Below are positions 1 through 56,134 of a stretch of 56,134 bases of DNA, in pieces. The number at the start of each line of letters is the position of its first letter. Within the stretch, counting starts at the first letter, position 1. The DNA is taken from assembly GCA_000995965.1 (NCBI GenBank), contig LBYD01000002.1, positions 336,563 through 392,696 of the forward strand, given 5' to 3'. The position numbers were made by a program, and so were the translations under genes. A model generated the notes under the pieces. That model worked only from the letters and a program-made list of their open reading frames with translations, was not told the DNA's origin and did no database searches. The DNA comes from Candidatus Moranbacteria bacterium GW2011_GWC2_40_12. Lineage in GTDB: Bacteria > Patescibacteriota > Minisyncoccia > Moranbacterales > UBA11712.

Positions 1-454
1 CCAAAACTTCAACCGGCAAAATCACCGAACGGGAAAAAGTTCCCCAATAACATTCCTGGTAATAATAGTTTTCACCCTCAACCTTTTCATCATTCTTTCT
101 TTCACCGCGAATCGTCACCATATCGTTATTGATCGAAACATCCAGATCTTCCGGCTTCACTCCGGCAATTGTCGACTTAATAACAATATCATTATCCGTT
201 TGGTAGACGTCAATAGTGAGCTGTCCCTCCGAATCGCCAGCCCAGCTCTCATCCTGTTCGGCTGGAGCTTCCGCTTCCTGCGCGGTCGGTTCGATTGAAT
301 AATCCTCCTGCGGAGCGGTCTCTGGCTGGATATTGGTTCCTCCATATGAAACCGGGGCGGTAGTCCCGCCGTAGCCGTATGAAGACTGGCCGTGCTCGCC
401 GGGAATTTTTCTAGCGCCGGTTAGTCTTTCAAAAAATGATCGTTTTTCTTTCAT
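1..454 (-). CDS. Hsp20/alpha-crystallin small heat-shock protein (C-terminus cut by window edge)
   Basis: I translated the minus strand by hand from the ATG at 454-452: MKEKRSFFERL...GQLTIDVYQTDNDIVIKSTIAGVKPEDLDVSINNDMVTIRGERKNDEK...YYYQECYWGTFSRSVILPVEV. This is the typical alpha-crystallin core. The ORF is missing from the track because it runs off the window. Confidence 0.8.
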   Translation of the reverse strand, partial: MKEKRSFFERLTGARKIPGEHGQSSYGYGGTTAPVSYGGTNIQPETAPQEDYSIEPTAQEAEAPAEQDESWAGDSEGQLTIDVYQTDNDIVIKSTIAGVKPEDLDVSINNDMVTIRGERKNDEKVEGENYYYQECYWGTFSRSVILPVEVL

Positions 455-534
455 ATGATTTCTCTACGAATTACGAATCATATACGAATATGCGAATAAT
501 TTTAGGTGATTTTAGTATATAACCATCCGGCGAT

Positions 535-1143
535 TTAATCAAGCTTGCGTATGTTGAAAATAATAATGGATATATTTATCAAAAAAGTTATTCCCAAAAC
601 GATTCCAACAAGCCAACTCGTGAACTCTCCTTTCTGGATGACGAGAAAATTGAAGAGAAGATGGATGAATGCCGGAGGGACAACCGTTCGCATTGCCAGA
701 AATCTCACATTTCTTTCCCGGCTGGCGATGAGCGCTGAAATAAGGAAAAAAGTGAGAATATGAAGCAAGCCAATAGCTGAAAGGGAGAAAAGAGTGTCGC
801 TGTCAAGGCTGCCAATATCCCAAATCTTTTTCCTGTTAGTGAGAAGAATGAGAAATATTTCCGCTGCGCCAAAGAACGATCCGGCGACGAGAGACGCCGC
901 GAAGAATTTGAATCGGTTGAGATTGAAATATCCCCGCAAAATGAAAACAGCGGAAAAATATTTGAAACTTTCTTCAATAATGGCCGAAGCGACGAGAAAA
1001 AAAGTGAGATTATTATACACTTCAAAAATTATTTCTTTTCGGTAAAAAATGTTTACGACGACGGCCAGAAATTGTTCAGCGGCGACGGATGCCAGAGCCA
1101 TCAAGACTCCAGCAAGCGGGGCGCCAAGAAGAATGCTCGTCAT
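535..1143 (-). CDS. PrsW-like intramembrane protease (multi-pass membrane protein)
   Basis: 202-aa ORF with multiple hydrophobic segments. It has the motifs IIEESFKY (EExxK), FGAAE and FIHLLFN (HxxxN), as in the PrsW family. It overlaps the tsaD stop by 4 nt. Confidence 0.5.
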   Translation of the reverse strand: MTSILLGAPLAGVLMALASVAAEQFLAVVVNIFYRKEIIFEVYNNLTFFLVASAIIEESFKYFSAVFILRGYFNLNRFKFFAASLVAGSFFGAAEIFLILLTNRKKIWDIGSLDSDTLFSLSAIGLLHILTFFLISALIASRERNVRFLAMRTVVPPAFIHLLFNFLVIQKGEFTSWLVGIVLGITFLINISIIIFNIRKLD

Positions 1144-2282
1144 TTGTTTAGCCTTAAGTTTGCGTCAGCTTCGAGATTTCTCCATGTATTATAAAACGGT
1201 TTGCGGTTTTTCGAAAATTCCCACTTGAAATATCCGGCGGCGGCGATCATCACGGCGTTGTCCATTGAGTATTTTGCATCTGGTATCTGATATTTTGTAT
1301 TTGGCATAACTTCCTTTATTTTTTCACCCAATTGTTTTCTGAGTTCCTTGTTTGCCGAAACTCCTCCGCCGAGGAGGATCGTTTTCGGCTTGAATTTTTT
1401 GGCGGCTCGGATTGTTTTTGAAACCAGCACGTCAATCACGGCTTGCTGAAACTCGGCGCAGAGTTCGCCGGTGATTTTTTTGCTTTTTAGAATTCGAGGA
1501 TGGTCACGGACAGTATAAAGAAGGGCTGTTTTTAGCCCAGAAAAAGAAAAATTGAAATCAGGGGAATTGAGCATCGGTCTCGGCAAAGCTTGGCTTTGAG
1601 GAATTCCCGGGCGTTTAGTCGGGAAAGGGAAAATCCGAGCTTTAGCCGATGTTTGGAATTTATCAGCATAAGCGGAGACTATTGGTCCTCCGGGATATCC
1701 CAATCCCAAAATCTTCGCCGCTTTGTCAAAGGCTTCTCCGGCTGCGTCGTCAAGTGTCTGTCCGACAATCCTGAAATCCATATGTTTTTTCATGAGAATC
1801 AGCTCCGTATGCCCGCCGGAAACGATTAGGGCCAAAATAGGGAACCTGATAAGGTTCGACCTTGAGGAATTTCCTGACGGATAGTCCGGAAAGGGAAAGG
1901 TCGAATCTTGCAAAAAATTCGAGTAAATATGACCAACCACGTGGTGAACTCCCACCAGCGGTTTTTTCCAGGCATAAGCCAGGGTTTTCGCCGCGTTTGT
2001 TCCGATGAGAAGCGCTGGAATAAGTCCGGGACCCTGTGTGACGGCGATCAAATCAACATTGTTTTGCCTGATTTTATTTTTCGCAATGATCTTTTTGAGG
2101 AGCAAGGGCAGATTTTTGAGGTGATCCCGGGCGGCAAGATTGGGGACGACGCCGCCGAACGGGGCGTGCGTTTTTGTTTGGGAAGAGACATAATCATCCA
2201 TGACAAAAAAATTGCCCTTTTCCGCTTTCACGAGGGCAACAGCCGTGTCGTCGCAGGATGTTTCAATAGCAAGAATTTGCAT
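1140..2282 (-). CDS. tsaD: tRNA N6-adenosine threonylcarbamoyltransferase TsaD (Kae1/OSGEP family), carrying two in-frame repeat insertions
   Basis: MQILAIETSCDDTAVALV..., HHVVGH, LALIVSGGHTEL, DFNFSFSGLKTA, GGGVSAN. I moved the start to the internal Met at 2282, because the track ORF extends upstream to 2333. Confidence 0.9.
   Translation of the reverse strand: MQILAIETSCDDTAVALVKAEKGNFFVMDDYVSSQTKTHAPFGGVVPNLAARDHLKNLPLLLKKIIAKNKIRQNNVDLIAVTQGPGLIPALLIGTNAAKTLAYAWKKPLVGVHHVVGHIYSNFLQDSTFPFPDYPSGNSSRSNLIRFPILALIVSGGHTELILMKKHMDFRIVGQTLDDAAGEAFDKAAKILGLGYPGGPIVSAYADKFQTSAKARIFPFPTKRPGIPQSQALPRPMLNSPDFNFSFSGLKTALLYTVRDHPRILKSKKITGELCAEFQQAVIDVLVSKTIRAAKKFKPKTILLGGGVSANKELRKQLGEKIKEVMPNTKYQIPDAKYSMDNAVMIAAAGYFKWEFSKNRKPFYNTWRNLEADANLRLNK
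1584..1643 (-). repeat. 60-nt AAAGC-hairpin element, copy D (in frame inside tsaD)
   Basis: The reverse complement reads aaagctcggattttccctttcccgactaaacgcccgggaattcctcaaagccaagctttg. It is about 75% identical, over the same 60-nt length, to the intergenic copy at 14549-14608. Confidence 0.75.
1851..1910 (-). repeat. Diverged second copy (E) of the same element inside tsaD
   Basis: It shares the blocks ttgaggaatt and ggaaagggaaa and the terminal AAGG/CTT hairpin words with copy D. It has the same orientation and frame and a length of about 60 nt. Confidence 0.55.
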
Positions 2283-2394
2283 ATTCTCCAGTATAAAGCA
2301 TTTTGTGTAAAGTATAAAGGTTTTTTCGCGCATTTTTCGCTGCTCGGGTTGACTCTTGGTCGGTTTTCCATTATTATTCAGCCCGTGGCTTTGT

Positions 2395-2466
2395 GCCGCT
2401 ATCGTCTAGTGGTTAGGACAGCGGGTTTTCAATCCGTTAACCGGGGTTCGATTCCCCGTAGCGGTA
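2395..2466 (+). tRNA. tRNA-Glu (anticodon UUC)
   Basis: Cloverleaf folded by hand. Acceptor GCCGCTA/TAGCGGT, D arm GTCT/GGAC, anticodon stem GCGGG/TCCGT with loop TTTTCAA, T arm CGGGG-TTCGATT-CCCCG, discriminator A. No CCA is encoded. Confidence 0.9.
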
Positions 2467-3964
2467 CTAACAGCGATTTATTCGCGCCAAAAGTCTTGTT
2501 TAGTTCATATATAAGCCCCATTCGGGCGGTTCCAAATCCTTCGTCTCTTTTATACGAAATCCCCTCGGGAAATACCATTTTTTGGAACCTCGAATGTGAT
2601 TGCGACAAATCCAGCCATTGCCTGCCAAGATCGCTGATAAAATTGTTAGCATAAGATAAAATCCCTTCAACATCAAATTGATCAATCCTTGTTTCGCTCA
2701 AGGATATTTTTGTTGCCACGATTTCATTTTCAATTTCTTCTTTGCGTTCTTGAAATTCTTTCTGGCTGTATGATCCGTCTTCCCGCATTTCAAATATTCT
2801 CTTTCTTTTCCCATCCAAAATAGCAATTTGCCTTTCATATTTTTGGGCGTCCATTCTGAAATCTTTGCCCTTTTCCTCCCATAAGTCCAAAATTGTCGCT
2901 TTGAAGATTGCCAAAAACTTTTCTTTCGGTGTTCTTCGCTTGAGTTCGGCGACAAAATCTTCTTCCAGTTTCTTTTTGTTTATCGCTTTGCCATACATCG
3001 CACAATCTCTATTCCGGCAATGATAATATAAATACTTTCCGCCGTTCCCAGTGGAACAGCTTCCCGTCAAAGGCATTCCGCAATGACCGCAAAGAACAGT
3101 CCGCTTGAGCGGGAAATTGGGATTCAATCGGTTGTGCTTCACTCTGTTTGATCTTCCCGATAAAATAATTTCGATTTTATGATATTCTTCTTTGGTTATC
3201 ATAGGCTTATGGATTCCTCGAATTTCCTCTTTTGTCCACGGGTTCACTAGAATACCGGCGTAAAATTTCAAATGATTGCAAAATATCTTGCTCACGAATT
3301 GAGGACGGGTCTTTTTTCCTCGTATTTTGCTTAATCCCAGCTTATCAAATAGATTCAGCATCTCCGCTTGCGAATAGAGCCCTTTGGAAAATTCTTTCAG
3401 CCCCTTTTGAATAATGGGGAATATTTCTTCGTGCGGTTTGTCGGGTTCGTTTTTCTTTTCGCCCCTTTTCTTGGTTTGCGGGCTAATATAGCCAATTGGC
3501 GGTTGCCACGGATTTATTCCTTGATTCAACCTCGAAATCATTCCGTCAACACATCTTTGTTTTCTCACGGCATTGTCAAATTCAGCACTGCCAGCCAGCA
3601 CCGTTTCAACGAATTTCTCGGCTGGATTATTGCCAATCGGTTCCGAAACAGAATTGAGCGTAGCCCCATAATCAAGAAGCATTTTTCGCACGTAAAAATG
3701 ATCTTCCGTATTTCTCGCGAAGCGATCCACCTTGTAGACTACAAAAGCGTCAATCTTGCCTTTGTTTTTCCGGCAAAATTCAATAGCTCGCAAAAACTCG
3801 GCTCGATCCGCCGTCTTGGCTGAAGCCCCTTCTTCTCGGAAAACAGCCAAGACTTCAATGCCTCGATCTTTGCAGAAATTCCGGCAAAGCTCCTCTTGAT
3901 GTTCGAGAGAAGTGCCTTTGACTTGCTCCTCGCTTGATACTCTTGTATAGATTATGCCTTTCAT
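2429..3964 (-). CDS. Large serine recombinase (resolvase catalytic domain, recombinase domain, zinc ribbon and coiled coil)
   Basis: N-terminus MKGIIYTRVSSEEQ...VVYKVDRFARN. Zinc ribbon CGHCGMPLTGS...YYHCRNRDC. The last ~12 codons are antisense to the 3' half of tRNA-Glu, and the stop codon lies in the anticodon loop. Confidence 0.9.
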   Translation of the reverse strand: MKGIIYTRVSSEEQVKGTSLEHQEELCRNFCKDRGIEVLAVFREEGASAKTADRAEFLRAIEFCRKNKGKIDAFVVYKVDRFARNTEDHFYVRKMLLDYGATLNSVSEPIGNNPAEKFVETVLAGSAEFDNAVRKQRCVDGMISRLNQGINPWQPPIGYISPQTKKRGEKKNEPDKPHEEIFPIIQKGLKEFSKGLYSQAEMLNLFDKLGLSKIRGKKTRPQFVSKIFCNHLKFYAGILVNPWTKEEIRGIHKPMITKEEYHKIEIILSGRSNRVKHNRLNPNFPLKRTVLCGHCGMPLTGSCSTGNGGKYLYYHCRNRDCAMYGKAINKKKLEEDFVAELKRRTPKEKFLAIFKATILDLWEEKGKDFRMDAQKYERQIAILDGKRKRIFEMREDGSYSQKEFQERKEEIENEIVATKISLSETRIDQFDVEGILSYANNFISDLGRQWLDLSQSHSRFQKMVFPEGISYKRDEGFGTARMGLIYELNKTFGANKSLLVPLRGIEPRLTD

Positions 3965-3981
3965 TTTTTTTATAACTAAAA

Positions 3982-4076
3982 GGACGGTTCTGGTGAATCC
4001 AACAAACTAAAAGCCTGTTAGCAGAACCGCCCATTTAGTCGGACGATAATGGCTTTTAGTATTTCATTGGATTCAC
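3982..4076. repeat. Nested imperfect inverted repeats between the two recombinase genes
   Basis: gtgaatccaacaaactaaaagcc (3993-4015) pairs with ggcttttagtatttcattggattcac (4051-4076). ggacggttctg (3982-3992) pairs with cagaaccgccc (4022-4032). Confidence 0.6.
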
Positions 4077-4097
4077 ACTTATATCATAGGCGAAATT

Positions 4098-5240
4098 TCA
4101 ATCTTGAGCAAGATTATCAGCTATATTCCGCAAATATTCCGCAAATTCCTTTTTATTCGAGTTTACTGCTATATTCCCTAAAATCTTTTCGCTTTTTTCA
4201 TTATTAAGTTTAATACCCTGCACAATTTCAATTTGTCTATCCTCGGCAATTTTTCCATAGCCGTATGATCCAAAAGTCGTTCCAACATCATTATGTCCCA
4301 AATTTTGACTGATTGCCTTTTTTTGTTCTTCGGTTAAGGGACTTTGAATAAACTCTTTTACTATCAAATCCCGAAATATATGGGGTTTATAATACGGAAC
4401 ACCGGCTTTGATAAATCTTTTTTCAAGTATTTTTCTCACGGAACTGCCGCTTTTCCAAAAAATCGGTTCAATTTCTCCCGTGCTAAAGTAGCAAATATTT
4501 TCGGCTCCTTGCTCTTTTTTGGTCGCGGGGAAAATCGGATCATCCGGTTTGAATTTTTTTTCTTTGACTAAATAATCATACCAACTCGTGAAATAATCCA
4601 AGGGCTTTGCAAACGAAAGAGGAACAAGAGCAGTTGTTATTCTTTTGCGAAGCTTGGTTTTTATCTCAAAATTTGGATCTTGATCAATGACCAGCTTATT
4701 TCTATCAAAACTTTTTATCGGCAAGCTTATCAGTGCGGAAAGCCTGATTCCAGAAAGATAAAGCAAGGATATTATAGCTCTATCCCTATTATCAACGTCA
4801 TTCTTCACCTCAATACTCTCAATAACCGTCTTTATTTCTTCCACCGTTGGAACATTCTTTTTTTTGCTTTGAATAGCCGCTCTGGTTTCGTTTCTTGAAA
4901 GCTTCAAGCAATTGATAAATGACGGGTTGATTCTTGATCTGTATTTCGGTTGCAAGGCTAACCATTCGAAAAATGATCGTAGCAGCCTCAAAATGTTATA
5001 GGCGTAGCTTAGGCTTATTTTTTCTTCCGTGTTTTTCTTTTTCCTATTTTTCAACCAATCTCGAAATTCAACCGCTTGTTTTTTGTTGAAATTGGAAAAG
5101 TCGGCATTTTTCGTGAAATCCTGCCAATTCAAAATAGATTTTTCGAAAGCGGCGATTGAATCTTCCGAAAATCTTTCAATGTCTCTCAAATACTCAAAAT
5201 AATCTCTTTTCGCCATTTCATTTTTTTGCAATGTGTTCAT
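4098..5240 (-). CDS. Tyrosine recombinase / phage-type integrase
   Basis: SAM-like N-terminal domain. Catalytic signature GIRLSAL..., KPHIFRDLIV (HxxR), LGHNDVGTTFGSYGYG (catalytic Tyr region). Confidence 0.85.
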   Translation of the reverse strand: MNTLQKNEMAKRDYFEYLRDIERFSEDSIAAFEKSILNWQDFTKNADFSNFNKKQAVEFRDWLKNRKKKNTEEKISLSYAYNILRLLRSFFEWLALQPKYRSRINPSFINCLKLSRNETRAAIQSKKKNVPTVEEIKTVIESIEVKNDVDNRDRAIISLLYLSGIRLSALISLPIKSFDRNKLVIDQDPNFEIKTKLRKRITTALVPLSFAKPLDYFTSWYDYLVKEKKFKPDDPIFPATKKEQGAENICYFSTGEIEPIFWKSGSSVRKILEKRFIKAGVPYYKPHIFRDLIVKEFIQSPLTEEQKKAISQNLGHNDVGTTFGSYGYGKIAEDRQIEIVQGIKLNNEKSEKILGNIAVNSNKKEFAEYLRNIADNLAQD

Positions 5241-5318
5241 TTAGTTTAATTTAATTAATTGTTATATGTGGACATTTAAGCGTATAGAAATGTAATTATA
5301 TAATCCCTTTGATAGACA

Positions 5319-5702
5319 CTACACAAAGAGGTTGATTTTTTTATTGCAGAACTCACATAACCCCGTTTTTATTTGCTGGCTTCTATTCTGTTTTCCGATC
5401 TTTTTGCCGGTCATTTGAATTTTCTCACTCCCTGATATTGCTTTTACCGCCTTTTTGCACGTGAAGCAAAAATATTCATTTTCCCCAAGCTCAACTTTGT
5501 TTTTTGCCCGCTTTTTATCAAGAAACTCTTTCAGATCATCACCCATAACCAATAGGGGCTTTGCTGTTGGATCAAGAACTTTCAACCCGACTTTTGTCCA
5601 CCGGAAACAAGATTTCTTGTTTATGCCCAGAAGATTCGATATTTCTTGGACGGAGTAAGAGTGTCTTGTTTTTATAAGTTTTGTATTATATCTGCCGGAC
5701 AT
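5319..5702 (-). CDS. Small HTH plus C-terminal zinc-ribbon protein (possible excisionase or regulator)
   Basis: YSVQEISNLLGINKKSCFRWTKVG looks like a helix-turn-helix. CFTCKK...CEFCNKK gives CxxC...CxxC. It sits directly upstream of the integrase. Confidence 0.5.
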   Translation of the reverse strand: MSGRYNTKLIKTRHSYSVQEISNLLGINKKSCFRWTKVGLKVLDPTAKPLLVMGDDLKEFLDKKRAKNKVELGENEYFCFTCKKAVKAISGSEKIQMTGKKIGKQNRSQQIKTGLCEFCNKKINLFV

Positions 5703-5730
5703 TGTGATTTTGCATATAATTTTAATCTCC

Positions 5731-5880
5731 TTAATCGTCTATCTTGATCCCTTTTTCCTCTTGCCATTTTTCAAAGATTATCTCGGCAAGCGAACGAAAC
5801 TCGTCTCTGATTTGGGCGATTTCTTCATCGGAGTAATTTGGATCATTTAGCAATTCTTTGACTTGCTGAATCGTGAGCAT
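5731..5880 (-). CDS. Hypothetical 49-aa protein (below the track cutoff)
   Basis: My translation is MLTIQQVKELLNDPNYSDEEIAQIRDEFRSLAEIIFEKWQEEKGIKIDD*. It is packed between the two neighbouring ORFs on the same strand. Confidence 0.35.
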   Translation of the reverse strand: MLTIQQVKELLNDPNYSDEEIAQIRDEFRSLAEIIFEKWQEEKGIKIDD

Positions 5881-5884
5881 CGGG

Positions 5885-6166
5885 TTAGTTATAAATTCGC
5901 CGTTTTATGTCTTTTTGGATTGCTTGAAACTTATTCGGCTCGATCAAGAGGCGACTGTTATAAAAATCATTAAGTAATTTATCCGTGTTGCCGGTTTTCT
6001 TGATCGCGAAAATGCACCGCGAAGAATCGGCTTTATCAACTTCTTGCAAGATATGATCGAAATATACAAGAACGCTACATATCAGCAGATCGGATGTTTG
6101 ATAATAATTTTCCTGTCGTTCTTTTTTAATCGTCATAATTTTAATTTCTGGGAATGCTTCTTGCAC
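5885..6166 (-). CDS. Small hypothetical protein that resembles DUF5659-type phage/plasmid proteins
   Basis: The pattern YYQTSDLLICSVLVYF...RCIFAIKKTGNTDKLLNDFYNSRLLIEPNKFQAIQKDIKRRIY matches my memory of that family. This was not searched. Confidence 0.4.
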   Translation of the reverse strand: MQEAFPEIKIMTIKKERQENYYQTSDLLICSVLVYFDHILQEVDKADSSRCIFAIKKTGNTDKLLNDFYNSRLLIEPNKFQAIQKDIKRRIYN

Positions 6167-6231
6167 AAAAAAACCATACCTACAGTATGGATCATTTATA
6201 ATTTTAATCTTGAACTTTAGACTAGATTGGA

Positions 6232-7542
6232 CTACTTCGGACTATTTTTACTATGGGCTAATTCCAACTCTTTTAAGAGAATCGTTTCTTTTATGCCCCT
6301 ATAATCAAGTTCACTTTTCGAAACATTTTGATTGAACATTAAAGCAGTTTTTCCTCTTTTGGGGAAAAATAATTTTAAAATTTCTCCCTTAAAGCCAAGA
6401 GCATTGAAAATTGCGATGAATCTCTTTTTTCCGATTTCTTCCTTGATTCTTTGTGGTAGTTCACTTCTTTTTATTTCTCTGTTTGGATTTTCAAGCAAAT
6501 AAAGAAAAAATTCTAAGTTGCTTCCGATTGCATACGGCTTACTAATCAAATAAGTTTCGTTTACCCAAATTTCTCTGTCCTTGACTGATAGATTGTAGTA
6601 GTCGCGCTCTCGGGAAATATCAGCTTTAAGTTGCATTTTTTCCAGTGTTTTTTCCAATTCCTTCTTCTTAAACTCTCTAAGCTTGTTGAGCTTCACATCA
6701 GAAAAACTGAATTTTGTTCCTCCTGAATAATTTCCCCTTCCCCATTCTTCAAAACAACCTGCCTCTTTTAGCTTATTGAAATAAGCTTCCAGCATCCGCG
6801 AATCATCCATTCTGTCCTCGAAGTTAAAATAGTAATAATCAATGGTTATGCCGGTCGCGTTATTTGTCTGGGACTGAAATTCGAATTTTTCAATGATTAT
6901 GTCCAAGGCGTGATTGTATTTATCTTGTGAAGAGGCGAGGATTCTGTTGTGCTTTAGGCTTTGTCGATGCTGTCTTTCACTCTTCTTACTTTGAGTCTCA
7001 ATCTGTCCTCGCAATAAGGCAAGTTCTATATTTTTTTCAATCGGCAGTATTGGTTTTCTAGTTAAAACATCATCATAACCCAAATCATAAACTGTTTTTT
7101 GTTCTGGTATTTTAAACGAGGACTCTTTTTCTCTCTCTGTATGGAGATTTTTTTCATTAATCTTTTTTAAATTTTCATAATCTTTCCATCTATCATCATA
7201 AATTTTTTCTAATCCTGAAAAGAATTTAACAAAGCGTTCTGGATCTAATGAAATTTCCACAATTCGCTCTCTAAACGCATCGTCCCTATATTCAAAAGAT
7301 GTGATTTGTTTGCACTCCTGGAGATATTGCAGCGCCTTATATCTTAAATCTCCGAGTGTCTTGTCCGAAAAAGCTTGTTGGGTAAAAACGAGAGCCAAGG
7401 ACGCATCAAAATTTTTTGCAATTGCATCAATAGAAACTTTTTCTTTTGGGAGAATATCCAATTCACTGCTTATTGCTCTGGTGGTGTCGTATAGCGCTGC
7501 GAAATTGAGCAAATTGAGTTCGCTTGGCGATTTTATTTCCAT
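6232..7542 (-). CDS. Hypothetical protein (about 436 aa), no family recognised
   Basis: Long uninterrupted ORF that is Lys/Glu-rich and lies in the island. Start placed at MEIKSPSE. The track ORF begins at 7596. Confidence 0.6.
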   Translation of the reverse strand: MEIKSPSELNLLNFAALYDTTRAISSELDILPKEKVSIDAIAKNFDASLALVFTQQAFSDKTLGDLRYKALQYLQECKQITSFEYRDDAFRERIVEISLDPERFVKFFSGLEKIYDDRWKDYENLKKINEKNLHTEREKESSFKIPEQKTVYDLGYDDVLTRKPILPIEKNIELALLRGQIETQSKKSERQHRQSLKHNRILASSQDKYNHALDIIIEKFEFQSQTNNATGITIDYYYFNFEDRMDDSRMLEAYFNKLKEAGCFEEWGRGNYSGGTKFSFSDVKLNKLREFKKKELEKTLEKMQLKADISRERDYYNLSVKDREIWVNETYLISKPYAIGSNLEFFLYLLENPNREIKRSELPQRIKEEIGKKRFIAIFNALGFKGEILKLFFPKRGKTALMFNQNVSKSELDYRGIKETILLKELELAHSKNSPK

Positions 7543-7603
7543 AGTAATTCTAATCTTAATTTCCTTTATTTTACGCCGAATAAGACAGAAAATCAAGGGG
7601 AAT

Positions 7604-7632
7604 TTGCATATTTAAGCGAAAAGGGGTAATCT
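7604..7632 (+). promoter_or_regulatory. Candidate sigma70-type promoter for the structured RNA
   Basis: TTGCAT (7604-7609), a 17-nt spacer, then TAATCT (7627-7632). Confidence 0.35.
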
Positions 7633-7638
7633 AAAATT

Positions 7639-7777
7639 GTTCACCTAAAACAGAATTTTTGTGAGGAGAAACTGCTTATTCTATCCGATTACGGGTAGCA
7701 ATGGGCAGTCGAGTTCCATAATCGGACTCTCCTCACGGATTGTCTGTTATGGGTGAACAGCTCGGCTGTCCTTTTTT
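7639..7777 (+). ncRNA. Candidate structured small RNA or leader with an intrinsic terminator (family unknown)
   Basis: Three nested helices: gttcacctaaaacag/ctgttatgggtgaac, gtgaggag/ctcctcac and tccgatta/taatcgga. They are followed by acagc-tcg-gctgt and a T tract. Confidence 0.45.
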
Positions 7778-7971
7778 GATAGATCCGTCTGATAAAAATG
7801 AAGATTAATATAATGGATTGGTTAAAAAGCAATAGATTATATTTCTCAATGGCAGTCATTTTTTTGGCTGTTTTTTATAATTTTTCTTGTTGTGGAAAAA
7901 GCTTTATAAAAGGGATAAATTATCCGTAATACGGATTTATTACGGACAGACCATGTAATATTAGAAGTGAT

Positions 7972-8514
7972 ATGTATTGCAAAAAATGTGGGAATGAAAT
8001 AAAAGATTCTGCTAACTTCTGTAGAAATTGCGGGACAAAAATAGATGTTGCTGAATACAGACCTCTAATTCGAGTCAATTTTTATAGTGAAGATTGGACA
8101 AGAAGAAGGGTTTTTGCCATTGCTTCAATGCCATATTATGACGTAATGGCGGATGAAAATTTTATATATTTCATCAAACTCCCAAAATATGACTCTAGCC
8201 TAGTGGGGTTAATAGTTGGTTTACTGTTATTTAATATTATTGGTGCGTTCATTGGAGCATCAATCGGAAGCTCAAGCGATGCGAAAAAAAGAGGATTATA
8301 TAGGGCAGCTTGGATTGATTCTGGAAACAAGATAATTTCAAATGATTTTGCAAAAGACATTCAGATCAAAATTCCAATAAATGAAGCAAGAGAATTATTG
8401 ACTCTAAAAAAACATCAGATATTTTTTTCCAATGGAAAAGAAAAATTTGTGTTGAGGAAGAACAAGGGTGAAGTCGAGAGATTAAATAATTTCTTACAAA
8501 GTGATGTTTTGTGA
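7972..8514 (+). CDS. Zinc-ribbon protein with one TM segment (paralogue 1 of 3)
   Basis: N-terminus MYCKKCGNEIKDSANFCRNCG. Hydrophobic segment LVGLIVGLLLFNIIGAFIGASIG. Confidence 0.65.
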   Translation: MYCKKCGNEIKDSANFCRNCGTKIDVAEYRPLIRVNFYSEDWTRRRVFAIASMPYYDVMADENFIYFIKLPKYDSSLVGLIVGLLLFNIIGAFIGASIGSSSDAKKRGLYRAAWIDSGNKIISNDFAKDIQIKIPINEARELLTLKKHQIFFSNGKEKFVLRKNKGEVERLNNFLQSDVL

Positions 8515-9505
8515 AAAATGTGGTAATAAATTAACAGCAGATTCGAAGTTTTGCGATAGTTGTGGGTTTAGTATCTCGGATAATTCTTTTTCTGCGACTA
8601 GTGATTTAAATCATCAAAATATTGAAGCCAATAAGCATAATAAGAAAGTGCTTATTATATTTTTTTCAGTTCTAGCTATATTTTTTATTTTTATTATTTA
8701 TTTAGATTCTTCTGATAATCCAACTCCAAAAGAAGAGCAAATAAACAATCCCAGCATCGAAAGTCTGAATTCTTTAGATAAACAGCAAAGTGATAGAAAA
8801 GCAAAGCAAGCAAAGGCGGACGCATACGAAAATATATCTGCGGCTGTTGTAAACATCCTGTGTCCATATTCAAACGAATTATTTAGTATTGATAGTGATG
8901 GGACTGGAGGATCGGGAACGATTATAGACGCAAGCGGTTTGGTTGTTTCAAATTCTCATATAATTCCGCAAGACCAGAAAAACTTGAATATAACAGAGGA
9001 TGGATGCTTTGTAATATTGCCAGATATCAAAACTGGAGCACCAAAAGAAATATATCTTGCAAAACCGCTGGTATTTAATGATTTGAGTGATAAATATGAT
9101 TTAGCCTTTTTGACTATTTACGATGTTTATACCGATGAGAATGGTCAACAATATGGAAAATATCCAAAAGAGCTTCCAGTATTTGATGATACCGGACTTT
9201 GCAAAGAAGAACAGATTAAGCTTGGTGAAAGCGTTAGGATTATCGGTTATCCCATATCAAGCGGAGGATATAATTTGACAATTACAGACGGCATTGTTAG
9301 TAGTTTTTCAGATGATGGATTGATTCTAACATCTGCAAAAATTGACCAAGGAAATTCAGGTGGACTGGCAATTGATAAGGATGGGTGCATGTTGGGAATC
9401 CCATCATCAGTTAGCAGGGGTCAATATGAAAATTTAGGTGTAATTATTCCAGCGAGCTCTATGAATGATTTCATTAAAGAGATAGAAAAAATATTAAATC
9501 AATAA
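8501..9505 (+). CDS. Zinc-ribbon-anchored trypsin-like (S1/HtrA-type, no PDZ) serine protease
   Basis: MMFCEKCGNKLTADSKFCDSCG, a TM segment, then GTGGSGTIID...VSNSH (His), YDLAFL (Asp) and DQGNSGGLAID (Ser). It overlaps the upstream gene by 14 nt. Confidence 0.75.
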   Translation: MMFCEKCGNKLTADSKFCDSCGFSISDNSFSATSDLNHQNIEANKHNKKVLIIFFSVLAIFFIFIIYLDSSDNPTPKEEQINNPSIESLNSLDKQQSDRKAKQAKADAYENISAAVVNILCPYSNELFSIDSDGTGGSGTIIDASGLVVSNSHIIPQDQKNLNITEDGCFVILPDIKTGAPKEIYLAKPLVFNDLSDKYDLAFLTIYDVYTDENGQQYGKYPKELPVFDDTGLCKEEQIKLGESVRIIGYPISSGGYNLTITDGIVSSFSDDGLILTSAKIDQGNSGGLAIDKDGCMLGIPSSVSRGQYENLGVIIPASSMNDFIKEIEKILNQ

Positions 9506-9509
9506 TAGT

Positions 9510-10676
9510 ATGTATTGCATAAAATGCGGAAGAAAATTAAAGGAATTCGATAATTATTGTGATCATTGCGGTAAAAGAATATCTGGAAGTGAGATAAAGA
9601 ATAAAGAAACAGGAAAAATTGATCTACCAAGATCTGGATTTACTAAAGAGTTTAACTTCAAAAAACAATTTTTATTTTGGTTTATTCCGTCGGGCTTGAT
9701 ATTGTTGGATATTTTTTACCTCACCTCATCCAATATATTCATTAGCCTAGTATGTTCAATTATCATAGGGGGGATTTTTGCATTCTTGATAATTCAGATA
9801 AGGAGAGAAAACTACATGCCGAAACAAAAGAAAATTATTAATCAAATTCCAACTTATCGGGAAAATAGAACAGCTACATCTCTCTCTAAACCAATTATTA
9901 AAAAATCTTGGCTGGACAGTCAAGCAGTTAGGACAACGTTGATTGTTTTAGGTGTTGGGGTAGTGTTAATCTTTAGATTTGGTGATTTTTTAAACAACGA
10001 TGCTGTCGAAAAAAATAATCAAGCAATCTCAGACCTTAATTCCGGAAATAGTAGTCAAGCCATATCGCATCTGCAGCAAGCTTCTGAAGGAGCAATCACA
10101 AATGATACAAAAATAAACACTCTTAAAAATCTCGCATATGCCTATTCAACCGAGGGCAAAAACGATTTGTCATTGAAAACCTTTAAGGAAGCACTTGCAT
10201 TAGCAAGTAATGATTCTTTCGATTATTATTTAATTTCTGGTGAAATAGGATTATTAGAGAGGAAACCTGACCTAGCTTTGTCAAATTATAACAAAGCATA
10301 TCAAATCAATCCCAACAATTTTCAGATAAATAATGCTCTTAATCTGTTTTACATTGACCTGGATGAAAGTGCAAAATCCTATGCAAATTATCCAAAAGCT
10401 CTGGGATATGCCCAAAAGGCTTACGAGGTTAGTGAAGCGTCGGTTAAAAATATTGCCAAACAAAATCTCGCTATATCTTATCTTTTTAACAAAAAATATG
10501 AACAAGCAATAACGCTCTTTCTTTCAGCTGATTTAGCTAAAGAGCCCTATGCTAATTATTGGCTTGGTGTTACATACGTAGCAAAGGGAGACTCTGCTAA
10601 TGCTAAGATTTATCTTAAAAAAGCAAAAGATGCTGGAATAAAACTTGAGCCGGAACTTTCTGAATACCTATATTAA
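9510..10676 (+). CDS. Zinc-ribbon, TM and TPR-repeat protein
   Basis: MYCIKCGRKLKEFDNYCDHCG, two or three TM segments, and a C-terminal run of TPR-like repeats (...LAYAYSTEGKNDLSLKTFKEAL..., ...YWLGVTYVAKGDSANAKIYLKKA). Confidence 0.7.
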   Translation: MYCIKCGRKLKEFDNYCDHCGKRISGSEIKNKETGKIDLPRSGFTKEFNFKKQFLFWFIPSGLILLDIFYLTSSNIFISLVCSIIIGGIFAFLIIQIRRENYMPKQKKIINQIPTYRENRTATSLSKPIIKKSWLDSQAVRTTLIVLGVGVVLIFRFGDFLNNDAVEKNNQAISDLNSGNSSQAISHLQQASEGAITNDTKINTLKNLAYAYSTEGKNDLSLKTFKEALALASNDSFDYYLISGEIGLLERKPDLALSNYNKAYQINPNNFQINNALNLFYIDLDESAKSYANYPKALGYAQKAYEVSEASVKNIAKQNLAISYLFNKKYEQAITLFLSADLAKEPYANYWLGVTYVAKGDSANAKIYLKKAKDAGIKLEPELSEYLY

Positions 10677-10709
10677 ATCCTGAGGTTAACGTTTATTATA
10701 CATACAAAA

Positions 10710-11039
10710 ATGCTTAGGTTGCTTAATAGAAAAAATTATCTAATTTCAGTAGTTATTTTCTTGGCTATCTTTTTTCTATCCGGATGTTCGGATTATTCCA
10801 CGGAAAAAGTTGAAGAAAGCCCTGCATTTGAAGATACTCCTGTTATTGAAGATTCAGATTCTGATCTATACGATCAAGAGCCTCAAACATTCAATGGATA
10901 TGAGTGCACTGATGATTGTTCAGGACACGAAGCTGGTTATAATTGGGCTGAAGAAAAAGGCATAACCGATCCAAGTGATTGCGGAGGAAATTCAAATTCC
11001 TTTATAGAGGGTTGCGAAAGCTATGCCGAAGGACAGTAA
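10710..11039 (+). CDS. Small lipoprotein, Cys-rich C-terminus
   Basis: Signal peptide plus lipobox FLSGCS. Ends in CTDDCSGHEAGYNWAEEKGITDPSDCGGNSNSFIEGCESY. Confidence 0.6.
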   Translation: MLRLLNRKNYLISVVIFLAIFFLSGCSDYSTEKVEESPAFEDTPVIEDSDSDLYDQEPQTFNGYECTDDCSGHEAGYNWAEEKGITDPSDCGGNSNSFIEGCESYAEGQ

Positions 11040-11069
11040 TGATTATGATAAATAGTAATTTTTATTAAA

Positions 11070-11276
11070 ATGATGAAGAAAATATTTTCACTCACATTTA
11101 TTTTATTATTGGCACTGTTTTTATCTGGATGCAGCAGTGAGCCAGCAGTCAAAAAAAGTGATACAGGAATTTGTCATAAAGATGGAACAAACTATTACAA
11201 GAACACAAAGAATTTTACTCCCTATGATTCGATAGAGGATTGTCTCGATAGCGGAGGAAGGTTGCCTAAAAAATAA
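11070..11276 (+). CDS. Small lipoprotein
   Basis: Signal peptide plus lipobox FLSGCSS, with the conserved-looking segment CHKDGTNYY...CLDSGGRLPKK. Confidence 0.55.
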   Translation: MMKKIFSLTFILLLALFLSGCSSEPAVKKSDTGICHKDGTNYYKNTKNFTPYDSIEDCLDSGGRLPKK

Positions 11277-11282
11277 ATACAT

Positions 11283-11546
11283 ATGGGATATAATTTTTTC
11301 GATTTATTAACTAAGATTACACCTACCTTTACAATAAGACATAGAATGCGTTTTTTTGGCATGCAATCTATAGAAAAATATAAAATTGTTGGAAGTCGCA
11401 ACAAAGAAGTGGAGGAGCTCATAACCATTTGCAGATATTGGGCTGAACAAATATTAAAAAGAAATCCAGATGACGAAGAAGCTAAAGCATTCAGAAATTT
11501 TCCAAATAAATCTTTTTCAGATTGGATTAAATCAAGGGAAGAATAA
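11283..11546 (+). CDS. Hypothetical 87-aa protein
   Basis: The ORF is in the operon, 7 nt after the previous stop. No motif recognised. Confidence 0.4.
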   Translation: MGYNFFDLLTKITPTFTIRHRMRFFGMQSIEKYKIVGSRNKEVEELITICRYWAEQILKRNPDDEEAKAFRNFPNKSFSDWIKSREE

Positions 11547-11567
11547 ACTTCTATTTTTTTCAACAAT

Positions 11568-13337
11568 ATGGTCAACTACATTTTTATCATCATAATAATA
11601 ATCAGCTATATTATTCTTTGGTTTATCATAAATCTTTTAGCTTATTTTTTGTCCGTTGCTTTCAAAACCAAAAAAATATTTGGAGTGATGGCAGGGTTGG
11701 CATACATTGTTTATTACATTTTTAATTTTTTATTAGGAATAGGATTAATTTGGTTCGGAATATTGCTTTTAATAAATAGAGAATTTCTTTGGTTTATTAT
11801 TTATCTGTTTATCGGAGCAAGCATAATAAGCTTTATTATCAATTTGCTCCAGTTTCCCTTTATTTTTCTCACGAATTATTTTTCGTATAAGATTCAGGAA
11901 AGAGATTTTGATGATGACATAGCAACTGCAGAAATAATTGGCGAAAAAGGCAAAGTAATTAAAAGAATTGAGGGCGATACTGCGATATTGGTCAGACTCG
12001 CTAAATATTTTGTCCTTCTTTACATCCTAAATTTTGCATCTGTATTTCTTAATCCGGAAAAAATTGCAACATGGAGATGGGGTGATTATATCCTCTGGCC
12101 TTTTTTGTGGCTTATTTCTCAAGCTGTTGTTGTTGGTATTCTGTATATTATTTATCACAAGATAAGGTTTAAATTGTTTTTTCCTGAAGATAAGCGACAT
12201 TTTTTTATTCAAGTTTTTAAGATATGTTTCTTTTTTGTATTAATAGCAACTATCTTGATATATGGCATATTATATTTTATTGAAAACAAAGCAGATAAAA
12301 ATACTAACGAAATTCAGGACATTACATCGCAAGAACAATCCAGCGCGCTATATGATGCTTCTTCGTGGGAAATTGTAAATATAATTAATGAAGATGTTAA
12401 TGGAGATAATCAAGCCGAAGAGATTTATTATTTAAAATCAATTAAATCTGCGGGGGTTGATGCGGCTGATAAAGATGAGTTTGGAATAAAAATTGTTGTT
12501 GCAAAGGACAACAATATTTTATTCGAATATTCTCCAAGCGAAGATAAGGCTACCGATAAATATTGGCCAGTTGGCTATTATCGATCTGACACAAATTCTT
12601 CAAAGAATTTTTATCTCGACGACTTATCAGGAGATCGGTTGCCAGAGATTATTGTCCAAACTGGTATCACAGGCGCGTCTGATATTGAAGACTGCTTGAA
12701 TATAATCAGTTATAACAAGACAAATCAAACATTCAATTTAGTTAATAAGGAGGAATTTTGTTACACCTTTAACACTGGCATCAAATTTGATAATCTTTCT
12801 TCTTTAAATGGCCGACAAATAATTAAGGCTGTTCCCTTAAATGGCGAGATTGTAGGGAATAAAGTCGAGCAGTCCTTTTCAATCGATGTTTATACTTGGT
12901 ATGGTAATAATTTTTCAATATTGAAAAAATTTAAAAGTTCAAGATCATACGAAGGCGGATTGAATGCTCTCGATGGGGAAATTTACTTAATAAGAAAATA
13001 TTTTTGGAATTTATCATCTGATGATCTAAAAATACTTCAGACAGATCAGGCAGTTCGGGATCTTAAAACAAAGGCAGATGCTTATCGACAAATGATAGAT
13101 CTTAAAAATAGAAAAGCTCAAACTCTGTTAAATCAGATTAATCTAATAAATGAACAGATAAATAATTCAAACTTATCAGAAAAAGAAAAGACAGAATTGC
13201 TAGAAGAAAAAAATTATCTTTTGCAAAAAACTAGTGAGGAAGAAGATAAATATAGGCAACTGCTAGAGCAGGTAGATAAACAAAAAAATGGACTGCTTAA
13301 TGATATAAATAAAATGGAAAGCGGGGTGAAATTATGA
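11568..13337 (+). CDS. Large membrane protein with a multi-TM N-terminus, FG-GAP-like Asp-rich motifs and a C-terminal coiled coil
   Basis: About 7 hydrophobic segments in the first 240 aa. DVNGDNQAEEIYY and DDLSGDRLPEIIVQTG look like FG-GAP/calcium-loop motifs. The tail is heptad-rich (LINEQINNSNLSEKEKTELLEEKNYLLQK). Confidence 0.55.
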   Translation: MVNYIFIIIIIISYIILWFIINLLAYFLSVAFKTKKIFGVMAGLAYIVYYIFNFLLGIGLIWFGILLLINREFLWFIIYLFIGASIISFIINLLQFPFIFLTNYFSYKIQERDFDDDIATAEIIGEKGKVIKRIEGDTAILVRLAKYFVLLYILNFASVFLNPEKIATWRWGDYILWPFLWLISQAVVVGILYIIYHKIRFKLFFPEDKRHFFIQVFKICFFFVLIATILIYGILYFIENKADKNTNEIQDITSQEQSSALYDASSWEIVNIINEDVNGDNQAEEIYYLKSIKSAGVDAADKDEFGIKIVVAKDNNILFEYSPSEDKATDKYWPVGYYRSDTNSSKNFYLDDLSGDRLPEIIVQTGITGASDIEDCLNIISYNKTNQTFNLVNKEEFCYTFNTGIKFDNLSSLNGRQIIKAVPLNGEIVGNKVEQSFSIDVYTWYGNNFSILKKFKSSRSYEGGLNALDGEIYLIRKYFWNLSSDDLKILQTDQAVRDLKTKADAYRQMIDLKNRKAQTLLNQINLINEQINNSNLSEKEKTELLEEKNYLLQKTSEEEDKYRQLLEQVDKQKNGLLNDINKMESGVKL

Positions 13338-13594
13338 AAAAAATATTATTTGTTATCTCGATTTTAGCGTTCGGATTTATAGCCGTAAATTTTGCCAGTG
13401 CATATTCTTACAGAGTTGGCGGATATTACAGGAGCAGTGGAACGTATGTTCAGCCGTATTACAGAACATCTCCCGATAGCTCTCGCTGGAACAATTATTC
13501 GACGCGAGGAAACTATAATCCTTATACCGGACAAAAGGGATATACCAGCCCGTATCGTTCTTACAACTCATATAGATCATACAGCCGATGGTAG
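13334..13594 (+). CDS. Secreted Tyr/Ser/Arg-rich low-complexity peptide
   Basis: Signal peptide MKKILFVISILAFGFIAVNFASA, then YSYRVGGYYRSSGTYVQPYYR...YRSYNSYRSYSRW. ATGA overlap with the upstream gene. Confidence 0.5.
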   Translation: MKKILFVISILAFGFIAVNFASAYSYRVGGYYRSSGTYVQPYYRTSPDSSRWNNYSTRGNYNPYTGQKGYTSPYRSYNSYRSYSRW

Positions 13595-13689
13595 CAGTAT
13601 TCACACATTTCACTTAAAGGAAAGCGAAAACAAACGCAAGGGGATCAACAAAAACTCAAATCATATAACTGGCAGGAATGTTCTTGTTG

Positions 13690-14000
13690 ACCCTCGCACA
13701 ACTTGATTTTGTTGCGACACGCTCTTTTTTCTTGCCAAAAATTGCCTGCAAGCTTTCGTCAACTTTTGGAGAAAAGAGGCGTTTCGCAAAAAACGAAGTT
13801 GTGCAACATTTGTTTTCGCACTTTTTATACAACCCCCTGCCCCCTTTGCAAGGGGAAAGCCTTTCTTTCGCATCGAGCGTGCAGAAAGGCGTTATACGGG
13901 CGTGCTCGCTTCGCTACGCCTTGAACAGGGCTCAAGCCCTGCCATTCGGCAGGAACGCCCGTATTGCCCCTGAAAGCCGCCTAGAAAGGACTAACAACGA
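13690..14000. other. ORF-free, GC-enriched segment with extensive nested pairing (candidate structured RNA, or island-boundary or recombination sequence)
   Basis: Long-range pair gcacaactt (13696-13704) with aagttgtgc (13796-13804). Perfect 10-bp pair atacgggcgt (13894-13903) with acgcccgtat (13955-13964), which encloses the hairpins cagggc-tcaa-gccctg and ctgcc-attc-ggcag. Further hairpins: cccct-ttgca-agggg and gcctttct...agaaaggc. Confidence 0.4.
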
Positions 14001-14188
14001 AACTATAATCTTGCTTCAATACTTCTCTTAATTCTTGCCACTGCTTCAATTCTGTGATAACTTGGTTCCAACTATTGAGTAGGTAGTGTACCAGAATGAA
14101 ATATGGAGCAATTTGCTTGTTTTTTGGAAGGTGTGTTATGATTCCTGAAGATTTCAGGGGGATTAATAAGCTTTAATAAAAAAACCAC

Positions 14189-14461
14189 ATGAAAAAGAAA
14201 GAGCTTGTGGAAGCCATCGTGGCAAAAACCGAGATGGCGAAAAAGGACGTTCTTATGGTCCTTGAAACAATGACGGAAGTCGTGAAAAGCACTGTCACAA
14301 AAGAGGCAGTCGAAATTCCGGGGATCGTGAAGATCGAGAAAAAACATCGAGCCGCCCGGATGGGGCGCAATCCGATGACCGGAGAATCTATCAGCATTCC
14401 GGCCAAGACTGTGCTGAAAGCCCGGGTTCTCAAGAAGCTCAAGGATGCGGTGATGAAGTAG
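14189..14461 (+). CDS. hup: DNA-binding protein HU
   Basis: MKKKELVEAIVAKTEMAKKDV...RMGRNPMTGESISIPAKTVLKARVLKKLKDAV. HU/IHF fold signature, 90 aa. Confidence 0.9.
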   Translation: MKKKELVEAIVAKTEMAKKDVLMVLETMTEVVKSTVTKEAVEIPGIVKIEKKHRAARMGRNPMTGESISIPAKTVLKARVLKKLKDAVMK

Positions 14462-14464
14462 TTC

Positions 14465-14541
14465 AAAGTTCGACTCTAGGCGGAGCCGATAGTCGAACTT
14501 TTCGAAACAAAGGATTCCGCAGTAATTTGCGGAATTTTTTG
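14465..14541 (+). terminator. Two consecutive hairpin terminators after hup
   Basis: agttcgact...agtcgaact followed by TTTT, then ttccgc-agtaatt-tgcggaa followed by TTTTTT. Confidence 0.7.
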
Positions 14542-14548
14542 TTTATTT

Positions 14549-14608
14549 AAAGCTCGGCTTTTTTCCTTCCCCGACTGCCGTCGTGGAATTCCTCAAAGCC
14601 AAGCTTTT
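14549..14608 (+). repeat. 60-nt AAAGC-hairpin element, copy A (intergenic)
   Basis: The sequence is aaagctcggcttttttccttccccgactgccgtcgtggaattcctcaaagccaagctttt. It has terminal mini-hairpins AAAGC-TCG-GCTTT and AAAGC-CAA-GCTTT and a central CCCCGAC-TGCC-GTCGTGG hairpin. Confidence 0.8.
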
Positions 14609-14609
14609 G

Positions 14610-14638
14610 ATCCCGCCATGATTTGCGGGGTTTTTTGT
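14610..14638 (+). terminator. Third terminator, a near duplicate of the second
   Basis: cccgc-catgattt-gcgggg plus TTTTTT. The flanks gttttttgtttgtttaaaaagc parallel ttttttgtttatttaaagc after the second terminator. Confidence 0.65.
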
Positions 14639-14725
14639 TTGTTTAAAAAGCTAAGGTTTACACTTCTTATTTTATAATGCTACAATCTTCTTGTTGACAA
14701 TAGACTATGTCGCAAGATTACGCCC

Positions 14726-16318
14726 ATGGAAAACAAGAAAAATTCCCAAATAAACGAGCCGATTGCGGAGTTTCTCGAAAAACTCAGACAGCAGCTGGAA
14801 GCTGAAAAAATCCAGAAAGCCGGAGAAAAGGAGGCAGAGATCGAGGAAACAGGCGAAAGCATGGCTCTTCTTTATGAGAAAGTAAGAAATCTCATCGAAT
14901 ACAACGATGATCATCTCATCAAGAGAAATGCCATTGAGCGAATTTTGAAACGCAATCTTCTCATTGAATTTCGCCGTGAGGATTTCACTGAACAGTTTCT
15001 CGAGGAGCTTGCCATGAGCGGATATCTTGAAAAGGGAAAAACCGGAGAGGAATTGAAAACAAAGACTGCGCGCATAATTGCCAAATACCAAAAAGCCTCG
15101 GGGGCAATTTCAGGCTATGAGGTGAAGAGGTGGCTGGTTGGCATGGCTTCCTGCGAAATCGAGGAAACTCTGTTTTCCAATCCATCCAGATTTGCCCTGG
15201 TCCGGGCCATGTATGAGACAGCGAAGAATAGAGTTGAAATCAAGGGCGCGAAAAAAGTGAAGGAGAGCGAAAAGAACATCCAAATTTTTCTTGCCGTTGT
15301 GAGATCAATCGCCAAACCGGACAATGCCATGCTCAATTTCGTCCTCTTCAAACTGTATCTTCCGGAATGGTTCAAAAAGGACCTTCCGGACAGTGAATTA
15401 GCCATGATGCTTTCCGGCTTTCCGGCGCTCATCCATTCGATCAAGATGAAAATTTCAAGCCCCGTTTCGGTGAAAATAGGAGTGGCGCTTCGCAAGTATG
15501 CCGTTTATTTCAATATTTTTTATGAGTCGGCGCTTCAAAATATTTCCAAAATAGAAAAAATCGTCGGAAATCCCGAGTCGCTCAATTTTGCGGTCCAATT
15601 GGCGGCTTCCGAAGTATACGATCGGGAGATGAGAAAGTTCTGGAAAAGAGTGAAGAGAAGCCTTTATTTTCTCATAATTACCAAAATATTTTTGGCCGTG
15701 GCGGTGGAATATCCCTTTGATTTTTATGTCATCGGACAAGTCAATACGGTTCCAATAATTATCAACCTTTTTCTTCCGCCGCTATATCTGTTGGTCCTTT
15801 CAACAACCATACGCCGCCCCAGCGACCAAAACTCCGCCCTGATTGCCAAAGGGGTCGGAGAAATTGCCTACGGCCGCGAAGAAAAGCCGATTGCCGAGAT
15901 CCGTCTTCAGGAAATCGAAACTTTCTCTGATTGGACGCTGAATCTATTTTTCATTCTCACCTACGGGATTTCATTCGGGCTTGTCATTTGGATTTTGAAT
16001 ATCTTGAATTTCAATTGGCTCGGAATCTTGATATTTCTTTTCCTTTTCAGCGTGATAAACTTTTTCAATGCCCTGGTGCGCCAGCCAGTGCGCGAACTTC
16101 TTGTCGCCCGTGAAAAAGAGGGAATGATCGGGATGCTCATAGACACCCTTTCAATGCCGTTTGTCCGGATGGGGAAGTGGATGTCGATCAACTTTTCGCG
16201 AGTCAATGTTTTTATCTTCCTTTTTGATGTTATAATAGAAGCGCCGTTCAAGGTAGTTGTCCGATTTATCCGGGAATGGGCCGGATTTATCCGAAGAAAG
16301 AAAGAGGAAGTGATTTGA
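14726..16318 (+). CDS. Hypothetical membrane protein (soluble N-terminal half, multi-TM C-terminal half)
   Basis: 530-aa ORF with about 6 hydrophobic segments after residue 310. No family recognised with confidence. Confidence 0.6.
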   Translation: MENKKNSQINEPIAEFLEKLRQQLEAEKIQKAGEKEAEIEETGESMALLYEKVRNLIEYNDDHLIKRNAIERILKRNLLIEFRREDFTEQFLEELAMSGYLEKGKTGEELKTKTARIIAKYQKASGAISGYEVKRWLVGMASCEIEETLFSNPSRFALVRAMYETAKNRVEIKGAKKVKESEKNIQIFLAVVRSIAKPDNAMLNFVLFKLYLPEWFKKDLPDSELAMMLSGFPALIHSIKMKISSPVSVKIGVALRKYAVYFNIFYESALQNISKIEKIVGNPESLNFAVQLAASEVYDREMRKFWKRVKRSLYFLIITKIFLAVAVEYPFDFYVIGQVNTVPIIINLFLPPLYLLVLSTTIRRPSDQNSALIAKGVGEIAYGREEKPIAEIRLQEIETFSDWTLNLFFILTYGISFGLVIWILNILNFNWLGILIFLFLFSVINFFNALVRQPVRELLVAREKEGMIGMLIDTLSMPFVRMGKWMSINFSRVNVFIFLFDVIIEAPFKVVVRFIREWAGFIRRKKEEVI

Positions 16319-16431
16319 AAATTGCCAATTGGCCCGATAAAATCCCAAATCAAAAATCCAAGCTACCGGACATTGTGTCGTCGGGGCTGGGTATTGATTG
16401 GATTAATCGGGTCGATTAGGAATTAGGAATT

Positions 16432-18111
16432 ATGTCCAAAAAATATTGGGATTATTTCATTCTCGCAGTGATTGTCCTGCTTGCTGCCGCTGTCAGGCTG
16501 TACCACTTTTCAGACTGGCTTTATTTTGCCATGGATCAGGCGCGCGATGCGATGCTCATTCGCGAAGCGTACGATAACGGCATTTCAAATTTGCCCCTTC
16601 TGGGTCCCCGGGCGGCGGGGACATTTCTCCGGCTCGGGCCGATCTTCTATTATTTCCAATTTCTTTCGGCGAAAATTTTCAATTCGACTGATCCGGCGGT
16701 TCTTGCTTATCCGGATGTGTTTTTTTCCATCCTTTCCATTCCGCTTTTCTATTTTTTTCTTCGGATCTATTTCCAAAAAACATCTTCTCTCCTGGGGACG
16801 GCTATTTTTTCCGCCAGTTTTATTGCTATCCAATACGCGAGATTCGCCTGGAACCCGAATGCCATTCCTTTTTGGATTCTGCTCACTTTTTTTGCTCTGT
16901 TGAAATTCTCCCAGTCAAAAAGAGAAAAAGAAAAATACGCCTGGCTCTCTGCAATGGCAGTCGGATGGGGGGTGGCCAGCCAGCTTCACTTTTTGGTTTT
17001 TGTCGCTTTGCCGATTCTCATAATCATATCCCTCGCCTGGAACAGGAATTTCAAAAAAATGGGGTGGAAAGGGGCGGGTCTTGTCATTTTGATTCTCCTC
17101 ATTTTTTATATGCCGGTCATTTTGAGCGACTTGAAGACTGGCGGGGATAACGCGAAACAATTCATTTTTGCCCTCAAAAACAAGCCTCAGACGGAATATT
17201 CGATCTCGCAAAAATTTTTCCAAAACTTTATAAACCATGGGAACTACTATACCCTTTATCCGACTTCGTATATCAGCCGGACGGGGAAAATATCAATGCT
17301 TGCCGGTCTTGTTTTGATTTTTGCCACTCTTCTCAAAATATTTTGGGGGCTGAAAGAGGAAAAAGATGAAGAAAAAAAATCCTTTTTGCGGGTCGTCTAT
17401 GTTTGGTTTTTTGGTTTTTTCTTTCTTCTTATTCCGTTTGCGTTTCAGGTCCGCCCCCGTTTTTTCTTCCCGGTTTTTTTCCTGCCGTTTGTATTTTTCG
17501 CTTTTTGGTTTGATTGGGCATTGAAGTGGAAAAAGAAAAAGCATCTCGGGAAAGCGCTGGCGGCGATTGTTTTTCTGGGTGTTTTTTTTCTCAACTCGGA
17601 AGCGATCCGCACCTGGTATACAAGCCTTGCCAAAGAGAAGGATCCCGAGCCCTGGATGGGAAGGATGCTTGTTATCCAGCAGTTCCAAAATGTCACCGCA
17701 ACGCAACTTGAAAATCTGGCCGGCTATTTGCGGGAAAGAAGCGCGGACGAAGAAAAAATATTTGACCTTCATGGAAACATGACCTATCGGGTTCCGGTCC
17801 AATATTTTTTGGAAGCAGATCCGCCGGTTGACTACGGCCTCATTACAAAAAGCGACACGGATCCGTCAAAGCTCTATTTTGCCATGACTTCCGACAAAGA
17901 CGGCTATGATGCCGTTCCAGCGGATATCCGGTCCAAATTCAACCTGGTTGCCGCCCATTCTTTCAGTTATCGCCTGAAACTTTTTGAGATGGAGCTCAAA
18001 GCCATTCAGCCGGAATTCAAAAAAGAAAAGAAAACGGAAAGCAGTGAAGATGAACAGAAGACGCCCCGTCCCAGAAGAACAGAGAGGCTAAAGTGGGAAG
18101 AAATATTATAG
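16432..18111 (+). CDS. ArnT/PMT-like (GT39/GT83-type) membrane glycosyltransferase
   Basis: N-terminus AVIVLLAAAVRLYHFSDWLYFAMDQARD followed by more than 10 TM segments, which is the typical architecture of dolichyl/undecaprenyl-phosphate-sugar transferases. Confidence 0.65.
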   Translation: MSKKYWDYFILAVIVLLAAAVRLYHFSDWLYFAMDQARDAMLIREAYDNGISNLPLLGPRAAGTFLRLGPIFYYFQFLSAKIFNSTDPAVLAYPDVFFSILSIPLFYFFLRIYFQKTSSLLGTAIFSASFIAIQYARFAWNPNAIPFWILLTFFALLKFSQSKREKEKYAWLSAMAVGWGVASQLHFLVFVALPILIIISLAWNRNFKKMGWKGAGLVILILLIFYMPVILSDLKTGGDNAKQFIFALKNKPQTEYSISQKFFQNFINHGNYYTLYPTSYISRTGKISMLAGLVLIFATLLKIFWGLKEEKDEEKKSFLRVVYVWFFGFFFLLIPFAFQVRPRFFFPVFFLPFVFFAFWFDWALKWKKKKHLGKALAAIVFLGVFFLNSEAIRTWYTSLAKEKDPEPWMGRMLVIQQFQNVTATQLENLAGYLRERSADEEKIFDLHGNMTYRVPVQYFLEADPPVDYGLITKSDTDPSKLYFAMTSDKDGYDAVPADIRSKFNLVAAHSFSYRLKLFEMELKAIQPEFKKEKKTESSEDEQKTPRPRRTERLKWEEIL

Positions 18112-18120
18112 AATTTCATT

Positions 18121-18963
18121 ATGAATCCTGAAAAAAAATTCGAAAGCAACCCTTTTTTTCTGAAAGGCGACAATGGCATCGGGGTTTTGTTATTGCACGG
18201 CTGGACTTCTCCGCCAGACGAGCTCCGGCCGCTCGCGGAGCATCTCAATTCTTTCGGGTACACAGTTTCCGCCCCACTGCTTTTGGGTCATGGAACAAGG
18301 CCAGAAGACCTGGAGCATGTCAAATGGAAAGATTGGCTTTCCCAGAGCCGGGAGGAGCTTGAGAAACTGAAAGAACATTTATCCTTCGCCACAGGCGCGC
18401 TTTATAACGATACAAAAAAGGACAGGGTTTTCTATTCCGGAAAAGAACCCGTGGCGAAGGTCGAGAAAAAGATTTTTGTCGGCGGAATTTCTATGGGAGG
18501 AAACCTGGCTTTGATGGTTTCCGATGACAAATCGGTGGCCGGAATCTTCACTATGGGCGCGGCGATGCACTACAAATTGCATTACCTCGTGAAAGTGTGC
18601 CTTTTTTTCATGGGACTCACAAAAAAATACCGGAACAAATATTATCCGTTCTGGGTCCGAAAAAAAATGGGAGACCGCAAGGTATATTTGCGATATCCGA
18701 TTGAAAGCGCCAAAGAAGTCGTGCGCCTTTCCGATGCGACGCGGAAATTTTTGCCCCAGGTCACCAAACCTATTTTCATTATGCAATCAACATCCGACCA
18801 TATGGTCTCAAGAAACTCCCCGAAGATGATAACGAGTGGCGTGAAATCAAAAATCAAGGAAATATTCTGGATAGAAAATGCCTACCATGTTTTTGCAGGG
18901 AAAAAAGAGGTGTGGGAGAAAATTGAGAGTTTTATTGAAAGAATTGTGAATTGTGAATCTTGA
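18121..18963 (+). CDS. Alpha/beta-hydrolase carboxylesterase carrying an in-frame palindromic insertion
   Basis: VLLLHGWTSPPDELRPLAEHL, nucleophile elbow GGISMGG, C-terminal NAYHVF. Confidence 0.75.
   Translation: MNPEKKFESNPFFLKGDNGIGVLLLHGWTSPPDELRPLAEHLNSFGYTVSAPLLLGHGTRPEDLEHVKWKDWLSQSREELEKLKEHLSFATGALYNDTKKDRVFYSGKEPVAKVEKKIFVGGISMGGNLALMVSDDKSVAGIFTMGAAMHYKLHYLVKVCLFFMGLTKKYRNKYYPFWVRKKMGDRKVYLRYPIESAKEVVRLSDATRKFLPQVTKPIFIMQSTSDHMVSRNSPKMITSGVKSKIKEIFWIENAYHVFAGKKEVWEKIESFIERIVNCES
18383..18460 (+). repeat. 78-nt palindrome-bounded segment inside the esterase CDS
   Basis: Perfect 10-bp terminal inverted repeat ccttcgccac / gtggcgaagg. The length is 26 codons. It lies between the helix preceding the nucleophile strand and the GxSxG strand. 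Confidence 0.6.
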
Positions 18964-19083
18964 ATTGCGAATGGAAATATAGAATTTAAGAATATAGGAT
19001 TTTTTTTGTTGAGCAATCCGAGTAAATTCAATTTTCTGGATTCCTATTCTCAATTCCCAATTCTAAATTCATAATTCAAAAAA
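18938..19083. repeat. Stop-to-start word palindrome (GAATTG/CAATTC words)
   Basis: The 5' arm gaattgtgaattgtgaatcttgaattgcgaatgg... includes the esterase stop codon. The 3' arm ...attcctattctcaattcccaattctaaattcataattc ends 6 nt before the next ATG. Confidence 0.6.
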
Positions 19084-20256
19084 ATGCGGATAGCGTTTTT
19101 TACCAACAATTATCTTCCCAACCCCTTTGGTGTTTCAGGTTCCGTCGAGAGTTTCCGGAAAGAATTTGAAAATCTTGGACACGAGGTATTTGTATTTGCT
19201 CCGAAATGGCGGGGACACAAGGACGAGAATCAAAACGTTTTTCGCTATCCCGCGATTGAGACAAATATAAAAATAAAATTCCCGCTGGCATTTCCGCATT
19301 CCCTGAAGATTCGCGGGAAGCTCAAGCGTCTTCAAATTGACATTGTCCATTCCCAGCATCCCAATCTTCTCGGCAGTGCGGCGGCATATTGGGCAAAGAA
19401 AAAAAATGTTCCGCTGGTATTCACCTGGCATACGCTCTATGACCAATACGCCCATTTTGCGCCATTTGTGCCGGCAAAAATAGCCGCTTGGTGGACAATC
19501 AGAAACGCGAGAAATTATGCCAACCTGTGCGACGCAGTAATCACTCCTACGCCGTCAGTGGCAGATATAATCAAAAAGTGGGGCGTGGCAAATGAAAATA
19601 TCACGGCTATTCCGACAGGAGTGGAGGAAAAACAATTCGAAAATCCGGACAGGGAGTCCTTGAGAAAAAAATATAACATTAGAGATAATGAAATATTGCT
19701 TACTCTGATCTCGCGGCTTACCGCGGAAAAGAATGTTGGTTTTCTTCTCGATGCAGTGTTGGATATTTTACGAAATAATAAGTCCGTTAAATTCATGATT
19801 TGCGGAGACGGGAATCTCAAAAATAATTTGGAAAAAGTTGTTCGGGATAGCGGGCTCGCAGGGAGAGTGATATTTGTCGGCATTGTCTCCGGCGCCGAAA
19901 AGAAAAACTATTACGCCGCGGGGGATATTTTCGTCTATGCTTCGAAATCGGAAACGCAAGGGATGATTCTCACTGAAGCCATGTATTCCGGCCTTCCGAT
20001 TGTCGCGGTGCGGGCGACAGGAGTGCGGGATATTGTCGAAGACGGCAAAACAGGATTTTTGGTCCCGGAAAATAAGCAGGAATTTCAGGAGATGATTGAA
20101 AAATTGATCAGTGATCCAATTTTGAGAAAAGATTTTTCCGAAGAGGCGAAAAAAACGGCAAGAGAAAAATACACCGCGAAAATTTGCGCGAAAAAAATGC
20201 TGGAAGTTTATGAAAAAAGCCGAGCTTTGAAAAACTCCCGATTTATCGGGAGTTAA
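19084..20256 (+). CDS. GT4-family (GT-B) glycosyltransferase
   Basis: MRIAFFTNNYLPNPFGVSGSV..., the C-terminal motif ETQGMILTEAMYSGLPIVA and GFLV. The last ~14 codons are encoded by repeat copy C. Confidence 0.8.
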   Translation: MRIAFFTNNYLPNPFGVSGSVESFRKEFENLGHEVFVFAPKWRGHKDENQNVFRYPAIETNIKIKFPLAFPHSLKIRGKLKRLQIDIVHSQHPNLLGSAAAYWAKKKNVPLVFTWHTLYDQYAHFAPFVPAKIAAWWTIRNARNYANLCDAVITPTPSVADIIKKWGVANENITAIPTGVEEKQFENPDRESLRKKYNIRDNEILLTLISRLTAEKNVGFLLDAVLDILRNNKSVKFMICGDGNLKNNLEKVVRDSGLAGRVIFVGIVSGAEKKNYYAAGDIFVYASKSETQGMILTEAMYSGLPIVAVRATGVRDIVEDGKTGFLVPENKQEFQEMIEKLISDPILRKDFSEEAKKTAREKYTAKICAKKMLEVYEKSRALKNSRFIGS

Positions 20257-20272
20257 GAAAGGCTTGGCTTTG
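20215..20272 (-). repeat. AAAGC-hairpin element, copy C (composite, spans the GT4 stop codon)
   Basis: aaaagccgagctttg...ctcccgatttatcgggag...aaaggcttggctttg. It has the same terminal mini-hairpins in the opposite order. The centre is replaced by the CCGATTTATCGG hairpin also seen after the 16S gene. Confidence 0.6.
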
Positions 20273-20312
20273 AAAAAAAATATAACGTTTTCTAACCTTG
20301 AATTCGCAGGAT

Positions 20313-20873
20313 ATGAAAGTGCTTCCCCGTAAATTCTATTCCCGAAACACGATGAAAGTTGCCCGAGATCTTCTCGGCTGTTTTTTGATCCGCGAGTATC
20401 GGGGAAAAATTTGGCGGGCGATGATCACCGAAACAGAAGCCTACCGCGGCGAAGAAGATTTGGCGTGCCATGCTTCAAAGGGGAGAACGCCAAGGACGGA
20501 AGTGATGTATGATGAGCCAGGACATGCCTACGTCTATATGATCTACGGCATGTATCATTGCCTCAATATTGTCACCGAAAAAAAAGATTTCCCTGCGGCG
20601 GTTTTGATACGCGGCGCAAAAATTTTTGGACGTCGGACGTCTAAAGATGGGGGTCCGCCGGATGTCCATCTGGGCGGTCCAGGAAAACTCTGCCAATTCC
20701 TGAAAATCGATCGGAAACTCAATAAATGGGATCTGACGAAAGGCGAGAGGCTCTGGATCGAGCATCGAAATCCGAGAGCTAAGCTCTTGGCTATAAAAAA
20801 ATCAAAAAGAATCGGCGTTGACTACGCTCAGCACTGCCGGGAATATTTGTGGAGATTTAACCTAAAATTATAG
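20313..20873 (+). CDS. mpg: DNA-3-methyladenine glycosylase (Mpg/AAG family)
   Basis: LPRKFYSRNTMKVARDLLG, TEAYRGEEDLACHASKGRTPRTEVMY, PGHAYVYMIYGMYHCLNIV, GPGKL. Start placed at ATG 20313. Confidence 0.85.
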   Translation: MKVLPRKFYSRNTMKVARDLLGCFLIREYRGKIWRAMITETEAYRGEEDLACHASKGRTPRTEVMYDEPGHAYVYMIYGMYHCLNIVTEKKDFPAAVLIRGAKIFGRRTSKDGGPPDVHLGGPGKLCQFLKIDRKLNKWDLTKGERLWIEHRNPRAKLLAIKKSKRIGVDYAQHCREYLWRFNLKL

Positions 20874-20931
20874 CTATTATAAGGCTTATATAAGGTATAA
20901 TATCTCTATGTTTCATGAAACATTCCGACCA

Positions 20932-20960
20932 TTGACAGGAGTGTTTTATTTTGATATAAT
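20932..20960 (+). promoter_or_regulatory. Consensus sigma70-type promoter
   Basis: TTGACA (20932-20937), a 17-nt spacer, then TATAAT (20955-20960). Confidence 0.65.
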
Positions 20961-21259
20961 AACCCGTTGGAATGAAAAACCGGGATTTTGCGGCGAGAAT
21001 GATGGAGGGGAGAATTTCAAAGGCCAAAAATCGCCACGGGAATTATATACTAGTTCTTTGCAACTACCCCGTCGACGCTTACGGCTTGCGATCTTCTCTT
21101 CATCATTCTCTTCGTGAGAAGGGACCCGCCGACGCTAAAGCTTTGGCAGGGCAAGACTGCTCTTTGAGAAAATCTCAACTGCCGCAATGTGAAAATTATT
21201 TCTAGTTTTCATTTTTGGCAGTTGAATGAAATATTTCAAAAAAAGAAGAGGGAGATAAG
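20961..21259 (+). other. Roughly 300-nt structured leader or small RNA downstream of the consensus promoter
   Basis: Helices ttgcggc/gccgcaa and gagaatgatg/catcattctc. Two direct repeats, accccgtcgacgcttacggcttg and acccgccgacgctaaagctttg. The overlapping 77-aa ORF looks non-coding. Confidence 0.4.
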
Positions 21260-21748
21260 ATGAAAAAATTAGTTATTTTGGCCCTAGTCGCCGCCCTGTG
21301 CGGTCTGATGGTGGTTAATGCGGTGGCGCAGGCTGCGACGTATCGGTCTGACTTTATCAAGAGCCAGGCCAAGTGGTTTTCTGAGCAGTATCCGGACCGT
21401 CATGGCATTGCCATGCCCTTCGCCTGGGGAACTGGCAAGTTTCTGAAGGAAAGTGGAACTCCTCTTCCCATCGAATGGTATGCCTACTCGAATACGGACG
21501 GCAATATGATCTTCATCTTCGACTTCGTCATGCCCAAGGATGAGCTGGAGAAGATGCAGGTCCGGCGGGGTTGGGATGTATGCGTCCCGGAAGGCGACAA
21601 AAAAACCACTCTGATTGCCCTGGGCAACGGTTGGGCTTTAGGGGAAGATAAAATCATTGACAAAGGAGGAGTTATCCGCCAGGGAGTGGCTGAACTCAAT
21701 CTGATCAGATATTTCAAGGATCTTCGGATCCGAGAATATCTTGATTGA
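21260..21748 (+). CDS. Secreted hypothetical protein (GC-rich codon usage)
   Basis: Signal peptide MKKLVILALVAALCGLMVVNAVAQA. RBS gagggag lies upstream. Third codon positions are G/C-biased, unlike neighbouring genes. Confidence 0.65.
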   Translation: MKKLVILALVAALCGLMVVNAVAQAATYRSDFIKSQAKWFSEQYPDRHGIAMPFAWGTGKFLKESGTPLPIEWYAYSNTDGNMIFIFDFVMPKDELEKMQVRRGWDVCVPEGDKKTTLIALGNGWALGEDKIIDKGGVIRQGVAELNLIRYFKDLRIREYLD

Positions 21749-21758
21749 AGGAGGTAGT

Positions 21759-21941
21759 ATGGCAAAATATTTTTTTTGTATAGGCCTGGCGCAAATTGCC
21801 TACGCTGGCTATCGTGCCTTTTATCCTTTTCCTTGTTGGGGAGCGGCATGGGGATGGGCGGCTGCGATGATCGCGCTTCCGTCAGTTCTGTGGTTTCTGG
21901 TCTCTGGGCTGGCGCGTAACCGCCAGAAAGTAGCTCAATAA
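21759..21941 (+). CDS. Small two-TM membrane protein
   Basis: GGAGG lies 5 nt before ATG 21759. The sequence is MAKYFFCIGLAQIAYAGY...AAAMIALPSVLWFLVSGLARNRQKVAQ. Confidence 0.5.
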   Translation: MAKYFFCIGLAQIAYAGYRAFYPFPCWGAAWGWAAAMIALPSVLWFLVSGLARNRQKVAQ

Positions 21942-22003
21942 AATAGGAGCCTCGCAGACAACATTCGCGAGCGCTCAGGGCAGAGGTCCCAATTGACTCT
22001 GCC

Positions 22004-22098
22004 CCCTCATCCGAGTTCGCCAGCGCGTTATCGCTGTCTGGCGAATTCAGATGAGGGAAATATAAAACAGCCCGGTGCGAAACCCGCGGCTGTTTTTT
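22004..22098 (+). terminator. Long hairpin plus intrinsic terminator closing the GC-rich islet
   Basis: 20-nt arms ccctcatccgagttcgccag / ctggcgaattcagatgaggg, then acagcccgg...ccgcggctgt followed by TTTTTT. Confidence 0.6.
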
Positions 22099-22182
22099 GT
22101 TTTTATAAAATATTTGAGAAGTAGTATCTTTATATAAAATGCATCAATGCGCTAGCGTATTGATGCAAGGCATATCATTATA

Positions 22183-24267
22183 TTATTCCAGGTGGATTTC
22201 TTTATCAAACTTATCTAAAGCAATTTTGAGAACTGGAAATTGTTTTAGTTTCGGGTCAAATTCGAAAAGGGATTGAGCTTCAATCCGCGCTTGCTGAATG
22301 AGTTTCACGTCCGAAAGATGCTGCATGGCCGCGTCGGCGAGGCCGGATTGGCGCTTTCCGATGAATTGGCCCGGGCCGCGGATTTCAAGGTCTTTTTCGG
22401 CGAGCGCAAAACCATTTTCTGATTCAATAAGAGCTTTCAATCTTTTATTTGCATTCGCCGAAGCCGAATCGGTGAAAAGAAAACAATACGACTGGTGCTC
22501 GGAGCGTCCGACTCGTCCGCGGAATTGGTGGAGCTGGGCCAGGCCGAATCTTTCCGATCCCTCGATGACCATGATCGTGGAATTCGGGACATCCACGCCG
22601 ACTTCAACAACGGATGTGGAAACCAGAATATCAAATTCTTTATTTTTAAACTTGGCCATTATTTCCTCTTTATCTTTCGGCTTCATCCGGCCGTGAAGCA
22701 AGCCAATGCGCAAATTCAAAAATATCTTTTCGGAAAGATTTTTATGCTCCTCTGTTGCCGCTTTTCCGGAAATTTTTTCTGATTCTTCGATAAGGGGGAA
22801 GATAAAAAAGGCTTGCCGGCCTTTTTTTATTTCAGAGCGGATAAATTGATATATATTTTCTCGATTGGTCGGGGTGACTATTTCCGTAATAATTCTTTTT
22901 CGGCCTTTTGGGAGCTCATCAAGAATTGAAAGGTCTAAATTGCCAAAAAATGCGAGAGCCAGCGTGCGGGGAATGGGGGTAGCGGTCATAGACAGCAAAT
23001 GAGGCACGGAGCTCTTGAGATTATCCTTCAGGTTAGCGGCTGCTTTTTGGAGCCGGGCGCGCTGTTCAACTCCGAAACGGTGCTGTTCGTCAATGACAAC
23101 CAGAGCCAGATTCTTGAACTCGACAGATTTTTGAATGAGCGCGTGCGTGCCAATCAGAATTTTTATTTCTCCCCGCCGGATTTTCCCGAGGAAATTTTTT
23201 TTCGTGTTTTTTTTCCAGACCGTCCGGCATTGGCTCGCCGTCAAAATCCCGACTTTTTGGGAAAAATTTTTGAAGATTTCTTTGAAAGTCTCGAAGTGCT
23301 GGATGGCAAGCACTTCCGTTGGCGCCATGATGGCTGTTTGGTATCCGGCCATCATTGTTTCGAGAGCGGCAATCGCTGCCACAACTGTTTTTCCCGAGCC
23401 GACGTCGCCCTCGAGGAGCCGGTTCATTGGATGAGGCTTTTCAATATCTTTCAAAATCTGGAATGTTGATTTTCTTTGCGCGTCAGTGAGTTTGAAGGGG
23501 AGGGATTCAACGAAATCTTTGGCCAATTTTTCATCAAATTTGATTGAAACCGCTTGGCTGTTTTCCCAATCTTTCCGCGTCCGCACGCTGACAAGCTGAA
23601 TGAGAAACATTTCTTCAAAGGCCATCCTTTTTTGGGCGGCTTTTATTTTTTCGAAGCTATCCGGAAAGTGCAGTTGCTCAATTGCTTCCCGCGCGCCGAT
23701 CAGTTTTTGCCTTTTGAGAATCGCGTTGGGAACCACTTCCGCAATTTCAGGCGAGTATTTTTTGAGAAGCTGGCTTATTTTCCAGCGGATCCATTTTGAA
23801 GTGACGCCGCGAGTTTCCGGGTAAACCGGGACAATCCGGCCGGTGTTTGTGGGCGCCCGTCTCGCGTTTTCATAGGCGGGACTTGAAAAATACAGCCCCT
23901 TTTTATCCCAATTCACTTTTCCGCTGATTCTCACGAGCGAATCTTTCTTGATATTTTGGATGATATAGGGCTGATTGAACCAGATCACCCGCACGGAGCC
24001 GCTCTTATCCTCGACAATGGCTTCAGTAATTGCCATTCTTCTTTTCCAGGCATGAATATTTCGGATTTCGGAGATTTTTCCTTCAGCGGTCGCGGTTTCG
24101 CCTTCTTTTATTTCGGCAATTTTCGTTATTCGGGAAAAGTCGTCGTAGCGGTGCGGGAAAAAATGCAAAAAATCCCGGACAGTCTTGGTCCCGAGCTGCT
24201 CGAGTTTTTTCAGATATTTTTTTTCAATGAAAGAGATTTGCGCGAGTGGTATTTCAAGATTAGGCAT
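22183..24267 (-). CDS. recG: ATP-dependent DNA helicase RecG
   Basis: Wedge/OB-fold N-terminus, motif I GDVGSGKT, DEQHRFGV, TATPIPRT, QLHQFRGRVGR. The start was moved to MPNLEIPL because the track ORF runs through the tRNA. Confidence 0.9.
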   Translation of the reverse strand: MPNLEIPLAQISFIEKKYLKKLEQLGTKTVRDFLHFFPHRYDDFSRITKIAEIKEGETATAEGKISEIRNIHAWKRRMAITEAIVEDKSGSVRVIWFNQPYIIQNIKKDSLVRISGKVNWDKKGLYFSSPAYENARRAPTNTGRIVPVYPETRGVTSKWIRWKISQLLKKYSPEIAEVVPNAILKRQKLIGAREAIEQLHFPDSFEKIKAAQKRMAFEEMFLIQLVSVRTRKDWENSQAVSIKFDEKLAKDFVESLPFKLTDAQRKSTFQILKDIEKPHPMNRLLEGDVGSGKTVVAAIAALETMMAGYQTAIMAPTEVLAIQHFETFKEIFKNFSQKVGILTASQCRTVWKKNTKKNFLGKIRRGEIKILIGTHALIQKSVEFKNLALVVIDEQHRFGVEQRARLQKAAANLKDNLKSSVPHLLSMTATPIPRTLALAFFGNLDLSILDELPKGRKRIITEIVTPTNRENIYQFIRSEIKKGRQAFFIFPLIEESEKISGKAATEEHKNLSEKIFLNLRIGLLHGRMKPKDKEEIMAKFKNKEFDILVSTSVVEVGVDVPNSTIMVIEGSERFGLAQLHQFRGRVGRSEHQSYCFLFTDSASANANKRLKALIESENGFALAEKDLEIRGPGQFIGKRQSGLADAAMQHLSDVKLIQQARIEAQSLFEFDPKLKQFPVLKIALDKFDKEIHLE

Positions 24268-24268
24268 T

Positions 24269-24342
24269 TGCGCTCGACAGGATTCGAACCTGTGACCTCT
24301 GGCTCCGCAAGCCAACGCTCTATCCAACTGAGCTACGAGCGC
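24269..24342 (-). tRNA. tRNA-Arg (anticodon GCG)
   Basis: The reverse complement is GCGCTCGTAGCTCAGTTGGATAGAGCGTTGGCTTGCGGAGCCAGAGGTCACAGGTTCGAATCCTGTCGAGCGCA, with anticodon loop TTGCGGA. It ends 1 nt before the recG start codon. Confidence 0.85.
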
Positions 24343-24519
24343 GTAAATTTTTCAAGCTCTCCGACTGCCGGCAGGCAGGCGCAAGCCTATGTTCCCCGCC
24401 CGACTCGCTTCTCGACTCGAAGCGGGCGAATATCCGTTGAACTTCAGGGACATGTCCGCTGTTTTCCCCGCGACAAAATGCGAAGATTTTTATATTTCAG
24501 GGTGGGGCAAAGGATATTC

Positions 24520-25047
24520 TTATAATCCAATTATTCTTTCAAGCCGGTCAAGAGCCGAGAGCTCCTGCTTTATCTCAGGGAGATATTGCAGAAGAGCTTC
24601 GCGGATTTTGATAGGATTGGCGTTTCCGACCGGAATATGAATATAGGGAAGAAAAGTTTTTTTGCTGTGGAGGCTCAAAATTCGAATTTCCTCCTCGACT
24701 TCGTAAAAAATCCAGAAGCTGCGGATGTTGTCATAATCATAAAAATAATTATCCACCTGGATACCGTCAGGATTGATTTTCATCTGGATGATTCGGGGCT
24801 TCCGCTCGGCATAAATATATCCCAGCATTCCGATCAGAATAAAGGTGATAGCCATCAGGATTGAATTGGTGATAAGCGCATAGACAATGATGGCAAGCAA
24901 AACTATCCCCATCACCCAATACCAATGCGGGTGCTTTTCAGCATGTTCGTATTCCGGCGCTTGCCAGGAAAATACCGGTTCGTCTTCTTCGGCGGGTGAT
25001 GGCGGAAAGTGTCTTGCCAATTTTCTGGATCGGGTTCTTTCGTTCAT
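24520..25047 (-). CDS. Hypothetical membrane protein (two TM segments, then a soluble C-terminal domain)
   Basis: Start placed at MNERTRS. The track ORF is extended by read-through of tRNA-Ser. Contains WQAPEYEHAEKHPHWYW followed by two TM helices. Confidence 0.6.
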   Translation of the reverse strand: MNERTRSRKLARHFPPSPAEEDEPVFSWQAPEYEHAEKHPHWYWVMGIVLLAIIVYALITNSILMAITFILIGMLGYIYAERKPRIIQMKINPDGIQVDNYFYDYDNIRSFWIFYEVEEEIRILSLHSKKTFLPYIHIPVGNANPIKIREALLQYLPEIKQELSALDRLERIIGL

Positions 25048-25073
25048 TTTTTTGTTGTTAAAATTCTGAAACT

Positions 25074-25164
25074 TGGCGGTGAGGGTGGGATTCGAACCCA
25101 CGTGCCCCTTGCGGAGCAAGCAGTTTTCAAGACTGCCCCGTTACGACCACTTCGGTACCTCACC
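25074..25164 (-). tRNA. tRNA-Ser (anticodon UGA), CCA encoded
   Basis: The reverse complement is GGTGAGGTACCGAAGTGG...GCAGTCTTGAAAACTGC..., followed by a long variable arm, then GGGTTCGAATCCCACCCTCACCGCCA. Confidence 0.85.
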
Positions 25165-25187
25165 CTCTCTATATTTTCCATTTGATG

Positions 25188-25278
25188 CGGAAGGGGAGGG
25201 ATTCGAACCCTCGATACGGTTTTAACTCCGTATAACAGGTTAGCAACCTATCGCTTTCAGCCGCTCAGCCACCCTTCC
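25188..25278 (-). tRNA. tRNA-Ser (anticodon GCU)
   Basis: The reverse complement is GGAAGGGTGGCTGAGCGGCTGAAAGCGATAGGTTGCTAACCTGT..., followed by a long variable arm, then GAGGGTTCGAATCCCTCCCCTTCCG. Confidence 0.85.
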
Positions 25279-25285
25279 ACGTTAT

Positions 25286-26293
25286 TCATTTTTGGATCTT
25301 TTCGAGGTGTTTTTTGTTATTTGATCCGACAATTTTGAAATATTTCAGGACATTTTGCTTATTTTCAACCTTGATTTCTTTATTCTTACATATTCTAGGC
25401 TTTAATCCAATATTTTTCAAGATCCTGAAAACCGTATGGAGAAGTGGCGGAGATAAGCTACAAAAAGATAATTTCTGATAACGGTAAATCTTTTTATTGA
25501 CGACGTATGTATGTTTATAGACAGACCCGTCAGTATCAATAAGTCCGCGTAAGCAGGCGATTTCATATTTCTTGTTTCGTTTTATCCATATCGGAATATC
25601 GATTTTTTGTTTCACTTTATTGCCTATTTTCAACCCCATTTTTTGCGTAAGATAATCAACCAACTCCGTGCGAGATATTACAATTGTATCAGCTTTGCTT
25701 TTGGGATCCGAATATAATCCAGGAAAAACACTAAACAGGTCCGTAATCATTTTATTCACAAAACTAATATAGTCTTGATCAGTTTCGCGATTCAATGAAA
25801 TTGAAACTTGTCGCATGCTTATGCCGCCGTCTCCGAGGATAATGCCGACAAATTCTGCGAGCTTAGCGGAAAATGACGGTTTTTTTATCGGAAGTCGTTT
25901 GCTAATAATGGGATGTTGCTTGAATTTACCTTCCTTTTCCCACCATTCCCGCCATTTTCTCTTTCTAGCATTTGGATCACCTCCAATAAATTTGTATTTC
26001 TTTAAAACAGCAAGTCCGCCTTTTCGGGCGCCTTTTTTTGCGTACCAATAAGGAGAAAGCAATTCAATGTTTTTGGGAAAACTTAGATTCGCTTTTTTGC
26101 AGATAATTTTGACTATATTCAGGGGAACAGTAATCTTCTCTCTTTTCCAATCCGAAAGATTTCTTTCGCTTATTTTAAGCAATTTGGCGAGTTCACGCCA
26201 ATCTAAACCAAGCTTATTTTTTGCAGTAAAAAGAAAATCTCGTTGCTTGTTTCTGGTGAATTTGACTCTTTTAGATTTATACCTTTCAGCCAT
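25286..26293 (-). CDS. Free-standing double-motif LAGLIDADG endonuclease-like protein with an N-terminal HTH region
   Basis: FVGIILGDGGIS and CLRGLIDTDGSVYKH motifs. The N-terminus LDWRELAKLLKISERNLSDWKREK is HTH-like. The stop codon is 8 nt from tRNA-Ser. Confidence 0.8.
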   Translation of the reverse strand: MAERYKSKRVKFTRNKQRDFLFTAKNKLGLDWRELAKLLKISERNLSDWKREKITVPLNIVKIICKKANLSFPKNIELLSPYWYAKKGARKGGLAVLKKYKFIGGDPNARKRKWREWWEKEGKFKQHPIISKRLPIKKPSFSAKLAEFVGIILGDGGISMRQVSISLNRETDQDYISFVNKMITDLFSVFPGLYSDPKSKADTIVISRTELVDYLTQKMGLKIGNKVKQKIDIPIWIKRNKKYEIACLRGLIDTDGSVYKHTYVVNKKIYRYQKLSFCSLSPPLLHTVFRILKNIGLKPRICKNKEIKVENKQNVLKYFKIVGSNNKKHLEKIQK

Positions 26294-26332
26294 ATCTCCA
26301 TATTAAACCAACTTATCTTTTCAGTCAATCTC

Positions 26333-27067
26333 TTATTTTTTCAATGTCTGCCTTGCGATGACAACCGCGATTACTTTTTTCACCCCGCTTTCTTTCAGCG
26401 TTTTTGCGCATTCTTCCAAAGTTGCCCCGGTTGTCGCGATATCATCAATGAGATAAACTGTTTTGCCTTTGATGTTATCAAAGACGGCGCCGGATCTCAT
26501 CTTGAACAGGTTCCGGACATTTTCCAACCGGTCCTGATAATTTCCAAGTTCCATCTGCGGCTTGTTATATTTTCTTCGCTCCAAAATGTCCAAGACCGGA
26601 ATTTTGAGAGGGGGCGCCAGGTTTTGTGAAATATATTCGGCGAGGAGAAGCGCCTGATTGAAGCCTCGCCAGCGGAGCCGCCTGGGGTGAAGAGGCACCG
26701 GAATGATCGCCCGAGGCAGGGGAATATGGTGCGAAAGCAGGGCTTTTGTCTGGAGCCGGGCCAATGGTTCGGAAAGACTGAACACAAAACGATATTTAAA
26801 ATAGTGAACCATCTTTTTTACATTCTGGTTTTCGTAGGAAACGGAGGAAATCAAGGCGTCCAGCAGAAACTTTCGGCCGGTCTGGCAGGAAATGCAAAGA
26901 AAACCGGAAACAGTGGTTTTATTTTCACAGGCCGGGCAAATTTGTTCGCGCCGGAGGGGAATCCCTCGGAAACATTCTTCGCAAAGCCAGCAATCGTTTT
27001 TCCGGCAGCCGAGGCAGATTACCGGGAATAGAGTGTCAAGGATAATTTTTTTGATTTTTCCGATCAT
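26333..27067 (-). CDS. comFC: ComF-family phosphoribosyltransferase-fold competence protein
   Basis: N-terminal CxxC x4 zinc-finger region (CLGC...CEEC...CPAC...CISC) and the PRT motif VYLIDDIATTGATLEE. Confidence 0.8.
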   Translation of the reverse strand: MIGKIKKIILDTLFPVICLGCRKNDCWLCEECFRGIPLRREQICPACENKTTVSGFLCISCQTGRKFLLDALISSVSYENQNVKKMVHYFKYRFVFSLSEPLARLQTKALLSHHIPLPRAIIPVPLHPRRLRWRGFNQALLLAEYISQNLAPPLKIPVLDILERRKYNKPQMELGNYQDRLENVRNLFKMRSGAVFDNIKGKTVYLIDDIATTGATLEECAKTLKESGVKKVIAVVIARQTLKK

Positions 27068-27303
27068 TTCCTATATTTTCGTTCCAACTTTTGCTCACAT
27101 GAAACTTTTCAAATGCATTATACCTGAAATTGGAGCATTATTCCCGCGGCGGGTTGTGCTCTTTTGCGAAATATGGTAATATTAGCTTACTGAAAAGTTA
27201 TTCAAGAATACAAAAATAAAATGAAATCCGCGGAATCAAAAAATTCTTTTGGTTATTGTATTTTATTTAGGGTGGGGTGATTTTTTGCCTTGCTTTTTAT
27301 TTT

Positions 27304-28392
27304 ATGTTTGGTTTATTTTCCGGAAAAAATAGATCCCTTGGAATCGATGTCGGCACAACGGGCATAAAAATTGTCGAACTTCGAAAGGAAAACAACGTTC
27401 CGGTGCTTTCGAATTATGCTCTTTCGTATGATTCTGGATCGATTCTCCAGCTAAATGGTTTGGAAATTCTTGAAGGACAGACCGAGAAAATTCTTCAAAA
27501 TGTCTTGAAAAAAGGGGAATTTGGAACAAAAAGGGCGGTTGTAGGCATACCGAGCTTTTTATCTCTGATCTCTTTCATTGAGCTTCCAGAAATGCCGGCA
27601 TCCGAAATCGAAAAAGCCATTCATTTTGAGGCGGCCAAGTTTATTCCGTCACCGATCGAAGAAGTCAATCTTGGCTGGGAGGTGATCGGAAGCTACCAGG
27701 AAAGGCCGGTAGACGGAGGCCAGCCAATTCGCGGAGGACAAAAGATGCAAATTATGGTGGTAACAGTTCCCAATTCGGCTGTCACGAGGCTTTCTTCGGC
27801 GGTGGCCGATTCGCATATCAGCGTCGTAGCCATGGAAGTTGAAAATTTCGCTACTGTGCGCTGTCTCATTGGAAATGACAAGGGTACCTTTATGATCGTG
27901 AATATCGGAGCGAAGGCAACAGACTTTACCGTTGTGAGCGACGGAGTTATCCGTATGACACGGAGCATTGATGTTGGCGGAGCGGAAATATCAAGAGCCA
28001 TTGCCAGCGGCTTGGGCGTGGATATTCAGAGAGCCGATCGAATCAAAAAATCGGGCCAAGTGGATCTTCTCGATGCCAAAGAAAAAATTTCTTCTCTTGT
28101 CAAGCCCGTCGTTGGAATGATTACCGATGAAATAAAGAGGCTGCAAGAATTATATCACAAAAAAAATTCACTTAGTAAAATTGAAAAAATAATCTTTACC
28201 GGGGGAACCTCCAAGCTCACGACTCTCGTTGACTATTTTTCAAAACAACTTTCTCTGGAGTGTCAAAAAGGAAATTCTCTGGCAAGGGTCGGAGTGAGAA
28301 AAGACCACCAGGAATTGGCGCAGGAGGTGGCGCCTGAACTTACGGTCGCGATCGGTCTGGCTCTGCGCGGGCTGGAATCGCCGTCAAAATAA
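27304..28392 (+). CDS. pilM: Type IV pilus assembly ATPase-fold protein PilM
   Basis: Actin-like fold signature SLGIDVGTTGIKIVEL...IVNIGAKATDFTVV...IIFTGGTSKL. Confidence 0.8.
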   Translation: MFGLFSGKNRSLGIDVGTTGIKIVELRKENNVPVLSNYALSYDSGSILQLNGLEILEGQTEKILQNVLKKGEFGTKRAVVGIPSFLSLISFIELPEMPASEIEKAIHFEAAKFIPSPIEEVNLGWEVIGSYQERPVDGGQPIRGGQKMQIMVVTVPNSAVTRLSSAVADSHISVVAMEVENFATVRCLIGNDKGTFMIVNIGAKATDFTVVSDGVIRMTRSIDVGGAEISRAIASGLGVDIQRADRIKKSGQVDLLDAKEKISSLVKPVVGMITDEIKRLQELYHKKNSLSKIEKIIFTGGTSKLTTLVDYFSKQLSLECQKGNSLARVGVRKDHQELAQEVAPELTVAIGLALRGLESPSK

Positions 28393-28470
28393 TATTCCAT
28401 CGGTTGCCCTGAATCGGGCAAATATGGTAAGATTAATAAAACCTCCTAATACCTAAAACAAAATAAAAAT

Positions 28471-29022
28471 ATGGTAACCAATATCAATCTTGCCGCTCCC
28501 GAAAGTGAAAATAAAGTGAGCCTGTCTGGAAAATCTTCCCTTATTTTTTCGGTTCTGCTTCTTCTGGCCGCGATTGGGGCGTACGCAGTCCCCAGCTATC
28601 TTTCCAGTCATTATCTCAACCAGAAAAATCAAATTGAAAAACAGATCAAGACAGAGAACGAGAAAATATCCGGCCCGGAATATCTTGAAATGGCTGATTT
28701 CCAGGAAAGACTGGGTCTTATTGAAAAAATTTTGGTTGACCATGTGTATTTCGACGGCTACGTGAAAACTTTCAGCAAATATATTCTTCCGGAAGTGCGT
28801 CTGACGAATTTTGAATGGAAAAGGGAGGGGAGCGAGGTCAATGTGTCAGGCATCGCAACGAACTTTGACGCTCTTTCAAAGGAATTGATTCTTCTCAAAA
28901 ATTCGCCAATTATCCAGGCAGTTGAATTCAAAAATGCAACGGAGTCCTCGGGTTCGGAGGGGCAGGGCGGTGTGAAATTTGATCTGACGGCAAAAATAAA
29001 AAAGGAAGCTATAAATAAATAA
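28471..29022 (+). CDS. PilN-like bitopic pilus assembly protein
   Basis: A single N-terminal TM segment followed by a coiled coil, positioned directly after pilM. Confidence 0.5.
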   Translation: MVTNINLAAPESENKVSLSGKSSLIFSVLLLLAAIGAYAVPSYLSSHYLNQKNQIEKQIKTENEKISGPEYLEMADFQERLGLIEKILVDHVYFDGYVKTFSKYILPEVRLTNFEWKREGSEVNVSGIATNFDALSKELILLKNSPIIQAVEFKNATESSGSEGQGGVKFDLTAKIKKEAINK

Positions 29023-29059
29023 AATCGTCTTTTCCAAAAAAGAAAAGGCCTCAAAAAAA

Positions 29060-29896
29060 ATGGCAATAAAATCATCACTCGGAGTGAAAGTTCTCATCCT
29101 TCCGCTCTCACTGGCTATGGTCGTGGTGATACTGATTATCTTTGCTAAGCCTGCCTTTGATAGCATGAAGGCGAATCGGAAGGCGCTTGCAGACAGCCAG
29201 AAAAAGCTGTCGGACCTCCAGTCGCAAACCCGAAAATTGAGCGAGCTCAAGGAAGCCTTTGAAACTTTTGAAGAAAAGAAAATCATAGCCGCAGCTCTGC
29301 CGGAAAATGAGAGTCCGGAAGATTATTTGAATGAACTTTATCAAAGAGCTTCAAGAAGCGGAGTGCTGATTTCCAGTTTCACGGCTGCTACCAAAAAAGG
29401 CTCGTCAGGTGAACTGGCCTATATTTGCGGCGCAGATGCGGCATCCTCTGGAAGCACAACCGGAGCGGCTTCCGCAGGAGCGTCTGCCGGACTTGCCAAT
29501 CCCTCCGCATCCGGTTCCGGCGCAGAGTCGGCTGCTTCCGCTTGTGTCCAGTTTTCATCCATTGATATTTCCGTGGAAGGAAATTGGGAACAGCTTCTCA
29601 ATTTCTATAAGTATCTGGCCGATTCAAACAGGGTTGCCAATGTGGCGCAAATATCAATCAGTCCCCAGGGACAATCAACATCCGAAGGCTCAAGCTCGGA
29701 CTTGCTGAACAGCACGATAACCCTTGACGTGTTTTATAGGTCGAAAATAAAAACCAGCAGTCCGGAAGCTGTCAAGATACTGGCGAGCGGATCTGGATTC
29801 AACCAGGGCCTAATCAAGAAAATAAAGGAGGTTGTTTACGCTCCGTATGAAGAGCCGGTTGTTTCCGAAACAGGCGAAAGGAATTTTTTCAAATAA
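29060..29896 (+). CDS. PilO-like bitopic protein with an Ala/Ser/Gly low-complexity insertion
   Basis: TM segment, then coiled coil (KALADSQKKLSDLQSQTRKLSELKE), then GSTTGAASAGASAGLANPSASGSGAESAASA. The call is based on position. Confidence 0.4.
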   Translation: MAIKSSLGVKVLILPLSLAMVVVILIIFAKPAFDSMKANRKALADSQKKLSDLQSQTRKLSELKEAFETFEEKKIIAAALPENESPEDYLNELYQRASRSGVLISSFTAATKKGSSGELAYICGADAASSGSTTGAASAGASAGLANPSASGSGAESAASACVQFSSIDISVEGNWEQLLNFYKYLADSNRVANVAQISISPQGQSTSEGSSSDLLNSTITLDVFYRSKIKTSSPEAVKILASGSGFNQGLIKKIKEVVYAPYEEPVVSETGERNFFK

Positions 29897-29946
29897 TTTT
29901 TGAAAATATTCATCCGGTTTCCAAAAATTGATTCTTACAAATCGAA

Positions 29947-31560
29947 ATGCCAGTTAAAAGCAAAAATGTTCAGGATAAGAAAACAAAGGAAGAAAAGCTA
30001 GAATGGGAGAACCTTAACATAACTCCCGAAGTTGTCGGTTTGGTGCCATATGAAGCGGCAAAAAAATACCGCTTCGTTCCTCTCGAAAAAGACGGACAAA
30101 CGCTGCGAGTCGGCGTTGTGGAGATGGATGACATCGAAGTGCAAAACGCCCTTCAATTCCTGGCTGAGAAAAATCAGCTGAGCGTAGAGATGATAAAGAT
30201 ATCCGAAAAGGATTTCAAGTCATCTCTTGGCGCTTATACCAGTCCGACCTTCACAATTTCCAAAGCTCTTGAATCGTACAGCCAGCAGGAAACAAGCGGG
30301 AAAATCGAAGAAAAAAAAGATGAAAAGGAAACAGAGGACATTATCCGCGATGCGCCCGTTGCAAAAATAGTCGAGGTGATTCTCCGAAACGCGATCGAAG
30401 GGATGGCCAGCGATATCCATGTCGAGCCGCTTGAGGATTATGTGCGGGTGAGATACCGCCAGGATGGAGTATTGCATAATTCACTGATGCTTCCGAAGAA
30501 AATAGGCCCGGCGATTGTTTCCCGGGTGAAAATTCTCTCCAACCTCAAAATCGACGAGCGCCGCAAACCGCAGGATGGACGGTTCCGGATAATCGAGAAG
30601 GGAAAACAGATTGATTTTAGGGTTTCCTCTCTTCCCGTGTCCATGGGGGAAAAAGTGGTCATGAGAGTGTTGGATAAGGAGCAAGGCCTGATTAGCCTTG
30701 AGGATCTGGGAATACAAGGGAGGAATTTTGACATAATCAAGAAAAGCATATTCGAACCGTTCGGGATGATTTTGGTCACCGGACCAACCGGCTCCGGAAA
30801 ATCAACCACTCTTTATTCAATTCTTCAAATACTCAATAAGGAGGGTGTAAACATAGTCACGCTGGAAGATCCGGTAGAATATGCAATCGAAGGAATAAAT
30901 CAAAGCCAAGTGAAACCTGAAATAGGATATTCCTTCGCGACAGGGCTGCGTTCCATATTGAGGCAGGATCCCGATGTGATAATGGTCGGAGAAATTCGGG
31001 ACAAAGAAACAGCTGAACTAGCGGTTCACGCCGCTCTGACCGGACATGTTGTTCTTTCCACCCTTCATACAAACGATTCTATCGGGGCGATTCCGCGGCT
31101 TGTGGATATGGGAGTTGAGCCGTTTCTGGTCTCTTCGTCGCTGCGAGTCGTGATAGCCCAAAGGCTGGTGAGAAGAATCTGCAAACATTGCAAGGAAGAG
31201 GTCAAAATGTCGGAAGCGGCGAAGGCTGGCATCGAAAAAATCCTGTCAGAAGTGTCCGACAGCAACAGAAAAAGCCTTGACTTGCCCGCGGAAATAAAAA
31301 TGTATAAAGGAAAAGGCTGTCCCCAGTGCGGAGGCACAGGCGCGAAAGGAAGAGTCGGTCTCTATGAGGTTTTGTATGTCGATGAGCAGATGGCGAATCT
31401 CCTGGGGGATAAAATTGACGAGGACGAAATCCGAAAGGCGGCTATGGCGCAAGGAATGATTTTGATGAAGCAGGATGGCATAGCTAAAGTCGTCAAGGGC
31501 CTTACGACGCTGGCGGAAGTGGAAAGAGTAACAGAGGAGGGTTATTTAGAAATAGAATAA
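29947..31560 (+). CDS. pilB: Type IV pilus assembly ATPase PilB (GspE family)
   Basis: Walker A GPTGSGKSTT, Asp/His boxes, and the tetracysteine CKHC...CPQCGGTG. Confidence 0.9.
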   Translation: MPVKSKNVQDKKTKEEKLEWENLNITPEVVGLVPYEAAKKYRFVPLEKDGQTLRVGVVEMDDIEVQNALQFLAEKNQLSVEMIKISEKDFKSSLGAYTSPTFTISKALESYSQQETSGKIEEKKDEKETEDIIRDAPVAKIVEVILRNAIEGMASDIHVEPLEDYVRVRYRQDGVLHNSLMLPKKIGPAIVSRVKILSNLKIDERRKPQDGRFRIIEKGKQIDFRVSSLPVSMGEKVVMRVLDKEQGLISLEDLGIQGRNFDIIKKSIFEPFGMILVTGPTGSGKSTTLYSILQILNKEGVNIVTLEDPVEYAIEGINQSQVKPEIGYSFATGLRSILRQDPDVIMVGEIRDKETAELAVHAALTGHVVLSTLHTNDSIGAIPRLVDMGVEPFLVSSSLRVVIAQRLVRRICKHCKEEVKMSEAAKAGIEKILSEVSDSNRKSLDLPAEIKMYKGKGCPQCGGTGAKGRVGLYEVLYVDEQMANLLGDKIDEDEIRKAAMAQGMILMKQDGIAKVVKGLTTLAEVERVTEEGYLEIE

Positions 31561-31640
31561 TTTATCCTTCGTCACTTTTTTCTCAATTGCCGAAATCAAG
31601 GAAATAAATTGAGCAAAAAGTGGCGAGGGATGAGCATCAA

Positions 31641-32015
31641 ATGAACAAAAAGAAAATTATCATCGTGGAGGACGATAACTTCGTGGCAGAAGTCTATTCA
31701 ACCAAGCTCTTGGAAATGGGTCACGAGGTCCGGATTGCCCAAAACGGGGAAGAAGGCCTCAAAATGGTTGGGGAAGAAAAGCCCGACCTTATCCTTCTTG
31801 ATATTATTATGCCCGTTATGGGTGGGATCGAAATGCTTTCGGCGCTCAGAGAAAAAGAAGATTGGAAACAGATCCCGGTGATTCTTCTCACGAATGTGGG
31901 AGAAAAGGAAAGCGTTCAGAAAGTAAGGAGTCTCGGGGTTCAGGATTATCTAATAAAGTCGCATTTCACGCCCGCCGAGGTGATCGAAAAAATCGAGAAC
32001 ATTCTGGGGAAATAA
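31641..32015 (+). CDS. Stand-alone response-regulator receiver domain (CheY/PilH-like)
   Basis: KIIIVEDD, DLILLDIIMPVMGG, LLTN, K at IKSHF. There is no output domain. Confidence 0.8.
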   Translation: MNKKKIIIVEDDNFVAEVYSTKLLEMGHEVRIAQNGEEGLKMVGEEKPDLILLDIIMPVMGGIEMLSALREKEDWKQIPVILLTNVGEKESVQKVRSLGVQDYLIKSHFTPAEVIEKIENILGK

Positions 32016-32016
32016 T

Positions 32017-32146
32017 TTTTACGAATTACGAATCTCTCGTGAATATAAGAACGCAAAGAATTCGTAATCAGTACATTCGCAGAGCGAAGCGCCCGCCTGC
32101 AACGCTTTGCTCAGCAATGCGGGCAGGTATTCGTAATTTGTAAAGA
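32017..32146 (-). repeat. 130-nt MITE-like element, copy 1 (inverted relative to copy 2)
   Basis: The reverse complement is about 92% identical (about 10 mismatches in 128 nt, hand alignment) to 42190-42320. Termini are TACGAATTACGAAT / ATTCGTAATTCGTA. There is an internal GC-rich hairpin gcccgc...gcgggc. Confidence 0.85.
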
Positions 32147-32151
32147 ACATC

Positions 32152-33228
32152 ATGGAAAACAGAACGCAAACCGAAACAAAATTCATGAGTTATCTTGAAA
32201 TTGTGGCCAGCCAAAACGCCTCTGACCTTCATTTGTGCGTGGGCCGTCCGCCGATTATCCGGATTGACGGAAAGCTTTTTCCGGTTGCCGGGGAAGAGAA
32301 GCTGTCCGATCAGGCCATGATTGATATCACGAAAGCAATTCTGAATGAAGAACAGCAGAAAAAGTTTCAGGACGCAAAGCAGATTGATTTTTCTGTCGAC
32401 CTTCACGGGAAAGCCCGCTTCCGGGCCAATATCTATTATCAAAAAGGGACAATCAGTGCTGCTTTCCGGCTGATTCCCACAAAAATAAAAACGCTTGACG
32501 AGCTCAATCTGCCGCCGGCTCTTTATGAACTCACCAAGCCGTCCCAGGGTTTTGTCCTTATCACCGGACCTTGCGGCCACGGAAAATCAACGACGATGGC
32601 GGCGCTTATCGATCAGATCAACCATTCGCGCCAGGATCATATCATCACGATCGAAGATCCGATTGAGTATATTTTTGACCCGGATATGTGTATAATTGAC
32701 CAAAGGGAAATTTTTCAGGACGCGACGGCTTTTGGAACGGCTCTCCGGGCGGTTTTCCGGGAGGACGCGGACGTCGTGATGGTTGGCGAGATGCGCGACC
32801 TTGAAACCATCAGTACCGCTATCACGGCGGCGGAAACGGGCCATTTGATTTTCGCGACGCTCCACACCAATGATGCCGCCCAAACCATCGATCGGATGGT
32901 GGATGTGTTCCCGTCCCATCAGCAAAACCAGATTCGAATGCAGCTGGCCCAGACTCTTCTCGGGATTGTTTCCCAAAGGCTGGTCGGCCGGACGGACGGC
33001 GGGAGAGTTCCAGCCGTGGAAATCCTCTACAATTCGAACGCAGTCGCCAACCTCATCCGGGAAGGGAAAACTCACCAGATAAACCTTGTTATTGAAACAT
33101 CCCGCGAGCAGGGGATGGTTTCTCTCAACAATTCTCTGGCGGAACTTGTGAAAAGGGGAATAGTTTCATTTGAAGAAGCCGAAACCTACTCGACAAACCG
33201 GGAAGAACTGAAGATATTGCTTAGATAA
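32152..33228 (+). CDS. pilT: Twitching-motility (retraction) ATPase PilT
   Basis: ASDLHL, GPCGHGKSTT, the Asp box, and ATLHTNDAAQTIDR. Confidence 0.9.
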   Translation: MENRTQTETKFMSYLEIVASQNASDLHLCVGRPPIIRIDGKLFPVAGEEKLSDQAMIDITKAILNEEQQKKFQDAKQIDFSVDLHGKARFRANIYYQKGTISAAFRLIPTKIKTLDELNLPPALYELTKPSQGFVLITGPCGHGKSTTMAALIDQINHSRQDHIITIEDPIEYIFDPDMCIIDQREIFQDATAFGTALRAVFREDADVVMVGEMRDLETISTAITAAETGHLIFATLHTNDAAQTIDRMVDVFPSHQQNQIRMQLAQTLLGIVSQRLVGRTDGGRVPAVEILYNSNAVANLIREGKTHQINLVIETSREQGMVSLNNSLAELVKRGIVSFEEAETYSTNREELKILLR

Positions 33229-33294
33229 TATTTACGAATTTATATTTTTTTTCCATATTCGCATATTCGTAAACGATTCGTAATTCGTAAAGAA
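33229..33294. repeat. Stop-to-start TACGAAT/ATTCGTA word palindrome
   Basis: tttacgaatttata...attcgcatattcgtaaacgattcgtaattcgtaaag fills the whole pilT-pilC spacer. Confidence 0.6.
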
Positions 33295-33297
33295 ACC

Positions 33298-34506
33298 ATG
33301 AAATACAAATACAAAGCTCGAAATCAGGCAGGAGAGGTTCAGGAAGGATTTGTCGAGGCTCTGACCATGTCAAACGCGACTCTTACTCTGCAGCAGCACA
33401 ATCTGGTGGTCGTTTCCGTCGAGCCGGTTGAGGACACATCTATTCTTTCCGGTTTTTCCCGTTACTGGGAGGGAATTTCCGCCAAGGAATTTGTCATTTT
33501 CGCAAGGCAACTGGCGGTGATGATCGAAGCCAAGGTTCCTCTCACAAATTCTTTCAAGAGCATCGCCAATCAGACAAGCAATCCCTATTTCGCGGGCATA
33601 CTGACGCAGATCCTTTCCGACATTGATGAGGGAAAATCTCTTTCCGAATGCCTCAAAAAGCATCCCAAGATTTTTTCCGATCTTTTCGTCAATATGGTCC
33701 AGTCCGGTGAAATTTCCGGAAATCTTCAGAAGACTCTTGAGGATCTCGCGAACAATATTGAAAAAAACTACACCCTCACCCAAAAAATACGGGGAGTGCT
33801 TTATTATCCGGCTTTCATTCTTTTCGCTTTTTTCGCGGTGGCTTTTGTCATGATAACGTTCGTTATTCCGAAACTCATGGAAATGATCAGAGAAACCAGC
33901 GCCACACTCCCGATCACGACCAGAATACTCATCTGGAGCGGCGATTTCATGCAAGAATGGTGGTGGGCGGTTTTGACAGCTGTTGCGGCCGGAGCTGCCG
34001 GGACTATCTTCTATTTTCGGACCGAAGACGGGCAAAAAGAGTTCGATGTCGTCAAGCTCAAAATTCCAATCGTGAACCGGGTCCTCCGCTATGTATATCT
34101 CGCGCGCTTCGCCGAAAATTTGAGCACGCTCGTGAGGTCAGGGCTTCCCATTGTGACCTCCCTCCAAATTTCCGGAAAAGTGATCGGCAACTCGCAATTT
34201 GAAAACGACATTTTGGAAGCGGCGGAAAAAGTGAAAACCGGCGGATCCATCAGCGATGTGCTTGCCAACAGACCCAATTTTCCGCCGATGATGGTCCAGA
34301 TGATCAAAGTCGGAGAAGATACGGGAAAGCTTGATATGACGCTCGAGACGATGTCGCGGTTCTATACCCGTGAAGCCGACCAGATTGTTTCGAACCTTTC
34401 ATCAATAATCGAGCCAATCCTTATTGTCATTTTGGGAGTAGGAGTCGGCACCCTGGTTTTCTCAATCATCATTCCGATATATAATATAACCACGTCGATA
34501 AAATAG
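33298..34506 (+). CDS. pilC: Type IV pilus platform protein PilC (GspF family)
   Basis: Two T2SS-F domains, with FARQLAVMIEAKVPL and FAENLSTLVRSGLPI. Confidence 0.9.
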   Translation: MKYKYKARNQAGEVQEGFVEALTMSNATLTLQQHNLVVVSVEPVEDTSILSGFSRYWEGISAKEFVIFARQLAVMIEAKVPLTNSFKSIANQTSNPYFAGILTQILSDIDEGKSLSECLKKHPKIFSDLFVNMVQSGEISGNLQKTLEDLANNIEKNYTLTQKIRGVLYYPAFILFAFFAVAFVMITFVIPKLMEMIRETSATLPITTRILIWSGDFMQEWWWAVLTAVAAGAAGTIFYFRTEDGQKEFDVVKLKIPIVNRVLRYVYLARFAENLSTLVRSGLPIVTSLQISGKVIGNSQFENDILEAAEKVKTGGSISDVLANRPNFPPMMVQMIKVGEDTGKLDMTLETMSRFYTREADQIVSNLSSIIEPILIVILGVGVGTLVFSIIIPIYNITTSIK

Positions 34507-34572
34507 GGTTTTACGAATTAGATAATTGAAATTTAAAATTAATAAAGTCTAACCTAGAAAGGCGGTGAAGAA

Positions 34573-34998
34573 ATGAAAAAAACAAAAAATTGGAAAAAGG
34601 GTTTCACGCTGGTCGAACTTCTGATCGTAATCGCGATTATCGGAATTTTGGCGGCGGTAGTGTTGATCAGCTTGGGTTCGCAAAGAGAACGGGCAAGAAA
34701 GACTGCGTTTAAACAAGGAATGGCGTCTTTGTCAGCTCCTCTATCAATCTGTCGAGATCAAGGAGGAGATATTACTGCATATGCAGAGAACCAGAGTGTC
34801 TGTAGTGATCCCGCATATGTTCCCAATGCTGATTGGCCGCCCTTTAAAGATTGCGGGACAGCACCTGCGCCAACTCCGATTGTAGTTTTGGGTAATTCTG
34901 ATTCTTGGACAGTTTCGGCGTCATGCGCAGGATCTGCGGGGCAATGTGATGCTGTTTGCAACAGTGCGGGCTGTAAATTCTCGGGTATGTGTGATTAA
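34573..34998 (+). CDS. Type IV pilin (probable major pilin)
   Basis: Prepilin leader [32 protein letters not shown]-terminal Cys residues. Followed by a strong hairpin. Confidence 0.85.
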   Translation: MKKTKNWKKGFTLVELLIVIAIIGILAAVVLISLGSQRERARKTAFKQGMASLSAPLSICRDQGGDITAYAENQSVCSDPAYVPNADWPPFKDCGTAPAPTPIVVLGNSDSWTVSASCAGSAGQCDAVCNSAGCKFSGMCD

Positions 34999-35038
34999 GT
35001 CTAGTTTATTTAATTGCTGATTTTTCATTCTCAATTCA

Positions 35039-35066
35039 GGCTTCGACAAGAAAGTCTGTCGAAGCC
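35039..35066 (+). terminator. Perfect 10-bp hairpin after the first pilin gene
   Basis: ggcttcgaca-agaaagtc-tgtcgaagcc. There is no clear T tract, so it may be an attenuator or stabiliser rather than a full terminator. Confidence 0.45.
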
Positions 35067-35098
35067 CTTGTTGAGGACGTAAAATTTAAAGTAAAAAA

Positions 35099-35545
35099 AT
35101 GAAAAGCAAAAAAAAGAACAGGGGCTTCACCCTTATCGAACTGCTGGTGGTAATGGCGATCATCGGAATCTTGGCGGGAGTAGTTTTGGTGTCCATGTCG
35201 AGTTTTCGGGAGCAAGCGAGGGAGTCGGCGGCCTTGCAAACAGCCACGAGCATAATGCCGGCGGCGATAAAATGCGCGATGGAAGGAAAAAAATTGGAAA
35301 CGGATGCATTTAAGAAACCTGTCGTGGGAACTGCGATCTGCGAAGGATCAAGTTTCACCTGGCCGGAAGTTGGCACCGGCAGTACGATCGGTTGGCGGTG
35401 GGATACAACTGATGAGGATGCACAGGGAGTATATTATACCTTGTTTAATCCAGACAGGACAAAAACTATCGCGTGTCCTGTTACAAATACCTTTTGGACA
35501 GCAGATCCCTATAATATACATCCCGGATCCTGCGGGATATACTAG
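35099..35545 (+). CDS. Type IV pilin paralogue
   Basis: KKNRG/FTLIELLVVMAIIGILAGVVL. Confidence 0.85.
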   Translation: MKSKKKNRGFTLIELLVVMAIIGILAGVVLVSMSSFREQARESAALQTATSIMPAAIKCAMEGKKLETDAFKKPVVGTAICEGSSFTWPEVGTGSTIGWRWDTTDEDAQGVYYTLFNPDRTKTIACPVTNTFWTADPYNIHPGSCGIY

Positions 35546-35566
35546 CTCGAGCTAAAAAATGAAAAT

Positions 35567-36058
35567 ATGAACAAAAAAATAAATGGAAAAACGGGTTTCA
35601 CCCTGATCGAACTGATGGTCGCCGTCGCCATCATCGGAATCCTCGCGGGAGTGGTGCTGGTGCAGATGCAGGGATACGCCAAAGACGCCCGGGCCACCAA
35701 AGCCATTGCCCAGCTCTCGAGCGTGATTCCGTCAATGTACAGCTGTTGGGGCAACGGCGGAAAAGTCAATGTGCCAGGCCAAAACGGAGGAGCTGATGTA
35801 TGTTCAACAAATCCGTCTTATGGAAAGTGGCCAAATTTTACTTCCGATATGGATTCTTATGATTTCACTGTTTCTGTTGAAAATGACAGTAATCAGCCGG
35901 ATTATTGTGCGTCTCCGGGATGCATAAACAAAGATGCTTGGTATGTTTATGTTGATAGCAATTCGGATAATAAGCGAATTTGCTGCAACTTGGCAATGAA
36001 AAGCTGTAAAGCTGATATTTCCGGCTCGCAATGTACAGCGGCAGTACCAAGCAATTAG
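35567..36058 (+). CDS. Type IV pilin paralogue
   Basis: NGKTG/FTLIELMVAVAIIGILAGVVL. Confidence 0.85.
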   Translation: MNKKINGKTGFTLIELMVAVAIIGILAGVVLVQMQGYAKDARATKAIAQLSSVIPSMYSCWGNGGKVNVPGQNGGADVCSTNPSYGKWPNFTSDMDSYDFTVSVENDSNQPDYCASPGCINKDAWYVYVDSNSDNKRICCNLAMKSCKADISGSQCTAAVPSN

Positions 36059-36178
36059 CCGTTTTTTTAACAACCGATATTAGAAAAATACATGTCGATA
36101 ATGAATATACGAAAATGATTCGTATATTCGTAAGAGATTTGTAATTCGTAAAGACTAATCTAGAAGGGCGGTGAAAAA

Positions 36179-36589
36179 ATGAAAACAAACAAAAAAGGTT
36201 TCACGCTGGTTGAGCTTCTCGTCGTGATCGCGATCATTGGAATTTTGGCGGCGATCGTGCTGGTGAGTCTCCAGAGCGCGAAAAACAAGGCAAAGCTCGC
36301 ATCATTCCGCTCAAGCGCGGTGAGCGTCAATCCGGCGGCCATGAGCTGCGCGGATGAGAATATCCTCGCAGTGGCGTCGGTCGCTCCGGGAGATGACATT
36401 TGCGCGGACACGACCGTTGAAGACAGCGTATATCCCGTTCTTGCCAACGGCGTTTGCGACGGAAACACCTATACGGTTGTCGCGACAGATGCGACGTCGG
36501 CCGATGGACAATATCAGGTTGTCATGACCTGCACCATTGCTGGAACGGCAAGAGTGGTCACTTGCACCGAAGCCGGATGCACGCCATAA
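36179..36589 (+). CDS. Type IV pilin paralogue
   Basis: [25 protein letters not shown]. Its 5' UTR is nearly identical to that of the first pilin. Confidence 0.85.
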
Positions 36590-36775
36590 TTTGTATTGAA
36601 AATTTTTCCATTTCGTCCCTCTCTTTGCGAAGGGAGGGATCATGGCGGAAAAATATTTTTGCGGCGTGAATGAGTCTGCTAAAGACGTCCATAAATTCCA
36701 AAATTGTATTTTTGGTCGAAGAAATCCGTATGTTCGCAAAAGATTCGTAATTCGCGTAATTCGTATGGTATTCAC

Positions 36776-37603
36776 ATGATTGCAATTTTCTTCATTGTCG
36801 GGCTTATTGTCGGAAGCTTCCTCGGGGCGACCAACTATCGTATCAAAATCGCCGAAGATATCGTTTGGAAGCGCTCCCACTGCCCCCGATGCAAAAAAAA
36901 GATTCGCTGGTATGACAACGTGCCACTTTTGAGTTTTGTCATTCTTTGGGGAAAGTGCCGCGAATGCGAAAAGAATATTTCCTGGAAATATCCGGCTATC
37001 GAGCTTCTGACAGGGATCCTTTATGCGGCCGTGGCCTGGAAATTTTTGGGCGGTTGGGGAATATCAGCGGAAAAGATACTCACCGGGGGAGACGTGGTGG
37101 AGATGTCTTTCTGGCTTTTCACTTCCAGCTATCTGGTTCTCATTTTTTTCCACGATCTGAGCTATATGCTCATACCGGATGCGGCGGTTTTTCCGGCGAT
37201 TGTCGTCACCCTTCTTTTTCAATATTGGAAATATCTCCAGGGTCCGCTTGGGATCGCGACTCTCAAGAATCCTTTCGTCGGCGCTGTTTTTGCGGCGCTT
37301 GTCGCGTCCTGTTTCTTCTTTTTTCTCATTTGGGTTTCGCGCGGAAAATGGATCGGTGGAGGTGACGTGAAACTCGGATTCCTGGCGGGAGCGATTGTCG
37401 GCTGGCCAAAAATATTGTTTGTTCTCTTTTTTGCCTATATGATCGGAGCGATCGCGAGCCTGTCGCTGATCTGGATGAAGAAAAAAACCTGGAAAAGCCA
37501 GATTCCTTTCGGACCGTTCATCGTGGCGGGAATTCTCATCGTCATGTTTTTTTCTGAACAAATCCAATTTTGGGCCAACCGGTATTTGAATATAGGGTAC
37601 TAA
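36776..37603 (+). CDS. pilD: Prepilin peptidase / N-methyltransferase PilD
   Basis: Zinc motif CPRCKKKIRWYDNVP...CRECEKNI, about 7 TM segments, and the catalytic Asp regions HDLSYMLIPD and GGGDVKL. Start placed at ATG 36776. Confidence 0.85.
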   Translation: MIAIFFIVGLIVGSFLGATNYRIKIAEDIVWKRSHCPRCKKKIRWYDNVPLLSFVILWGKCRECEKNISWKYPAIELLTGILYAAVAWKFLGGWGISAEKILTGGDVVEMSFWLFTSSYLVLIFFHDLSYMLIPDAAVFPAIVVTLLFQYWKYLQGPLGIATLKNPFVGAVFAALVASCFFFFLIWVSRGKWIGGGDVKLGFLAGAIVGWPKILFVLFFAYMIGAIASLSLIWMKKKTWKSQIPFGPFIVAGILIVMFFSEQIQFWANRYLNIGY

Positions 37604-37663
37604 ATTTTCAAATGTATATATCAGGCCTCATAATGATCGGAAAATTTGGAAATTGATAACTTC

Positions 37664-38239
37664 ATGAAAATTGAGAATTTAAAGTTCAAAATTGAAAAAA
37701 AGGGCTTCACTTTGATCGAACTTCTGGTCGTCATGGCGATTGTTTCGATTCTGACGGCCGTTGTTTTGGTGAACTTGGGCAAAAACGATGATCAGGATGT
37801 GAGAACGGAGAAAGACAGGCTTGTCACTTTTTTGCGTGAAATGCAGAATAAGGCGCTGGCGGTGGACAAAAATGATGTCAGCTTGGGAGCTGACGAAAAA
37901 CTTTGCGGTTTTGGGGTATCCGGCGGAGTCGGAGATGCTGATTTTCTGGACACATACTATATAAAGACAACAACGGCGGCAACCAGCGGCCTGGACCAGG
38001 ATTGCGCCGGGCTGGCCAGCGCTGATTCTCCGCGAACCTTGTACAGCAGCCGTTTTTATCTCAATAAAGACGTGAAGCTTGATTTGGCCGGCAATATTTT
38101 TTTTCTGGTTCCCGGCGCCGACGTCTATTATGCCGGGAGCCGCAGTTCCGGTGATTTTCCAGTGACAATAAATCTCAAAAAATCGGGCGTGAATGTTCCC
38201 GTCAAAATTGACCTGTCTGGAAGAATCTATTCAAATTAA
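37664..38239 (+). CDS. Minor pilin / pseudopilin
   Basis: KKG/FTLIELLVVMAIVSILTAVVL. Confidence 0.7.
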   Translation: MKIENLKFKIEKKGFTLIELLVVMAIVSILTAVVLVNLGKNDDQDVRTEKDRLVTFLREMQNKALAVDKNDVSLGADEKLCGFGVSGGVGDADFLDTYYIKTTTAATSGLDQDCAGLASADSPRTLYSSRFYLNKDVKLDLAGNIFFLVPGADVYYAGSRSSGDFPVTINLKKSGVNVPVKIDLSGRIYSN

Positions 38240-38838
38240 TGTTCCAATACCAAAAGAAAACTTCACGAAATGGAGGCTTCACCCTTATTGAGCTTCTTAT
38301 TACGATATTTTTAGTTTCGGTGGGGCTTATCGGCGTCATAGCTTTTTTCAATGCGAGCCTCTCAAGCCAGTTCGAAGCAAAAAACGAAGTTATCGCGGCC
38401 GGACTCGCGCAAGAAGCGACGGAACTGGTGAGGAATATCGTGGAAAATAATTTTTTGAATAACAATCCCAACTGGTATCAACAGATAGCAACCAGTAAAA
38501 ATGGAACAAGCAATTGCAAGTGGCTTGACGTTGATTCTCTAAGTGATCATAAGTGCTGGACCGGCAATAGTTTTGACGTATGCATAAATGGGCCAGACGG
38601 CCGCTATCTTCAGTGTCCGCATGCAGTAGGCGGAAAAGAAACCGATTTTCTGCGCGAGATTGAAGTTCGGGGTGAGGAGGTTAATGAAGATCCTGGCATT
38701 GACATTGAGGATGGAGATTGCCTCAATATCCTGGTCACAGTTGGCTGGCCGAGAAGCGATACTGCCTGCGCTGCTAACGTAGCTGATTGTCCCAAAAAAA
38801 CAACGGCCAAGGATGTCATATGCGAACCGCTGAAATAA
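38239..38838 (+). CDS. Minor pilin / pseudopilin
   Basis: RNGG/FTLIELLITIFLVSVGL. Confidence 0.7.
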   Translation: MFQYQKKTSRNGGFTLIELLITIFLVSVGLIGVIAFFNASLSSQFEAKNEVIAAGLAQEATELVRNIVENNFLNNNPNWYQQIATSKNGTSNCKWLDVDSLSDHKCWTGNSFDVCINGPDGRYLQCPHAVGGKETDFLREIEVRGEEVNEDPGIDIEDGDCLNILVTVGWPRSDTACAANVADCPKKTTAKDVICEPLK

Positions 38839-38854
38839 TTTTCACAGCTGAAAA

Positions 38855-39523
38855 ATGAAAAAAGAAATACCAGGCATCAGACACAAGGCGCAAGATACCG
38901 GTTCCGGTTTCACCCTTATCGAGCTAATGGTCGCCATTTTTATTTTTTCCATCATTACGGTGGCGATTGTTTCTGTTTTCGTTTCCACGGTGACGTCTTA
39001 TGGCAAGGCCAAAGCCATCAAGACTGTCAAAGAAGACACCGAATTTGCCATGGCCTCTATCGCCAAAGACGTGCGGATGGGAAAGATTGAAAAATATTAT
39101 AAAATTGCTCCGGCCGGAGTGGAAACTTTATACGAAGGAGATTACATGGGGATGCCGTATAAATATCTAGTCGTATCAAGAAACAGAGGCGGGAAGGTAT
39201 GTTATAAGATTGATGAAAAAATATTGGGGATCAGTGAAGGAATTCCGGATGACAATTTGTGTCCTCAAGCCGGGTATAATAACTTAGTTGACTTGTCCTC
39301 CACTCAAATGTCTTTCAATGTCAATACTTCAGGTTTTTTTGCTTGTCCGAGCACATTTGGAACGCCAAGCCATTGCCCGTCGGATTCTCTTCTTGAGAAT
39401 AGGAGAGGCTGGGTGGAAATCAATCTCGACATAATCATGGCTTCCGGAAAAGAAATGGAAGCCGATCAGATAAATGTTCAGACAACTGTTTCCTCTCGTG
39501 ATTATGGATGGGAAGAGTTGTAA
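38855..39523 (+). CDS. Minor pilin / pseudopilin
   Basis: GSG/FTLIELMVAIFIFSIITVAIV. Confidence 0.7.
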   Translation: MKKEIPGIRHKAQDTGSGFTLIELMVAIFIFSIITVAIVSVFVSTVTSYGKAKAIKTVKEDTEFAMASIAKDVRMGKIEKYYKIAPAGVETLYEGDYMGMPYKYLVVSRNRGGKVCYKIDEKILGISEGIPDDNLCPQAGYNNLVDLSSTQMSFNVNTSGFFACPSTFGTPSHCPSDSLLENRRGWVEINLDIIMASGKEMEADQINVQTTVSSRDYGWEEL

Positions 39524-39564
39524 TAATAAACTCAAAAATGATAGCCCAAAAAGGTGGATTTTGG

Positions 39565-39587
39565 TGTCGCTGCGCGACATTTTTTTG
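39565..39587 (+). terminator. Intrinsic terminator ending the pilus operon
   Basis: tgtcgc-tgc-gcgaca followed by TTTTTTT. Confidence 0.7.
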
Positions 39588-39625
39588 TACCCAAGCCCCT
39601 TTATTTTTCATGTTTATCCTGTTAA

Positions 39626-41761
<2,136 letters not shown>

Positions 41762-41898
41762 TCATAATTTAAGAATTGTGAATTGAGATTTTTGAATTCA
41801 GAATGGGAATAAAGAATCATGAATAAAGGTTTCTTGATTGCTCTATATTCGACATCCCATATTCCCATTCACAATTCATAATTCCAAATTCTAAATTC
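41762..41898. repeat. Stop-to-start word palindrome (GAATTG/GAATGGGAATA words)
   Basis: agaatgggaata pairs perfectly with tattcccattc. The 3' arm ...cacaattcataattccaaattctaaattc abuts the gatC ATG and is related to the 3' arm at 19040-19077. Confidence 0.65.
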
Positions 41899-42186
41899 AT
41901 GCTAAGCAAAGACGAAGTAAAAAAGATAGCTAACCTGGCCAGAGTGGAGATAACCGACGACGAAGCGGCCAAATACTCAACCGAACTTTCGGATATTTTG
42001 GGTTTTGTGGAAAAATTGAACGAGGCGGACACGGAAGACATCGAGCCTATTGCACACATCACGGGAGCAAAAAATGTCACGCGCGGGGACAAAGTGGTGG
42101 AATATAGCGACGAGACCAAAGATAATATTATCAAAAATTTCCCGGAAAAGAAAGATCGGTTTGATAAGGTGAAAGCGGTATTTTGA
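41899..42186 (+). CDS. gatC: Asp/Glu-tRNA amidotransferase subunit C
   Basis: MLSKDEVKKIANLARVEITDDEAAKYSTELSDILGFVEKLNEADT. Confidence 0.9.
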   Translation: MLSKDEVKKIANLARVEITDDEAAKYSTELSDILGFVEKLNEADTEDIEPIAHITGAKNVTRGDKVVEYSDETKDNIIKNFPEKKDRFDKVKAVF

Positions 42187-42189
42187 AAT

Positions 42190-42320
42190 TATTTACGAAT
42201 TACGAATACCTGCCCGCATTGCTGCGCAAAGCGTTGCAGGCGGGCGCCTCGCTCTGCGAATATACTGATTTCGAATTCTTTGCGTTCGTATATTCGTAAG
42301 AGATTCGTAATTCGCAAAGA
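42190..42320 (+). repeat. 130-nt MITE-like element, copy 2
   Basis: See copy 1. It fills the gatC-gatA spacer. The track ORF 42189..42386 (-) is its spurious translation. Confidence 0.85.
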
Positions 42321-42327
42321 ATAGGCC

Positions 42328-43770
42328 ATGATCAAAGAATTCCACGAAAAATTAATCAACCAAGAAATAACTTCGGAAAAACTCACTGAAGATTATTTTG
42401 ATAAAATTGAGCAAAAGGATGGAGAAATCCAGGCCTACTTAAGCCTTAACAAAGAATTCGCACTCGACAAAGCCCGCTCGGTGGACAAGAAAATAAAAAA
42501 AGGCGAAGAAATTGATCTTTTGGCCGGGATTCCTTGCGCCATAAAAGACAATATTTGCGTTGACGGGCTTCGGGTGACGGCCGGTTCGAAAATTTTGGAA
42601 AATTATGTCTCGCCATACGATGCGACAGTTATAAAAAAGCTGAAAGAAGAAGACGCGGTGTTTCTTGGAAAAACAAACCTTGATGAATTTGCGATGGGCT
42701 CTTCCACCGAAAACAGCGCTTATCAGACGACAAAAAATCCGCATGATGTCTCACGCGTTTCCGGTGGATCGTCCGGAGGCAGCGCGGCCGCGGTTGCGGC
42801 AGATTTGTGCGCTTACGCGCTGGGCTCGGACACGGGCGGGTCAATCCGCCAGCCTTCATCCTTTTGCGGGGCAGTGGGGCTTAAGCCAACTTATGGGCTG
42901 GTTTCCCGGTATGGCCTTATTGCCATGGCATCGAGCTTTGACCAAATCGGGCCGATTGCGGAAAGTGTCGAAGACGCAGCAATTGTCCTTTCAAGGATCG
43001 CAGGGGGGGATAAAAATGATTCAACTGCCATAAAAAGCGCCGAAACAGTTTACGAAAATTGTCTGACAGGAGACATAAAAGGGCTAAAAATCGGAGTGCC
43101 GAAAGAATATTTCGCAGGAGTTGGGTTGGATCCAGAAGTGAAAAATATCATCGAGGATGCGATCAAAAAATATGAAAAAATGGGAGCGGAAATTGTGGAC
43201 ATAAGACTTCCCAGCAGCGAATACGCCCTGGCAACCTATTATATCATCATGCCTTGCGAAGTCAGTTCAAACCTCGCCCGCTTCGACGGCATCCGGTTCG
43301 GTCAGTCGATTGAAAAAGAAGCGGTTATCAATGAAAACCTGATTTTGCAGGATATTTTTTTCAAAACCCGCGCGAAATATCTTGGAAAAGAAGTGAAACG
43401 CCGGATAATGCTTGGAACCTACGCGCTTTCGGCCGGATACTATGACCAATATTATAAAAAAGCCCAAAAGGTCCGCGCGCTTATCAGAAAAGAATTTGAA
43501 AAAGCTTTCGATAAGGTGGATGTGATTGTTGGCCCGACGGCTCCAACTCCGGCTTTCAAAATCGGCGAAAAAACCCAAAATCCGCTCGAAATGTATCTGG
43601 CAGACATATATACCGTTTCGGCCAACATCGCCGGCCTCCCGGCTATTTCCATTCCCTGCGGAAGTGCTAGAATAGAAGGGAAAGAACTTCCAGTCGGGCT
43701 CCAGCTTATGGGCAAGTGGTTTGGGGAGGAAAGGTTGCTAAATGCCGCGCATGCTTTCGAAATTTATTAA
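42328..43770 (+). CDS. gatA: Asp/Glu-tRNA amidotransferase subunit A
   Basis: Amidase signature [12 protein letters not shown]...[12 protein letters not shown]. Confidence 0.9.
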
Positions 43771-43893
43771 GAAATTGGTTTCTGGAAAATAGAAGTTAGT
43801 AATAGAAATTCGAAATTTGAAAATTGATTACCATTTTCCACTTTCAAGTTTCTATAACAATTTTCCAATTGCTACTAACTATTTTCAAAAGTA
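43771..43893. repeat. Stop-to-start word palindrome (GAAAAT/TAGTA words)
   Basis: ggaaaatagaagttagtaatagaaa... pairs with ...ttctataacaattttccaattgctactaactattttc. It spans from the gatA stop to the next ATG. Confidence 0.6.
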
Positions 43894-44412
43894 ATGGACG
43901 TTGATATCTTTGGCGCTTTATCTTCCGCCTACAACGATTTTCTCCAATCAACCTTTTTTTATTATCTGAAGATTTTTTCCGCGTTTGTTTCCGTTTTGCT
44001 GTTTATTGATGTCGTGCTGCTTCTCTCGAAAAGAGCGAGGACGGACATAATGATCGCCCTTTATGGGATGCCGACAAGCCGGTTCAAAAAAGCAAAATAT
44101 ATCCCGAGATGGGAGTCCGTCAAGAATCGCCTTGCGTCGGGGAGCGTGTCCAGCGGAAAAATCGCCATCATTGAAGCCGACAAAATGCTCAATGAAGCTC
44201 TGGAAAAATTTGGATTTTCCGGAAAAGACGCGGACGAAAAAATAGGAAAAATAAAGCCCGGACAGCTGGTCGGAATTGAGGAGATCCGCAATGCTCGAAT
44301 TTTATTCCACAAAATAATGGAGGATCCCGGATATGAATCCAGCCTTGAAGAGCTGAAATCGGCTCTTGAGATGTATGAAAGATTTTTTCGGGGAGTTGAG
44401 ATGATAGATTAG
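43894..44412 (+). CDS. Hypothetical membrane-anchored protein
   Basis: 172-aa ORF with one N-terminal TM segment. No family recognised. Confidence 0.5.
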   Translation: MDVDIFGALSSAYNDFLQSTFFYYLKIFSAFVSVLLFIDVVLLLSKRARTDIMIALYGMPTSRFKKAKYIPRWESVKNRLASGSVSSGKIAIIEADKMLNEALEKFGFSGKDADEKIGKIKPGQLVGIEEIRNARILFHKIMEDPGYESSLEELKSALEMYERFFRGVEMID

Positions 44413-44473
44413 ATATAAGATATAAGAAAGAAGATATAGGGTATTATTTATTTTTAAATTTTGTACTAAAATT

Positions 44474-45472
44474 ATGATTCGAATCGCAATCAACGGTTTT
44501 GGCCGAATAGGCCGGCCAACGCTGAAAATCGCGCTGGAAAAAGAAAATATCGAGGTCGCGGCAATCAATGACCTCGCTGACGACAAAACCTTGGCGCATC
44601 TGTTGAAATACGATAGTTCCTACGGAACTTATGGAAAAAGCGTTGAAACGGGAAATGGGGAAATTATAGTCGGAGGAAAGAAAATAAGAAGCCTCACCGA
44701 GCCCGACCCGACAAAATTGCCCTGGAAGGATTTTGGCGTTGACATTGTACTCGAATGCAGCGGCGCTTTCACAAAAAAAGAAGACGCTGAGAAGCATATC
44801 GGGGCGGGAGCTGCGAAAGTAATTCTCTCCGCGCCCCCAAGCGGGGACGGAGTGCCAGTCTATCTTCTGGGTATAAACGAAAATGAATATAATCCGGCTG
44901 AAAATGTGATATCAAATGGCTCCTGCACGACCAATTGCCTCGCGCCGATGATCAAAGTTCTTGATGAAAAATTTGGAGTTGAGAAGGGGTTCATGACAAC
45001 TGTTCATTCATACACAAATGATCAGAGAATCCTTGATCTTCCGCATAAGGATTTGCGCCGGGCGCGTGGGGCAGCGCAAAATATCATTCCAACTTCAACC
45101 GGAGCGGCTAAAACTGTGGGAAAGGCCATGAAATCACTCGAGGGGAGATTGAACGGCATTTCCATGAGAGTTCCGACTCCTGTGGTTTCAGCGACGGATT
45201 TTGTTTGCGTGCTCAAAAGAGAAGCTTCGGCGGAGGAGATAAACGAAGCTTATCGCCGAGCATCCGCGGGAGAGCTCAAAAATATTTTGGAGGTTTCGGA
45301 GGGGGAACTCGTGTCGATGGATTTCAAGGGCAACCCGGCAAGCGCAATCGTTGACCTTCCGCTCACGATGGCTAACGGAAATCTTGTGAAAATCGTCGGA
45401 TGGTATGACAATGAGTGGGCCTATGCGAACCGGCTGGTCGAAATGGCGGAACATATTTCTCAACACAAGTAA
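44474..45472 (+). CDS. gap: Glyceraldehyde-3-phosphate dehydrogenase, type I
   Basis: INGFGRIGR, the active site SNGSCTTNCLAP, and WYDNEWAY. Confidence 0.9.
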   Translation: MIRIAINGFGRIGRPTLKIALEKENIEVAAINDLADDKTLAHLLKYDSSYGTYGKSVETGNGEIIVGGKKIRSLTEPDPTKLPWKDFGVDIVLECSGAFTKKEDAEKHIGAGAAKVILSAPPSGDGVPVYLLGINENEYNPAENVISNGSCTTNCLAPMIKVLDEKFGVEKGFMTTVHSYTNDQRILDLPHKDLRRARGAAQNIIPTSTGAAKTVGKAMKSLEGRLNGISMRVPTPVVSATDFVCVLKREASAEEINEAYRRASAGELKNILEVSEGELVSMDFKGNPASAIVDLPLTMANGNLVKIVGWYDNEWAYANRLVEMAEHISQHK

Positions 45473-45487
45473 TATGCGATACAAGAC

Positions 45488-46252
45488 ATGATAGGAATTT
45501 TCGACAGCGGAGTGGGGGGATTGACGGTTGTCAAAGAAATAAAGTTGCTTCTGCCTGAAGTTCCGATTGTGTATTTCGGAGACACGGCCAGGTTGCCGTA
45601 TGGAAACAAAAGCCGGGAAACGGTGAGGAGTTATTCTTCTGAAATCGTGGATTTTTTGAAAAAGAAAGGCTGTAAGACGATTGTCATCGCCTGCAACAGC
45701 GCTTCGGCACTCGCCGCAGACTGGCTTCGTGAAAAATATCCGGAACTAAAAATATATGATGTCGTCAGTTCCGGCGCGGAAGCAGTTGCTGAGGTGACAA
45801 GGAATAAAAAAGTCGGGGTGATTGGAACAGCCGCTACGATAAACAGCAGCGTCTATAAGAAAAAAATCGCGGATATTGATCCGAAAATCGAAGTTTTCAC
45901 CAAAGCTTGTCCGCTCTTTGTCCATCTTGTTGAAGAAAATTGGATCAGGCGCCCGGAGACAAAAAAAATCGCAAGAACCTATCTCCGCGAACTGAAACTT
46001 AAAAAAATAGACACTCTTCTTCTCGGCTGTACCCATTACCCCCTGCTTGAAAAAATTATTTCCGGCATTATGGGGCGGAGGACGAGAGTTATCGCTTCGG
46101 GAAAAAAACTATCCCAAGAGCTCAAAAAAAATATTCCGGGCAAAAAAGGGATAGAGGATGAATATTTTGTAAGCGATCTGACAGAGCATTTTGAAAAACT
46201 GGCGAGAAAGATACTCGGGAAAAATGTGAAAATTGAAAAAGTAGTGCTATAG
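45488..46252 (+). CDS. murI: Glutamate racemase
   Basis: IGIFDSGVGGLTV, IACNSAS, LGCTHYP. Confidence 0.9.
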   Translation: MIGIFDSGVGGLTVVKEIKLLLPEVPIVYFGDTARLPYGNKSRETVRSYSSEIVDFLKKKGCKTIVIACNSASALAADWLREKYPELKIYDVVSSGAEAVAEVTRNKKVGVIGTAATINSSVYKKKIADIDPKIEVFTKACPLFVHLVEENWIRRPETKKIARTYLRELKLKKIDTLLLGCTHYPLLEKIISGIMGRRTRVIASGKKLSQELKKNIPGKKGIEDEYFVSDLTEHFEKLARKILGKNVKIEKVVL

Positions 46253-46378
46253 AAGATTGAAAATGTAAAAATCAAAATGAAAAATAACAATGCAAAATGT
46301 AAAAGTATTTTTTATAACTATGAGCGAAGCGAATACTAAAATTTTGCATTTTGATATTTGCATTTTGCATTGAATATT
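46253..46378. repeat. Stop-to-start word palindrome (CAAAATG/CATTTTG words)
   Basis: aatgcaaaatg pairs with cattttgcatt. It runs from the murI stop to the ATG at 46379. Confidence 0.6.
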
Positions 46379-47953
46379 ATGTACGATATCTTGATAAAAA
46401 ACGGCACGGTTGTTGACGGAACAGGGAAAAAAGGCTTCATTGCCGATGTTGCTGTTTCTAAAAACAAAATCGCCAAAGTAGGAAAGATCAATTGGTCGAA
46501 AGGAAAGATTGAAATTGACGCCAAAGGAAAAATTGTTTCGCCGGGATTTATTGATATTCACAACCATTCAGACGGATATTGGCAAATTTTTCTCGAGCCC
46601 CAGCTCTCGAGCCTTGTTTTCCAGGGAATTACAACCATAATCGGGGGAAATTGCGGCGCTTCAATCGCTCCGCTCGCCGATATCAAAATCATAGAATCGA
46701 TTCAAAAATGGACGGATCTCAAAAAGGTGAATGTTGACTGGCTCACGATGAGCGAATTTTCCTCAAAAATGAAAACGAAGAGCCTAAGCCTCAACTTCGG
46801 AACTTTGATCGGCCACGGAACCTTGCGGCGGGGGATCATCCATGACGAAATGCGCCGGCTGGATCGAAAAGAATTCAGCGAAATAAAAAGGACTCTCGAA
46901 AATTCCCTGATCGAAGGGGCGCTTGGATTTTCGGCCGGGTTGGCATACAGCCATGAGAAAAAAGCCACCTGGGATGAACTGGTGGAATTTTCTGAAATCG
47001 TGAAATCCAGCGGACGGGTTTTTTCGATCCATTTGAGGGATGAAGCCAGTGGAATAATTTCCGCTCTTCAGGAGACGATCGATCTTGCCAAACAGACGGG
47101 AGTGAGTCTTGAAATTTCTCATCTAAAGGTGATGGGAGAGCAAAATTGGCCGCTGATGGAAAAAGTTTTAGATATGATCAAAAGCGCCGGGGAATCGGGC
47201 GTGGACGTGAATTTCGATGTTTATCCCTACACCCAGACCGGATCAGTCCTCTATGTTTATCTTCCGGACTGGGCAGCTGAGGGAGGAAGAAAAATGCTGA
47301 TTCGCCGCCTCAAAGAAAAAAATTCGCGGGGGAAAATAATCAAAGAGATGAAGGAAACAGCTCAATACCATTATGAAAACGCGATAATTGCCGCCTGCTC
47401 TTTCAGTAAATCGCTTGCGAAAAGAAAAATCTCTGAAATTGCCGCTGAGCGCGGGCTTTCTGTTGAAGAAGCAATTATTGACCTGCTTGTGGCAAGTGAA
47501 GGAAGAGTGATTACGCTAATGGAATGCTTGAGCGAAGATAATCTCAAGAAATTGCTCAAACATCCGCTCTCGATCATCGCGACTGACGGAGCGGGGTATG
47601 GCGTTTCCCACAAAGAAAGCGGTGAACTGGTTCATCCGAGATGCTTTGGCGCCTTTCCGCGGATTTTCGGAAAGTATGTCCGGGAAGAAAAAATTTTGAG
47701 TCTCGAAGACGCGGTCAGGAAAATAACCAGTCTTCCGGCCAGCAAATTCAAACTTGAAGGCCGGGGTATTTTGAAAAAAGGGAATATTGCGGATATCACG
47801 GTGTTTGATCAGGATATCATTTCAGACAAGGCGACGGTTGAAAATCCCTATCAGTATTCCGAAGGCGTGGAACAGGTGCTTGTAAACGGAAAGTTTGCAA
47901 TGCGGGACAGGAAATTGACGGGGGAAATGGGAGGGGAGTTTTTAACAGCCTAA
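46379..47953 (+). CDS. Amidohydrolase-superfamily N-acyl-D-amino-acid deacylase (D-aminoacylase)-like protein
   Basis: YDILIKNGTVVDGTG...GKIVSPGFIDIHNHSD, and a C-terminal beta-sandwich GNIADITVFD. Confidence 0.65.
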   Translation: MYDILIKNGTVVDGTGKKGFIADVAVSKNKIAKVGKINWSKGKIEIDAKGKIVSPGFIDIHNHSDGYWQIFLEPQLSSLVFQGITTIIGGNCGASIAPLADIKIIESIQKWTDLKKVNVDWLTMSEFSSKMKTKSLSLNFGTLIGHGTLRRGIIHDEMRRLDRKEFSEIKRTLENSLIEGALGFSAGLAYSHEKKATWDELVEFSEIVKSSGRVFSIHLRDEASGIISALQETIDLAKQTGVSLEISHLKVMGEQNWPLMEKVLDMIKSAGESGVDVNFDVYPYTQTGSVLYVYLPDWAAEGGRKMLIRRLKEKNSRGKIIKEMKETAQYHYENAIIAACSFSKSLAKRKISEIAAERGLSVEEAIIDLLVASEGRVITLMECLSEDNLKKLLKHPLSIIATDGAGYGVSHKESGELVHPRCFGAFPRIFGKYVREEKILSLEDAVRKITSLPASKFKLEGRGILKKGNIADITVFDQDIISDKATVENPYQYSEGVEQVLVNGKFAMRDRKLTGEMGGEFLTA

Positions 47954-47954
47954 A

Positions 47955-49355
47955 ATGAAAAAATCTGATTTTAAGAACAAAAAGGTGGCCGTAATGGGCA
48001 TCGGGCTTCACGGCGGGGGGGTTGCAACCGTCCGTTTTTTTGCAGCGGCGGGAGCAAAAGTGGTCGCTACGGACATGAAAACGGAAAAAGAGCTTGAACC
48101 GTCTCTTGAAAAATTGAAAGATCTCAAAAACGTCACATATGTTCTGGGTCAGCACCGGATGGAAAATTTTGAGAATGTCGATTTGGTTGTGAAGGGGCCG
48201 GCCATTCCCTGGAGCTCAAAACACGTCCAAGCGGCGCTCAAAAAGAAAATTCCGGTTGAAATGGATTCAAGTCTTTTTTTCAAGTTATGCAAGTTGCCAA
48301 TCATCGGGATAACGGGAACAAAAGGAAAGACAACCACGGCGACTCTCATTGCTGAAATTCTGAAAACGGCCGGAAAAAAAGTTTTTACGGCTGGCATTGG
48401 GCAGAAAGCGGTTTTAAGTGTGCTAAAAGAAATCGGCGAAGAAAAAAATGGGGCGGTTGTCTTCGAACTTTCCAGTTGGCGCTTGTCGGCTCTGGGTCGG
48501 TCTGGCTTGAGTCCGCATATTTCGGTGATAACGAACATCCATCGGGACCACTTGAATTACTATGGGACGATGGAAAAATATATCGCGGACAAAAAACATA
48601 TTTTTGCGAACCAAAAAGCGGACGATTATGTCATCCTGAATCATGACAATGAGGCTTCACGCGAACTTGCAAAGGAAGCGAAGTCTCAGGTCGTATTTTT
48701 TTCAAATGCAAAAATTGATTGCGCAAACTGTACTTTTATAGAGGGCGGAAAAATTATTTTTCGCTCCAATTCAGAAAGGGAAGAAATTTGCGACTTGAAC
48801 GATATCAAATTGCGCGGCGGGCACAACATTGGGAATATCCTGGCGGCCGTGGCGGCGACATCGGCTTTCGGCATTGTGCCGGAAAAAATACGCGAAGCCG
48901 TGAAAAATTTCAAAGGCGTTCCTCACCGCTTGGAATTTGTTCGGGAAATTGATGGCGTGAAATTCTATAACGATACGACCGCCACAATGCCCGACGCGGC
49001 GATTGCGGGTGTCAATTCTTTCTCGAAACCCGTCATTCTCATCGCCGGCGGAGCAGACAAAAATTTGGAATTTGAGGATTTCGCGAAAGTTATTTCAGAA
49101 AAAGTTAAAAAAGTCATTCTCCTGAAGGGCGAGGCAACGGAAAAGATAAAATCTAAACTGACCCTAGAGCCCGGCTCTAGGGTAAAAATCGATAGTGAGT
49201 TTGATTCAATGGAAAAGGCGGTTGTCCGCGCGAAGAATATCTCCGGCCCTGAAGACGTGGTTCTTCTTTCTCCTGGCGCGGCGAGTTTCGGCCTTTTTCT
49301 CAATGAATTCGACCGGGGGGAAAAATTCCGGGAAGCAATTCAAAAATTGAAATAA
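47955..49355 (+). CDS. murD: UDP-N-acetylmuramoylalanine--D-glutamate ligase
   Basis: VAVMGIGLHGGG and GITGTKGKTTT, with the Mur ligase middle and C-terminal domains. Confidence 0.9.
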   Translation: MKKSDFKNKKVAVMGIGLHGGGVATVRFFAAAGAKVVATDMKTEKELEPSLEKLKDLKNVTYVLGQHRMENFENVDLVVKGPAIPWSSKHVQAALKKKIPVEMDSSLFFKLCKLPIIGITGTKGKTTTATLIAEILKTAGKKVFTAGIGQKAVLSVLKEIGEEKNGAVVFELSSWRLSALGRSGLSPHISVITNIHRDHLNYYGTMEKYIADKKHIFANQKADDYVILNHDNEASRELAKEAKSQVVFFSNAKIDCANCTFIEGGKIIFRSNSEREEICDLNDIKLRGGHNIGNILAAVAATSAFGIVPEKIREAVKNFKGVPHRLEFVREIDGVKFYNDTTATMPDAAIAGVNSFSKPVILIAGGADKNLEFEDFAKVISEKVKKVILLKGEATEKIKSKLTLEPGSRVKIDSEFDSMEKAVVRAKNISGPEDVVLLSPGAASFGLFLNEFDRGEKFREAIQKLK

Positions 49356-49358
49356 TAA

Positions 49359-49862
49359 ATGGAAAATATAGATTTTACTGACGGCAACTTCCAATCTTCA
49401 AAAATAAAAAGTTACATAAAAATCTCTTTTTTTATCATTGCTGCGATATATTTGGTCTTTCATTATTTTATCTATTGGGATCCTGGAGAAAATTGCTATA
49501 TCAAGATTAAGCCGGCTTTTATGGAATTCAGCAATCTGGATATGAAACGGGCGTTGCACACCCTCAAATTTGCTTCTCCTGAAGATTACCAGGCCGTTTG
49601 CAAAAATGTCAGCACTATCGATCCGATGATCGGTTGCGGCGGTTTTGGCGGCGGATGCTATTACACGAAGAAAGATGCCCCACAATCTTCTTTGGGGAGC
49701 GAAATAATGGTAAGCACGTCAAAAGATGATCTCGTAACGACTATGGCAGTTATTGTGCATGAAGCTTGTCACGCGATTCAGAACAAAGAAGGCCGGCCGC
49801 TAAGTGAAACGGAGTGTTATCAAGCAGACGACATGCTTTTAAGGGAAATTATTATATTCTAG
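49359..49862 (+). CDS. Membrane-anchored hypothetical protein with an HExxH motif
   Basis: One TM segment. VHEACHAIQ is an HExxH motif. It is a paralogue of the next gene (shared C[YF][IV]KIK.P...LK...[DE]Y...C pattern). Confidence 0.5.
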   Translation: MENIDFTDGNFQSSKIKSYIKISFFIIAAIYLVFHYFIYWDPGENCYIKIKPAFMEFSNLDMKRALHTLKFASPEDYQAVCKNVSTIDPMIGCGGFGGGCYYTKKDAPQSSLGSEIMVSTSKDDLVTTMAVIVHEACHAIQNKEGRPLSETECYQADDMLLREIIIF

Positions 49863-49865
49863 GCA

Positions 49866-50297
49866 ATGGACGGCAAGCTTAAAAAACATCTCGTGAAATT
49901 TGCGGTTGTTCTGACGATTTTTTTTATTTATTTGAATATTTCCTATTCGCATTTCAATGTTTTGGATTCCTGCTTTGTCAAGATAAAAGCGCCCGGCCTG
50001 AATAGCCGGAAAAGTGAAATCAAAGAAGCTATAAAATATCTCAAAAGCACCGACAAAGAAGCCTATAAAAATTTTTGCCGGCAGACTGATTCTATAATTG
50101 AAACCAGTTGCATGGGTTCGGACTGGCATTTGGACGGAAAAGTGAGGGGACAGGATTCGCCCGGGTGCTACATCAAAGGATCGAAGACGATCTACCTCAA
50201 TCCGCTCATTTTGAAATCTTTTTCAGCGGACAAAATTGCGGGACTTTTGAAAGATTATTCACGGATGGGCAGGGATTTTTGGGATAGCGGTTTGTGA
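49866..50297 (+). CDS. Membrane-anchored hypothetical protein, a paralogue lacking HExxH
   Basis: One TM segment. CFVKIKAPGL...AIKYLKSTDKEAYKNFC. Confidence 0.5.
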   Translation: MDGKLKKHLVKFAVVLTIFFIYLNISYSHFNVLDSCFVKIKAPGLNSRKSEIKEAIKYLKSTDKEAYKNFCRQTDSIIETSCMGSDWHLDGKVRGQDSPGCYIKGSKTIYLNPLILKSFSADKIAGLLKDYSRMGRDFWDSGL

Positions 50298-50377
50298 GGA
50301 ACTAAAGAATTTAACCGGGGGAAAAGTTTCGGGAGGTAATGGGGAAGCGATAAACCACCGATTTACTAATTTTGCCC

Positions 50378-50408
50378 TTGACACGCTTTTCCAGCCTGCT
50401 ATTATAAT
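50378..50408 (+). promoter_or_regulatory. rRNA promoter candidate
   Basis: TTGACA at 50378-50383. TATTAT at 50400-50405 (16-nt spacer) overlaps TATAAT at 50403-50408. Confidence 0.6.
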
Positions 50409-50654
50409 ACATACCGTTAAAATTTAATCTCAAAAAGGCAAAGTCGATCATTTGAAGCACAACAAGGGTGAACCAAAATGAAAGACGCGACTGGAATAGT
50501 TTGTAATAGAAATATTACCGATTATTCTGGTCGTGTTTTCTTTGTCCCCGCCAGATTTATCCGCCTTGGGCGGAAGCGGGCAGGTAAAATAAAACACGGT
50601 GAACTTTGACAATTGAATCCCTGCTAATTTGCCAGCATATGAATTAGTAGGGAA

Positions 50655-50935
50655 AACCCCGACGCGAGGTCGGGGTAAACAATCGCAAGTTTTTGTGGTT
50701 GTCCTGGTCCCGACGCAAGTCGGGAAAAGTGCTAAGAGTCTATTCGCCTTTTTTCTCTCCGACCTTGCGTCGGAGCAAGAAAAAAGAGTGCCCCGACATC
50801 ACGTCGGGGCTCAACAAAAAGAAATTATTTTCTTTTATATCGCAATCAGTTAAACTTCTATCAAAAAGTTTGAGGATTGCGGGGTGAGTAAAGCAATCTT
50901 CGCGATGCCCGGTCATGCGACCGGGCTCAATAAGA
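50655..50935 (+). repeat. Five related hairpins (CCCGAC-loop-GTCGGG) in the 16S leader
   Basis: ccccgac-gcgag-gtcgggg, tcccgac-gcaa-gtcggga, ctccgac-cttgc-gtcggag, gccccgac-atcac-gtcggggc, gcccggtc-atgc-gaccgggc. Confidence 0.7.
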
Positions 50936-50957
50936 ATTCGCTTCACTCATTCTTTTT

Positions 50958-50997
<40 letters not shown>

Positions 50998-51257
50998 GAT
51001 AAGGCATGCAAGTCGAGGGCCGATTTTGATCGGCCCGGCAAACGGGTTAGTAACGCATAGGAACGTACCCTCGAGTCTCGAATAATCCCTCGAAAGGGGG
51101 AATAATGCGAGATAGTTCTCTTCGGAGTAAAGATTTATCGCTTGAGGAGCGGCCTGTGTCCTATCAGCTTGTTGGCGGGGTAAAGGCCCACCAAGGCTAT
51201 GACGGGTAGGGGATGTGAGAGCATGATCCCCAACATTGGGACTGAGACACTGCCCAA

Positions 51258-51288
<31 letters not shown>

Positions 51289-51332
51289 CGGCAATGGGCG
51301 AAAGCCTGACCGAGCGACGCCGCGTGGAGGAT

Positions 51333-51363
<31 letters not shown>

Positions 51364-51373
51364 AGGGAAGAAA

Positions 51374-51776
51374 CCGTGTTCAGCACGGAGAATCCAATTA
51401 CACTCCGCCTCATCGGCGGAAACTTTAGGAATTGTGTTGAGAAAAAATGTTTTGATCTTTTTTAGGGAGGAATAAACAATGGCCGCCCAAAGTCTTGAGA
51501 TTACGGCAAAAACAGAAGAGGCTTTAGAAAAAGAAGTCAACCATCGTGTCGAGTTTGCGCCCCAAATTGGCCGTCGGGTTACTGGTGTGCAGTTTATGAA
51601 AACACTGGCTGCCGATGGGAACCACAGGGCTATACTCACGATCGAAGGAGGATGTTGCTGCTAAAAAACAATTCCCCTAAATCGATTCAAGCGAGATTGC
51701 GAACCTGCTTTCTCGCAATCTCAACTCAATTCCTAAAAAGAAAAAAGTGTAATTGACGATTCCGTGTTGGATACGG
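51374..51776 (+). other. Roughly 400-nt insertion (expansion or intervening sequence) in the V3 helix of the 16S gene
   Basis: It lies between GCAAGGGAAGAAA and CTGACGGTACCTTGC. The flanks pair as gagaatccaattacac / gtgtaattgacgattc and ctttaggaattgtgttgaga / tctcaactcaattcctaaaaag. Confidence 0.8.
51479..51664 (+). CDS. Candidate 61-aa protein encoded inside the 16S V3 insertion
   Basis: GGGAGG at 51465-51470, 8 nt before the ATG. The sequence is MAAQSLEITAKTEEALEKEVNHRVEFAPQIGRRVTGVQFMKTLAADGNHRAILTIEGGCCC. No family recognised. Confidence 0.4.
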   Translation: MAAQSLEITAKTEEALEKEVNHRVEFAPQIGRRVTGVQFMKTLAADGNHRAILTIEGGCCC

Positions 51777-52187
51777 CTGACGGTACCTTGCGAATAAGAG
51801 GTTGCTAACTCTGTGCCAGCAGCAGCGGTAATACAGAGACCTCAAGCGTTATCCGGATTTATTGGGCGTAAAGCGTGTGTAGGTGGCGATGATAGTCAGA
51901 TGTCAAATTCCAGCGCTCAACGTTGGAGCTGCATCTGAAACGTCATCACTAGAGGCAAGTAGAGGCTCATGGAACATATGGTGTAGCAGTGAAATGCGTT
52001 GATATCATATGGAACGCCAAAGGAGAAGTCAGTGAGCTGGGCTTTGCCTGACACTGAGACACGAAAGCGTGGGTAGCGAACGGGATTAGATACCCCGGTA
52101 GTCCACGCCCTAAACGTTGCCAACTAGGTCTTGGAAGTATCGACCCTTTCAGGACCGTAGCTAACGCGTTAAGTTGGCCGCCTGGGA

Positions 52188-52219
<32 letters not shown>

Positions 52220-52341
52220 AGACGGGGACCCGCACAAGCGGTGGAGCACGCGGTTCAATTCGTCAACAAGCGAGGAACCTCACCAGGGCTTGAAATCCTA
52301 CTGCAAATCCCGAGAAATCGGGACTTCTTCGAGAGTGTAGG

Positions 52342-52372
<31 letters not shown>

Positions 52373-52599
52373 CCGTGAGGTGTTCCGTTAAGTCGGGAAA
52401 CGAGCGCAACCCCTGTCGAGTGTTACTTATGTCACTCGAGACTGCCCAGCCCAGAGTTTTCGAATCATCGAAAATTTCGGGCTGGGAGGAAGGTGGGGAT
52501 GACGTCAAATCAGCATGGCCCTCTGACGCCCTGGGCGACACGCATGCTACAATGGCCGGTACAATGGGTTGCCAAACCGCGAGGTGGAGCCAATCCCAT

Positions 52600-52647
<48 letters not shown>

Positions 52648-52798
52648 CCGGAATCGCTAGTAATCGTGAATCAGCCATGTCACGGTGAATACGTTCTCGG
52701 GTCTTGTACTCACCGCCCGTCACACCAAGAGAGTCGGTAATACCCAAAGTGCCACGCAAGTGGTCCTACGGTAGGATCGATAATAAGGGTGAAGTCGT

Positions 52799-53566
52799 AA
52801 ATTTGTTGCGACCTCAAAGAGCAATCTTTGAGAAAAACCTGACTATATGCTGGAAACCCTGTGTATCTTGTGCTACTCATGATAATATATTTATATGAGT
52901 GAAAAAGCTTCAAGTGCAGGCAATCAGCAGGGAAGAGCATCTTTCGCAAGAAAGGGAAAACTCCCCTCAGAGACTACACGTCAGGCGCCTTTCTCTGAAA
53001 AAGAAATAAAGGCTTATCTTTTAGGTGCATTGCACGATGCAACTTTCAGCAGCAATCGAAGATTTCGGTTTTCTCAAAAGGGAACCGGATGGTTGAAATT
53101 TCTTCAAATGCTGTTTAGAAGAATTGGTTATAAATCTTGGGTTTATAAGGAAGGTAAAACCAGATCCGTATATGTTCTTGAAACTTTAGCGAAATTCTTG
53201 GATTTTGAGTTTAATCCTTTGAATCTGAAGTCAAGACAAGAAAAGATCGGATACATTCGAGGTTTTTTCGATGCCGAAGGTGGCATTCCAAAAAACGGAA
53301 AAAGGTTTTACATTCAACTAGTGCAATCAAACAAGAAAAAACTTCAGCAAATCAAGAAAGTCTTGAAAAATCTGGAAATCGAAACAGGAAAAATACACAA
53401 TCCAAGCTACAGGGTGGATCCTAAATATTGGAGAATGTATGTCCCTGCAAATTACCAGAAAAAATTTGCTAAAGTGATAAATTCTTGGCATCCGAAAAAG
53501 ACAAAAGTATTCAGAGAGAGGATGATGATATAGTCCATGCCTTATAGCGATATAGGGAGAAACATG
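52799..53566 (+). mobile_element. Intron-like insertion (group I-like boundaries) in the 16S 3' domain, carrying a LAGLIDADG ORF
   Basis: It splits the universal GTCGTAACAAGG. With the boundary set as GTCGT|aaattt...acatg|AACAAGG, the 5' exon ends in U and the insert ends in G. Confidence 0.65.
52895..53533 (+). CDS. LAGLIDADG homing endonuclease (double motif)
   Basis: YLLGALHDATFS and IRGFFDAEGGIP motifs. 212 aa, located inside the 16S insertion. Confidence 0.85.
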   Translation: MSEKASSAGNQQGRASFARKGKLPSETTRQAPFSEKEIKAYLLGALHDATFSSNRRFRFSQKGTGWLKFLQMLFRRIGYKSWVYKEGKTRSVYVLETLAKFLDFEFNPLNLKSRQEKIGYIRGFFDAEGGIPKNGKRFYIQLVQSNKKKLQQIKKVLKNLEIETGKIHNPSYRVDPKYWRMYVPANYQKKFAKVINSWHPKKTKVFRERMMI

Positions 53567-53604
53567 AACAAGGCATCCGTAGCGGAAGCTGTGGATGGAT
53601 CACC

Positions 53605-53668
53605 TCCTTTCTAGGGAGATACGGTTGAGAACTCCGATTTATCGGAGTATAAAACCCATATGGTCGTT
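53605..53668 (+). repeat. Direct repeat copy 1 (last 8 nt of the 16S gene plus the start of the spacer)
   Basis: tcctttctagggagat-acggttgagaactccgatttatcggagtataaaacccatatggtcgtt. Weaker similarity continues to about 53764. Confidence 0.8.
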
Positions 53669-53769
53669 CGTCCCGATTTATCGGGATGACAAAATAGATT
53701 TTTTAGCTAGTATAAGGCTATTTATTTAGCTTTATGCACAGGGCAACCACAAAAGTTTGCAAAAAAAAG

Positions 53770-53792
53770 ACAGGGATAAAACCCTGTTTTTG
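53770..53792 (+). terminator. Intrinsic terminator downstream of the 16S gene
   Basis: acaggg-ataaaa-ccctgt followed by TTTTT. Confidence 0.65.
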
Positions 53793-53847
53793 CGTTATCA
53801 ACCAGGAAATGGGTCATTTCAAGGGAGATATTTAGAGTCTGCTCCGC

Positions 53848-53876
53848 TTGACATCAGGCTTCGTCTATCTTATCCT
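53848..53876 (+). promoter_or_regulatory. Candidate promoter of the two-gene cassette
   Basis: TTGACA, a 17-nt spacer, then TATCCT. Confidence 0.4.
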
Positions 53877-53930
53877 GCTTTGAAAGCTAAATAGCTTTTA
53901 TTTACCAACTATTTCAGGAGGTGAGGGCAA

Positions 53931-54146
53931 ATGAACCCCATACAAAAATTTTTATGGACTGTAGGCTTGTTGATTTTGGCTCTTATCCCAACCTGGTTTT
54001 TTCTGGGGTTTCGCAGCTTGCTCGCACCCTCAGGATTTTTCCAGAACCTCTTCGTTTTTGGGCTGGGTTTCTATTTCCTCGGTGTGATACAATTAATCCT
54101 GCTCATTATTTGGCTCATCTTTGCATTTCACATTTGCACTGATTAA
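53931..54146 (+). CDS. Small two-TM membrane protein (cassette gene 1)
   Basis: AGGAGG lies 7 nt upstream. The sequence is MNPIQKFLWTVGLLILALIPTWFFLGF...GLGFYFLGVIQLILLIIWLIFAF. Confidence 0.55.
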   Translation: MNPIQKFLWTVGLLILALIPTWFFLGFRSLLAPSGFFQNLFVFGLGFYFLGVIQLILLIIWLIFAFHICTD

Positions 54147-54167
54147 AGAAATGTCTCAGGAGGACAG

Positions 54168-54530
54168 ATGCCAGATAAAATCGTGACTGTGGAAAAGGAC
54201 GGTGAGACATATCTCATCAAAAATTTGGAACACAGACTGGAGCCGAAATTTTTGGCTCGTAATCCCAAAGACGGAGAATTGTTCCTGCTATTGGGGGATA
54301 ATGGAACTTATGCTCTTTTTAAGGGAACCGAAAAGAAAGGTCTAAGGATTTGCTCTCCTAAACACGTTCAGCTCTTTGGCGATTGCTTCGCCTTTATGTT
54401 CGAGCAGGACGGAAGAGTTGGAGAAATAACAGACCCTGACGACCTGGACAGCGGAAGGAAGCCCATTTTTAATGATTTCGGAAGGGGAATGAAAAAACTG
54501 GACGTTCTGCCGCATAAGGTGGTTAAGTAA
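54168..54530 (+). CDS. Hypothetical soluble 120-aa protein (cassette gene 2)
   Basis: AGGAGG lies 5 nt upstream. No motif recognised. Followed by the hairpin aaagcac...gtgcttt plus a T tract (54558-54596). Confidence 0.55.
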   Translation: MPDKIVTVEKDGETYLIKNLEHRLEPKFLARNPKDGELFLLLGDNGTYALFKGTEKKGLRICSPKHVQLFGDCFAFMFEQDGRVGEITDPDDLDSGRKPIFNDFGRGMKKLDVLPHKVVK

Positions 54531-54608
54531 TCTTGATTAACAGGGGGATGAAAACTTAAAGCACTGGGAGCCTCGGCTTTCGGTGCTTTTTCTTTTTCAG
54601 AAAGAATT

Positions 54609-54709
54609 TCCTTTCTAGGGAGATATTTATCCCGTAGTAAAGCATCAGCTTTTACTACTGGGACGGTTGAGAACTCCGATTTATCGGAGTATAAACCCAC
54701 ACGGTCGTT
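54609..54709 (+). repeat. Direct repeat copy 2 (contains an extra 38-nt hairpin)
   Basis: tcctttctagggagat[atttatcccgtagtaaagcatcagcttttactactggg]acggttgagaactccgatttatcggagtataaacccacacggtcgtt. Similarity continues to about 54748 (gcatcaggacaaccgcaaaaacttgtaa against gcacagggcaaccacaaaagtttgcaa). Confidence 0.8.
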
Positions 54710-54821
54710 AATAGACCTTAGCATCAGGACAACCGCAAAAACTTGTAATAAATAAGCCAAAAAATAGACTTTCTATAAATGGCTCTATCATAGAAACTGC
54801 AGTTATTTAGCTGTAGTTTTT

Positions 54822-55763
54822 ATGTTCGAAAAAACCGAAAAAACCTCCCTAGAAGCGAGTGCGTTCCAGGGAGTAGCCCAAAATGAGGCAAAAAACATGA
54901 GTGAGCGGATCGAAGACTTTCTAGAGTATTCGCGCTACGAATTAAACTTCTCGCCGGTAACGATCATAAAATATCGTGATTCTTTGCGAAGCATGATAAA
55001 AGATTTGGGGGATAAGTCGGTGGAACAATACGAAGTTCAAGAGTTTGTGAAAATGAAGCGTTTAATGATGGACAGGGGATTGAGCGAAGCAAGAATATCA
55101 GGCGTGGTTTATGCGGTGAGAAGTTTTTTGCTATATTGCAAAAGTTTTTTGAAGCTTGAAGTTTTGGAACCCAAACAAATACGTCCGCCGAAAAGATTTA
55201 AGCGAGAGGTAATATTTCTCACGAAAGAGGAAATCGAAGCTTTTATAAATACAATCAATATAAAAAGATGGAATGGTTTGCGATTTAGGACACTGGTTGA
55301 GGTTCTTTTAGGAACAGGGATGAGAATAGGGGAAGTTTTATCACTAAATCGCAAAACTATCATCTGGGAAAAAAGGGAAGCGAAAATTATTGGCAAAGGC
55401 AATAAAGAAAGAACGGTCTTTTTCACGAAAAGATCGCTTGAATGGATCACCAAGTATCTCGAGAGGCGAAACGATACGCACGAGGCAATATTTGTAACCA
55501 AGGCGCCAATCAACCGGCTTGCAGTGGCTGACGTCTGGCGATTTTTTGATAGGCACCGGAAATTGGCAAAAATAGACAAAAAGCTCACGCCCCATATTCT
55601 TCGTCATACCGTCGCCACAAATTTAGTTTTCAATGGTTGCCCAATTGTTCACGTCAAAGAGATTTTGGGTCATGAAAGGCTGGATACGACCTGCAAATAT
55701 TATCTAGGCGTGGACAAGGAGAAGGCAAAAAAGGCACATAAGCAGTTTTTGAATTTTATTTGA
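54822..55763 (+). CDS. Tyrosine recombinase (XerC/XerD / phage-integrase family)
   Basis: SAM-like N-terminal domain (FLEYSRYELNFSPVTIIKYRDSL). GTGMRIGEVLSL, HILRHTVATNL, LGHERLDTTCKYY. The true start may be Met-26 (54897). Confidence 0.85.
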   Translation: MFEKTEKTSLEASAFQGVAQNEAKNMSERIEDFLEYSRYELNFSPVTIIKYRDSLRSMIKDLGDKSVEQYEVQEFVKMKRLMMDRGLSEARISGVVYAVRSFLLYCKSFLKLEVLEPKQIRPPKRFKREVIFLTKEEIEAFINTINIKRWNGLRFRTLVEVLLGTGMRIGEVLSLNRKTIIWEKREAKIIGKGNKERTVFFTKRSLEWITKYLERRNDTHEAIFVTKAPINRLAVADVWRFFDRHRKLAKIDKKLTPHILRHTVATNLVFNGCPIVHVKEILGHERLDTTCKYYLGVDKEKAKKAHKQFLNFI

Positions 55764-56134
55764 CATACTTGATTATCGAAAGATGTTTAGAATTATTTTT
55801 CCAATCAAAAACTTCGGCATAAAACCGAAGTTCTTGGGCGGGTACACCTGTTAGCCGAAATCGGTTCAGTACTAGAAACCTTCTAGTAAAGACTTCAGAC
55901 GAGTCTCAGCATGAATTTGCCAGTCCCCAGCAAAGTGGGTCGCCCCGACACAATCGCAGTGGGTCAGACAAGCTGGCGCTGCTTCAGGGCTGTCGATAAT
56001 GATCAGCCTTGCCGATATCATTTAATATTATTTTAGGAGCTTGTCTAGAACAGCATAGGGATTTATGCTAATTCTATGACCGCTAGATTGATTAAAAACT
56101 CTAAACTAACGAATCGTCAAATTAACAAATTAAT

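Follow-up and report, generated by a model that had tools for sequence, protein, structure and literature searches.

Two hairpin repeats within tsaD

Moranbacteria are tiny, uncultured CPR bacteria. The stretch of Moranbacteria DNA analysed here (hereafter the window) is 56,134 nt long and encodes TsaD, a subunit of the tRNA t6A transferase, on its minus strand (1140–2282). The tsaD reading frame is open up to position 2333, and the start codon is likely the ATG at 2282 (MQILAIETSCDD). The initial annotation described two segments of tsaD as copies of a single 60-nt element. A repeat search agrees that they are related, pairing 1585–1632 with 1851–1898 at 77% identity, although the palindromic core is 59 nt long, with one additional base making up the 60-nt insert. 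Copy 1 (1585–1643, plus strand; 64.4 bits, E 9e-18) has a hairpin strand (“X”) of the form AAAGCTTGGCTTT-GAGGAA-stem/loop-GGGA-AAATCCGAGCTTT, which lies on the plus strand, antisense to tsaD; its inner stem has partially decayed. Copy 2 (1851–1909, plus strand; 70.9 bits) has arms of a second type (AAGGTTCGACCTT / AAGGTCGAATCTT), and the two copies are identical at 42 of 59 positions overall. The small terminal hairpins that had been described in these segments do exist, because each 13-nt arm is nearly palindromic by itself, but the dominant fold pairs one arm with the other.

Both inserts preserve the tsaD reading frame, and the peptides attributed to them in the initial annotation are present in the translated ORF. 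The copies start at offsets of 639 (phase 0) and 373 (phase 1) within the gene, meaning that they are read in different frames, with copy 1 corresponding to ..KARIFPFPTKRPGIPQSQA.. and copy 2 to ..DSTFPFPDYPSGNSSRSNL... Judging from the intact frames, both inserts are probably translated, and the open frames predict junction peptides such as ..IFPFPTK.. and ..RPGIPQSQALPR... The initial annotation described the two peptides as additions relative to E. coli-type TsaD, and comparison with Thermotoga TsaD (PDB 6nak) places 16 and 17 additional residues exactly at the two insert sites. In an AlphaFold2 model of the protein (pTM 0.81), both inserts have pLDDT values below 50 and no secondary structure, while the flanking elements are well modelled.

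Related copies elsewhere in the window

A full intergenic copy (14549–14607, minus strand; 65.2 bits) is located 88 nt 3' of an HU-like gene (14189–14461, plus strand) and upstream of an ORF at 14726–16318 (plus strand). Its resemblance to tsaD copy 1 had been estimated at ~75%; the match is sound but the figure was too low, since 50 of 59 positions are identical, and 1585–1607 is an exact 23-nt reverse-complement match to 14585–14607. The intergenic copy is bracketed by a pair of 39-nt direct repeats on the plus strand (14513–14551 and 14609–14647, together spanning 14513–14647) that are 82% identical, each consisting of a terminator-like hairpin and a T-run. The bracketing has the look of a tandem duplication that arose locally. 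Beyond it, at 14647–14659, is a single 13-mer resembling an arm (AAAGCTAAGGTTT). Directly 3' of the HU-like gene stop codon is a 37-nt palindrome made of arms only (AAAGTTCGACT ... AGTCGAACTTT; 14465–14501, assigned to no strand, E 7e-5 on both). Its arms are of a third type and it has no internal-loop motifs. Similar palindromes of 36–38 nt are present at other Moranbacteria loci.

The repeat search also gives a match at 40963–40985, which is absent from the initial annotation. It belongs to a full copy (40923–40981, minus strand; 72.7 bits) inside ligA, which encodes the NAD-dependent DNA ligase (39635–41761, plus strand). This copy sits between two zinc-finger cysteine pairs (CPICGG ... HYCQNKKC) and would be translated as 20 residues. 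Lastly, a degenerate or related 56-nt hairpin (20216–20271, plus strand; 31.8 bits, E 2e-7) has family arms (AAAGCCGAGCTTT ... AAGGCTTGGCTTT) enclosing a different inner hairpin (CTCCCGATTTATCGGGAG), and overlaps the final codons and stop codon of a GT4 glycosyltransferase gene (19084–20256).

Similarity among the copies is far greater than in shuffled controls. The loop pattern TTGAGGAA..GGRAARGRAA has three matches in the window and none in 100 shuffles, and copy-to-copy alignment scores of 9–38 compare with maxima of 4–9 in 1000 shuffles. Moreover, an HMM trained exclusively on 96 copies from other genomes recovers all four window copies (E 8.6e-15 to 1.2e-11), with no further match in the window below E 0.1.

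A hairpin family in Moranbacteria

To what extent is the element found beyond the window? A scan of one genome per species, using a pattern that placed no constraint on the 5' arm, returned 123 matches. In 100 of these, the 5' arm pairs with the 3' arm at 11 or more of 13 positions (at all 13 in 86 cases), and all 100 are in ~21 Moranbacteria/Parcubacteria-type MAGs or the window. The other 23 matches are in unrelated taxa and their arms pair at only 3–9 positions. The scan also exposed MAGs that are apparently mislabelled. A phage origin for the element was rejected, as none of 2.9 million viral contigs matches the pattern.

The arm-paired copies share a common anatomy. Two 13-nt arms pair with each other, and each arm is near-palindromic alone; next to the arms is a conserved, asymmetric, purine-rich internal loop (5' GAGGAA, 3' GGRA); and the center is a variable inner stem-loop. 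The core is 56, 59 or 62 nt long, giving an insert of 57, 60 or 63 nt with the additional base. Standard pairs occupy 92.4% of pair cells across the 100 copies, compared with 76.4% for shuffled sequences, a level reached by none of 500 shuffles. The 13-nt arms are paired in 98.6% of cells. Changes on both sides of a pair are seen for all 10 inner-stem pairs and for four arm pairs, and at least three arm types, covarying as pairs, coexist within one genome. An Rfam covariance-model search of the copies gave no match at the gathering score; permissive scans left tsaD without matches and gave, at the intergenic site, only chance terminator-like ones that scored far under the threshold.

Reading frames and host genes

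The element is predominantly genic and in frame. Stop-free ORFs of at least 150 aa contain 78 of the 100 copies, and the insert is 57, 60 or 63 nt long in 92 of them. Five of the six frames are open in 75–92% of copies, as opposed to 31% for shuffled sequence. Host genes include those for LigA, the CCA-adding enzyme, TsaD, TsaE, TatD, a Mur ligase, MurB, MiaA, MiaB, MnmA, LepA, UvrA, LeuRS, ArgRS and PolX. The initial annotation likened the repeat to Rickettsia palindromic elements, and the comparison is borne out by dispersed, palindromic, in-frame copies in at least 20 other gene families as well as in intergenic DNA.

Most genic copies have the hairpin strand antisense to the gene (67 antisense and 11 sense, i.e., 86% antisense), exceeding the 62% expected from open frames alone. 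Antisense copies use the three frames in a ratio of 30:33:4. Depending on the frame, the element yields KARLFP.., SSAFPF.. or KLGFSL.., and it is also read in two sense frames. Given this frame usage, together with the different frames of the two tsaD copies, the unit is the nucleotide sequence rather than a peptide. Intergenic copies have mixed orientations relative to neighboring genes, and “mixed” is all that the noisy orientation heuristic supports (in the window it chose a spurious ORF over the HU-like gene). A filter acting at translation would be expected to produce such a strong bias within genes and mixed orientation between them.

Turnover at orthologous loops

If the inserts were simply conserved features of their host proteins, orthologues would be expected to share them. 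Instead, the loops vary. The closest relatives of the window's TsaD and LigA proteins, excluding the organism itself, are no more than 78% identical. Many relatives have a short “IIKTGKKGEE” as their LigA zinc-finger loop; elsewhere the loop is occupied by unrelated repeats, by a nested copy, or by the element read in frame QSSAFPF.. or SKVRPFP... Both TsaD loops have the same mixture of short, element-filled (in other frames) and other-repeat-filled states. Some orthologous sites hold different subfamilies or frames of the element.

There are also signs of recent copying. Cores with at most two differences over 59 nt are found at sites with unrelated flanks, including eight pairs whose members share a MAG (with two identical cores in one pair) and ~30 pairs between species-level MAGs. 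Elements are found nested inside elements. In 20 of the 100 copies, the flanks extend the helix by at least four pairs, and 19 of these 20 share a 1-nt offset. The flanks of the core have a purine (R) preference 3' and one extra base, and flank logos of the copies reveal no target-site duplication or flanking direct repeats. No transposase, and no larger element bounded by family arms, was found in ~600 kb of loci plus the window, where all orphan ends are explained by nested copies.

Orthologous copies are also better conserved than the genes around them. Third codon positions are identical in 73% of cases (458/628) in orthologous copies versus 49% (7512/15347) in their host genes, and several orthologous copy pairs reach 90–95% versus ~50% in the host gene. 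Passive decay of an old selfish insert would not predict this difference; re-insertion, gene conversion or selection at the nucleotide level is required.

Proposed origin and spread of the element

What are these sequences? The best explanation, to which we assign a probability of roughly 0.6, is that the tsaD segments are members of a mobile-element family, small, palindromic and non-autonomous (MITE-like or RPE-like), that is specific to Moranbacteria-type CPR genomes and translated as disordered loops. Direct support comes from the existence of a family with a shared structure, from its in-frame distribution in genes in multiple frames, and from the presence or absence of the element at orthologous loops, nesting, and near-identical copies at unrelated sites. 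Against it stand the failure to find a transposase or parent element in the loci covered or a target-site duplication in the flanks, the third-position conservation of orthologous copies, and the excess of antisense copies in genes. The distribution of the copies suggests that the element is mobile and “selfish” in character. An enzyme supplied in trans may recognize the arms or the folded hairpin and copy the element at the DNA level, with a preference of new copies for the tips of hairpins already present, among them the inner hairpins of earlier copies. Because the element's length is divisible by three and stop codons are missing from five of its six frames, insertion into a permissive surface loop would add only ~20 residues, mostly rich in Ser, Pro, Gly and Lys. 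Tolerated copies would then pass purifying selection and be transcribed and translated along with the host protein. Since disruptive insertions would be lost, what persists would be “landing-pad” loops hit again and again, with the zinc-finger loop of LigA and both TsaD loops as examples.

The element could instead be a functional nucleic-acid module selected inside genes, with dispersal a secondary matter; for example, it could be a DNA or RNA binding site for a host protein, a hairpin affecting mRNA stability or translation pausing, or an antisense RNA with a kink-turn-like loop. The third-position conservation of orthologous copies (73% versus 49%) would fit such a function, as would the identical cores shared by different species and the covarying stems. 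Arm pair 7 is a U.G wobble in 73 of 95 distinct sequences, meaning that only one strand forms this pair, and tandem G.A/A.G pairs and GNNA-type loops are frequent in the inner stems. In addition, 5' loop variants outside the search pattern (GGGGAA, GAAGAA and GCGGAA) alter only the would-be kink-turn bulge positions. The kink-turn consensus has a bulge of three nucleotides and then tandem G.A and A.G pairs (PMC5061560, PMC4382518), and the element fits in part, in that 5' GAG-GA-A and 3' ..G-GA match when the 3' loop is GGGA. However, the non-bulged side has four nucleotides rather than three, and many copies have GGAA, which replaces A.G with A.A. We therefore rejected a Kt-7-type kink-turn as a firm claim on the basis of the extra base, the A.A pairs, and a strand that is antisense in 67 of 78 genic copies and mixed between genes. 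This unclean fit and the lack of an Rfam match count against a functional module more generally. Orthologous loops that are empty, or that hold another subfamily, frame or repeat family, mean that no site needs the element. An RNA role tied to one strand is unlikely, since 86% of genic copies have their better-folding strand opposite to the mRNA and intergenic copies point in either direction. The high conservation could just as well result if master copies, themselves conserved, had recently re-inserted or served as donors in gene conversion. Overall, we regard a functional module as unlikely.

A bolder variant is more doubtful still, namely, that the hairpins are structured DNA or RNA modules, recognized by a dedicated protein and selected at the nucleotide level within essential genes, that are continually re-installed at defined surface loops. 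If this were true, Moranbacteria would have a system for rewriting short loops of housekeeping proteins rather than a mere tolerance of junk, and the 73% versus 49% conservation, the cross-species identical cores, the hairpin-tip targeting and the nesting would be signatures of the loop-rewriting machinery.

It is improbable that the arms are the units that matter, recognized in DNA uptake or by a protein that binds or recombines DNA, with the hairpins being by-products of paired sites spread by recombination and not by transposition. Each 13-nt arm is indeed a near-palindrome (AAAGC-NNN-GCTTT), like the binding sites of dimers. Allowing at most one mismatch, the arm motif occurs 16 times in the window, versus 5.1 expected, and arms also occur solo and in the arms-only palindromes of 36–38 nt. 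The window also encodes pilin-like genes and several recombinases. Nevertheless, a single uptake or binding sequence would not be expected to come in at least three covarying types per genome, and neither the nesting, the fixed 57-, 60- and 63-nt lengths nor the conservation of the internal loop is explained in this way. Known uptake sequences occur roughly once per kb, and the density of the element is far below this.

It is highly improbable that mature TsaD and LigA lack the insert because it is excised, in the manner of an intron or intein, from the transcript or the protein. The outer stem does join both junctions, and CPR genomes are rich in introns; indeed, there is a group I intron in the 16S gene of the window. 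An excised element, however, would have no need for a length that is a multiple of three (92% of copies) or for stop-free frames (75–92%), and no gene interrupted by a copy with a stop codon was seen among the genic copies or the five intergenic copies tested, none of which splits a gene. The 59-nt element has no catalytic core and matches no intron family in Rfam, and its peptides vary by frame, meaning that there is no intein fold. Intron-like excision was rejected on these grounds. Finally, the notion that the extra segments are ordinary lineage-specific loops with coincidental or low-complexity nucleotide similarity, which would account for the extra residues that TsaD relatives also carry at both positions, is refuted by 100 dispersed copies with covarying stems in unrelated genes and intergenic DNA, by independent-model E-values of 1e-11 to 9e-15, and by the reading of one nucleotide element in different frames.

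Implications

What would a mobile element of this kind mean? First, it would add a second large-scale case of selfish DNA within coding sequences, once more in a bacterium whose genome is tiny, with a much smaller unit (~60 nt) than in the Rickettsia case and with five of six frames open. Second, it would be a concrete source of lineage-specific insertions, which make CPR proteins longer and harder to annotate and align. Third, the copies would mark natural insertion-tolerant loops in enzymes including TsaD, LigA and aminoacyl-tRNA synthetases. Fourth, the element serves as a taxon marker for Moranbacteria contigs. It also poses the question of which enzyme moves a 59-nt hairpin, apparently to the tips of other hairpins, and why the copies are more conserved than their host genes.

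Comparison with known systems

Full-text literature searches, which have incomplete coverage, returned no description of such elements in CPR bacteria or Moranbacteria, but several known systems are similar in part. Fungal mitochondria have GC-cluster or double-hairpin elements, comparable to the coding palindromes of Nematomorpha mitochondria. The latter, like the Moranbacteria element, are hairpin-forming inverted repeats in essential protein-coding genes and are translated, and they have been interpreted as selfish, persisting only as far as the protein tolerates them (PMC6649704). Both kinds of organellar palindrome differ from the Moranbacteria element in being mostly longer, perfect inverted repeats with no conserved asymmetric internal loop, and there is no sequence relation. 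REP/BIME sequences (mobilized by RAYTs, Y1 HUH transposases) have hairpins of similar size and subfamilies conserved across species, and structure-dependent recognition is plausible for both. REP hairpins serve as insertion targets for some insertion sequences. However, REPs are extragenic by definition and have a conserved 5' GTAG-type tetranucleotide, whereas the Moranbacteria element is 78% genic and its flanks have no conserved tetranucleotide.

Bacterial MITEs that are found in genes (ERIC/RU, Correia and Anabaena elements; PMC10969869, PMC2759123, PMC2229807) are likewise short and transposase-less, with terminal inverted repeats and many hairpin-forming copies, and are occasionally fused in frame to host ORFs. 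The Moranbacteria element has 13-nt terminal inverted repeats, no transposase gene and at least 100 copies, albeit with a size at the very bottom of the MITE range. In contrast to it, the ERIC/RU, Correia and Anabaena elements are mostly intergenic, with target-site duplications and parent insertion sequences; neither a duplication nor a parent was found for the Moranbacteria element in its flanks, the ~600 kb of loci or the window.

The likeness to Rickettsia palindromic elements (RPEs) is in behavior. RPEs, insofar as they are described in a summary of Ogata et al. 2000 and 2002 (PMC10969869), are ~100–150 bp long, with one conserved peptide per family. As portrayed there, they too are dispersed palindromic repeats, found between genes and in many unrelated housekeeping genes, always in frame, encoding a peptide that the protein apparently tolerates, in a small, reduced host genome. 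By the same account, the Moranbacteria element differs in its length (57–63 nt), in its use of three antisense and two sense frames instead of a single conserved peptide, and in being 78% genic, compared with about half or less for RPEs. It also differs in its nested copies, its repeated hits on one loop, and its host phylum (Patescibacteria/CPR). Thus, the Moranbacteria element is RPE-like in behavior but is probably not a member of the RPE family, being set apart by its length, its frames and its host phylum.

Copies of the element in the window

Two segments of tsaD (ORF 1140–2333 by ORF reading, − strand, likely start 2282) are copies of one element, as the initial annotation had proposed. 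They lie at 1585–1643 and 1851–1909. A repeat search of the window aligned 1585–1632 with 1851–1898 (77% identity) and found a 23-nt perfect reverse-complement match between 1585–1607 and 14585–14607. The search also matched 40963–40985, and the surrounding sequence contains a fourth full copy (40923–40981), inside ligA between the zinc-finger cysteine pairs. Each 60-nt insert (20 codons) is a 59-nt palindromic core plus one base. The loop pattern occurs three times in the window and in none of 100 shuffles, and an HMM built from other-genome copies only recovers exactly the four window sites (E 8.6e-15 to 1.2e-11). A covariance model with all filters off scores these copies at 64–73 bits; it also finds a degenerate relative at 20216–20271 (31.8 bits), where a glycosyltransferase gene ends within the hairpin. 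The spacer after the HU-like gene (14462–14725) is a hairpin pile-up. It consists of an arms-only 37-nt palindrome (14465–14501, from the covariance-model search), a terminator-like hairpin, the full element (14549–14607), the duplicate of that terminator-like hairpin and, last, a solo arm, in that order.

The window TsaD has 16 and 17 residues more than Thermotoga TsaD (PDB 6nak), one run per insert site, which bears out the earlier expectation of extra residues at both positions. In an AlphaFold2 model (pTM 0.81), residues 126–142 and 214–230 have pLDDT <50 and no secondary structure, and are flanked by well-modelled elements. This prediction is consistent with the inserts being flexible loops, although it does not prove surface exposure.

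Distribution and fold

The phenomenon is much larger than two copies in tsaD. One genome per bacterial or archaeal species was scanned with the pattern TTGAGGAA-N18-28-GGRAAA-N2-3-YCGARYYTT, which leaves the 5′ arm unspecified. At least 109 loci were matched, giving at least 123 matches in all, the window's own four included. Among the matches listed, the 5′ and 3′ arms are complementary at ≥11/13 positions in 100 (13/13 in 86); in the other 23, from Corynebacterium, Nitrospira and other unrelated taxa, only 3–9 positions pair. The 100 true copies among the matches listed come only from the window, ~21 metagenome-assembled genomes (MAGs) labelled Moranbacteria, Moraniibacteriota, Parcubacteria or Patescibacteria, and three further MAGs labelled Bathyarchaeia or Bdellovibrionales. 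These three, named “Candidatus Bathyarchaeia archaeon” or “uncultured Bdellovibrionales”, hold many copies: DATGZC01 (loci L001, L003, L016, L026, L030, L068, L082, L094, L097 and L103), CAZFIH01 (L010, L050, L061 and L091) and CAYTIK01 (L100). Their labels are probably wrong, because LepA of the DATGZC MAG is 85% identical to LepA of a Moraniibacteriota MAG. At the same loci, the covariance model adds ~12 copies with 5′ loop variants (GGGGAA, GAAGAA, GCGGAA), as well as arms-only palindromes of 36–38 nt. The pattern is absent from all 2.9 million viral contigs searched.

The hairpin strand, X, consists of a 13-nt arm (AAAGCTTGGCTTT or AAGGTTYGACCTT), GAGGAA, a variable 10-bp stem with a 3–9-nt loop, GGRA, and the complementary arm. 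Its folding energy is −21.6 to −33.7 kcal/mol (z −2.5 to −5.7); wobble pairs weaken the fold of the opposite strand. The arms are also near-palindromes individually (AAAGC-NNN-GCTTT), and this motif has 16 matches in the window at ≤1 mismatch versus 5.1 expected. Across the 100 copies among the matches listed, standard pairs fill 92.4% of pair cells versus 76.4% after shuffling (none of 500 shuffles reaches the observed value). In the same alignment, pairing falls to 37–59% when the partner column is slid, and double changes occur at all 10 inner-stem pairs and at four arm pairs. No Rfam family matches the element. Comparison with the kink-turn consensus (PMC5061560, PMC4382518) did not sustain a kink-turn reading of the internal loop, which has an extra base on the 3′ side and often GGAA there.

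Reading frames and host genes

Tabulation of the 100 copies among the matches listed places 78 inside stop-free ORFs of ≥150 aa and 22 between genes. Insert lengths in this set are multiples of three in 92% (60 nt in 68, 57 nt in 19, 63 nt in 5). Five of the six frames are open in 75–92% of the copies listed versus 31% after shuffling; the sixth is always closed by the TGA within TTTGAGG. X lies antisense to the ORF in 67 of the 78 genic copies listed and sense in 11. Genes on the two sides of an intergenic copy are intact and differ from each other (of five copies tested, none splits a gene), and orientation relative to these neighbors is mixed, so the strong genic bias is best explained by what translation allows. 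Frame use among the listed antisense genic copies is 30:33:4, giving KARLFP.., SSAFPF.. and, rarely, KLGFSL.., and the two tsaD copies differ in frame. Hence, the conserved unit is the nucleotide sequence rather than the peptide.

The host genes of the matches listed fall into 32 families. Identified hosts are LigA (10 copies), the CCA-adding enzyme (7), TsaD (5), TatD, Mur ligase, MurB, MiaA, MiaB, MnmA, TsaE, LepA, UvrA, LeuRS, ArgRS, PolX, glycosyltransferases and further genes.

In 120 LigA relatives (63–77% identical), the zinc-finger loop comes in several forms. It is short in many (“IIKTGKKGEE”), and in others it holds the element in frame QSSAFPF...SSKPSF or in frame SKVRPFP...IPQGRTF; protein P0168 has one copy nested within another. 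The loop can also hold unrelated repeats (HKDTKTQNTK...YQIPDTKL; SPSNSPFNKGGEAIAEGDF; HNMEHGTK...LHAPCSMLH). Both TsaD loops show the same mixture among relatives. Orthologues share no single loop at either site, and copies are dispersed elsewhere. Judged from these alignments, the TsaD and LigA loops are recurrent landing pads.

Two other inserts recur in the same TsaD and LigA loops, HNMEHGTK..LHAPCSMLH (proteins P0086, P0150, P0174) and SPSNSPFNKGGEAIAEGDF (P0131, P0138, P0153, P0154), and are probably other palindromic element families. AT-rich repeats (TTCGTAATTCGTAA.., GAATTGTGAATTG..) occur commonly between genes of the window (460–500, 18939–19081, 33258–33296, 36119–36157, 41771–41902, 42285–42323). 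In relatives, TsaD and LigA loop peptides such as KYQIPDTRYQ and NFQFPISNFQ (P0004, P0025, P0038, P0088, P0121, P0159) look like in-frame translations of this kind of repeat. As far as peptides can indicate, entry into coding loops may therefore not be confined to a single repeat family in this lineage.

Signs of copying, conservation and alternative explanations

Cores differing at ≤2 of 59 bases occur at sites with unrelated 60-base flanks. Among the matches listed, there are eight such pairs within single MAGs (one pair identical) and ~30 between different species-level MAGs, several identical. About 1 in 10 copies listed is nested: an outer arm and GAGGAATT lead straight into a complete element, after which comes the outer 3′ arm. 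The helix is prolonged into the flanks by ≥4 Watson-Crick pairs in 20 of the 100 listed copies (≥6 in 16), versus 6.5 on average in a control with re-paired flanks, which suggests that elements tend toward the tips of larger hairpins. Exactly one unpaired base lies 3′ of the core in 19 of these 20. No target-site duplication was found in the flanks of copies, nor did ~600 kb of loci plus the window yield a larger element bounded by these ends.

The best-supported reading is a mobile element, palindromic and non-autonomous, whose stop-poor sequence and length divisible by three would allow in-frame copies to survive in permissive loops and be translated there. We infer its mobility, the enzyme behind it and its targeting of hairpin tips. 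The initial reading of an in-frame, dispersed palindromic repeat was essentially right.

Could the element instead be a selected structural module? Among the matches listed, 33 orthologous host-gene pairs have it at the same position, with third-codon-position identity of 73% in the element (458/628) versus 49% elsewhere in the gene (7512/15347). The figures are 90–95% versus ~50% in several pairs, and 83% versus 48% for the window tsaD and its JAVHPA orthologue. The excess, unexplained if an old insert simply decays, speaks for a module. However, some orthologous sites are empty or swapped and intergenic orientation is mixed, which weakens that explanation. Selection on the hairpin itself is a possible source of the excess; repeated re-insertion or gene conversion off conserved master copies is favored, because some orthologous pairs have different subfamilies, even in different frames, at the same site. 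Arms that act as protein-binding or uptake sites were also considered. Intron-like removal is contradicted by frame conservation. Coincidental similarity is refuted, since the window copies agree pairwise at 37–50 of 59 positions, with alignment scores of 9–38 versus maxima of 4–9 in 1000 shuffles.

Other features of the window

The window holds other repeats and insertions. A large serine recombinase ORF (2429–3964, − strand) overlaps a tRNA gene (2395–2466) with its 3′ end, and a tyrosine integrase gene (4098–5240, − strand) lies next to it; 2395–5240 resembles a mobile element integrated right next to tsaD. The 16S rRNA gene region (50952–53613) has a group I intron near its 3′ end (Rfam RF00028, 52789–53163) with a LAGLIDADG ORF (52895–53533), followed by the anti-Shine-Dalgarno end GGATCACCTCCTTTCTA at ~53597–53613. 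The matched part 5′ of the intron covers 1894 nt, whereas the model has 1533 nt, which implies further insertions upstream. Just past the 16S end, a 36-nt direct repeat (53621–53656 and 54663–54698; 97% identical, 1042 nt apart) contains the hairpin CTCCGATTTATCGGAG; a tyrosine integrase gene (54822–55763) follows, and the two may form a small integrated element. A 140-nt repeat occurs in inverted orientation at two sites 10 kb apart (32013–32152 and 42184–42323; 89% identity), which bracket ligA and a pilin-like gene cluster. It contains a GC-rich hairpin of its own, is flanked by CGAATTACGAAT-type sequence, and represents another family of repeats or, possibly, the termini of a larger unit. 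The cluster (34573–39523) is a type IV pilin-like locus, with at least 5–7 small genes whose DNA shares a prepilin-type N-terminus, encoded by the 94-nt repeat family D1.

Comparison with known systems

A full-text search, incomplete in coverage, found no report of such elements in CPR/Moranbacteria, and earlier work may exist. Rickettsia palindromic elements, palindromic repeats of ~150 bp found in frame in many unrelated genes (PMC10969869), behave similarly. The likeness drawn in the initial annotation holds for this behavior, but membership fails on length, the one-peptide rule and taxon. Further resemblances are to MITEs found inside genes (PMC2759123, PMC2229807) and to the palindromes in coding sequence of Nematomorpha mitochondria (PMC6649704).

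Follow-up and report, generated by a model that had tools for sequence, protein, structure and literature searches.

A large serine recombinase (LSR) encoded in the 56,134-nucleotide stretch of DNA analyzed here (the window) has very probably inserted its own element at the extreme 3′ end of a tRNA-Glu gene, splitting its gene across attP. Sequence comparison establishes the two halves of the gene, the register between them, the host DNA flanking the island and the recurrence of this arrangement in a family of related loci; the insertion itself was presumably catalyzed by the LSR.

The recombinase ORF runs antisense into tRNA-Glu

The tRNA-Glu(TTC) gene is placed by ARAGORN at 2395-2467 of the plus strand, with the anticodon starting at tRNA position 34, and is matched by the Rfam model over 2395-2466 (64.6 bits). 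The sole long ORF at the adjoining locus, 2429-3964 on the minus strand (511 aa), is that of the LSR, and it runs into the tRNA in the antisense orientation. As reported in a preliminary description of this DNA, its stop codon, a TGA that is complementary to TCA at 2429-2431, coincides with tRNA positions 35-37, its final 12 codons (VPLRGIEPRLTD, the complement of 2432-2467) are antisense to the tRNA, and tsaD is located to the left (1140-2333; Pfam TsaD, E 1.9e-80). This end of the island and its host flank comprise the following features.

1140..2333 (-), tsaD, host left flank (Pfam TsaD), colinear with G001, G002, G003 and G007
2349..2377 (+), promoter-like site of tRNA-Glu (TTGACT, 17 nt, TATTAT), homologous in G001 and G002
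2395..2467 (+), tRNA-Glu(TTC), host-encoded throughout and serving as the B arm of attL, with the encoded CCA missing beyond C74
2429..3964 (-), LSR ORF in its integrated form, 511 aa (Pfam and alignments)
2468-3964 (-), LSR residues 1-499, element-encoded
2465-2467 (-), LSR Val-500 codon, within the shared GTAC core
2432-2464 (-), LSR residues 501-511, complement of the host tRNA, as is the stop codon at 2429-2431

The relatives used for comparison belong to the same genus (G001 and G002) or the same family (G003 and G007). Comparison of the tsaD N-terminus with that of G001 suggests that this gene probably starts at the ATG complementary to 2281-2283. Because the stretch upstream of the tRNA is homologous to G001 and G002, the 5′ side of the tRNA can be assigned to the host.

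The overlap of ORF and tRNA recurs in 46 of the 80 homologous loci surveyed, which are the top-ranking 80 among 153 confirmed relatives, and chance can thus be ruled out as its origin. At all seven homologous loci in which the tRNA is tRNA-Glu, the stop codon falls on positions 35-37, whereas at the Ala, Met, Lys and Ile loci it falls elsewhere in the tRNA or past it. The stop position therefore follows the tRNA species, and the stop in the anticodon loop is simply the first one in frame, its location being incidental.

The displaced 3′ end of the gene lies at the far junction

At the other end of the island, the minus strand from 14091 to 13984 encodes, on translation, a Val followed by 35 residues. 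A hidden Markov model built from the tails of unsplit homologues matches this fragment (E 4.5e-12, model positions 1-27), with the Val as model position 1. The fragment is intact across all 35 codons and is the sole copy of the tail in the 1.14-Mb genome, in which the LSR is likewise single-copy. The 3′ end of the LSR ORF is thus parted from its body, which extends to 2465-2467, and the two parts are in register. The features of the two junctions are as follows.

2464..2467, attL core GTAC, corresponding to tRNA G71-C74, the sole identity with the other junction
14088..14091, attR core GTAC, from its identity with attL
13981..14091 (-), 3′ end of the LSR gene in its displaced position (P arm), located by motif scan, HMM and translation
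14089-14091, 13984-14088 and 13981-13983 (-), parts of this tail: the Val codon, 35 codons (HYLLNSWNQV...SPF) and the stop codon, respectively
14092..14188 (+), native trailer of the tRNA and upstream region of HU (B′ arm), starting CAGAATGA
14189..14461 (+), HU gene, host right flank (Pfam Bac_DNA_binding, E 3.1e-23)

Since the last 35 codons of the LSR gene sit at the far junction, the gene spans attP. The earlier proposals that the island is mobile DNA placed by a serine recombinase, and that the C-terminus of this recombinase depends on the state of integration, are both borne out by this arrangement: the island is bounded at its ends by the two halves of the LSR gene, and the last 35 codons are 11.6 kb away from the body. 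Long direct repeats, which the preliminary description did not expect of a serine integrase, are indeed absent, as attL and attR have only the 4 nt GTAC in common, a core length consistent with a serine integrase. A crossover within the tRNA gene, also put forward there, is upheld in general and displaced in detail, from the anticodon loop to the last bases (G71-C74). We propose that strand exchange takes place at A73-C74, the GT of the Val-500 codon; this exact dinucleotide is deduced from the overlap of cores across loci, the 4-nt core being weak by itself.

The DNA beyond the far junction is that of the host. From 14092 onward, the window can be matched to the trailers that follow the tRNA in G007 and G003, in the latter case in an alignment reaching from the end of the tRNA to HU, and the unoccupied site of G007 reads ..CTAC CAGAATCA. 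The 3′ half of the tRNA is also host DNA, the window tRNA-Glu being identical to that of G001 over 75 nt (100%), and the previous suggestion that this half was made by integration must be abandoned. The absence of any displaced tRNA half follows from this. Scans of the window with 23 or 18 nt of the tRNA, tolerating 3 mismatches at most, gave no second copy, nor did searches of the genome, and a 12-mer of the tRNA allowing 2 mismatches gave 3 matches, all of them outside the island. One candidate for a decayed tRNA 3′ half, at 14047-14092, was rejected, as its local alignment score of 17 is no better than chance (shuffled null 16.1 +/- 2.7); the P arm is the better interpretation of the partial likeness there (GTAG..GTAC).

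These data bear on an alternative in which the crossover occurs in or near the anticodon loop, so that the element supplies the tRNA 3′ half and the host half is displaced or lost. Such an event would suit the location of the stop codon, and the tRNA-Glu of G002 is in fact split in the anticodon loop, by a different event. We nevertheless consider this alternative very improbable for the window, given that the tRNA searches returned no second 3′ half, that the LSR tail at the far junction has the Val codon as its exact starting point, and that the stop codon moves with the tRNA species.

A crossover in the T-loop, suggested by repeats of 14-26 nt in three loci (L040, L099 and L100) together with an 18-nt repeat in G001, was superseded once displaced tails had been located; in L040 the true far junction lies ~170 nt away from the repeat. 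The repeat in G001 is found at a remnant that is probably derived from another kind of element.

Relics of such recombinases do occur. Only the last 118 aa of one remain beside tRNA-Ala in G030, and the locus L028 contains a decayed copy of the tail. The tail near HU might by the same token be the relic of a second, decayed recombinase, with the tRNA overlap representing a gene that has lost its stop codon. This explanation is highly improbable in view of the structure of the junction, where the fragment begins exactly at the codon at which the resident gene exits element DNA, retains all of its codons, and is followed at once by host trailer DNA; the same pairing of body and tail is found in 11 other loci.

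The host locus in related genomes

Comparison with relatives that lack the island, as recommended in the preliminary description, supports this assignment of the junctions. In G001, G002, G003 and G007 the tRNA-Glu locus is present without a recombinase, the tRNA's 3′ end faces HU directly, and there is no overlap of ORF and tRNA; the far junction in the window lies where this synteny predicts.

The block formed by tRNA-Glu, the island and HU is inverted in the window relative to the same four relatives. In addition, the AT-richness ascribed earlier to everything right of the tRNA holds for 4001-13000 (G+C 0.30-0.36) and not for the recombinase region, 2001-4000, where the G+C of 0.43 is host-like. 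Both observations could be accommodated if the recombinase were a resident, domesticated gene, for instance an invertase behind the inverted block. We regard this as extremely improbable, however, because the gene is absent from the locus in all four relatives, the end points of the inversion fall outside both att sites, and close full-length homologues are sporadic, occurring in only 3 of 60 relatives and in each case at a tRNA or a contig end.

Architecture of the recombinase and its C-terminal tail

The LSR of the window matches the Pfam families Resolvase (PF00239; E 2e-29, residues 4-148) and Zn_ribbon_recom (PF13408; E 2.3e-7, residues 285-342). The Recombinase domain (PF07508) was not reported for it by Pfam at E <= 0.01 and is detected in the homologue L099 (E 3.5e-6). 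Residues R8, V9 and S10 are invariant in all 28 aligned sequences of the family, in keeping with a resolvase-type catalytic domain that bears the serine nucleophile. For the unsplit homologue L026, residues 245-416 match the C-terminal domain of the A118 integrase (PDB 4kis, E 4.4e-8), and a sequence search of the PDB also returned 3guv (resolvase-family) and the catalytic domain of TP901-1. The AlphaFold2 model of L026 (mean pLDDT 83) contains long helices at 348-395 and 401-425, and a zinc ribbon with an inserted coiled coil is predicted to apply to the window LSR as well, by virtue of 73-75% identity.

Alignment of LSR homologues, likewise recommended earlier, reveals that conservation among relatives stops at ..KSxLV, before the tRNA-antisense tail (alignments A1, A4 and A5). 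All 28 aligned sequences have Val-500, and in 37 of the 41 alignable tRNA-type loci the codon aligned with it is GTN, the complement of N72-A73-C74. In the L026 model, residues 495-505 have pLDDT values below 50 and a helix occupies 507-523; the cut can therefore be placed in a linker preceding that helix.

The element, its cargo and its tyrosine integrase

The region from 2468 to 14091 is an integrative element of 11,624 bp, which contains the following in addition to the LSR gene.

4098..5240 (-), tyrosine integrase (Pfam Phage_integrase and Phage_int_SAM_1), adjoining the LSR
5319..13594, low-G+C cargo, with DUF5659, zinc-ribbon membrane proteins, a trypsin-like peptidase and a TPR protein
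13700..13985, structured stretch of high G+C, located immediately downstream of the displaced tail

Large proteins without a family match are also encoded in the cargo, in which no capsid, terminase or defense family was recognized and for which PHROGs and PADLOC returned nothing explanatory. The small ORFs of the island gave no family match, and no candidate directionality factor was identified among them. The structured stretch has a fold z-score of -3.44 and a second copy, 79% identical, at G000:C5:37964-38213; it matched no Rfam family at threshold.

The tyrosine integrase raises the prospect that it inserted the island in the manner of classical tRNA islands, and that the LSR is a passenger at the edge. 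Its pairing with the LSR is kept in 6 loci, and in the accessible text of the Islander study (2015; PMC4383910) only tyrosine integrases are known to target tRNA genes. This explanation is nonetheless improbable. There is no direct repeat of a tRNA fragment, the island ends in the two halves of the LSR gene, in register, and a homologue of the tyrosine integrase is lacking from 74 of the 80 loci. Moreover, the LSR is the only recombinase among 10 ORFs scanned with Pfam in L099, and in L100 none of 10 ORFs scanned beside the LSR matches a recombinase family. Owing to its rarity beside the LSR and to the outcome of these two scans, the tyrosine integrase does not appear to be needed, and we retain the LSR as the enzyme that very probably carried out the insertion.

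Recurrence of the split gene in a family of recombinases

Relatives were sought with a three-row alignment (A2), and the survey covers the best 80 of the 153 loci confirmed. The clade is large and occurs mostly in small-genome metagenome-assembled genomes of the Patescibacteria type. Among the 46 loci in which the ORF ends inside an antisense tRNA, the tRNA species are Glu, Ala, Met, Lys, Ile, Arg and Tyr. One further locus has an ORF that reads into tmRNA, and in 5 others the ORF breaks off at a contig end within a T-arm-like tail. In 11 loci a displaced tail lies upstream of the LSR and shares its strand, and the genome of L039 carries a further one 12.2 kb upstream of the LSR. Eight attL/attR pairs could be aligned in register; they share the GTR codon, with cores of 4-12 nt and elements of 7.2-11.6 kb.

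In 15 of the 80 loci the gene is unsplit, retains the conserved tail and lacks a tRNA; no RNA gene was detected with Rfam beside six such forms. In a FastTree phylogeny of 72 loci and the window, unsplit and split forms are intermingled, with the unsplit label requiring at least 4 changes on well-supported branches, and the smallest supported clade that includes the window (support 99) holds 7 unsplit, 2 tRNA-Glu and 1 tRNA-Ile loci. The unsplit homologues are not equated with the free form of the element, because they reside in chromosomal-looking contigs of up to 646 kb and terminal overlap was found in 0 of 26 loci that span whole contigs. Viral contigs yielded two relatives, one of which ends at a contig end, and no attP form was seen among them. 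Assembled Logan contigs from four public sequencing runs reproduce the island sequence exactly and contain no att-att joint, although such contigs cannot show rare forms. The one loose end within the tRNA in these contigs, at 2442, leads into sequence absent from the window and from the genome.

The Met-tRNA clade represented by L099 and L100 may follow a different design: its junctions have 22-26 nt in common, and the conserved tail was not found in these two loci.

A model for integration and its possible consequences

In the mechanism we propose, the LSR gene of the free circle would cross attP and encode ~535 aa, with the conserved body, which reaches to ..KSLLV, joined through a short linker of disordered sequence to an amphipathic helix that is also conserved (W-N-Q-x3-E-L-x2-W). 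The strands would be exchanged in the Val-500 codon, whose GT pairs with A73, the discriminator, and with C74. Once integrated, the gene body abuts the tRNA at attL and is read in antisense to the first in-frame stop, and the last 35 codons are left at attR, beside the old trailer of the tRNA and HU. The body of the tRNA is untouched, with only the encoded CCA and the trailer replaced. In this way the C-terminal helix is traded for a stretch of 11 codons that reads antisense along the host tRNA. Because the integrase gene spans attP, the free and inserted states encode different tails, and the two forms of the protein may differ in function.

A more speculative extension, which we hold to be possible yet somewhat unlikely, is that the split acts as a built-in sensor of the state of integration. 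Only the free circle would make the integration-competent, full-length enzyme with its helix, and the helix-less enzyme of the integrated copy, with its tRNA-antisense tail, would differ in activity or stability, so that directionality would be set in part by gene topology and not by a separate directionality factor alone. As part of this tentative reading, we propose that the family uses the near-universal A73-CCA end and changes target with ease, its targets comprising no fewer than seven tRNA species in addition to tmRNA. In unsplit relatives (L029), the corresponding site beside the gene also appears to collect unrelated gene cassettes and would, on this reading, represent a serine-recombinase analogue of the integron.

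Comparison with known systems

The literature searched yielded no account of a serine integrase whose gene is divided through integration at the end of a tRNA; cases may be listed in the supplements of the tycheposon, TIGER/Islander and ProBord papers. A gene that spans attP implies state-dependent enzymes, making a switch of directionality or stability testable. The displaced tail also provides a sequence tag for the far border of islands that otherwise lack repeats, and allows their ends to be located with single-base precision. Tool builders might also take an interest in serine integrases whose short sites lie at a conserved, universal target.

The canonical LSRs of A118/LI, TP901-1, phiC31 and Bxb1 and SprA of SPbeta appear to share their domain order with the window enzyme, a resolvase-type catalytic domain preceding a recombinase/zinc-ribbon C-terminal domain and long coiled-coil helices, and they likewise use short cores without long direct repeats. 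In the phages that encode them, attP is not known to lie within the integrase ORF and the known targets are protein genes or intergenic DNA, whereas in the window element attP falls within the last codons and its family targets tRNA and tmRNA genes at their 3′ ends.

The target of phage Mx8 of Myxococcus xanthus is a tRNA gene. According to the accessible text of PMC4383910, the IntP/IntX integrase of Mx8 and the SSV-type integrases extend across attP, and alteration of the C-terminus of IntP appears in the title of a paper cited there (Tojo et al., 1996; reference 24). In these systems, as in the window, the integrase gene lies across attP and its C-terminus is changed or partitioned by integration. 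The Mx8 and SSV enzymes, however, are of the tyrosine recombinase class, and the tRNA is rebuilt by their longer identity segments, whereas the window element employs a large serine recombinase and belongs to a family with cores of only a few nucleotides to a dozen, leaves the body of the tRNA uncut and exchanges a discrete terminal helix.

Islander-type islands at tRNA and tmRNA genes, as far as they are described in the same text, also lie 3′ of the tRNA with the integrase gene at the tRNA-proximal edge, but they are defined by a displaced tRNA fragment, and the integrases considered in that study are limited to the tyrosine family; the window element has no tRNA fragment and its enzyme is a serine recombinase. 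The tycheposons and cryptic elements of Prochlorococcus carry integrases and, like the window element, integrate at island-associated tRNA genes; in the portion of that literature available, tycheposons are flanked by partial tRNAs and no split of a recombinase gene is mentioned. In tRNA-dependent lysogeny of mycobacteriophages, as outlined in the accessible part of PMC10865867, integration into a tRNA gene involves a common core that is likewise short (~10 bp). In that system the host tRNA is destroyed by a tyrosine integrase and its loss made good by a tRNA that the phage carries, whereas the window tRNA is intact; the remnant in G002 resembles that system more than the window element does. 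Thus, tRNA targeting, treated in PMC4383910 as the preserve of tyrosine integrases, appears to be shared by a clade of serine enzymes that exploit the terminal bases of tRNA and tmRNA genes and leave the body of the tRNA uncut.

The recombinase gene and its overlap with tRNA-Glu

The left border of the island is occupied by two overlapping genes on opposite strands, with a second recombinase gene nearby:

2395-2467, plus strand: tRNA-Glu(TTC), called concordantly by ARAGORN and Rfam
2429-3964, minus strand: ORF of 511 aa with a resolvase catalytic domain and a recombinase zinc ribbon (Pfam)
left of tRNA-Glu: tsaD (Pfam)
4098-5240, beyond the 511-aa ORF: tyrosine integrase gene (Pfam)

Its two domains identify the 511-aa product as a large serine recombinase (LSR), whose gene is single-copy in this genome of 1.14 Mb (10 contigs). 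The preliminary description had this ORF ending on the tRNA anticodon, which the ARAGORN, Rfam and ORF calls bear out: the TGA stop codon is the complement of TCA at 2429-2431, corresponding to tRNA-Glu positions 35-37, and the final 12 codons are the complement of 2432-2467. G+C content is 0.43 across the recombinase and falls to 0.30-0.36 only in 4001-13000. We found no second copy of the tRNA-Glu 3′ part elsewhere in the window or in the genome, and a candidate decayed tRNA half at 14047-14092 was rejected as no better than chance. Elsewhere in the window, the match to the 16S rRNA gene at 50952-53163 exceeds the length of the model, and a group I intron was called at 52789-53163.

Relatives of the recombinase end in tRNA genes or carry a conserved tail

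A family scan using one genome per species yielded 153 confirmed relatives, of which the best 80 (proteins 39-74% identical) were sorted by a script with ARAGORN according to how the recombinase ORF ends.

Ends of the recombinase ORF in the best 80 of 153 confirmed relatives
46/80: inside an antisense tRNA (Ala 20, Met 10, Glu 7, Lys 4, Ile 2, Arg 2, Tyr 1)
1/80: inside tmRNA (L059; Rfam)
15/80: unsplit, with a conserved extension of ~30 aa and without a tRNA
5/80: interrupted at a contig end or close to it, within a T-arm-like tail
4/80: early stop
3/80: contig ends ahead of the tail
2/80: other tails (L062, L096)
2/80: degenerate tRNA-like DNA downstream (L090, L103)
2/80: truncated (L064, L076)

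Throughout the alignments, conservation of the LSR protein ends at ..KSxLV, and in 37 of the 41 alignable tRNA-type loci the Val codon is a GTN that represents the complement of N72-A73-C74; the encoded CCA is kept in 26 of the alignable loci and absent in 10. The LSR family targets tRNA and tmRNA genes at their A73-CCA end, and is widespread in small-genome bacteria. Repeats of 14-26 nt at three loci with Met-tRNA initially pointed to a crossover in the T loop, a reading that was later dropped. Two nearly identical LSRs (L051 and L053; end branches of 0.0066 and 0.0024 in the tree) occupy different tRNA-Ala genes (CGC and TGC) that have their last bases, ..GGTCCACCA, in common and differ in their T arms; target recognition may operate mainly via the acceptor end.

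In a FastTree phylogeny of the window and 72 loci, split and unsplit forms are interspersed, and the nearest relatives of the window LSR are unsplit forms, up to 75% identical. This arrangement suggested that the two forms might be alternative states of a single gene, and hence a scan for displaced tails was undertaken.

The unsplit forms sit in long contigs labelled as other phyla, and are followed by cargo such as CBASS genes. At L028 (11626-17110), genes of CBASS type (Cap15 receptor domain, SMODS) follow the unsplit LSR, and the LSR tail recurs in decayed form 5.4 kb downstream of the LSR. At L029 (11460-16482), to which L031 is identical in this region, the unsplit LSR precedes four single-ORF cassettes whose ORFs are mutually unrelated (blastp E > 0.1) and match no Pfam family. 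A repeat of ~430-520 nt trails each cassette and contains, besides a hairpin and TGGTG, the LSR tail in a further copy. This integron-like layout could stem from insertion beside the LSR's own site.

The missing tail lies at the opposite border of the island

All six frames were scanned for the tail motif and then with an HMM built from the tails of unsplit homologues. The HMM gave a single match in the window, on the minus strand at 14091-13984 (E 4.5e-12), which is the only copy in the genome; this tail begins at Val, has its stop codon at 13983-13981, and abuts the host trailer directly. Val is both the last element-borne codon of the LSR body (2465-2467) and the first codon of the displaced piece (14089-14091). 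The two junctions, attL (2464-2467) and attR (14088-14091), have only GTAC in common. In the integrated gene, 11 residues antisense to the tRNA replace 35 native ones.

Of the best 80 of 153 relatives, 11 likewise have a displaced tail, located upstream of the LSR and on its strand; a further one, that of L039, lies 12.2 kb upstream in its genome, outside the extracted locus. Eight junction pairs are in register, with a GTR codon in common, cores of 4-12 nt and elements of 7.2-11.6 kb. At L059 (11511-11895), the LSR continues into a tmRNA gene (Rfam, 127.8 bits) at the 3′ end of the latter, and the displaced tail is found 9.6 kb upstream of where the LSR starts. At L062 and L064, the conserved tail is displaced upstream, yet the LSR body ends in DNA without a recognisable tRNA; decayed sites or targets of another kind may be involved.

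The stop codon falls on positions 35-37 in all seven tRNA-Glu loci among the best 80 of 153, as well as in a further relative's genome (G053), and falls at other positions, or past the tRNA, for non-Glu tRNAs. A stop in the anticodon loop is therefore only what a fixed reading frame happens to yield. The earlier proposal that integration within the tRNA gene shapes the recombinase C-terminus was partly right: the gene is cut at integration and its tail left at the far junction, but the 3′ half of the tRNA is host DNA.

Just downstream of the displaced tail, a G+C-rich stretch (13700-13985) folds better than shuffled sequences (z -3.44) and matches no Rfam family at threshold. A second copy, 79% identical, occurs in the same genome (L112, G000:C5:37964-38213), and 13806-13881 appears in another context in contigs of two public sequencing runs (X9 and X16).

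The host locus in relatives

In two genomes of the same genus (G001, G002) and two of the same family (G003, G007), the gene order is tsaD, HU, tRNA-Glu, and a homologue of the window gene at 14726-16318; in the window, the island separates the tRNA-Glu 3′ end from HU. A native promoter-like site immediately upstream of the window tRNA-Glu indicates that the 5′ side of this gene is host DNA. From ~14092 on, the window matches the post-tRNA stretches of G007 (CAGAATCA in G007, CAGAATGA in the window) and G003, which places the right border near 14092 by synteny. The empty site reconstructed from the host left and right arms is a tRNA ending in ACCA, followed by a trailer as in G007.

After integration, the tRNA-Glu gene lacks an encoded CCA (..GGTAC, then TAA; 2464-2470), and the unoccupied sites of G003 and G007 encode ACCA; with the encoded CCA lost, the tRNA would depend on a CCA-adding enzyme. 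Relative to all four genomes, the block 2284-14700 (tRNA-Glu with its promoter, island, HU with its terminator) is inverted, with break points in the tsaD/tRNA and HU/next-gene spacers, outside the island and both att sites. Two terminator-like hairpins lie in direct repeat at 14513-14551 and 14609-14647, and the present adjacencies of the block are backed by X9 contigs.

The tRNA-Glu locus has been targeted repeatedly, probably also by elements of other types. In G002 (L023, ~3790-3990, minus strand), a 120-nt insert interrupts the host tRNA-Glu within its anticodon loop. This insert is a whole second tRNA-Glu with the sequence of the native G007 tRNA, bounded by perfect 13-bp inverted repeats, and resembles a relic of 'tRNA-dependent lysogeny' (PMC10865867). 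At the G001 locus (L022, ~4058-4345, minus strand), the promoter is followed by a 20-nt 5′ tRNA-Glu fragment, which 75 nt separate from an entire tRNA-Glu; 108 nt further on, 18 nt of the tRNA 3′ end are repeated ahead of the native trailer. In a further relative (G030; L006, 1528-1884), a decayed element retains no more of a related LSR than its last 118 aa, still reading into tRNA-Ala(CGC).

The enzyme probably responsible

A homologue of the window tyrosine integrase adjoins the LSR in only 6 of the best 80 of 153 relatives. Among 10 ORFs scanned with Pfam at L099, the LSR is the sole recombinase found, and at L100 the 10 ORFs scanned beside the LSR gave no recombinase family match. Since each end of the island carries one half of the LSR gene, we assign integration to the LSR, which on this sequence evidence would have carried it out. 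No excision product was seen in assembled contigs, the island being unchanged in four runs, and no circular contig was found among the 26 family loci that span a whole contig.

An AlphaFold2 model of an unsplit homologue (L026; 28-row alignment, mean pLDDT 83) contains a low-confidence linker (495-505), a helix (507-523) and a disordered end. The cut between body and tail is predicted from this model to fall within the linker; sequence matches to solved structures end ahead of the tail region.

Comparison with known systems

In the tycheposon preprint, 27 of 937 integrase-carrying elements are reported to possess a large serine recombinase, and island-associated tRNA genes are given as the integration site of most such elements; the ProBord study describes a preference of tyrosine integrases for RNA targets (PMC13626063). 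Within the article texts covered by our literature search, no case is described in which integration at a tRNA end splits the gene of a serine integrase. According to PMC4383910, tyrosine integrases were the only ones known to target tRNA genes, and the integrases of Mx8 and SSV extend across attP. The window LSR represents the equivalent, among serine recombinases, of the Mx8 IntP/IntX arrangement.

Follow-up and report, generated by a model that had tools for sequence, protein, structure and literature searches.

A 16S rRNA gene of Moranbacteria (CPR/Patescibacteria) carries about 400 additional bases in helix 17, where a small open reading frame (ORF) lies inside a conserved RNA scaffold. 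In relatives the scaffold is kept and its contents are replaced outright by other small ORFs, each of them preceded by a Shine-Dalgarno site. The element is probably a polymorphic small-gene cassette inside an intervening-sequence-like extension of helix 17, with a cargo ORF that is expressed from pre-rRNA. Judging from the comparison of sequences, the 61-codon frame studied here is very probably a real small-protein gene.

We use the term “window” for the whole stretch of DNA that was analysed (56,134 nucleotides); all coordinates refer to it. The replaceable segment of an allele is called its cargo, and loci used for comparison are designated by L numbers.

The interrupted 16S rRNA gene

The Rfam model of bacterial 16S rRNA (RF00177) matches positions 50952-52845 with 1332 bits and leaves 392 unaligned bases in the helix 17 (V3) loop. 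The true 3' end of the 16S rRNA, GGATCACCTCCTTTCT, is located past a group I intron. The main features of the gene are as follows.

50378..50405, + strand: candidate rRNA promoter TTGACA-16-TATTAT, TG-extended, with 11/12 match; no other strong promoter-like site precedes the 16S gene
50952..53612, + strand: 16S rRNA gene, split by the helix 17 element and, close to its 3' end, by a group I intron (RF00177, RF00028)
52789-53163, + strand: group I intron (Rfam RF00028)
53603..53607, + strand: anti-Shine-Dalgarno CCUCC (CCTCC in DNA) at the 16S 3' end

The distance from position 341 to position 515 of the 16S rRNA is 552 nt here vs about 151 nt in relatives, whose helix 17 is very short. Extra sequence, not present in close relatives, takes the place of the loop at the tip of this conserved rRNA helix, as in rRNA intervening sequences. 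Intron covariance models from Rfam (E up to 1) gave no match in 51374-51776, the group I intron at 52789-53163 being their only match. This intron carries an ORF with a LAGLIDADG_3 domain (52895-53530, 3.6e-15). No promoter-like site was found on the + strand inside the insert. A tyrosine recombinase is encoded at 54822-55763, 3 kb downstream. The search for the RNase III gene rnc found none within the approximately 56-kb window plus fragments, a sequence too small to be informative in this respect.

The RNA scaffold

Relatives were collected by a metagenome scan queried with the basal stem of the element, and ten loci share this stem. Comparison of Moranbacteria 16S genes revealed a common scaffold that consists of the long helices P1 and P2, a leader rich in A/U and, on the 3' side, the hairpin P3; the approximately 240-380 nt between the leader and P3 are replaced outright.

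About 51374..51403, + strand: P1 5' arm; its first 15-17 nt are the native helix 17 stem, also found in the empty alleles L134 and L084
51404..51420, + strand: P1a mini-hairpin TCCGCCTCATCGGCGGA; optional, missing from L132, L135 and L136
51423..51442, + strand: P2 5' arm CTTTAGGAATTGTGTTGAGA; 95% complementary, pairs kept in 7 variants, two pairs altered on both sides
51443..51464, + strand: A/U-rich leader; variants conserve the A-run and the first bases that follow
51691..51722, + strand: P3 hairpin GAGATTGCGA-loop-TCGCAATCTC; 10/10 bp, conserved directly 3' of every cargo
51719..51738, + strand: P2 3' arm TCTCAACTCAATTCCTAAAA; shares its ground with the last 4 nt of P3
About 51747..51776, + strand: P1 3' arm GTGTAATTGACGATTCCGTGTTGGATACGG; one-sided G.U/G-C changes in L132 and L135 preserve pairing

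The original prediction described a helix of about 35 bp formed by the flanks of the insert. Both helices that it quoted exist; its assignment of the whole helix to the insert needs correction. The basal 15-17 bp (CCGTGTTCAGCACGG / CCGTGTTGGATACGG) are common to the alleles that lack the rest of the element (L134, L084), and we therefore assign them to the native helix 17 of the lineage. The insert proper occupies about 51391-51759.

Together P1 and P2 make an extended double-stranded stem of about 45 bp whose pairs are kept in seven variants. Over the entire scaffold, 52 predicted pairs are maintained in the seven variants, with switches between G.U and G-C and with three pairs altered on both sides. 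In L131 two T-A pairs of P3 are changed to U.G and G.U, so that pairing survives in the sense RNA only. The folding energy of the 431-nt region is -153 kcal/mol (z = -7.5 vs shuffles). As a separate observation, P2 and P3 compete over one TCTC.

The 61-codon ORF and its peptide

51449..51690, + strand: replaceable cargo segment, without similarity to the cargo of other alleles; homology to L136 and L139 breaks approximately here
51465..51470, + strand: Shine-Dalgarno site GGGAGG, 8 nt from the ATG, complementary to CCTCC at 53603-53607
51479..51664, + strand: 61-codon ORF (MAAQSLEITAK...EGGCCC); it encodes an orphan protein for which a beta-alpha-beta-beta fold is predicted

The ORF and its GGGAGG are located where the original prediction had placed them, and the complementarity of GGGAGG to the tail of the same 16S rRNA was borne out by the CCTCC found at 53603-53607. 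When the whole insert is subjected to dinucleotide shuffling, 22% of the shuffles have an ORF of at least 61 codons on the + strand; the length of the ORF by itself is therefore unremarkable. When the cargo segment alone is shuffled, an ATG ORF of this length appears in 1.9% of cases, and together with a Shine-Dalgarno site in about 0.05%.

The suggested strand-helix-strand-strand pattern agrees with the AlphaFold2 single-sequence model (pLDDT 79.6, pTM 0.63), which gives strands at residues 3-10, 32-40 and 49-57 and a helix at residues 13-30. A Foldseek search with this model returned generic small alpha/beta structures only, among them NusE/S10 (TM 0.76, E 0.06) and small phage Cse60/DUF1737-like proteins (E 0.007); we did not accept these generic matches as homologues.

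A word-indexed search for the peptide in 5.8 billion clusters found only the peptide itself. Full HMMER against 1.84 billion representatives returned it together with six heterogeneous repeat proteins (SprB/Ig, TPR, DUF4082), which we rejected as homologues because their scores are inflated by many weak repeat matches. No Pfam or NCBIfam family matches the peptide. In particular, it does not belong to the 23S_rRNA_IVP / S23p family (PF05635), which was detected in the L090 ORF as a positive control (3.1e-24), and its predicted fold is beta-alpha-beta-beta. The peptide was also said not to be a homing endonuclease; profile searches agree, finding no match for it and recovering the controls, GIY-YIG in L060 (1.3e-11) and the LAGLIDADG_3 ORF of the window mentioned above.

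Different cargos in one scaffold

Seven distinct cargos were found in the scaffold. Each of them has at least 5/6 of AGGAGG 4-10 nt ahead of an ATG and a single sense ORF of 61-110 codons that occupies 74-91% of the cargo; the window ORF is the shortest and has the lowest fill (74%). In shuffles, the ORF length alone has P of 0.0005-0.019 per cargo (sum of log10 P = -18.5, combined about 10^-18), and ORF length with a Shine-Dalgarno site has P <=0.0007 for each cargo. A Shine-Dalgarno-like site is present at 3.1% of random positions and upstream of 1/30 long genes in this genome.

Cargo proteins of L135 and L136 are homologous over the full length (29% identity, BLASTP E 3e-4, Smith-Waterman z = 8.3). 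There are at least five unrelated cargo families. By eye, the window peptide seemed distantly similar to L135/L136, and L137 to L138, but neither similarity was significant. In-frame codon scores are positive in all seven ORFs, about 0.17-0.23 per codon in six and 0.06 in one; real genes score about 0.21, and spurious 16S ORFs, which can also be positive, reach at most 0.10.

The original prediction treated conservation of the reading frame in homologous inserts as the mark of a real gene. There is no diverged copy of the 61-codon ORF in them, and entirely different ORFs stand in its place. What is maintained across these independent sequences is the presence of a frame with translation signals (Shine-Dalgarno site, ATG and one sense ORF in 7/7 cargos), to which the L135/L136 homology is added. 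This speaks for the proposal that a protein-coding gene resides within the rRNA gene.

Searches of the cargos against Pfam, NCBIfam, PHROGs, PADLOC and PDB sequences gave no match, and profile searches detected no endonuclease motif or family (LAGLIDADG, GIY-YIG, HNH, PD-(D/E)xK) in any of the seven. The sole new match of a profile built from L135 and L136 was P0013 (locus L161), which belongs to a low-coverage chimeric contig and was discarded as a homologue. Six cargo proteins concatenated as one query returned nothing, which is uninformative since the collection contains them. Two scaffold patterns had no match in viral contigs. The AlphaFold2 model of the L138 cargo is of low confidence (pLDDT 56), too low to use. 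The Shine-Dalgarno/AUG region in predicted folds has an unpaired probability of 0.36-0.57, a moderate accessibility that is not decisive.

Exchange of cargos between backgrounds

All copies of the window cargo are 100% identical in DNA. The same holds for two further alleles, those of 82 and 67 aa: each of the three shows zero nucleotide differences in 10 contigs. With zero variation within alleles, dN/dS gives no support.

Different cargos occur in nearly identical surroundings. L006 (window cargo) and L139 (82-aa cargo), which come from one sample, are 99.07% identical over 2996 nt of upstream genes and 16S, and L144 has the 82-aa cargo within the window's own background (98.97% identity over 2.5 kb). 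Conversely, backgrounds with just 74% identity in murD share the window cargo at 100% identity. In L008 the element is without a difference over 403 nt, and the flanking 16S has 12 mismatches and 2 gaps over approximately 1026 nt. As the same cargo is found in differing 16S backgrounds, the cargos have been exchanged. The pattern of 16S SNPs is mosaic. At the cargo boundary, the contigs of L001 and L161 are evident chimeras; rRNA assemblies from metagenomes are prone to chimeras, and some pairings of allele and background could be artefacts.

Proposed mechanism

The cassette would have no promoter of its own and would be transcribed within pre-16S rRNA from the rRNA promoter. RNase III would cut the P1/P2 helix, as in classical rRNA intervening sequences; this cut would free the mature 16S rRNA of the element and probably leave it fragmented. 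The ORF could then be translated, through pairing of Shine-Dalgarno and anti-Shine-Dalgarno sequences, either from the precursor or from the freed fragment of approximately 300-370 nt. P3 may serve as a 3' stabiliser or as a processing mark. Homologous recombination via the conserved scaffold and the 16S flanks would be the simplest route of cargo exchange.

RNase III-type excision with release of a mini-mRNA, as the original prediction put it, is plausible by analogy: it fits the conserved helix of about 45 bp and the literature on CPR and 23S insertions. A passage of PMC11270868, citing Brown 2015, reports that CPR rRNA insertions are removed from transcripts. The Coxiella intervening sequence, which contains an ORF, is excised by RNase III with no religation (PMC4990558).

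The diversity of alleles suggests an accessory or conflict-type role of the proteins, not a housekeeping one. We tentatively go one step further and regard it as possible that helix 17 has become a dedicated expression slot. The holder would then rely on the strongest promoter of the cell and on RNase III processing, and the release of a mini-mRNA with its Shine-Dalgarno site would be coupled to ribosome synthesis. Strains and species would trade small, mutually unrelated accessory genes through this slot, as in a one-slot integron placed in rRNA, and the strong Shine-Dalgarno sites, which the genome's own genes scarcely have, would mark a separate translation regime.

Alternative explanations

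Translation could act in cis, with the peptide being irrelevant. A ribosome moving from the Shine-Dalgarno site into P3/P2 would open the helix and so time or license pre-16S processing, in the manner of a leader peptide or a checkpoint; all that would matter is a Shine-Dalgarno site, a frame free of stops and the point where it ends. This would explain why the Shine-Dalgarno site, the ATG and a frame ending near P3 are conserved and the peptide sequence is not, and why none of the cargos has a recognisable family. It also agrees with the competition of P3 and P2 for the same TCTC and with the stop codons of L135, L137 and L138, which lie only 4-6 nt ahead of P3. However, the gap between the stop codon and P3 is 26-40 nt in the window and in L136, and the empty alleles work without any ORF. 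Moreover, cargos are replaced wholesale instead of drifting, each being 100% identical across backgrounds, and the protein-level similarity of L135 and L136, gene-like codon usage and the confident prediction of a compact fold for the 61-aa peptide all speak against it. We consider the cis-acting explanation unlikely.

The cargo proteins could instead be selfish mobility factors, i.e., tiny site-specific nucleases or recombination helpers of new kinds that spread the cassette to empty or otherwise loaded helix 17 sites in a homing cycle of gain, decay and loss. The identical cargo (100%) in divergent backgrounds, the empty and remnant alleles L134 and L084 and the GIY-YIG ORF at the same site in other CPR are what such a cycle would produce, and the 16S gene is rich in homing elements (LAGLIDADG in the window, GIY-YIG plus LAGLIDADG_1 in L141). 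Against this, 0/7 cargos match a nuclease motif or family; with 61-110 aa the proteins are smaller than most homing endonucleases, and nuclease activity would have to be assumed for each of at least five unrelated families. The predicted fold of the 61-aa peptide resembles small generic alpha/beta domains, unlike nucleases. The exchange is also explicable by co-conversion with neighbouring endonuclease-bearing insertions or by plain homologous recombination. The proposal therefore appears quite improbable.

A third explanation treats the ORF as a chance or decaying frame and the insert as a non-coding intervening sequence or an expansion of helix 17. The frequency of 61-codon ORFs in whole-insert shuffles (22%) allows for it, as do the lack of any homologue found and of variation for testing selection, the window ORF being the shortest and having the lowest fill, the ability of spurious 16S ORFs to score positive on codon usage, and the precedent of the Coxiella ORF, which is decaying and apparently untranslated in vivo (PMC4990558). 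We consider this explanation very improbable: the arrangement of Shine-Dalgarno site, ATG and sense ORF recurs in 7/7 cargos although Shine-Dalgarno sites are uncommon in this genome, and the joint shuffle probability is about 0.0005 for the window cargo. The confidently predicted fold argues in the same direction, and so does the element of L008, unchanged over 403 nt while the 16S around it differs.

The element could also remain part of the mature 30S subunit and form an expansion segment there, so that the ORF, translated or not, would lie inside a working ribosome. The tip of helix 17 is exposed to solvent, and its length varies across bacteria. Nevertheless, the near-perfect helix of about 45 bp is a classical RNase III substrate, close relatives make do with a very short helix 17 (151 vs 552 nt), and the reported absence of CPR rRNA insertions from transcripts, as given in a passage of PMC11270868 that cites Brown 2015, contradicts retention, which is thus highly improbable.

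Finally, the idea, loosely suggested in the original prediction, that the C-terminal Gly-Gly-Cys-Cys-Cys marks a RiPP-type precursor or a metal-binding peptide is hardly credible: neither the GGCCC tail nor a common core is present in any of the six other cargos, the peptide matches no RiPP or maturase family, its neighbours (16S exons, the LAGLIDADG ORF, two small ORFs and an integrase) include no maturase, the predicted globular domain spans residues 3-57 instead of a leader plus core, and the Gly-Gly codons (GGA-GGA) belong to a second, internal Shine-Dalgarno-like AAGGAGGA.

Comparison with known systems

A small-gene cassette expressed from pre-rRNA, which we prefer to the above alternatives, has several relatives among described elements. 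Among them are rRNA intervening sequences with an ORF (23S helix 45/25 of Coxiella, Leptospira and others; S23p): they share the extra helix at the tip of an rRNA helix, the long stem formed by the flanks, the apical ORF, the sporadic distribution and the horizontal spread. ORFs of the 23S_rRNA_IVP family have been found in CPR 16S insertions too (PMC11270868). Unlike in S23p intervening sequences, the protein here is not a 23S_rRNA_IVP, a single conserved holder accommodates a polymorphic cargo from at least five unrelated families, and there is a dedicated conserved 3' hairpin, P3. Every cargo here has a strong Shine-Dalgarno site, whereas S23p of Coxiella requires an engineered ribosome binding site and seems to be untranslated (PMC4990558).

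With homing-endonuclease insertions and group I/II introns of CPR rRNA (Brown 2015; Tsurumaki 2024, PMC11270868) the element has in common a protein gene inside an rRNA gene and a patchy distribution, but it has no intron model match and no endonuclease domain. In that 2024 survey, 139/378 16S insertions were classified as “no intron hit, no annotated ORF”, and the present element belongs to this class.

Integron cassettes are likewise promoterless unrelated ORFs with their own ribosome binding sites, followed by a conserved hairpin element; one strong promoter ahead of them drives their expression, and they move between genomes. In contrast to integrons, there is a single slot and no array, no attI/attC architecture or IntI is evident, and the conserved hairpin pairs and covaries as sense-strand RNA via G.U pairs. 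In the window a tyrosine recombinase gene follows 3 kb downstream; it was not seen among the downstream genes on record for L141 and L143, which represent another background.

Several ORFs in functional rRNA are translated or claimed to be so, namely the E. coli 23S pentapeptide and mitochondrial humanin / MOTS-c, all of them tiny. The ORFs described here differ in lying in a dispensable and probably excised insertion, in their length of 61-110 codons and in the canonical Shine-Dalgarno site.

To our knowledge, protein genes in bacterial rRNA genes have so far been viewed as homing endonucleases or as members of the enigmatic S23p/IVP family. One conserved RNA scaffold with interchangeable orphan genes that bear canonical translation signals differs from both. 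If these genes are expressed, the rRNA operons of ultrasmall, host-dependent bacteria would also serve to express accessory proteins specific to a strain, perhaps with a part in conflict or in dealings with the host, and the element would be a natural case in which an rRNA precursor contains a functional mRNA. It would also offer a concrete system for asking if ORFs of intervening sequences are ever translated, a question that dates back to the Leptospira and Coxiella discoveries. In practical terms, gene callers and rRNA maskers systematically hide such genes.

Other inserts at the helix 17 site

At the same helix 17 site, other CPR have stem-flanked inserts that encode a GIY-YIG protein (L060) or a 23S_rRNA_IVP protein (L090), both ORFs being without a strong Shine-Dalgarno site. 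The 16S gene of L141 contains GIY-YIG and LAGLIDADG_1 ORFs. A scan of a genome collection with a helix 18 signature covered 120 CPR 16S genes, 0 of them with a resembling insert, and supplied the normal length of helix 17 as well as the other types of cargo at this site.

Helix 17 insert in the 16S rRNA gene

The bacterial 16S rRNA gene starts at 50952 (Rfam, 1332 bits), and 392 unaligned bases lie between Rfam model positions 458 and 464, i.e., in the loop of helix 17 (V3). The original prediction described here a 61-codon ORF with a Shine-Dalgarno (SD) site inside a long flanking helix in V3, an observation that our analysis confirmed. The relevant features are as follows.

51374-51404 and 51746-51776: outer flanks of the insert, paired with each other
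51424-51442 and 51719-51737: inner flanks, likewise paired (95%)
51465-51470: GGGAGG, exactly 8 nt ahead of the ORF start
51479-51664: cargo ORF with an ATG start, 61 aa
52789-53163: group I intron (RF00028, Rfam), interrupting the 3' end of the 16S gene
52895-53533: LAGLIDADG_3 ORF carried by this intron
~53597-53612: true 16S 3' end, GGATCACCTCCTTTCT
54822-55763: tyrosine recombinase (Phage_integrase, 8.5e-39)

The CCUCC tail that had been assigned to this gene is real, as it is included in the true 3' end. The tail is retained although ordinary genes seldom have SD sites. The 431-nt insert region folds at -153 kcal/mol (z = -7.5) and matches no Rfam family at E up to 1. A minus-strand GTG ORF of 125 codons (51262-51639) overlaps the insert and extends into conserved 16S sequence; we judged it spurious, the longest antisense ATG ORF inside the cargo having only 6 codons.

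A common scaffold with interchangeable cargos

A helix-18 signature scan of the genome collection yielded 120 CPR 16S genes. Nearly all of them have a very short helix 17 (~151 nt between the 341 and 515 sites vs 552 nt in the window), and none of the 120 contains a look-alike of the insert. Helix 17 is nevertheless a general insertion hot spot in CPR. Stem-flanked inserts encode a 77-aa GIY-YIG protein in a Magasanikbacterium (L060; 1.3e-11) and a 115-aa 23S_rRNA_IVP protein at another locus (L090; 3.1e-24), and a third stem-flanked insert (L087; 151 nt, repeat-rich) has no ORF. One Moraniibacteriota genome (L084) has the basal stem of the window, but only 81 extra bases.

Scanning the metagenome collection with the basal stem gave ten loci, all in 16S genes 88-100% identical to that of the window and all with one common scaffold:

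P1: CCGTGTTCAGCACGGAGAATCCAATTACAC, pairing with GTGTAATTGAnGATTCCGTGTTGGATrCGG
P1a: optional mini-hairpin
P2: CTTTAGGAATTGTGTTGAGA, pairing with TCTCAACTCAATTCCTAAAG
Leader: A-run and A/U-rich stretch
P3: hairpin GCGAGATTGCGA-loop-TCGCAATCTC on the 3' side of the cargo

P1 and P2 form a helix of ~45 bp. For seven scaffolds with the cargo removed, RNAalifold predicted 52 pairs; most are invariant, several alternate between G.U and G-C or A-U, and three are changed on both sides. In the P3 stem of one locus (L131) two T-A pairs are replaced by U.G and G.U, so that pairing survives in the sense RNA only. At the empty allele L134 a short loop closes P1. Judging from the empty alleles, which retain them, the basal 15-17 bp are the native helix 17 of the lineage.

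Evidence for coding

The segment between the leader and P3 is wholly different from locus to locus. All seven cargos, including that of the window (61, 67, 82, 91, 96, 107 and 110 codons), nevertheless follow one rule: a single sense-strand ORF occupies 74-91% of the cargo, and its ATG is preceded at 4-10 nt by at least 5/6 of AGGAGG. Length by itself does not lift the window ORF above chance, since 22% of dinucleotide-shuffled inserts have a + strand ORF of at least 61 codons. When each cargo was shuffled separately, an ATG ORF of the observed length had P = 0.0005-0.019 (summed log10 P = -18.5); with the SD requirement added, P was at most 0.0007 for each cargo.

In this genome 3.1% of random positions qualify as having such an SD site, and of 30 long ORFs (at least 200 aa, window 1-50300) a single one has it, ordinary leaders being A/T-rich and without SD; thus the rule found in 7/7 cargos is not a genome-wide property. 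In-frame codon-usage scores, trained on 38 window genes and of modest power alone, are positive for all seven cargo ORFs: six reach ~0.17-0.23 per codon and one 0.06, compared with ~0.21 for real genes and at most 0.10 for spurious ORFs inside 16S. Two of the cargo proteins (L135 and L136) are homologous over their full length (29% identity, E 3e-4, Smith-Waterman z = 8.3), which indicates that the reading frame has been maintained through deep divergence within the scaffold. No other pair of cargo proteins has significant similarity.

We therefore consider it highly probable that the cargo ORFs are real genes, a conclusion based on conserved architecture and not on conserved sequence. A chance frame is hard to hold against the 7/7 rule.

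Replacement of cargos

Two loci from the same sample, L006 with the window cargo and L139 with the 82-aa cargo, share 99.07% identity along 2996 nt that span upstream genes and 16S. The 82-aa cargo also occurs in the window's own background (L144), 98.97% identical over 2.5 kb including murD. Both cargos are thus present in both backgrounds, between which murD is 74% identical. Recombination is the only simple explanation, because cargos without similarity lie between near-identical flanks; divergence in place does not fit this pattern.

Metagenome rRNA regions are chimera-prone, and SNPs are distributed as a mosaic over these 16S genes. Against this caveat, the cargo/background combinations recur in independent assemblies and the switch in L144 falls within ~36 nt, much shorter than an assembler k-mer. 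The mosaic SNPs between alleles fit frequent recombination or co-conversion in the gene. In two contigs, L001 (2940-2975) and L161 (1040-1260), unrelated DNA abuts the cargo precisely where the P2 5' arm, (G)TTGAGAAAAAA, ends. A methyltransferase gene is cut short in one of them; the other is AT-rich, has ~1x coverage and contains 205 nt of cargo. They share the scaffold/cargo breakpoint and are probably assembly or amplification chimeras; we treated them as artefacts.

The peptide encoded in the window

At least 30 contigs encode exactly this peptide. All ten retrieved copies of the ORF are 100% identical, as are all seven copies of the 403-nt insert that were aligned in full, even in the background with murD only 74% identical. 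At L008 the ~1026 nt of surrounding 16S contain 12 mismatches and 2 gaps and the 403-nt insert none, which makes the identity of the insert notable.

Neither Pfam nor NCBIfam has a match for the peptide, and a search of 5.8 billion protein clusters gave no relative. The only matches in a set of 1.84 billion representatives were six unrelated repeat proteins, rejected as homologues because weak repeat matches add up to their scores. AlphaFold2 without an alignment predicted a compact beta-alpha-beta-beta fold (pLDDT 79.6, pTM 0.63; 2/5 models confident). A Foldseek search with this model returned nothing at E <=0.001; its matches were generic small alpha/beta look-alikes only, NusE/S10 as well as Cse60/DUF1737-like small phage proteins. 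The model of another cargo (L138) was poor.

The original prediction was largely right in its coding interpretation, and wrong in likening the peptide to a RiPP precursor: the Gly-Gly-Cys-Cys-Cys tail occurs in no other allele, and its Gly-Gly is encoded by a second SD-like motif, AAGGAGGA, at the ORF end (51644-51664). This motif abuts an ATG that starts a 34-codon frame through P3 and P2 (51652-51756), and could have been left behind by a previous cargo junction.

Possible mechanism and alternatives

Inside the insert, the + strand has no promoter-like site. A strong promoter-like site (TTGACA-16-TATTAT) is located ~570 nt upstream of 16S. The cassette would be transcribed as part of pre-16S rRNA. 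RNase III may then cut the long P1/P2 helix and remove the element, by analogy with the ORF-bearing 23S intervening sequence of Coxiella, for which RNase III excision was demonstrated (PMC4990558). For CPR rRNA insertions generally, removal from transcripts is reported in a passage of PMC11270868 that cites Brown 2015. SD/anti-SD pairing could allow translation of the ORF, either on the precursor or on the released fragment, with P3 as a putative 3' end structure; predicted accessibility of the SD/AUG region is intermediate. An accessory or conflict-type role of the cargo proteins is suggested by their allelic diversity, by their orphan status and by the way in which they have spread clonally across backgrounds.

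Translation acting only in cis on processing would account for the missing sequence conservation, but it leaves the wholesale replacement, the L135/L136 homology and the confident fold unexplained, and we regard it as unlikely. Novel homing factors would fit the spread of cargos and the empty sites; with a nuclease signal in none of the seven cargos, this reading is still less probable. We give very little credence to the element being retained as an expansion segment.

Relation to known systems

Anatomically, the element corresponds to an ORF-bearing rRNA intervening sequence, and its excision by RNase III is proposed by analogy. It belongs to none of the S23p/IVP, homing-endonuclease and intron families, each of which was checked alongside positive controls from neighbouring loci. 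With integron cassettes it shares only the logic. In a 2024 survey of rRNA insertions in CPR, annotation was confined to ORFs with Pfam domains, and 139/378 16S insertions stayed in the class "no intron hit, no annotated ORF" (PMC11270868). Among the cargos, one has been deposited under the label "hypothetical protein" for a Moranbacteria genome. The open-access literature searched yielded no account of a conserved holder for interchangeable SD-led ORFs. The overall pattern is that of a swappable gene cassette with a single slot in helix 17 of 16S, which varies the theme of intervening sequences with an ORF and deserves experimental study.

Other elements in and near the gene

Related Moranbacteria 16S genes vary in their other insertions. 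An insert with a GIY-YIG ORF lies towards the 5' end (L006, L008, L139, L141; about window 51016/51037), and ORFs of the LAGLIDADG_1 or LAGLIDADG_2 type, located further downstream in the gene (L141:4153-4734; L151:3115-3741), take the place of the LAGLIDADG_3 intron of the window.

Small GC-rich hairpins, e.g., CCCGACGCAAGTCGGG, TCCGCCTCATCGGCGGA and GGATCCCGGATCAAGTCCGGGATGAC, occur repeatedly in the 16S leader (50700-50930), as optional scaffold indels (51404-51420; 3' scaffold of L132, L137 and L138) and inside another 16S helix of a related B-type gene, near window 51135. They resemble miniature mobile hairpin elements.

The 16S 3' end and spacer start (53605-53656) are repeated ~1 kb downstream (54609-54698; 36 nt at 97%, plus TCCTTTCTAGGGAGATA). 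The repeats flank two SD-led small ORFs (53933-54148 and 54168-54530) without family matches, and the tyrosine recombinase lies beyond them; together these parts look like a small integrated element in the spacer. Strong AGGAGG-type sites occur on the helix-17 cargos and on these two ORFs (51465-51470; 53917-53922; 54155-54160).

Follow-up and report, generated by a model that had tools for sequence, protein, structure and literature searches.

A probable tandem array of site-specific integrative units at the 3′ end of the 16S rRNA gene in a Candidatus Moranbacteria genome

Our analysis indicates that the sequence repeated downstream of the 16S rRNA gene in this CPR bacterium, labelled Candidatus Moranbacteria in NCBI, probably marks att-type junctions, one after another, between site-specific integrative units arranged in tandem. 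The window, i.e., the whole 56,134-nt stretch of DNA that was analysed, holds two repeat copies. On longer public contigs of this genome, these two open a series of at least 12 full copies, and the resulting array of approximately 28 kb spans from the 16S 3′ end to a lexA/umuD-like gene; between these landmarks, copies of the motif complementary to the 16S leader number 14. An earlier note on this DNA had read the window as integrative elements standing in tandem, with the 16S 3′ end as their attB, and had proposed that extension of the contig would reveal a further repeat. The extended contigs and related genomes display this layout, and a third copy was found at L001 16829–16899; across its 71 nt, which contain GACCACCTCCTTTCT, it has 99% identity to copy 1. 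A single 16S gene was seen on these contigs.

The 16S rRNA gene is located on the forward strand at 50952–53612 (Rfam SSU match, 1332 bits). It contains an insertion of approximately 350 nt (51401–51749) and a group I intron (52801–53566; Rfam Intron_gpI match, 63.7 bits), inside which lies a LAGLIDADG ORF (52895–53533; PF14528 match). Rfam forced the end of the 16S model to 52845, and the real 3′ exon is downstream of the intron: alignment to the 16S genes of two relatives, L011 and L016, placed its boundaries at 53567–53612. This exon is 100% identical to those of relatives, and the gene is intact. Since the true 3′ exon ends at 53612, the repeat takes in the last 8 nt of the 16S gene, in agreement with the earlier note. 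The reported absence of a 23S gene or spacer tRNA also held, as neither was found in the remainder of the window 3′ of the 16S gene, and a permissive Rfam scan of 50500–56134 detected only the 16S gene and its intron. Contigs found via the upstream 143-aa protein nearly all break within the 16S gene.

The duplication of the 16S terminus and adjoining spacer is exact over two blocks: TCCTTTCTAGGGAGAT occurs at 53605–53620 and 54609–54624 (16/16), and ACGGTTGAGAACTCCGATTTATCGGAGTATAAA at 53621–53653 and 54663–54695 (33/33), with 0 repeat matches in the shuffled-sequence control. The weaker similarity that had been claimed beyond these blocks is also real, comprising CCCAyAyGGTCGTT (53655–53668 and 54696–54709) and CAGGrCAACCrCAAAAryTTGy (53739–53760 and 54725–54746). 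Core copy 1, an attL-type junction located by exact matches at 53601–53620 on the forward strand, reads CACCTCC TTTCTAG GGAGAT. The anti-Shine-Dalgarno end of the 16S gene supplies its left half, the right half falls immediately beyond the gene, and the two halves form an imperfect inverted repeat flanking TTTCTAG. Core copy 2, at the junction of units A and B (54609–54624, forward strand), consists of TCCTTTCTAGGGAGAT without the CACC of the 16S gene. A partial third core-like copy at 53814–53834 matches copy 2 at 19 of 21 positions. The additional 38-nt hairpin described for copy 2, ATTTATCCCGTAG...CTACTGGG, was located at 54625–54662 on the same strand. Within the window pair it is confined to copy 2; it is an optional module that follows four island cores, with variable loops. 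An assembly artefact, whether collapse or expansion, was considered and rejected, since at least 10 independent assemblies (ENA, JGI and NCBI) agree exactly in the duplicated sequence; contigs of different samples from these sources are 99.99–100% identical in this region. The source metagenomes are from groundwater and include those behind ERZ27254729 and JGI 3300025152.

The sequence following each core forms a putative surrogate 16S trailer. That of unit A (53621–53760, forward strand) has two hairpins, i.e., hairpin 1 (approximately 53628–53650) and an additional CCGATTTATCGG hairpin, together with a CCCATATGGTCGTT box (53655–53668) and a leader-complement (53739–53760). The trailer of unit B (54663–54746, forward strand) includes hairpin 1, a CCCACACGGTCGTT box (54696–54709) and the leader-complement CAGGACAACCGCAAAAACTTGT (54725–54746), in which 22 of 22 positions are able to pair. 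Hairpin 1 is retained as a structure across at least four unrelated sequences. The motif GCAAGTTTTTGTGGTTGTCCTG in the 16S 5′ leader (50685–50706, forward strand) complements the 22-nt motif of every trailer copy, with Watson–Crick and G–U pairs counted. The nine full copies examined directly each had 21–22 pairing positions of 22, and the remaining three of the 12 full copies contain the same motif, while the best score in background windows averaged 16.2. Duplex energies were −60 to −68 kcal/mol, compared with −41 to −47 kcal/mol for shuffles, and all five internal sequence variants among the leader-complement copies preserve pairing. In L016, both strands are co-changed (leader ..GGTTAGTCCTA, trailer TAGGACTAACC..), giving a 24-nt helix with co-changed bases and a matched one-base insertion; the covariation evidence is drawn from three leaders. 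A helix between the 16S leader and trailer is typically cleaved by RNase III. The long complementarity, with compensatory change in L016 and a 22-bp helix in the window genome, indicates that the “spacer” portion of the repeat is the predicted 3′ strand of this processing helix.

The terminator, TTGACA promoter and two ORFs previously described between the copies were all located, at 53769–54530 on the forward strand. A predicted terminator hairpin followed by a T-run (53769–53791; scan stem 53770–53787) would end transcription of the 16S gene and trailer, and an identical copy is present at L001 18469–18494. The cassette promoter module (53814–53876) comprises the degenerate core-like TCATTTCAAGGGAGATATTTA, then GAGTCTGCTCCGC, TTGACA and TATCCT. 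Its promoter-like site, TTGACA-17-TATCCT (53848–53876, with TTGACA at 53848–53853), scored 10/12 in the promoter scan, and further copies of the module lie at L001 17053 and 20303 and at composite island positions 25993, 29824 and 34869. The cargo consists of a 71-aa ORF (53931–54146), apparently encoding a small hydrophobic membrane protein, and a 120-aa ORF (54168–54530). Neither protein had a match in Pfam, NCBIfam, PADLOC or PHROG; in the contig collection, 61 index blocks list the exact 120-aa protein. Unit A ends in a terminator with a 14-pair stem and T-run (approximately 54558–54599, forward strand).

The tyrosine recombinase gene expected directly after copy 2, here termed int1, was identified at 54822–55763 on the forward strand (PF00589, 8.5e-39; phrog_1, integrase). 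Its product has 313 aa if translation starts at a conserved upstream ATG (54822) and 288 aa if it starts at 54897. Inspection by eye shows the full catalytic set of six residues (R, K, H, R, H, Y), and a terminator follows at 55810–55832. The start of int1 is approximately 200–275 nt past core copy 2, and the recombinase therefore adjoins a junction. Besides a rolling-circle Rep (PF23343, phrog_3419), unit B encodes two tyrosine recombinases, both complete; the second, int2, is located 4 kb from int1. An IS1595-family insertion sequence lies inside unit B; the element, which has a PF12762 transposase, was traced through L001 11861–12594, and its left end occupies 56028–56134 on the forward strand, with the target-site duplication TTATTTTA at 56028–56035 and the left inverted repeat GGAGCTTGTCTAGAAC from 56036.

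Across the array, each repeat copy contains the core (CACC)TCCTTTCTAGGGAGAT, the hairpin and the 22-nt leader complement, and usually also a terminator and a promoter for 1–3 cargo genes. The small units have a common plan of core, trailer, terminator, promoter, ORF and terminator. The first unit is integrase-less, as the earlier note had stated; however, its description as a satellite or remnant undersells this regular plan. Small units end in a terminator and then TTTCTAGGGAGAT, without the CACCTCC half-site; a tyrosine recombinase might not be able to use such junctions, a point against the integrative-unit reading. Comparison of the other unnamed cargo ORFs (122, 223, 262, 108 and 81 aa) with Pfam and PADLOC gave no match, nor did PHROG for those of 122, 223, 262 and 81 aa. 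In the array, only unit B and a duplicated distal int1 copy carry a recombinase. A 3.1-kb A–int1–IS block is present in two copies, which differ over 3,166 nt by 9 mismatches and 6 gap openings. The simpler reading is that the second copy lies approximately 25 kb downstream in the same genome, a distal placement inferred from the assembly graph through contig overlaps of 100% identity. Either a second integrated copy or a circle junction would account for the G|A junction of L006 and L009. Assignment of these two contigs to another strain was dropped, since positions 1–3887 of L006 coincide with the distal part of this array, as read in L190, at 100% identity.

Related genomes connect the recombinase with the core. 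Eight loci were fetched by the int1 protein alone (69–95% identical), and CTCCTTTCTAGGGAG was found approximately 230–375 nt upstream of the 288-aa start in seven of them, the eighth lacking the upstream sequence. Four of these seven cores are true 16S ends, and three have no 16S gene nearby. Among the first 80 loci fetched by the core, 14 contained a forward int1 homologue (48–77% identical) 209–365 nt downstream of the core end. In L011, a 6.3-kb element (int1 ... rolling-circle Rep, int2) lies between exact repeats of 49 nt and 55 nt; the repeats span 104–105 nt, differ by one inserted base, and contain the last 14 nt of the 16S gene, including ATCACCTCCTTTCT of that gene. In both the window and L011, direct repeats contain the 16S 3′ end, and the 16S gene is intact. 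The left and right junctions of L119 have only the 25-nt core CACCTCCTTTCTAGGGAGATACGGT in common and their flanks differ; judged from sequence, this is the pattern of a crossover site and not of plain duplication. At junctions away from 16S genes, a conserved element-end motif, TTTTGCGrAAArTCCGT, is found just upstream of CACCTCC. The idea that element right ends are decayed copies of 16S helix 45 was rejected, the ungapped identity being 7.7/30 versus 7.2 at random.

Unit occupancy varies among the related genomes. Cassette A is absent from five loci (L011, L119, L015, L012 and L016), in which int1 directly follows the 16S gene, and unit content differs, with about four units in L011 versus at least 12 here. 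No fully empty site was found, as every 16S end seen of the lineage carries at least int1. In L016, L017, L019 and L013, one core only was seen within ±10 kb, with the ends of any element undefined; at these loci, int1 may be a permanent neighbour of the site, a point against the integrative-unit reading. Identity of the int1 product is 76% in a genome with a 16S gene of only approximately 81% identity, and 69% in the 5.5-Mb Syntrophorhabdaceae chromosome OY762209.1, which holds L019. These identities, set against host 16S divergence, are signs of horizontal spread. The neighbours in homologous loci are anti-phage defence genes.

We propose that the anti-Shine-Dalgarno end and the GGGAG past the gene would serve as inverted half-sites of the core CACCTCC-TTTCTAG-GGAGAT, with an overlap of approximately 7 bp. 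The symmetry of the core is directly visible, and inverted half-sites around a short overlap are typical of tyrosine-recombinase core sites. The recombinase would bind at the core, and element-borne int1, perhaps with int2, would recombine the core of the element with the 16S end. Integration would rebuild the 16S 3′ end, and an intact gene with flanking repeats was observed. Because integration would displace the sequence after the 16S gene, each unit would bring a substitute trailer, consisting of a hairpin, the conserved GGTCGTT box and the 22-nt 3′ helix strand, usually followed by a terminator. This element-borne trailer, for which complementarity was observed in 12 full copies, would keep pre-16S processing working. 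Repeated integration at existing cores would grow the array, and the 1–5-kb cargo units, each equipped with a promoter-like site and a terminator, would be mobilized in trans or travel as passengers. Homologous recombination between the 100–250-nt repeats would reshuffle units, as suggested by the trailer copies, which are mosaics of few variants, and by the 3.1-kb duplication. Neither an excised circle nor an element-free 16S end was found among the contigs examined; thus, recombination itself is inferred rather than observed.

Small, mostly single-function cassettes beside a tyrosine recombinase and a primary site are also characteristic of integrons, and int1 with its adjoining core could be a resident capture site like intI/attI, anchored at the rRNA gene, with the small units being true cassettes inserted singly. 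Most units are 0.9–2.1 kb with 1–3 ORFs, a regular plan and no recombinase; cassette A separates the 16S gene from int1 here and is missing in relatives where int1 abuts the 16S gene; and only 2–3 recombinase genes are present for at least 12 units. However, int1 is not of the IntI type, scoring far below the cut-offs of the integron-integrase models (TIGR02249, 82.5 versus 265 bits; NF011946, 45.7 versus 435 bits). The unit boundaries are direct copies of the primary site and trailer and not imperfect palindromes of the attC type, and the cassettes have their own promoter-like sites and terminators, whereas integron cassettes are mostly promoterless and expressed from Pc. Moreover, int1 is co-directional with the cassettes, has units on both sides, and in L011 is itself inside a unit flanked by the 49-nt and 55-nt exact blocks. 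We consider such a platform unlikely and favor an array of integrative units.

A second explanation is that homologous recombination or replication slippage duplicated the native trailer, the recombinase being an unrelated neighbour and the cargo having come by other routes. The mosaic trailers show that ordinary homologous recombination acts here and could explain some rearrangements without an integrase; the almost perfect duplication of the 3.1-kb block and a repeat length of 100–250 nt, sufficient for RecA-type recombination, agree with this explanation. In contrast, it leaves unexplained the constant 209–375-nt spacing of int1 homologues to a 15–19-nt core across phyla and unrelated contexts, the L119 junctions that share only the 25-nt core, and the TTTTGCGrAAArTCCGT motif at non-16S junctions, and it appears very improbable as an account of the array. 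The further suggestion, raised in the earlier note, that int1 is the chromosomal Xer dimer-resolution recombinase, merely adjoining the 16S gene and the unrelated repeats, can practically be dismissed: its best NCBIfam matches are XerA, XerC and XerD, JGI labels homologues “XerD”, and int1 is highly conserved (1395 homologues; at least 72% identity among the top 120 matches), but every Xer equivalog score is below its cut-off (XerA, 184.7/220; XerC, 167.6/335; XerD, 159.9/330 bits), int1 is present twice in the island with a second integrase nearby, the core is unlike the consensus of dif, the single site near the replication terminus at which such enzymes act (compared by eye), and int1 travels with the core across lineages, is found among defence-gene cargo in non-CPR genomes, and is conserved beyond the 16S-defined host lineages.

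An array of integrative units has counterparts among known systems. As in the islands and prophages at tRNA/tmRNA 3′ ends (Islander/TIGER class), a tyrosine recombinase adjoins one junction, and direct repeats hold the 3′ end of a stable-RNA gene, which the element restores in those islands and would restore here; presence of such islands varies among relatives, as does unit content here. In contrast to these islands, the target here is the 16S gene, whose anti-Shine-Dalgarno tail is half of the core, and the element would also replace a trailer of about 110–150 nt including a processing-helix strand, for which tRNA-targeting elements need no counterpart. Tandem accretion is known from CIMEs (cis-mobilizable elements) beside streptococcal ICEs and from tycheposon arrays at Prochlorococcus tRNA genes. 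There, as here, many att-delimited units stand in tandem at one RNA-gene site, most of them integrase-less with cargo, and a few integrase-bearing units could move them; the present array differs in its rRNA-gene site, its conserved trailer/terminator/promoter backbone and its small-genome CPR host. In these terms, the array would be integration of the tRNA/tmRNA type with tandem accretion, at the 16S end instead. Among eukaryotic rDNA elements, the R1/R2 retrotransposons and Pokey interrupt 28S genes in multicopy rDNA. They likewise exploit conserved rRNA gene sequence as a safe, universal target, but are retrotransposons or DNA transposons, whereas here a tyrosine recombinase would insert at the 16S end and keep the gene intact. 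Full-text searches of one library of papers turned up no account of a 16S 3′ end serving as attB.

A broader reading can be offered tentatively. The universally conserved anti-Shine-Dalgarno 16S end may be the natural landing site of a widespread family of tyrosine recombinases, and the array may represent an rRNA-anchored cassette-capture platform of CPR bacteria, in which each unit would have to carry a working surrogate 3′ processing signal and the cassettes may take advantage of rRNA read-through or guard against it. Few bacterial sequences are more conserved than the 16S 3′ end; for a recombinase family with this attB, many and perhaps most bacteria would offer a potential target, with a bearing on natural host range and possible use as a tool for uncultivated or genetically intractable bacteria. 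If true, this would be a third natural gene-capture array, beside integrons and tRNA-site accretion islands, and would place a new constraint on mobile elements, in that the displaced rRNA trailer, including the processing-helix strand, must be replaced. CPR genomes are about 1 Mb, and an island of approximately 28 kb at the only 16S gene seen would be a large share of the accessory genome. Such islands may also contribute to the breaking of contigs at the 16S gene that affects CPR metagenome-assembled genomes, and could be one way in which 16S and 23S genes come apart.

Viral contigs were also surveyed. No close relative emerged when these contigs were scanned with int1 and Rep; one small contig, L200, bears a Rep but neither a core nor an integrase. 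Exact 15-nt core matches in viral contigs numbered 37, which is about the chance level. The relevant ones are L041 and L056, both 16S ends, and L070, in which an integrase with 43% identity adjoins the core.

The proposal in the earlier note of tandem integrative elements at the 3′ end of the 16S gene is supported by a 12-copy array, by the element boundaries in L011 (a relative) and L119 (a further comparison locus), and by the link between the recombinase and the core, a short repeated sequence straddling the 16S 3′ terminus. We consider it likely that site-specific integration took place here in tandem, and that the duplication in the window comprises an attL-type junction and the junction between units A and B. 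The claimed duplication at the 16S end is real: the 16-nt TCCTTTCTAGGGAGAT occurs exactly at 53605-53620 and 54609-54624, and the 33-mer ACGGTTGAGAACTCCGATTTATCGGAGTATAAA exactly at 53621-53653 and 54663-54695; shuffled sequence gave no repeat matches. The extra 38-nt hairpin of copy 2 was located at 54625-54662, and the weaker similarity beyond the repeats continues through CCCAyAyGGTCGTT and the 22-nt motif CAGGrCAACCrCAAAAryTTGy. The terminator, the TTGACA promoter (a promoter-like TTGACA-17-TATCCT site) and the 71-aa and 120-aa ORFs described between the copies (unit A) are all present, as is the tyrosine recombinase gene after copy 2 (int1); a second terminator precedes copy 2. An assembly artefact was rejected, since the ENA, JGI and NCBI contigs are 99.99-100% identical across the duplicated region. 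The 12-mer CCGATTTATCGG, itself a small hairpin, occurs three times in the duplicated region (53634-53645, 53673-53684 and 54676-54687), and a GATTTATCG-type loop is also found in hairpins of other repeat copies, such as TCCCGATTTATCGGGA in copy 4.

The exact 120-aa protein, used as a query, retrieved L001, a 482-kb contig of the same genome (window position = L001 position + 44167), and a composite of the array was stitched from L001 and further contigs through 100%-identical overlaps. This extension yielded the further repeat copies that the earlier reading called for. From the 16S end to a lexA/umuD-like gene ~28 kb downstream there are 12 occurrences of the core TTTCTAGGGAG(AT) with trailer-like sequence 3′ of it, and 14 of the 22-nt motif; the two copies in the window are the beginning of a long array. 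Unit A (71 aa and 120 aa) is followed by unit B, which contains int1, an IS1595-family insertion sequence (IS), proteins of 122 and 223 aa, a rolling-circle Rep (PF23343, phrog_3419), int2, which is a second complete tyrosine recombinase, and a 114-aa protein. Next in order are 262 aa; a HAD hydrolase; 108 + 81 aa; 92 + 161 + 84 aa; 249 aa; 197 aa; a sigma-70-like group; Fic; a DUF4325 unit; and a 5-kb unit with a GTPase, DUF998, nucleotidyltransferase/HEPN and DUF4145. The last unit is a second, near-identical A-int1-IS copy adjoining the lexA/umuD-like gene and a Y-family polymerase. CACCTCC, the anti-Shine-Dalgarno tail, immediately precedes the core at five junctions (four internal ones besides the real 16S end), and the remaining junctions have only TTTCTAGGGAGAT, directly after the terminator of the preceding unit.

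The second A-int1-IS copy (L006 5936-8448 and L009 769-3934, contigs probably of the same genome) lies ~25 kb downstream of the window's copy, after the DUF4145 unit. Over 3,166 nt the two copies differ at 9 mismatches and 6 gap openings, which by eye are concentrated in the first hairpin following the core. Its distal position is an assembly-graph inference from contig overlap; either a genuine second copy or the junction of a circle would fit. Homologous recombination does occur in the array, as the mosaic trailers and the A-int1-IS duplication of 3.1 kb indicate.

Our conclusion is that the "spacer" part of the repeat supplies the 3′ strand of the 16S leader-trailer processing helix, of which each unit has its own version. 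The 22-nt motif can pair with the 16S 5′ leader strand GCAAGTTTTTGTGGTTGTCCTG (50685-50706) at 21-22 of 22 positions, including G-U, in each of nine full copies examined directly, and the other three full repeat copies have the same motif; the best pairing score of background 290-nt windows averages 16.2. Leader-trailer duplex energies were -60 to -68 kcal/mol, versus -41 to -47 for shuffled trailers. In the comparison locus L016, leader (CACAATTTTTTGTGGTTAGTCCTA) and trailer (TAGGACTAACCACAAAAGTTTGTG) have co-changed, including a matched one-base insertion. Among the 14 array copies the motif has nine distinct variants; pairing is kept in all five that vary internally, and a pair is broken in three of the four that vary near the helix ends. 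The first hairpin downstream of the core is preserved in structure by at least four unrelated sequences. Each unit probably has its own trailer because insertion at the 16S end would displace the earlier one and require a working substitute.

Unit content downstream of the 16S gene varies among relatives. In L011, whose 16S is ~93% and int1 protein 95% identical to those of the window, int1 directly follows the 16S end and cassette A is absent. Its 6.3-kb unit (int1, DpnI, small ORFs, Rep, int2 and DUF2441) is flanked by exact repeats of 49 and 55 nt; these lie in a 104-105-nt stretch that starts ATCACCTCCTTTCT and whose two copies differ by one inserted base. Two further units come next, and then ordinary genes. 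A homologous Fic cassette (79% nt identity) occupies the third place in L011 and roughly the eleventh in the window genome. The equivalent unit of L119 (8 kb) has only CACCTCCTTTCTAGGGAGATACGGT in common between its left and right junctions, and the flanks differ, which is the pattern of a crossover site and not of plain duplication. A unit of this kind also occurs in L099, at a non-16S site.

Homologues of int1 at E <= 1e-20 numbered 1395, the best 120 of which are all at least 72% identical. Eight loci were chosen by int1 protein similarity alone and then checked for the core. CTCCTTTCTAGGGAG lay ~230-375 nt upstream of the 288-aa int1 start in seven, the eighth having too little upstream sequence; the cores are real 16S ends in four (L011, L012, L015, L016), and three (L013, L017, L019) have no 16S gene within 10 kb. 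When metagenomes were scanned for cores lacking a preceding T, at least 119 loci were obtained. Among the first 80, ~35 were 16S ends of other taxa and ~45 non-16S junctions, and in 14 the end of the core is followed, 209-365 nt downstream, by a forward int1 homologue (48-77% identical). The non-16S junctions have a conserved motif in common, TTTTGCGrAAArTCCGT, immediately upstream of CACCTCC, which is a feature of the element end and not a 16S mimic. Judged from sequence, int1 travels together with the core. Its identity is 76% in a genome with a 16S only ~81% identical, and 69% in a Syntrophorhabdaceae chromosome of 5.5 Mb, which points to horizontal spread. The alternative that int1 is the sole Xer-type enzyme is very unlikely, and neither int1 nor the array could be placed with Xer systems or integrons, as int1 scored under the cut-offs of all Xer and integron-integrase models.

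We read the core as a pair of inverted half-sites (cAcCTCC and GGAGaTa) that flank TTTCTAG and straddle the mature 16S end, the usual layout of tyrosine-recombinase sites; int1, int2 or both would catalyse recombination there. The array would work like islands that target tRNA and tmRNA genes, and accretion arrays (CIMEs, tycheposons) work in the same way. In contrast to these, the target here is the anti-Shine-Dalgarno end of the 16S rRNA gene, and an rRNA processing signal would have to be replaced. The literature searched in full text contained no report of the 16S 3′ end as an integration target, although it may have been published elsewhere.

The 16S gene spans 50952-53612. The Rfam model was forced to end at 52845, short of the true 3′ end at 53612, because a group I intron (52801-53566; LAGLIDADG ORF at 52895-53533) separates the last 46 nt (exon 53567-53612, ending ...GGATCACCTCCTTTCT). 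The gene also has a ~350-nt insertion at 51401-51749. L011 has neither this insertion nor the intron; in its 16S a different insertion, of 434 nt, lies at the position corresponding to 52712/52713 and gives a borderline match to a group II intron domain. In L007 1-3266 (NCBI LBTL01000012.1), unrelated genes (ThiI, a radical SAM enzyme and a methyltransferase) are joined to 16S inside its insertion sequence, and this deposited contig is probably a chimeric assembly.

The 718-bp IS in unit B (56028-56134; L001 11861-12594) has the inverted repeats GGAGCTTGTCTAGAAC and GTTCTAGACTAACTCC and an 8-bp target duplication, TTATTTTA; several assemblies end at it. Between int1 and the IS, the + strand of a GC-rich stretch (55836-56027) folds at -73.5 kcal/mol (z = -3.6 vs shuffles); Rfam gave no match for it, and conservation does not extend to the related elements of L099 and L011. 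Three loci with int1 have a LOOT RNA (RF03000; 58-83 bits, above the gathering score) a few kb downstream of that gene (L015 4199-4294, L016 13347-13461 and L119 4167-4287, the last between int1 and Rep), with no match in the window genome. A palindrome, CTCCCTAGAA-N9-TTCCAGGGAG (54845-54873), in the 5′ part of the 313-aa int1 ORF has arms that resemble the core's right half. Homologous loci also have a palindrome here, with arms that differ from these but match each other, such as GTCGTAAA/TTCTACGAC and GCCGTAGAA/TTCTCCGGC; it may serve as an operator or form a hairpin in the mRNA.

In distant loci (L013, L012, L090, L112, L115, L121 and L144), cargo follows int1, and beyond it lies a second integrase in convergent orientation, with 44-51% identity to int2. 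The anti-phage defence gene Abi lies downstream of int1 in L013, and Bub, TIR, NACHT, a UvrD-like helicase and SMODS lie upstream of it in L013, L090 and L112. A 49-kb viral contig (IMG/VR 3300035208_000971) has an integrase 43% identical to int1 reading toward ATCACCTCCTTTCTAGGGAG at the contig end, which hints that some phages use the same site.
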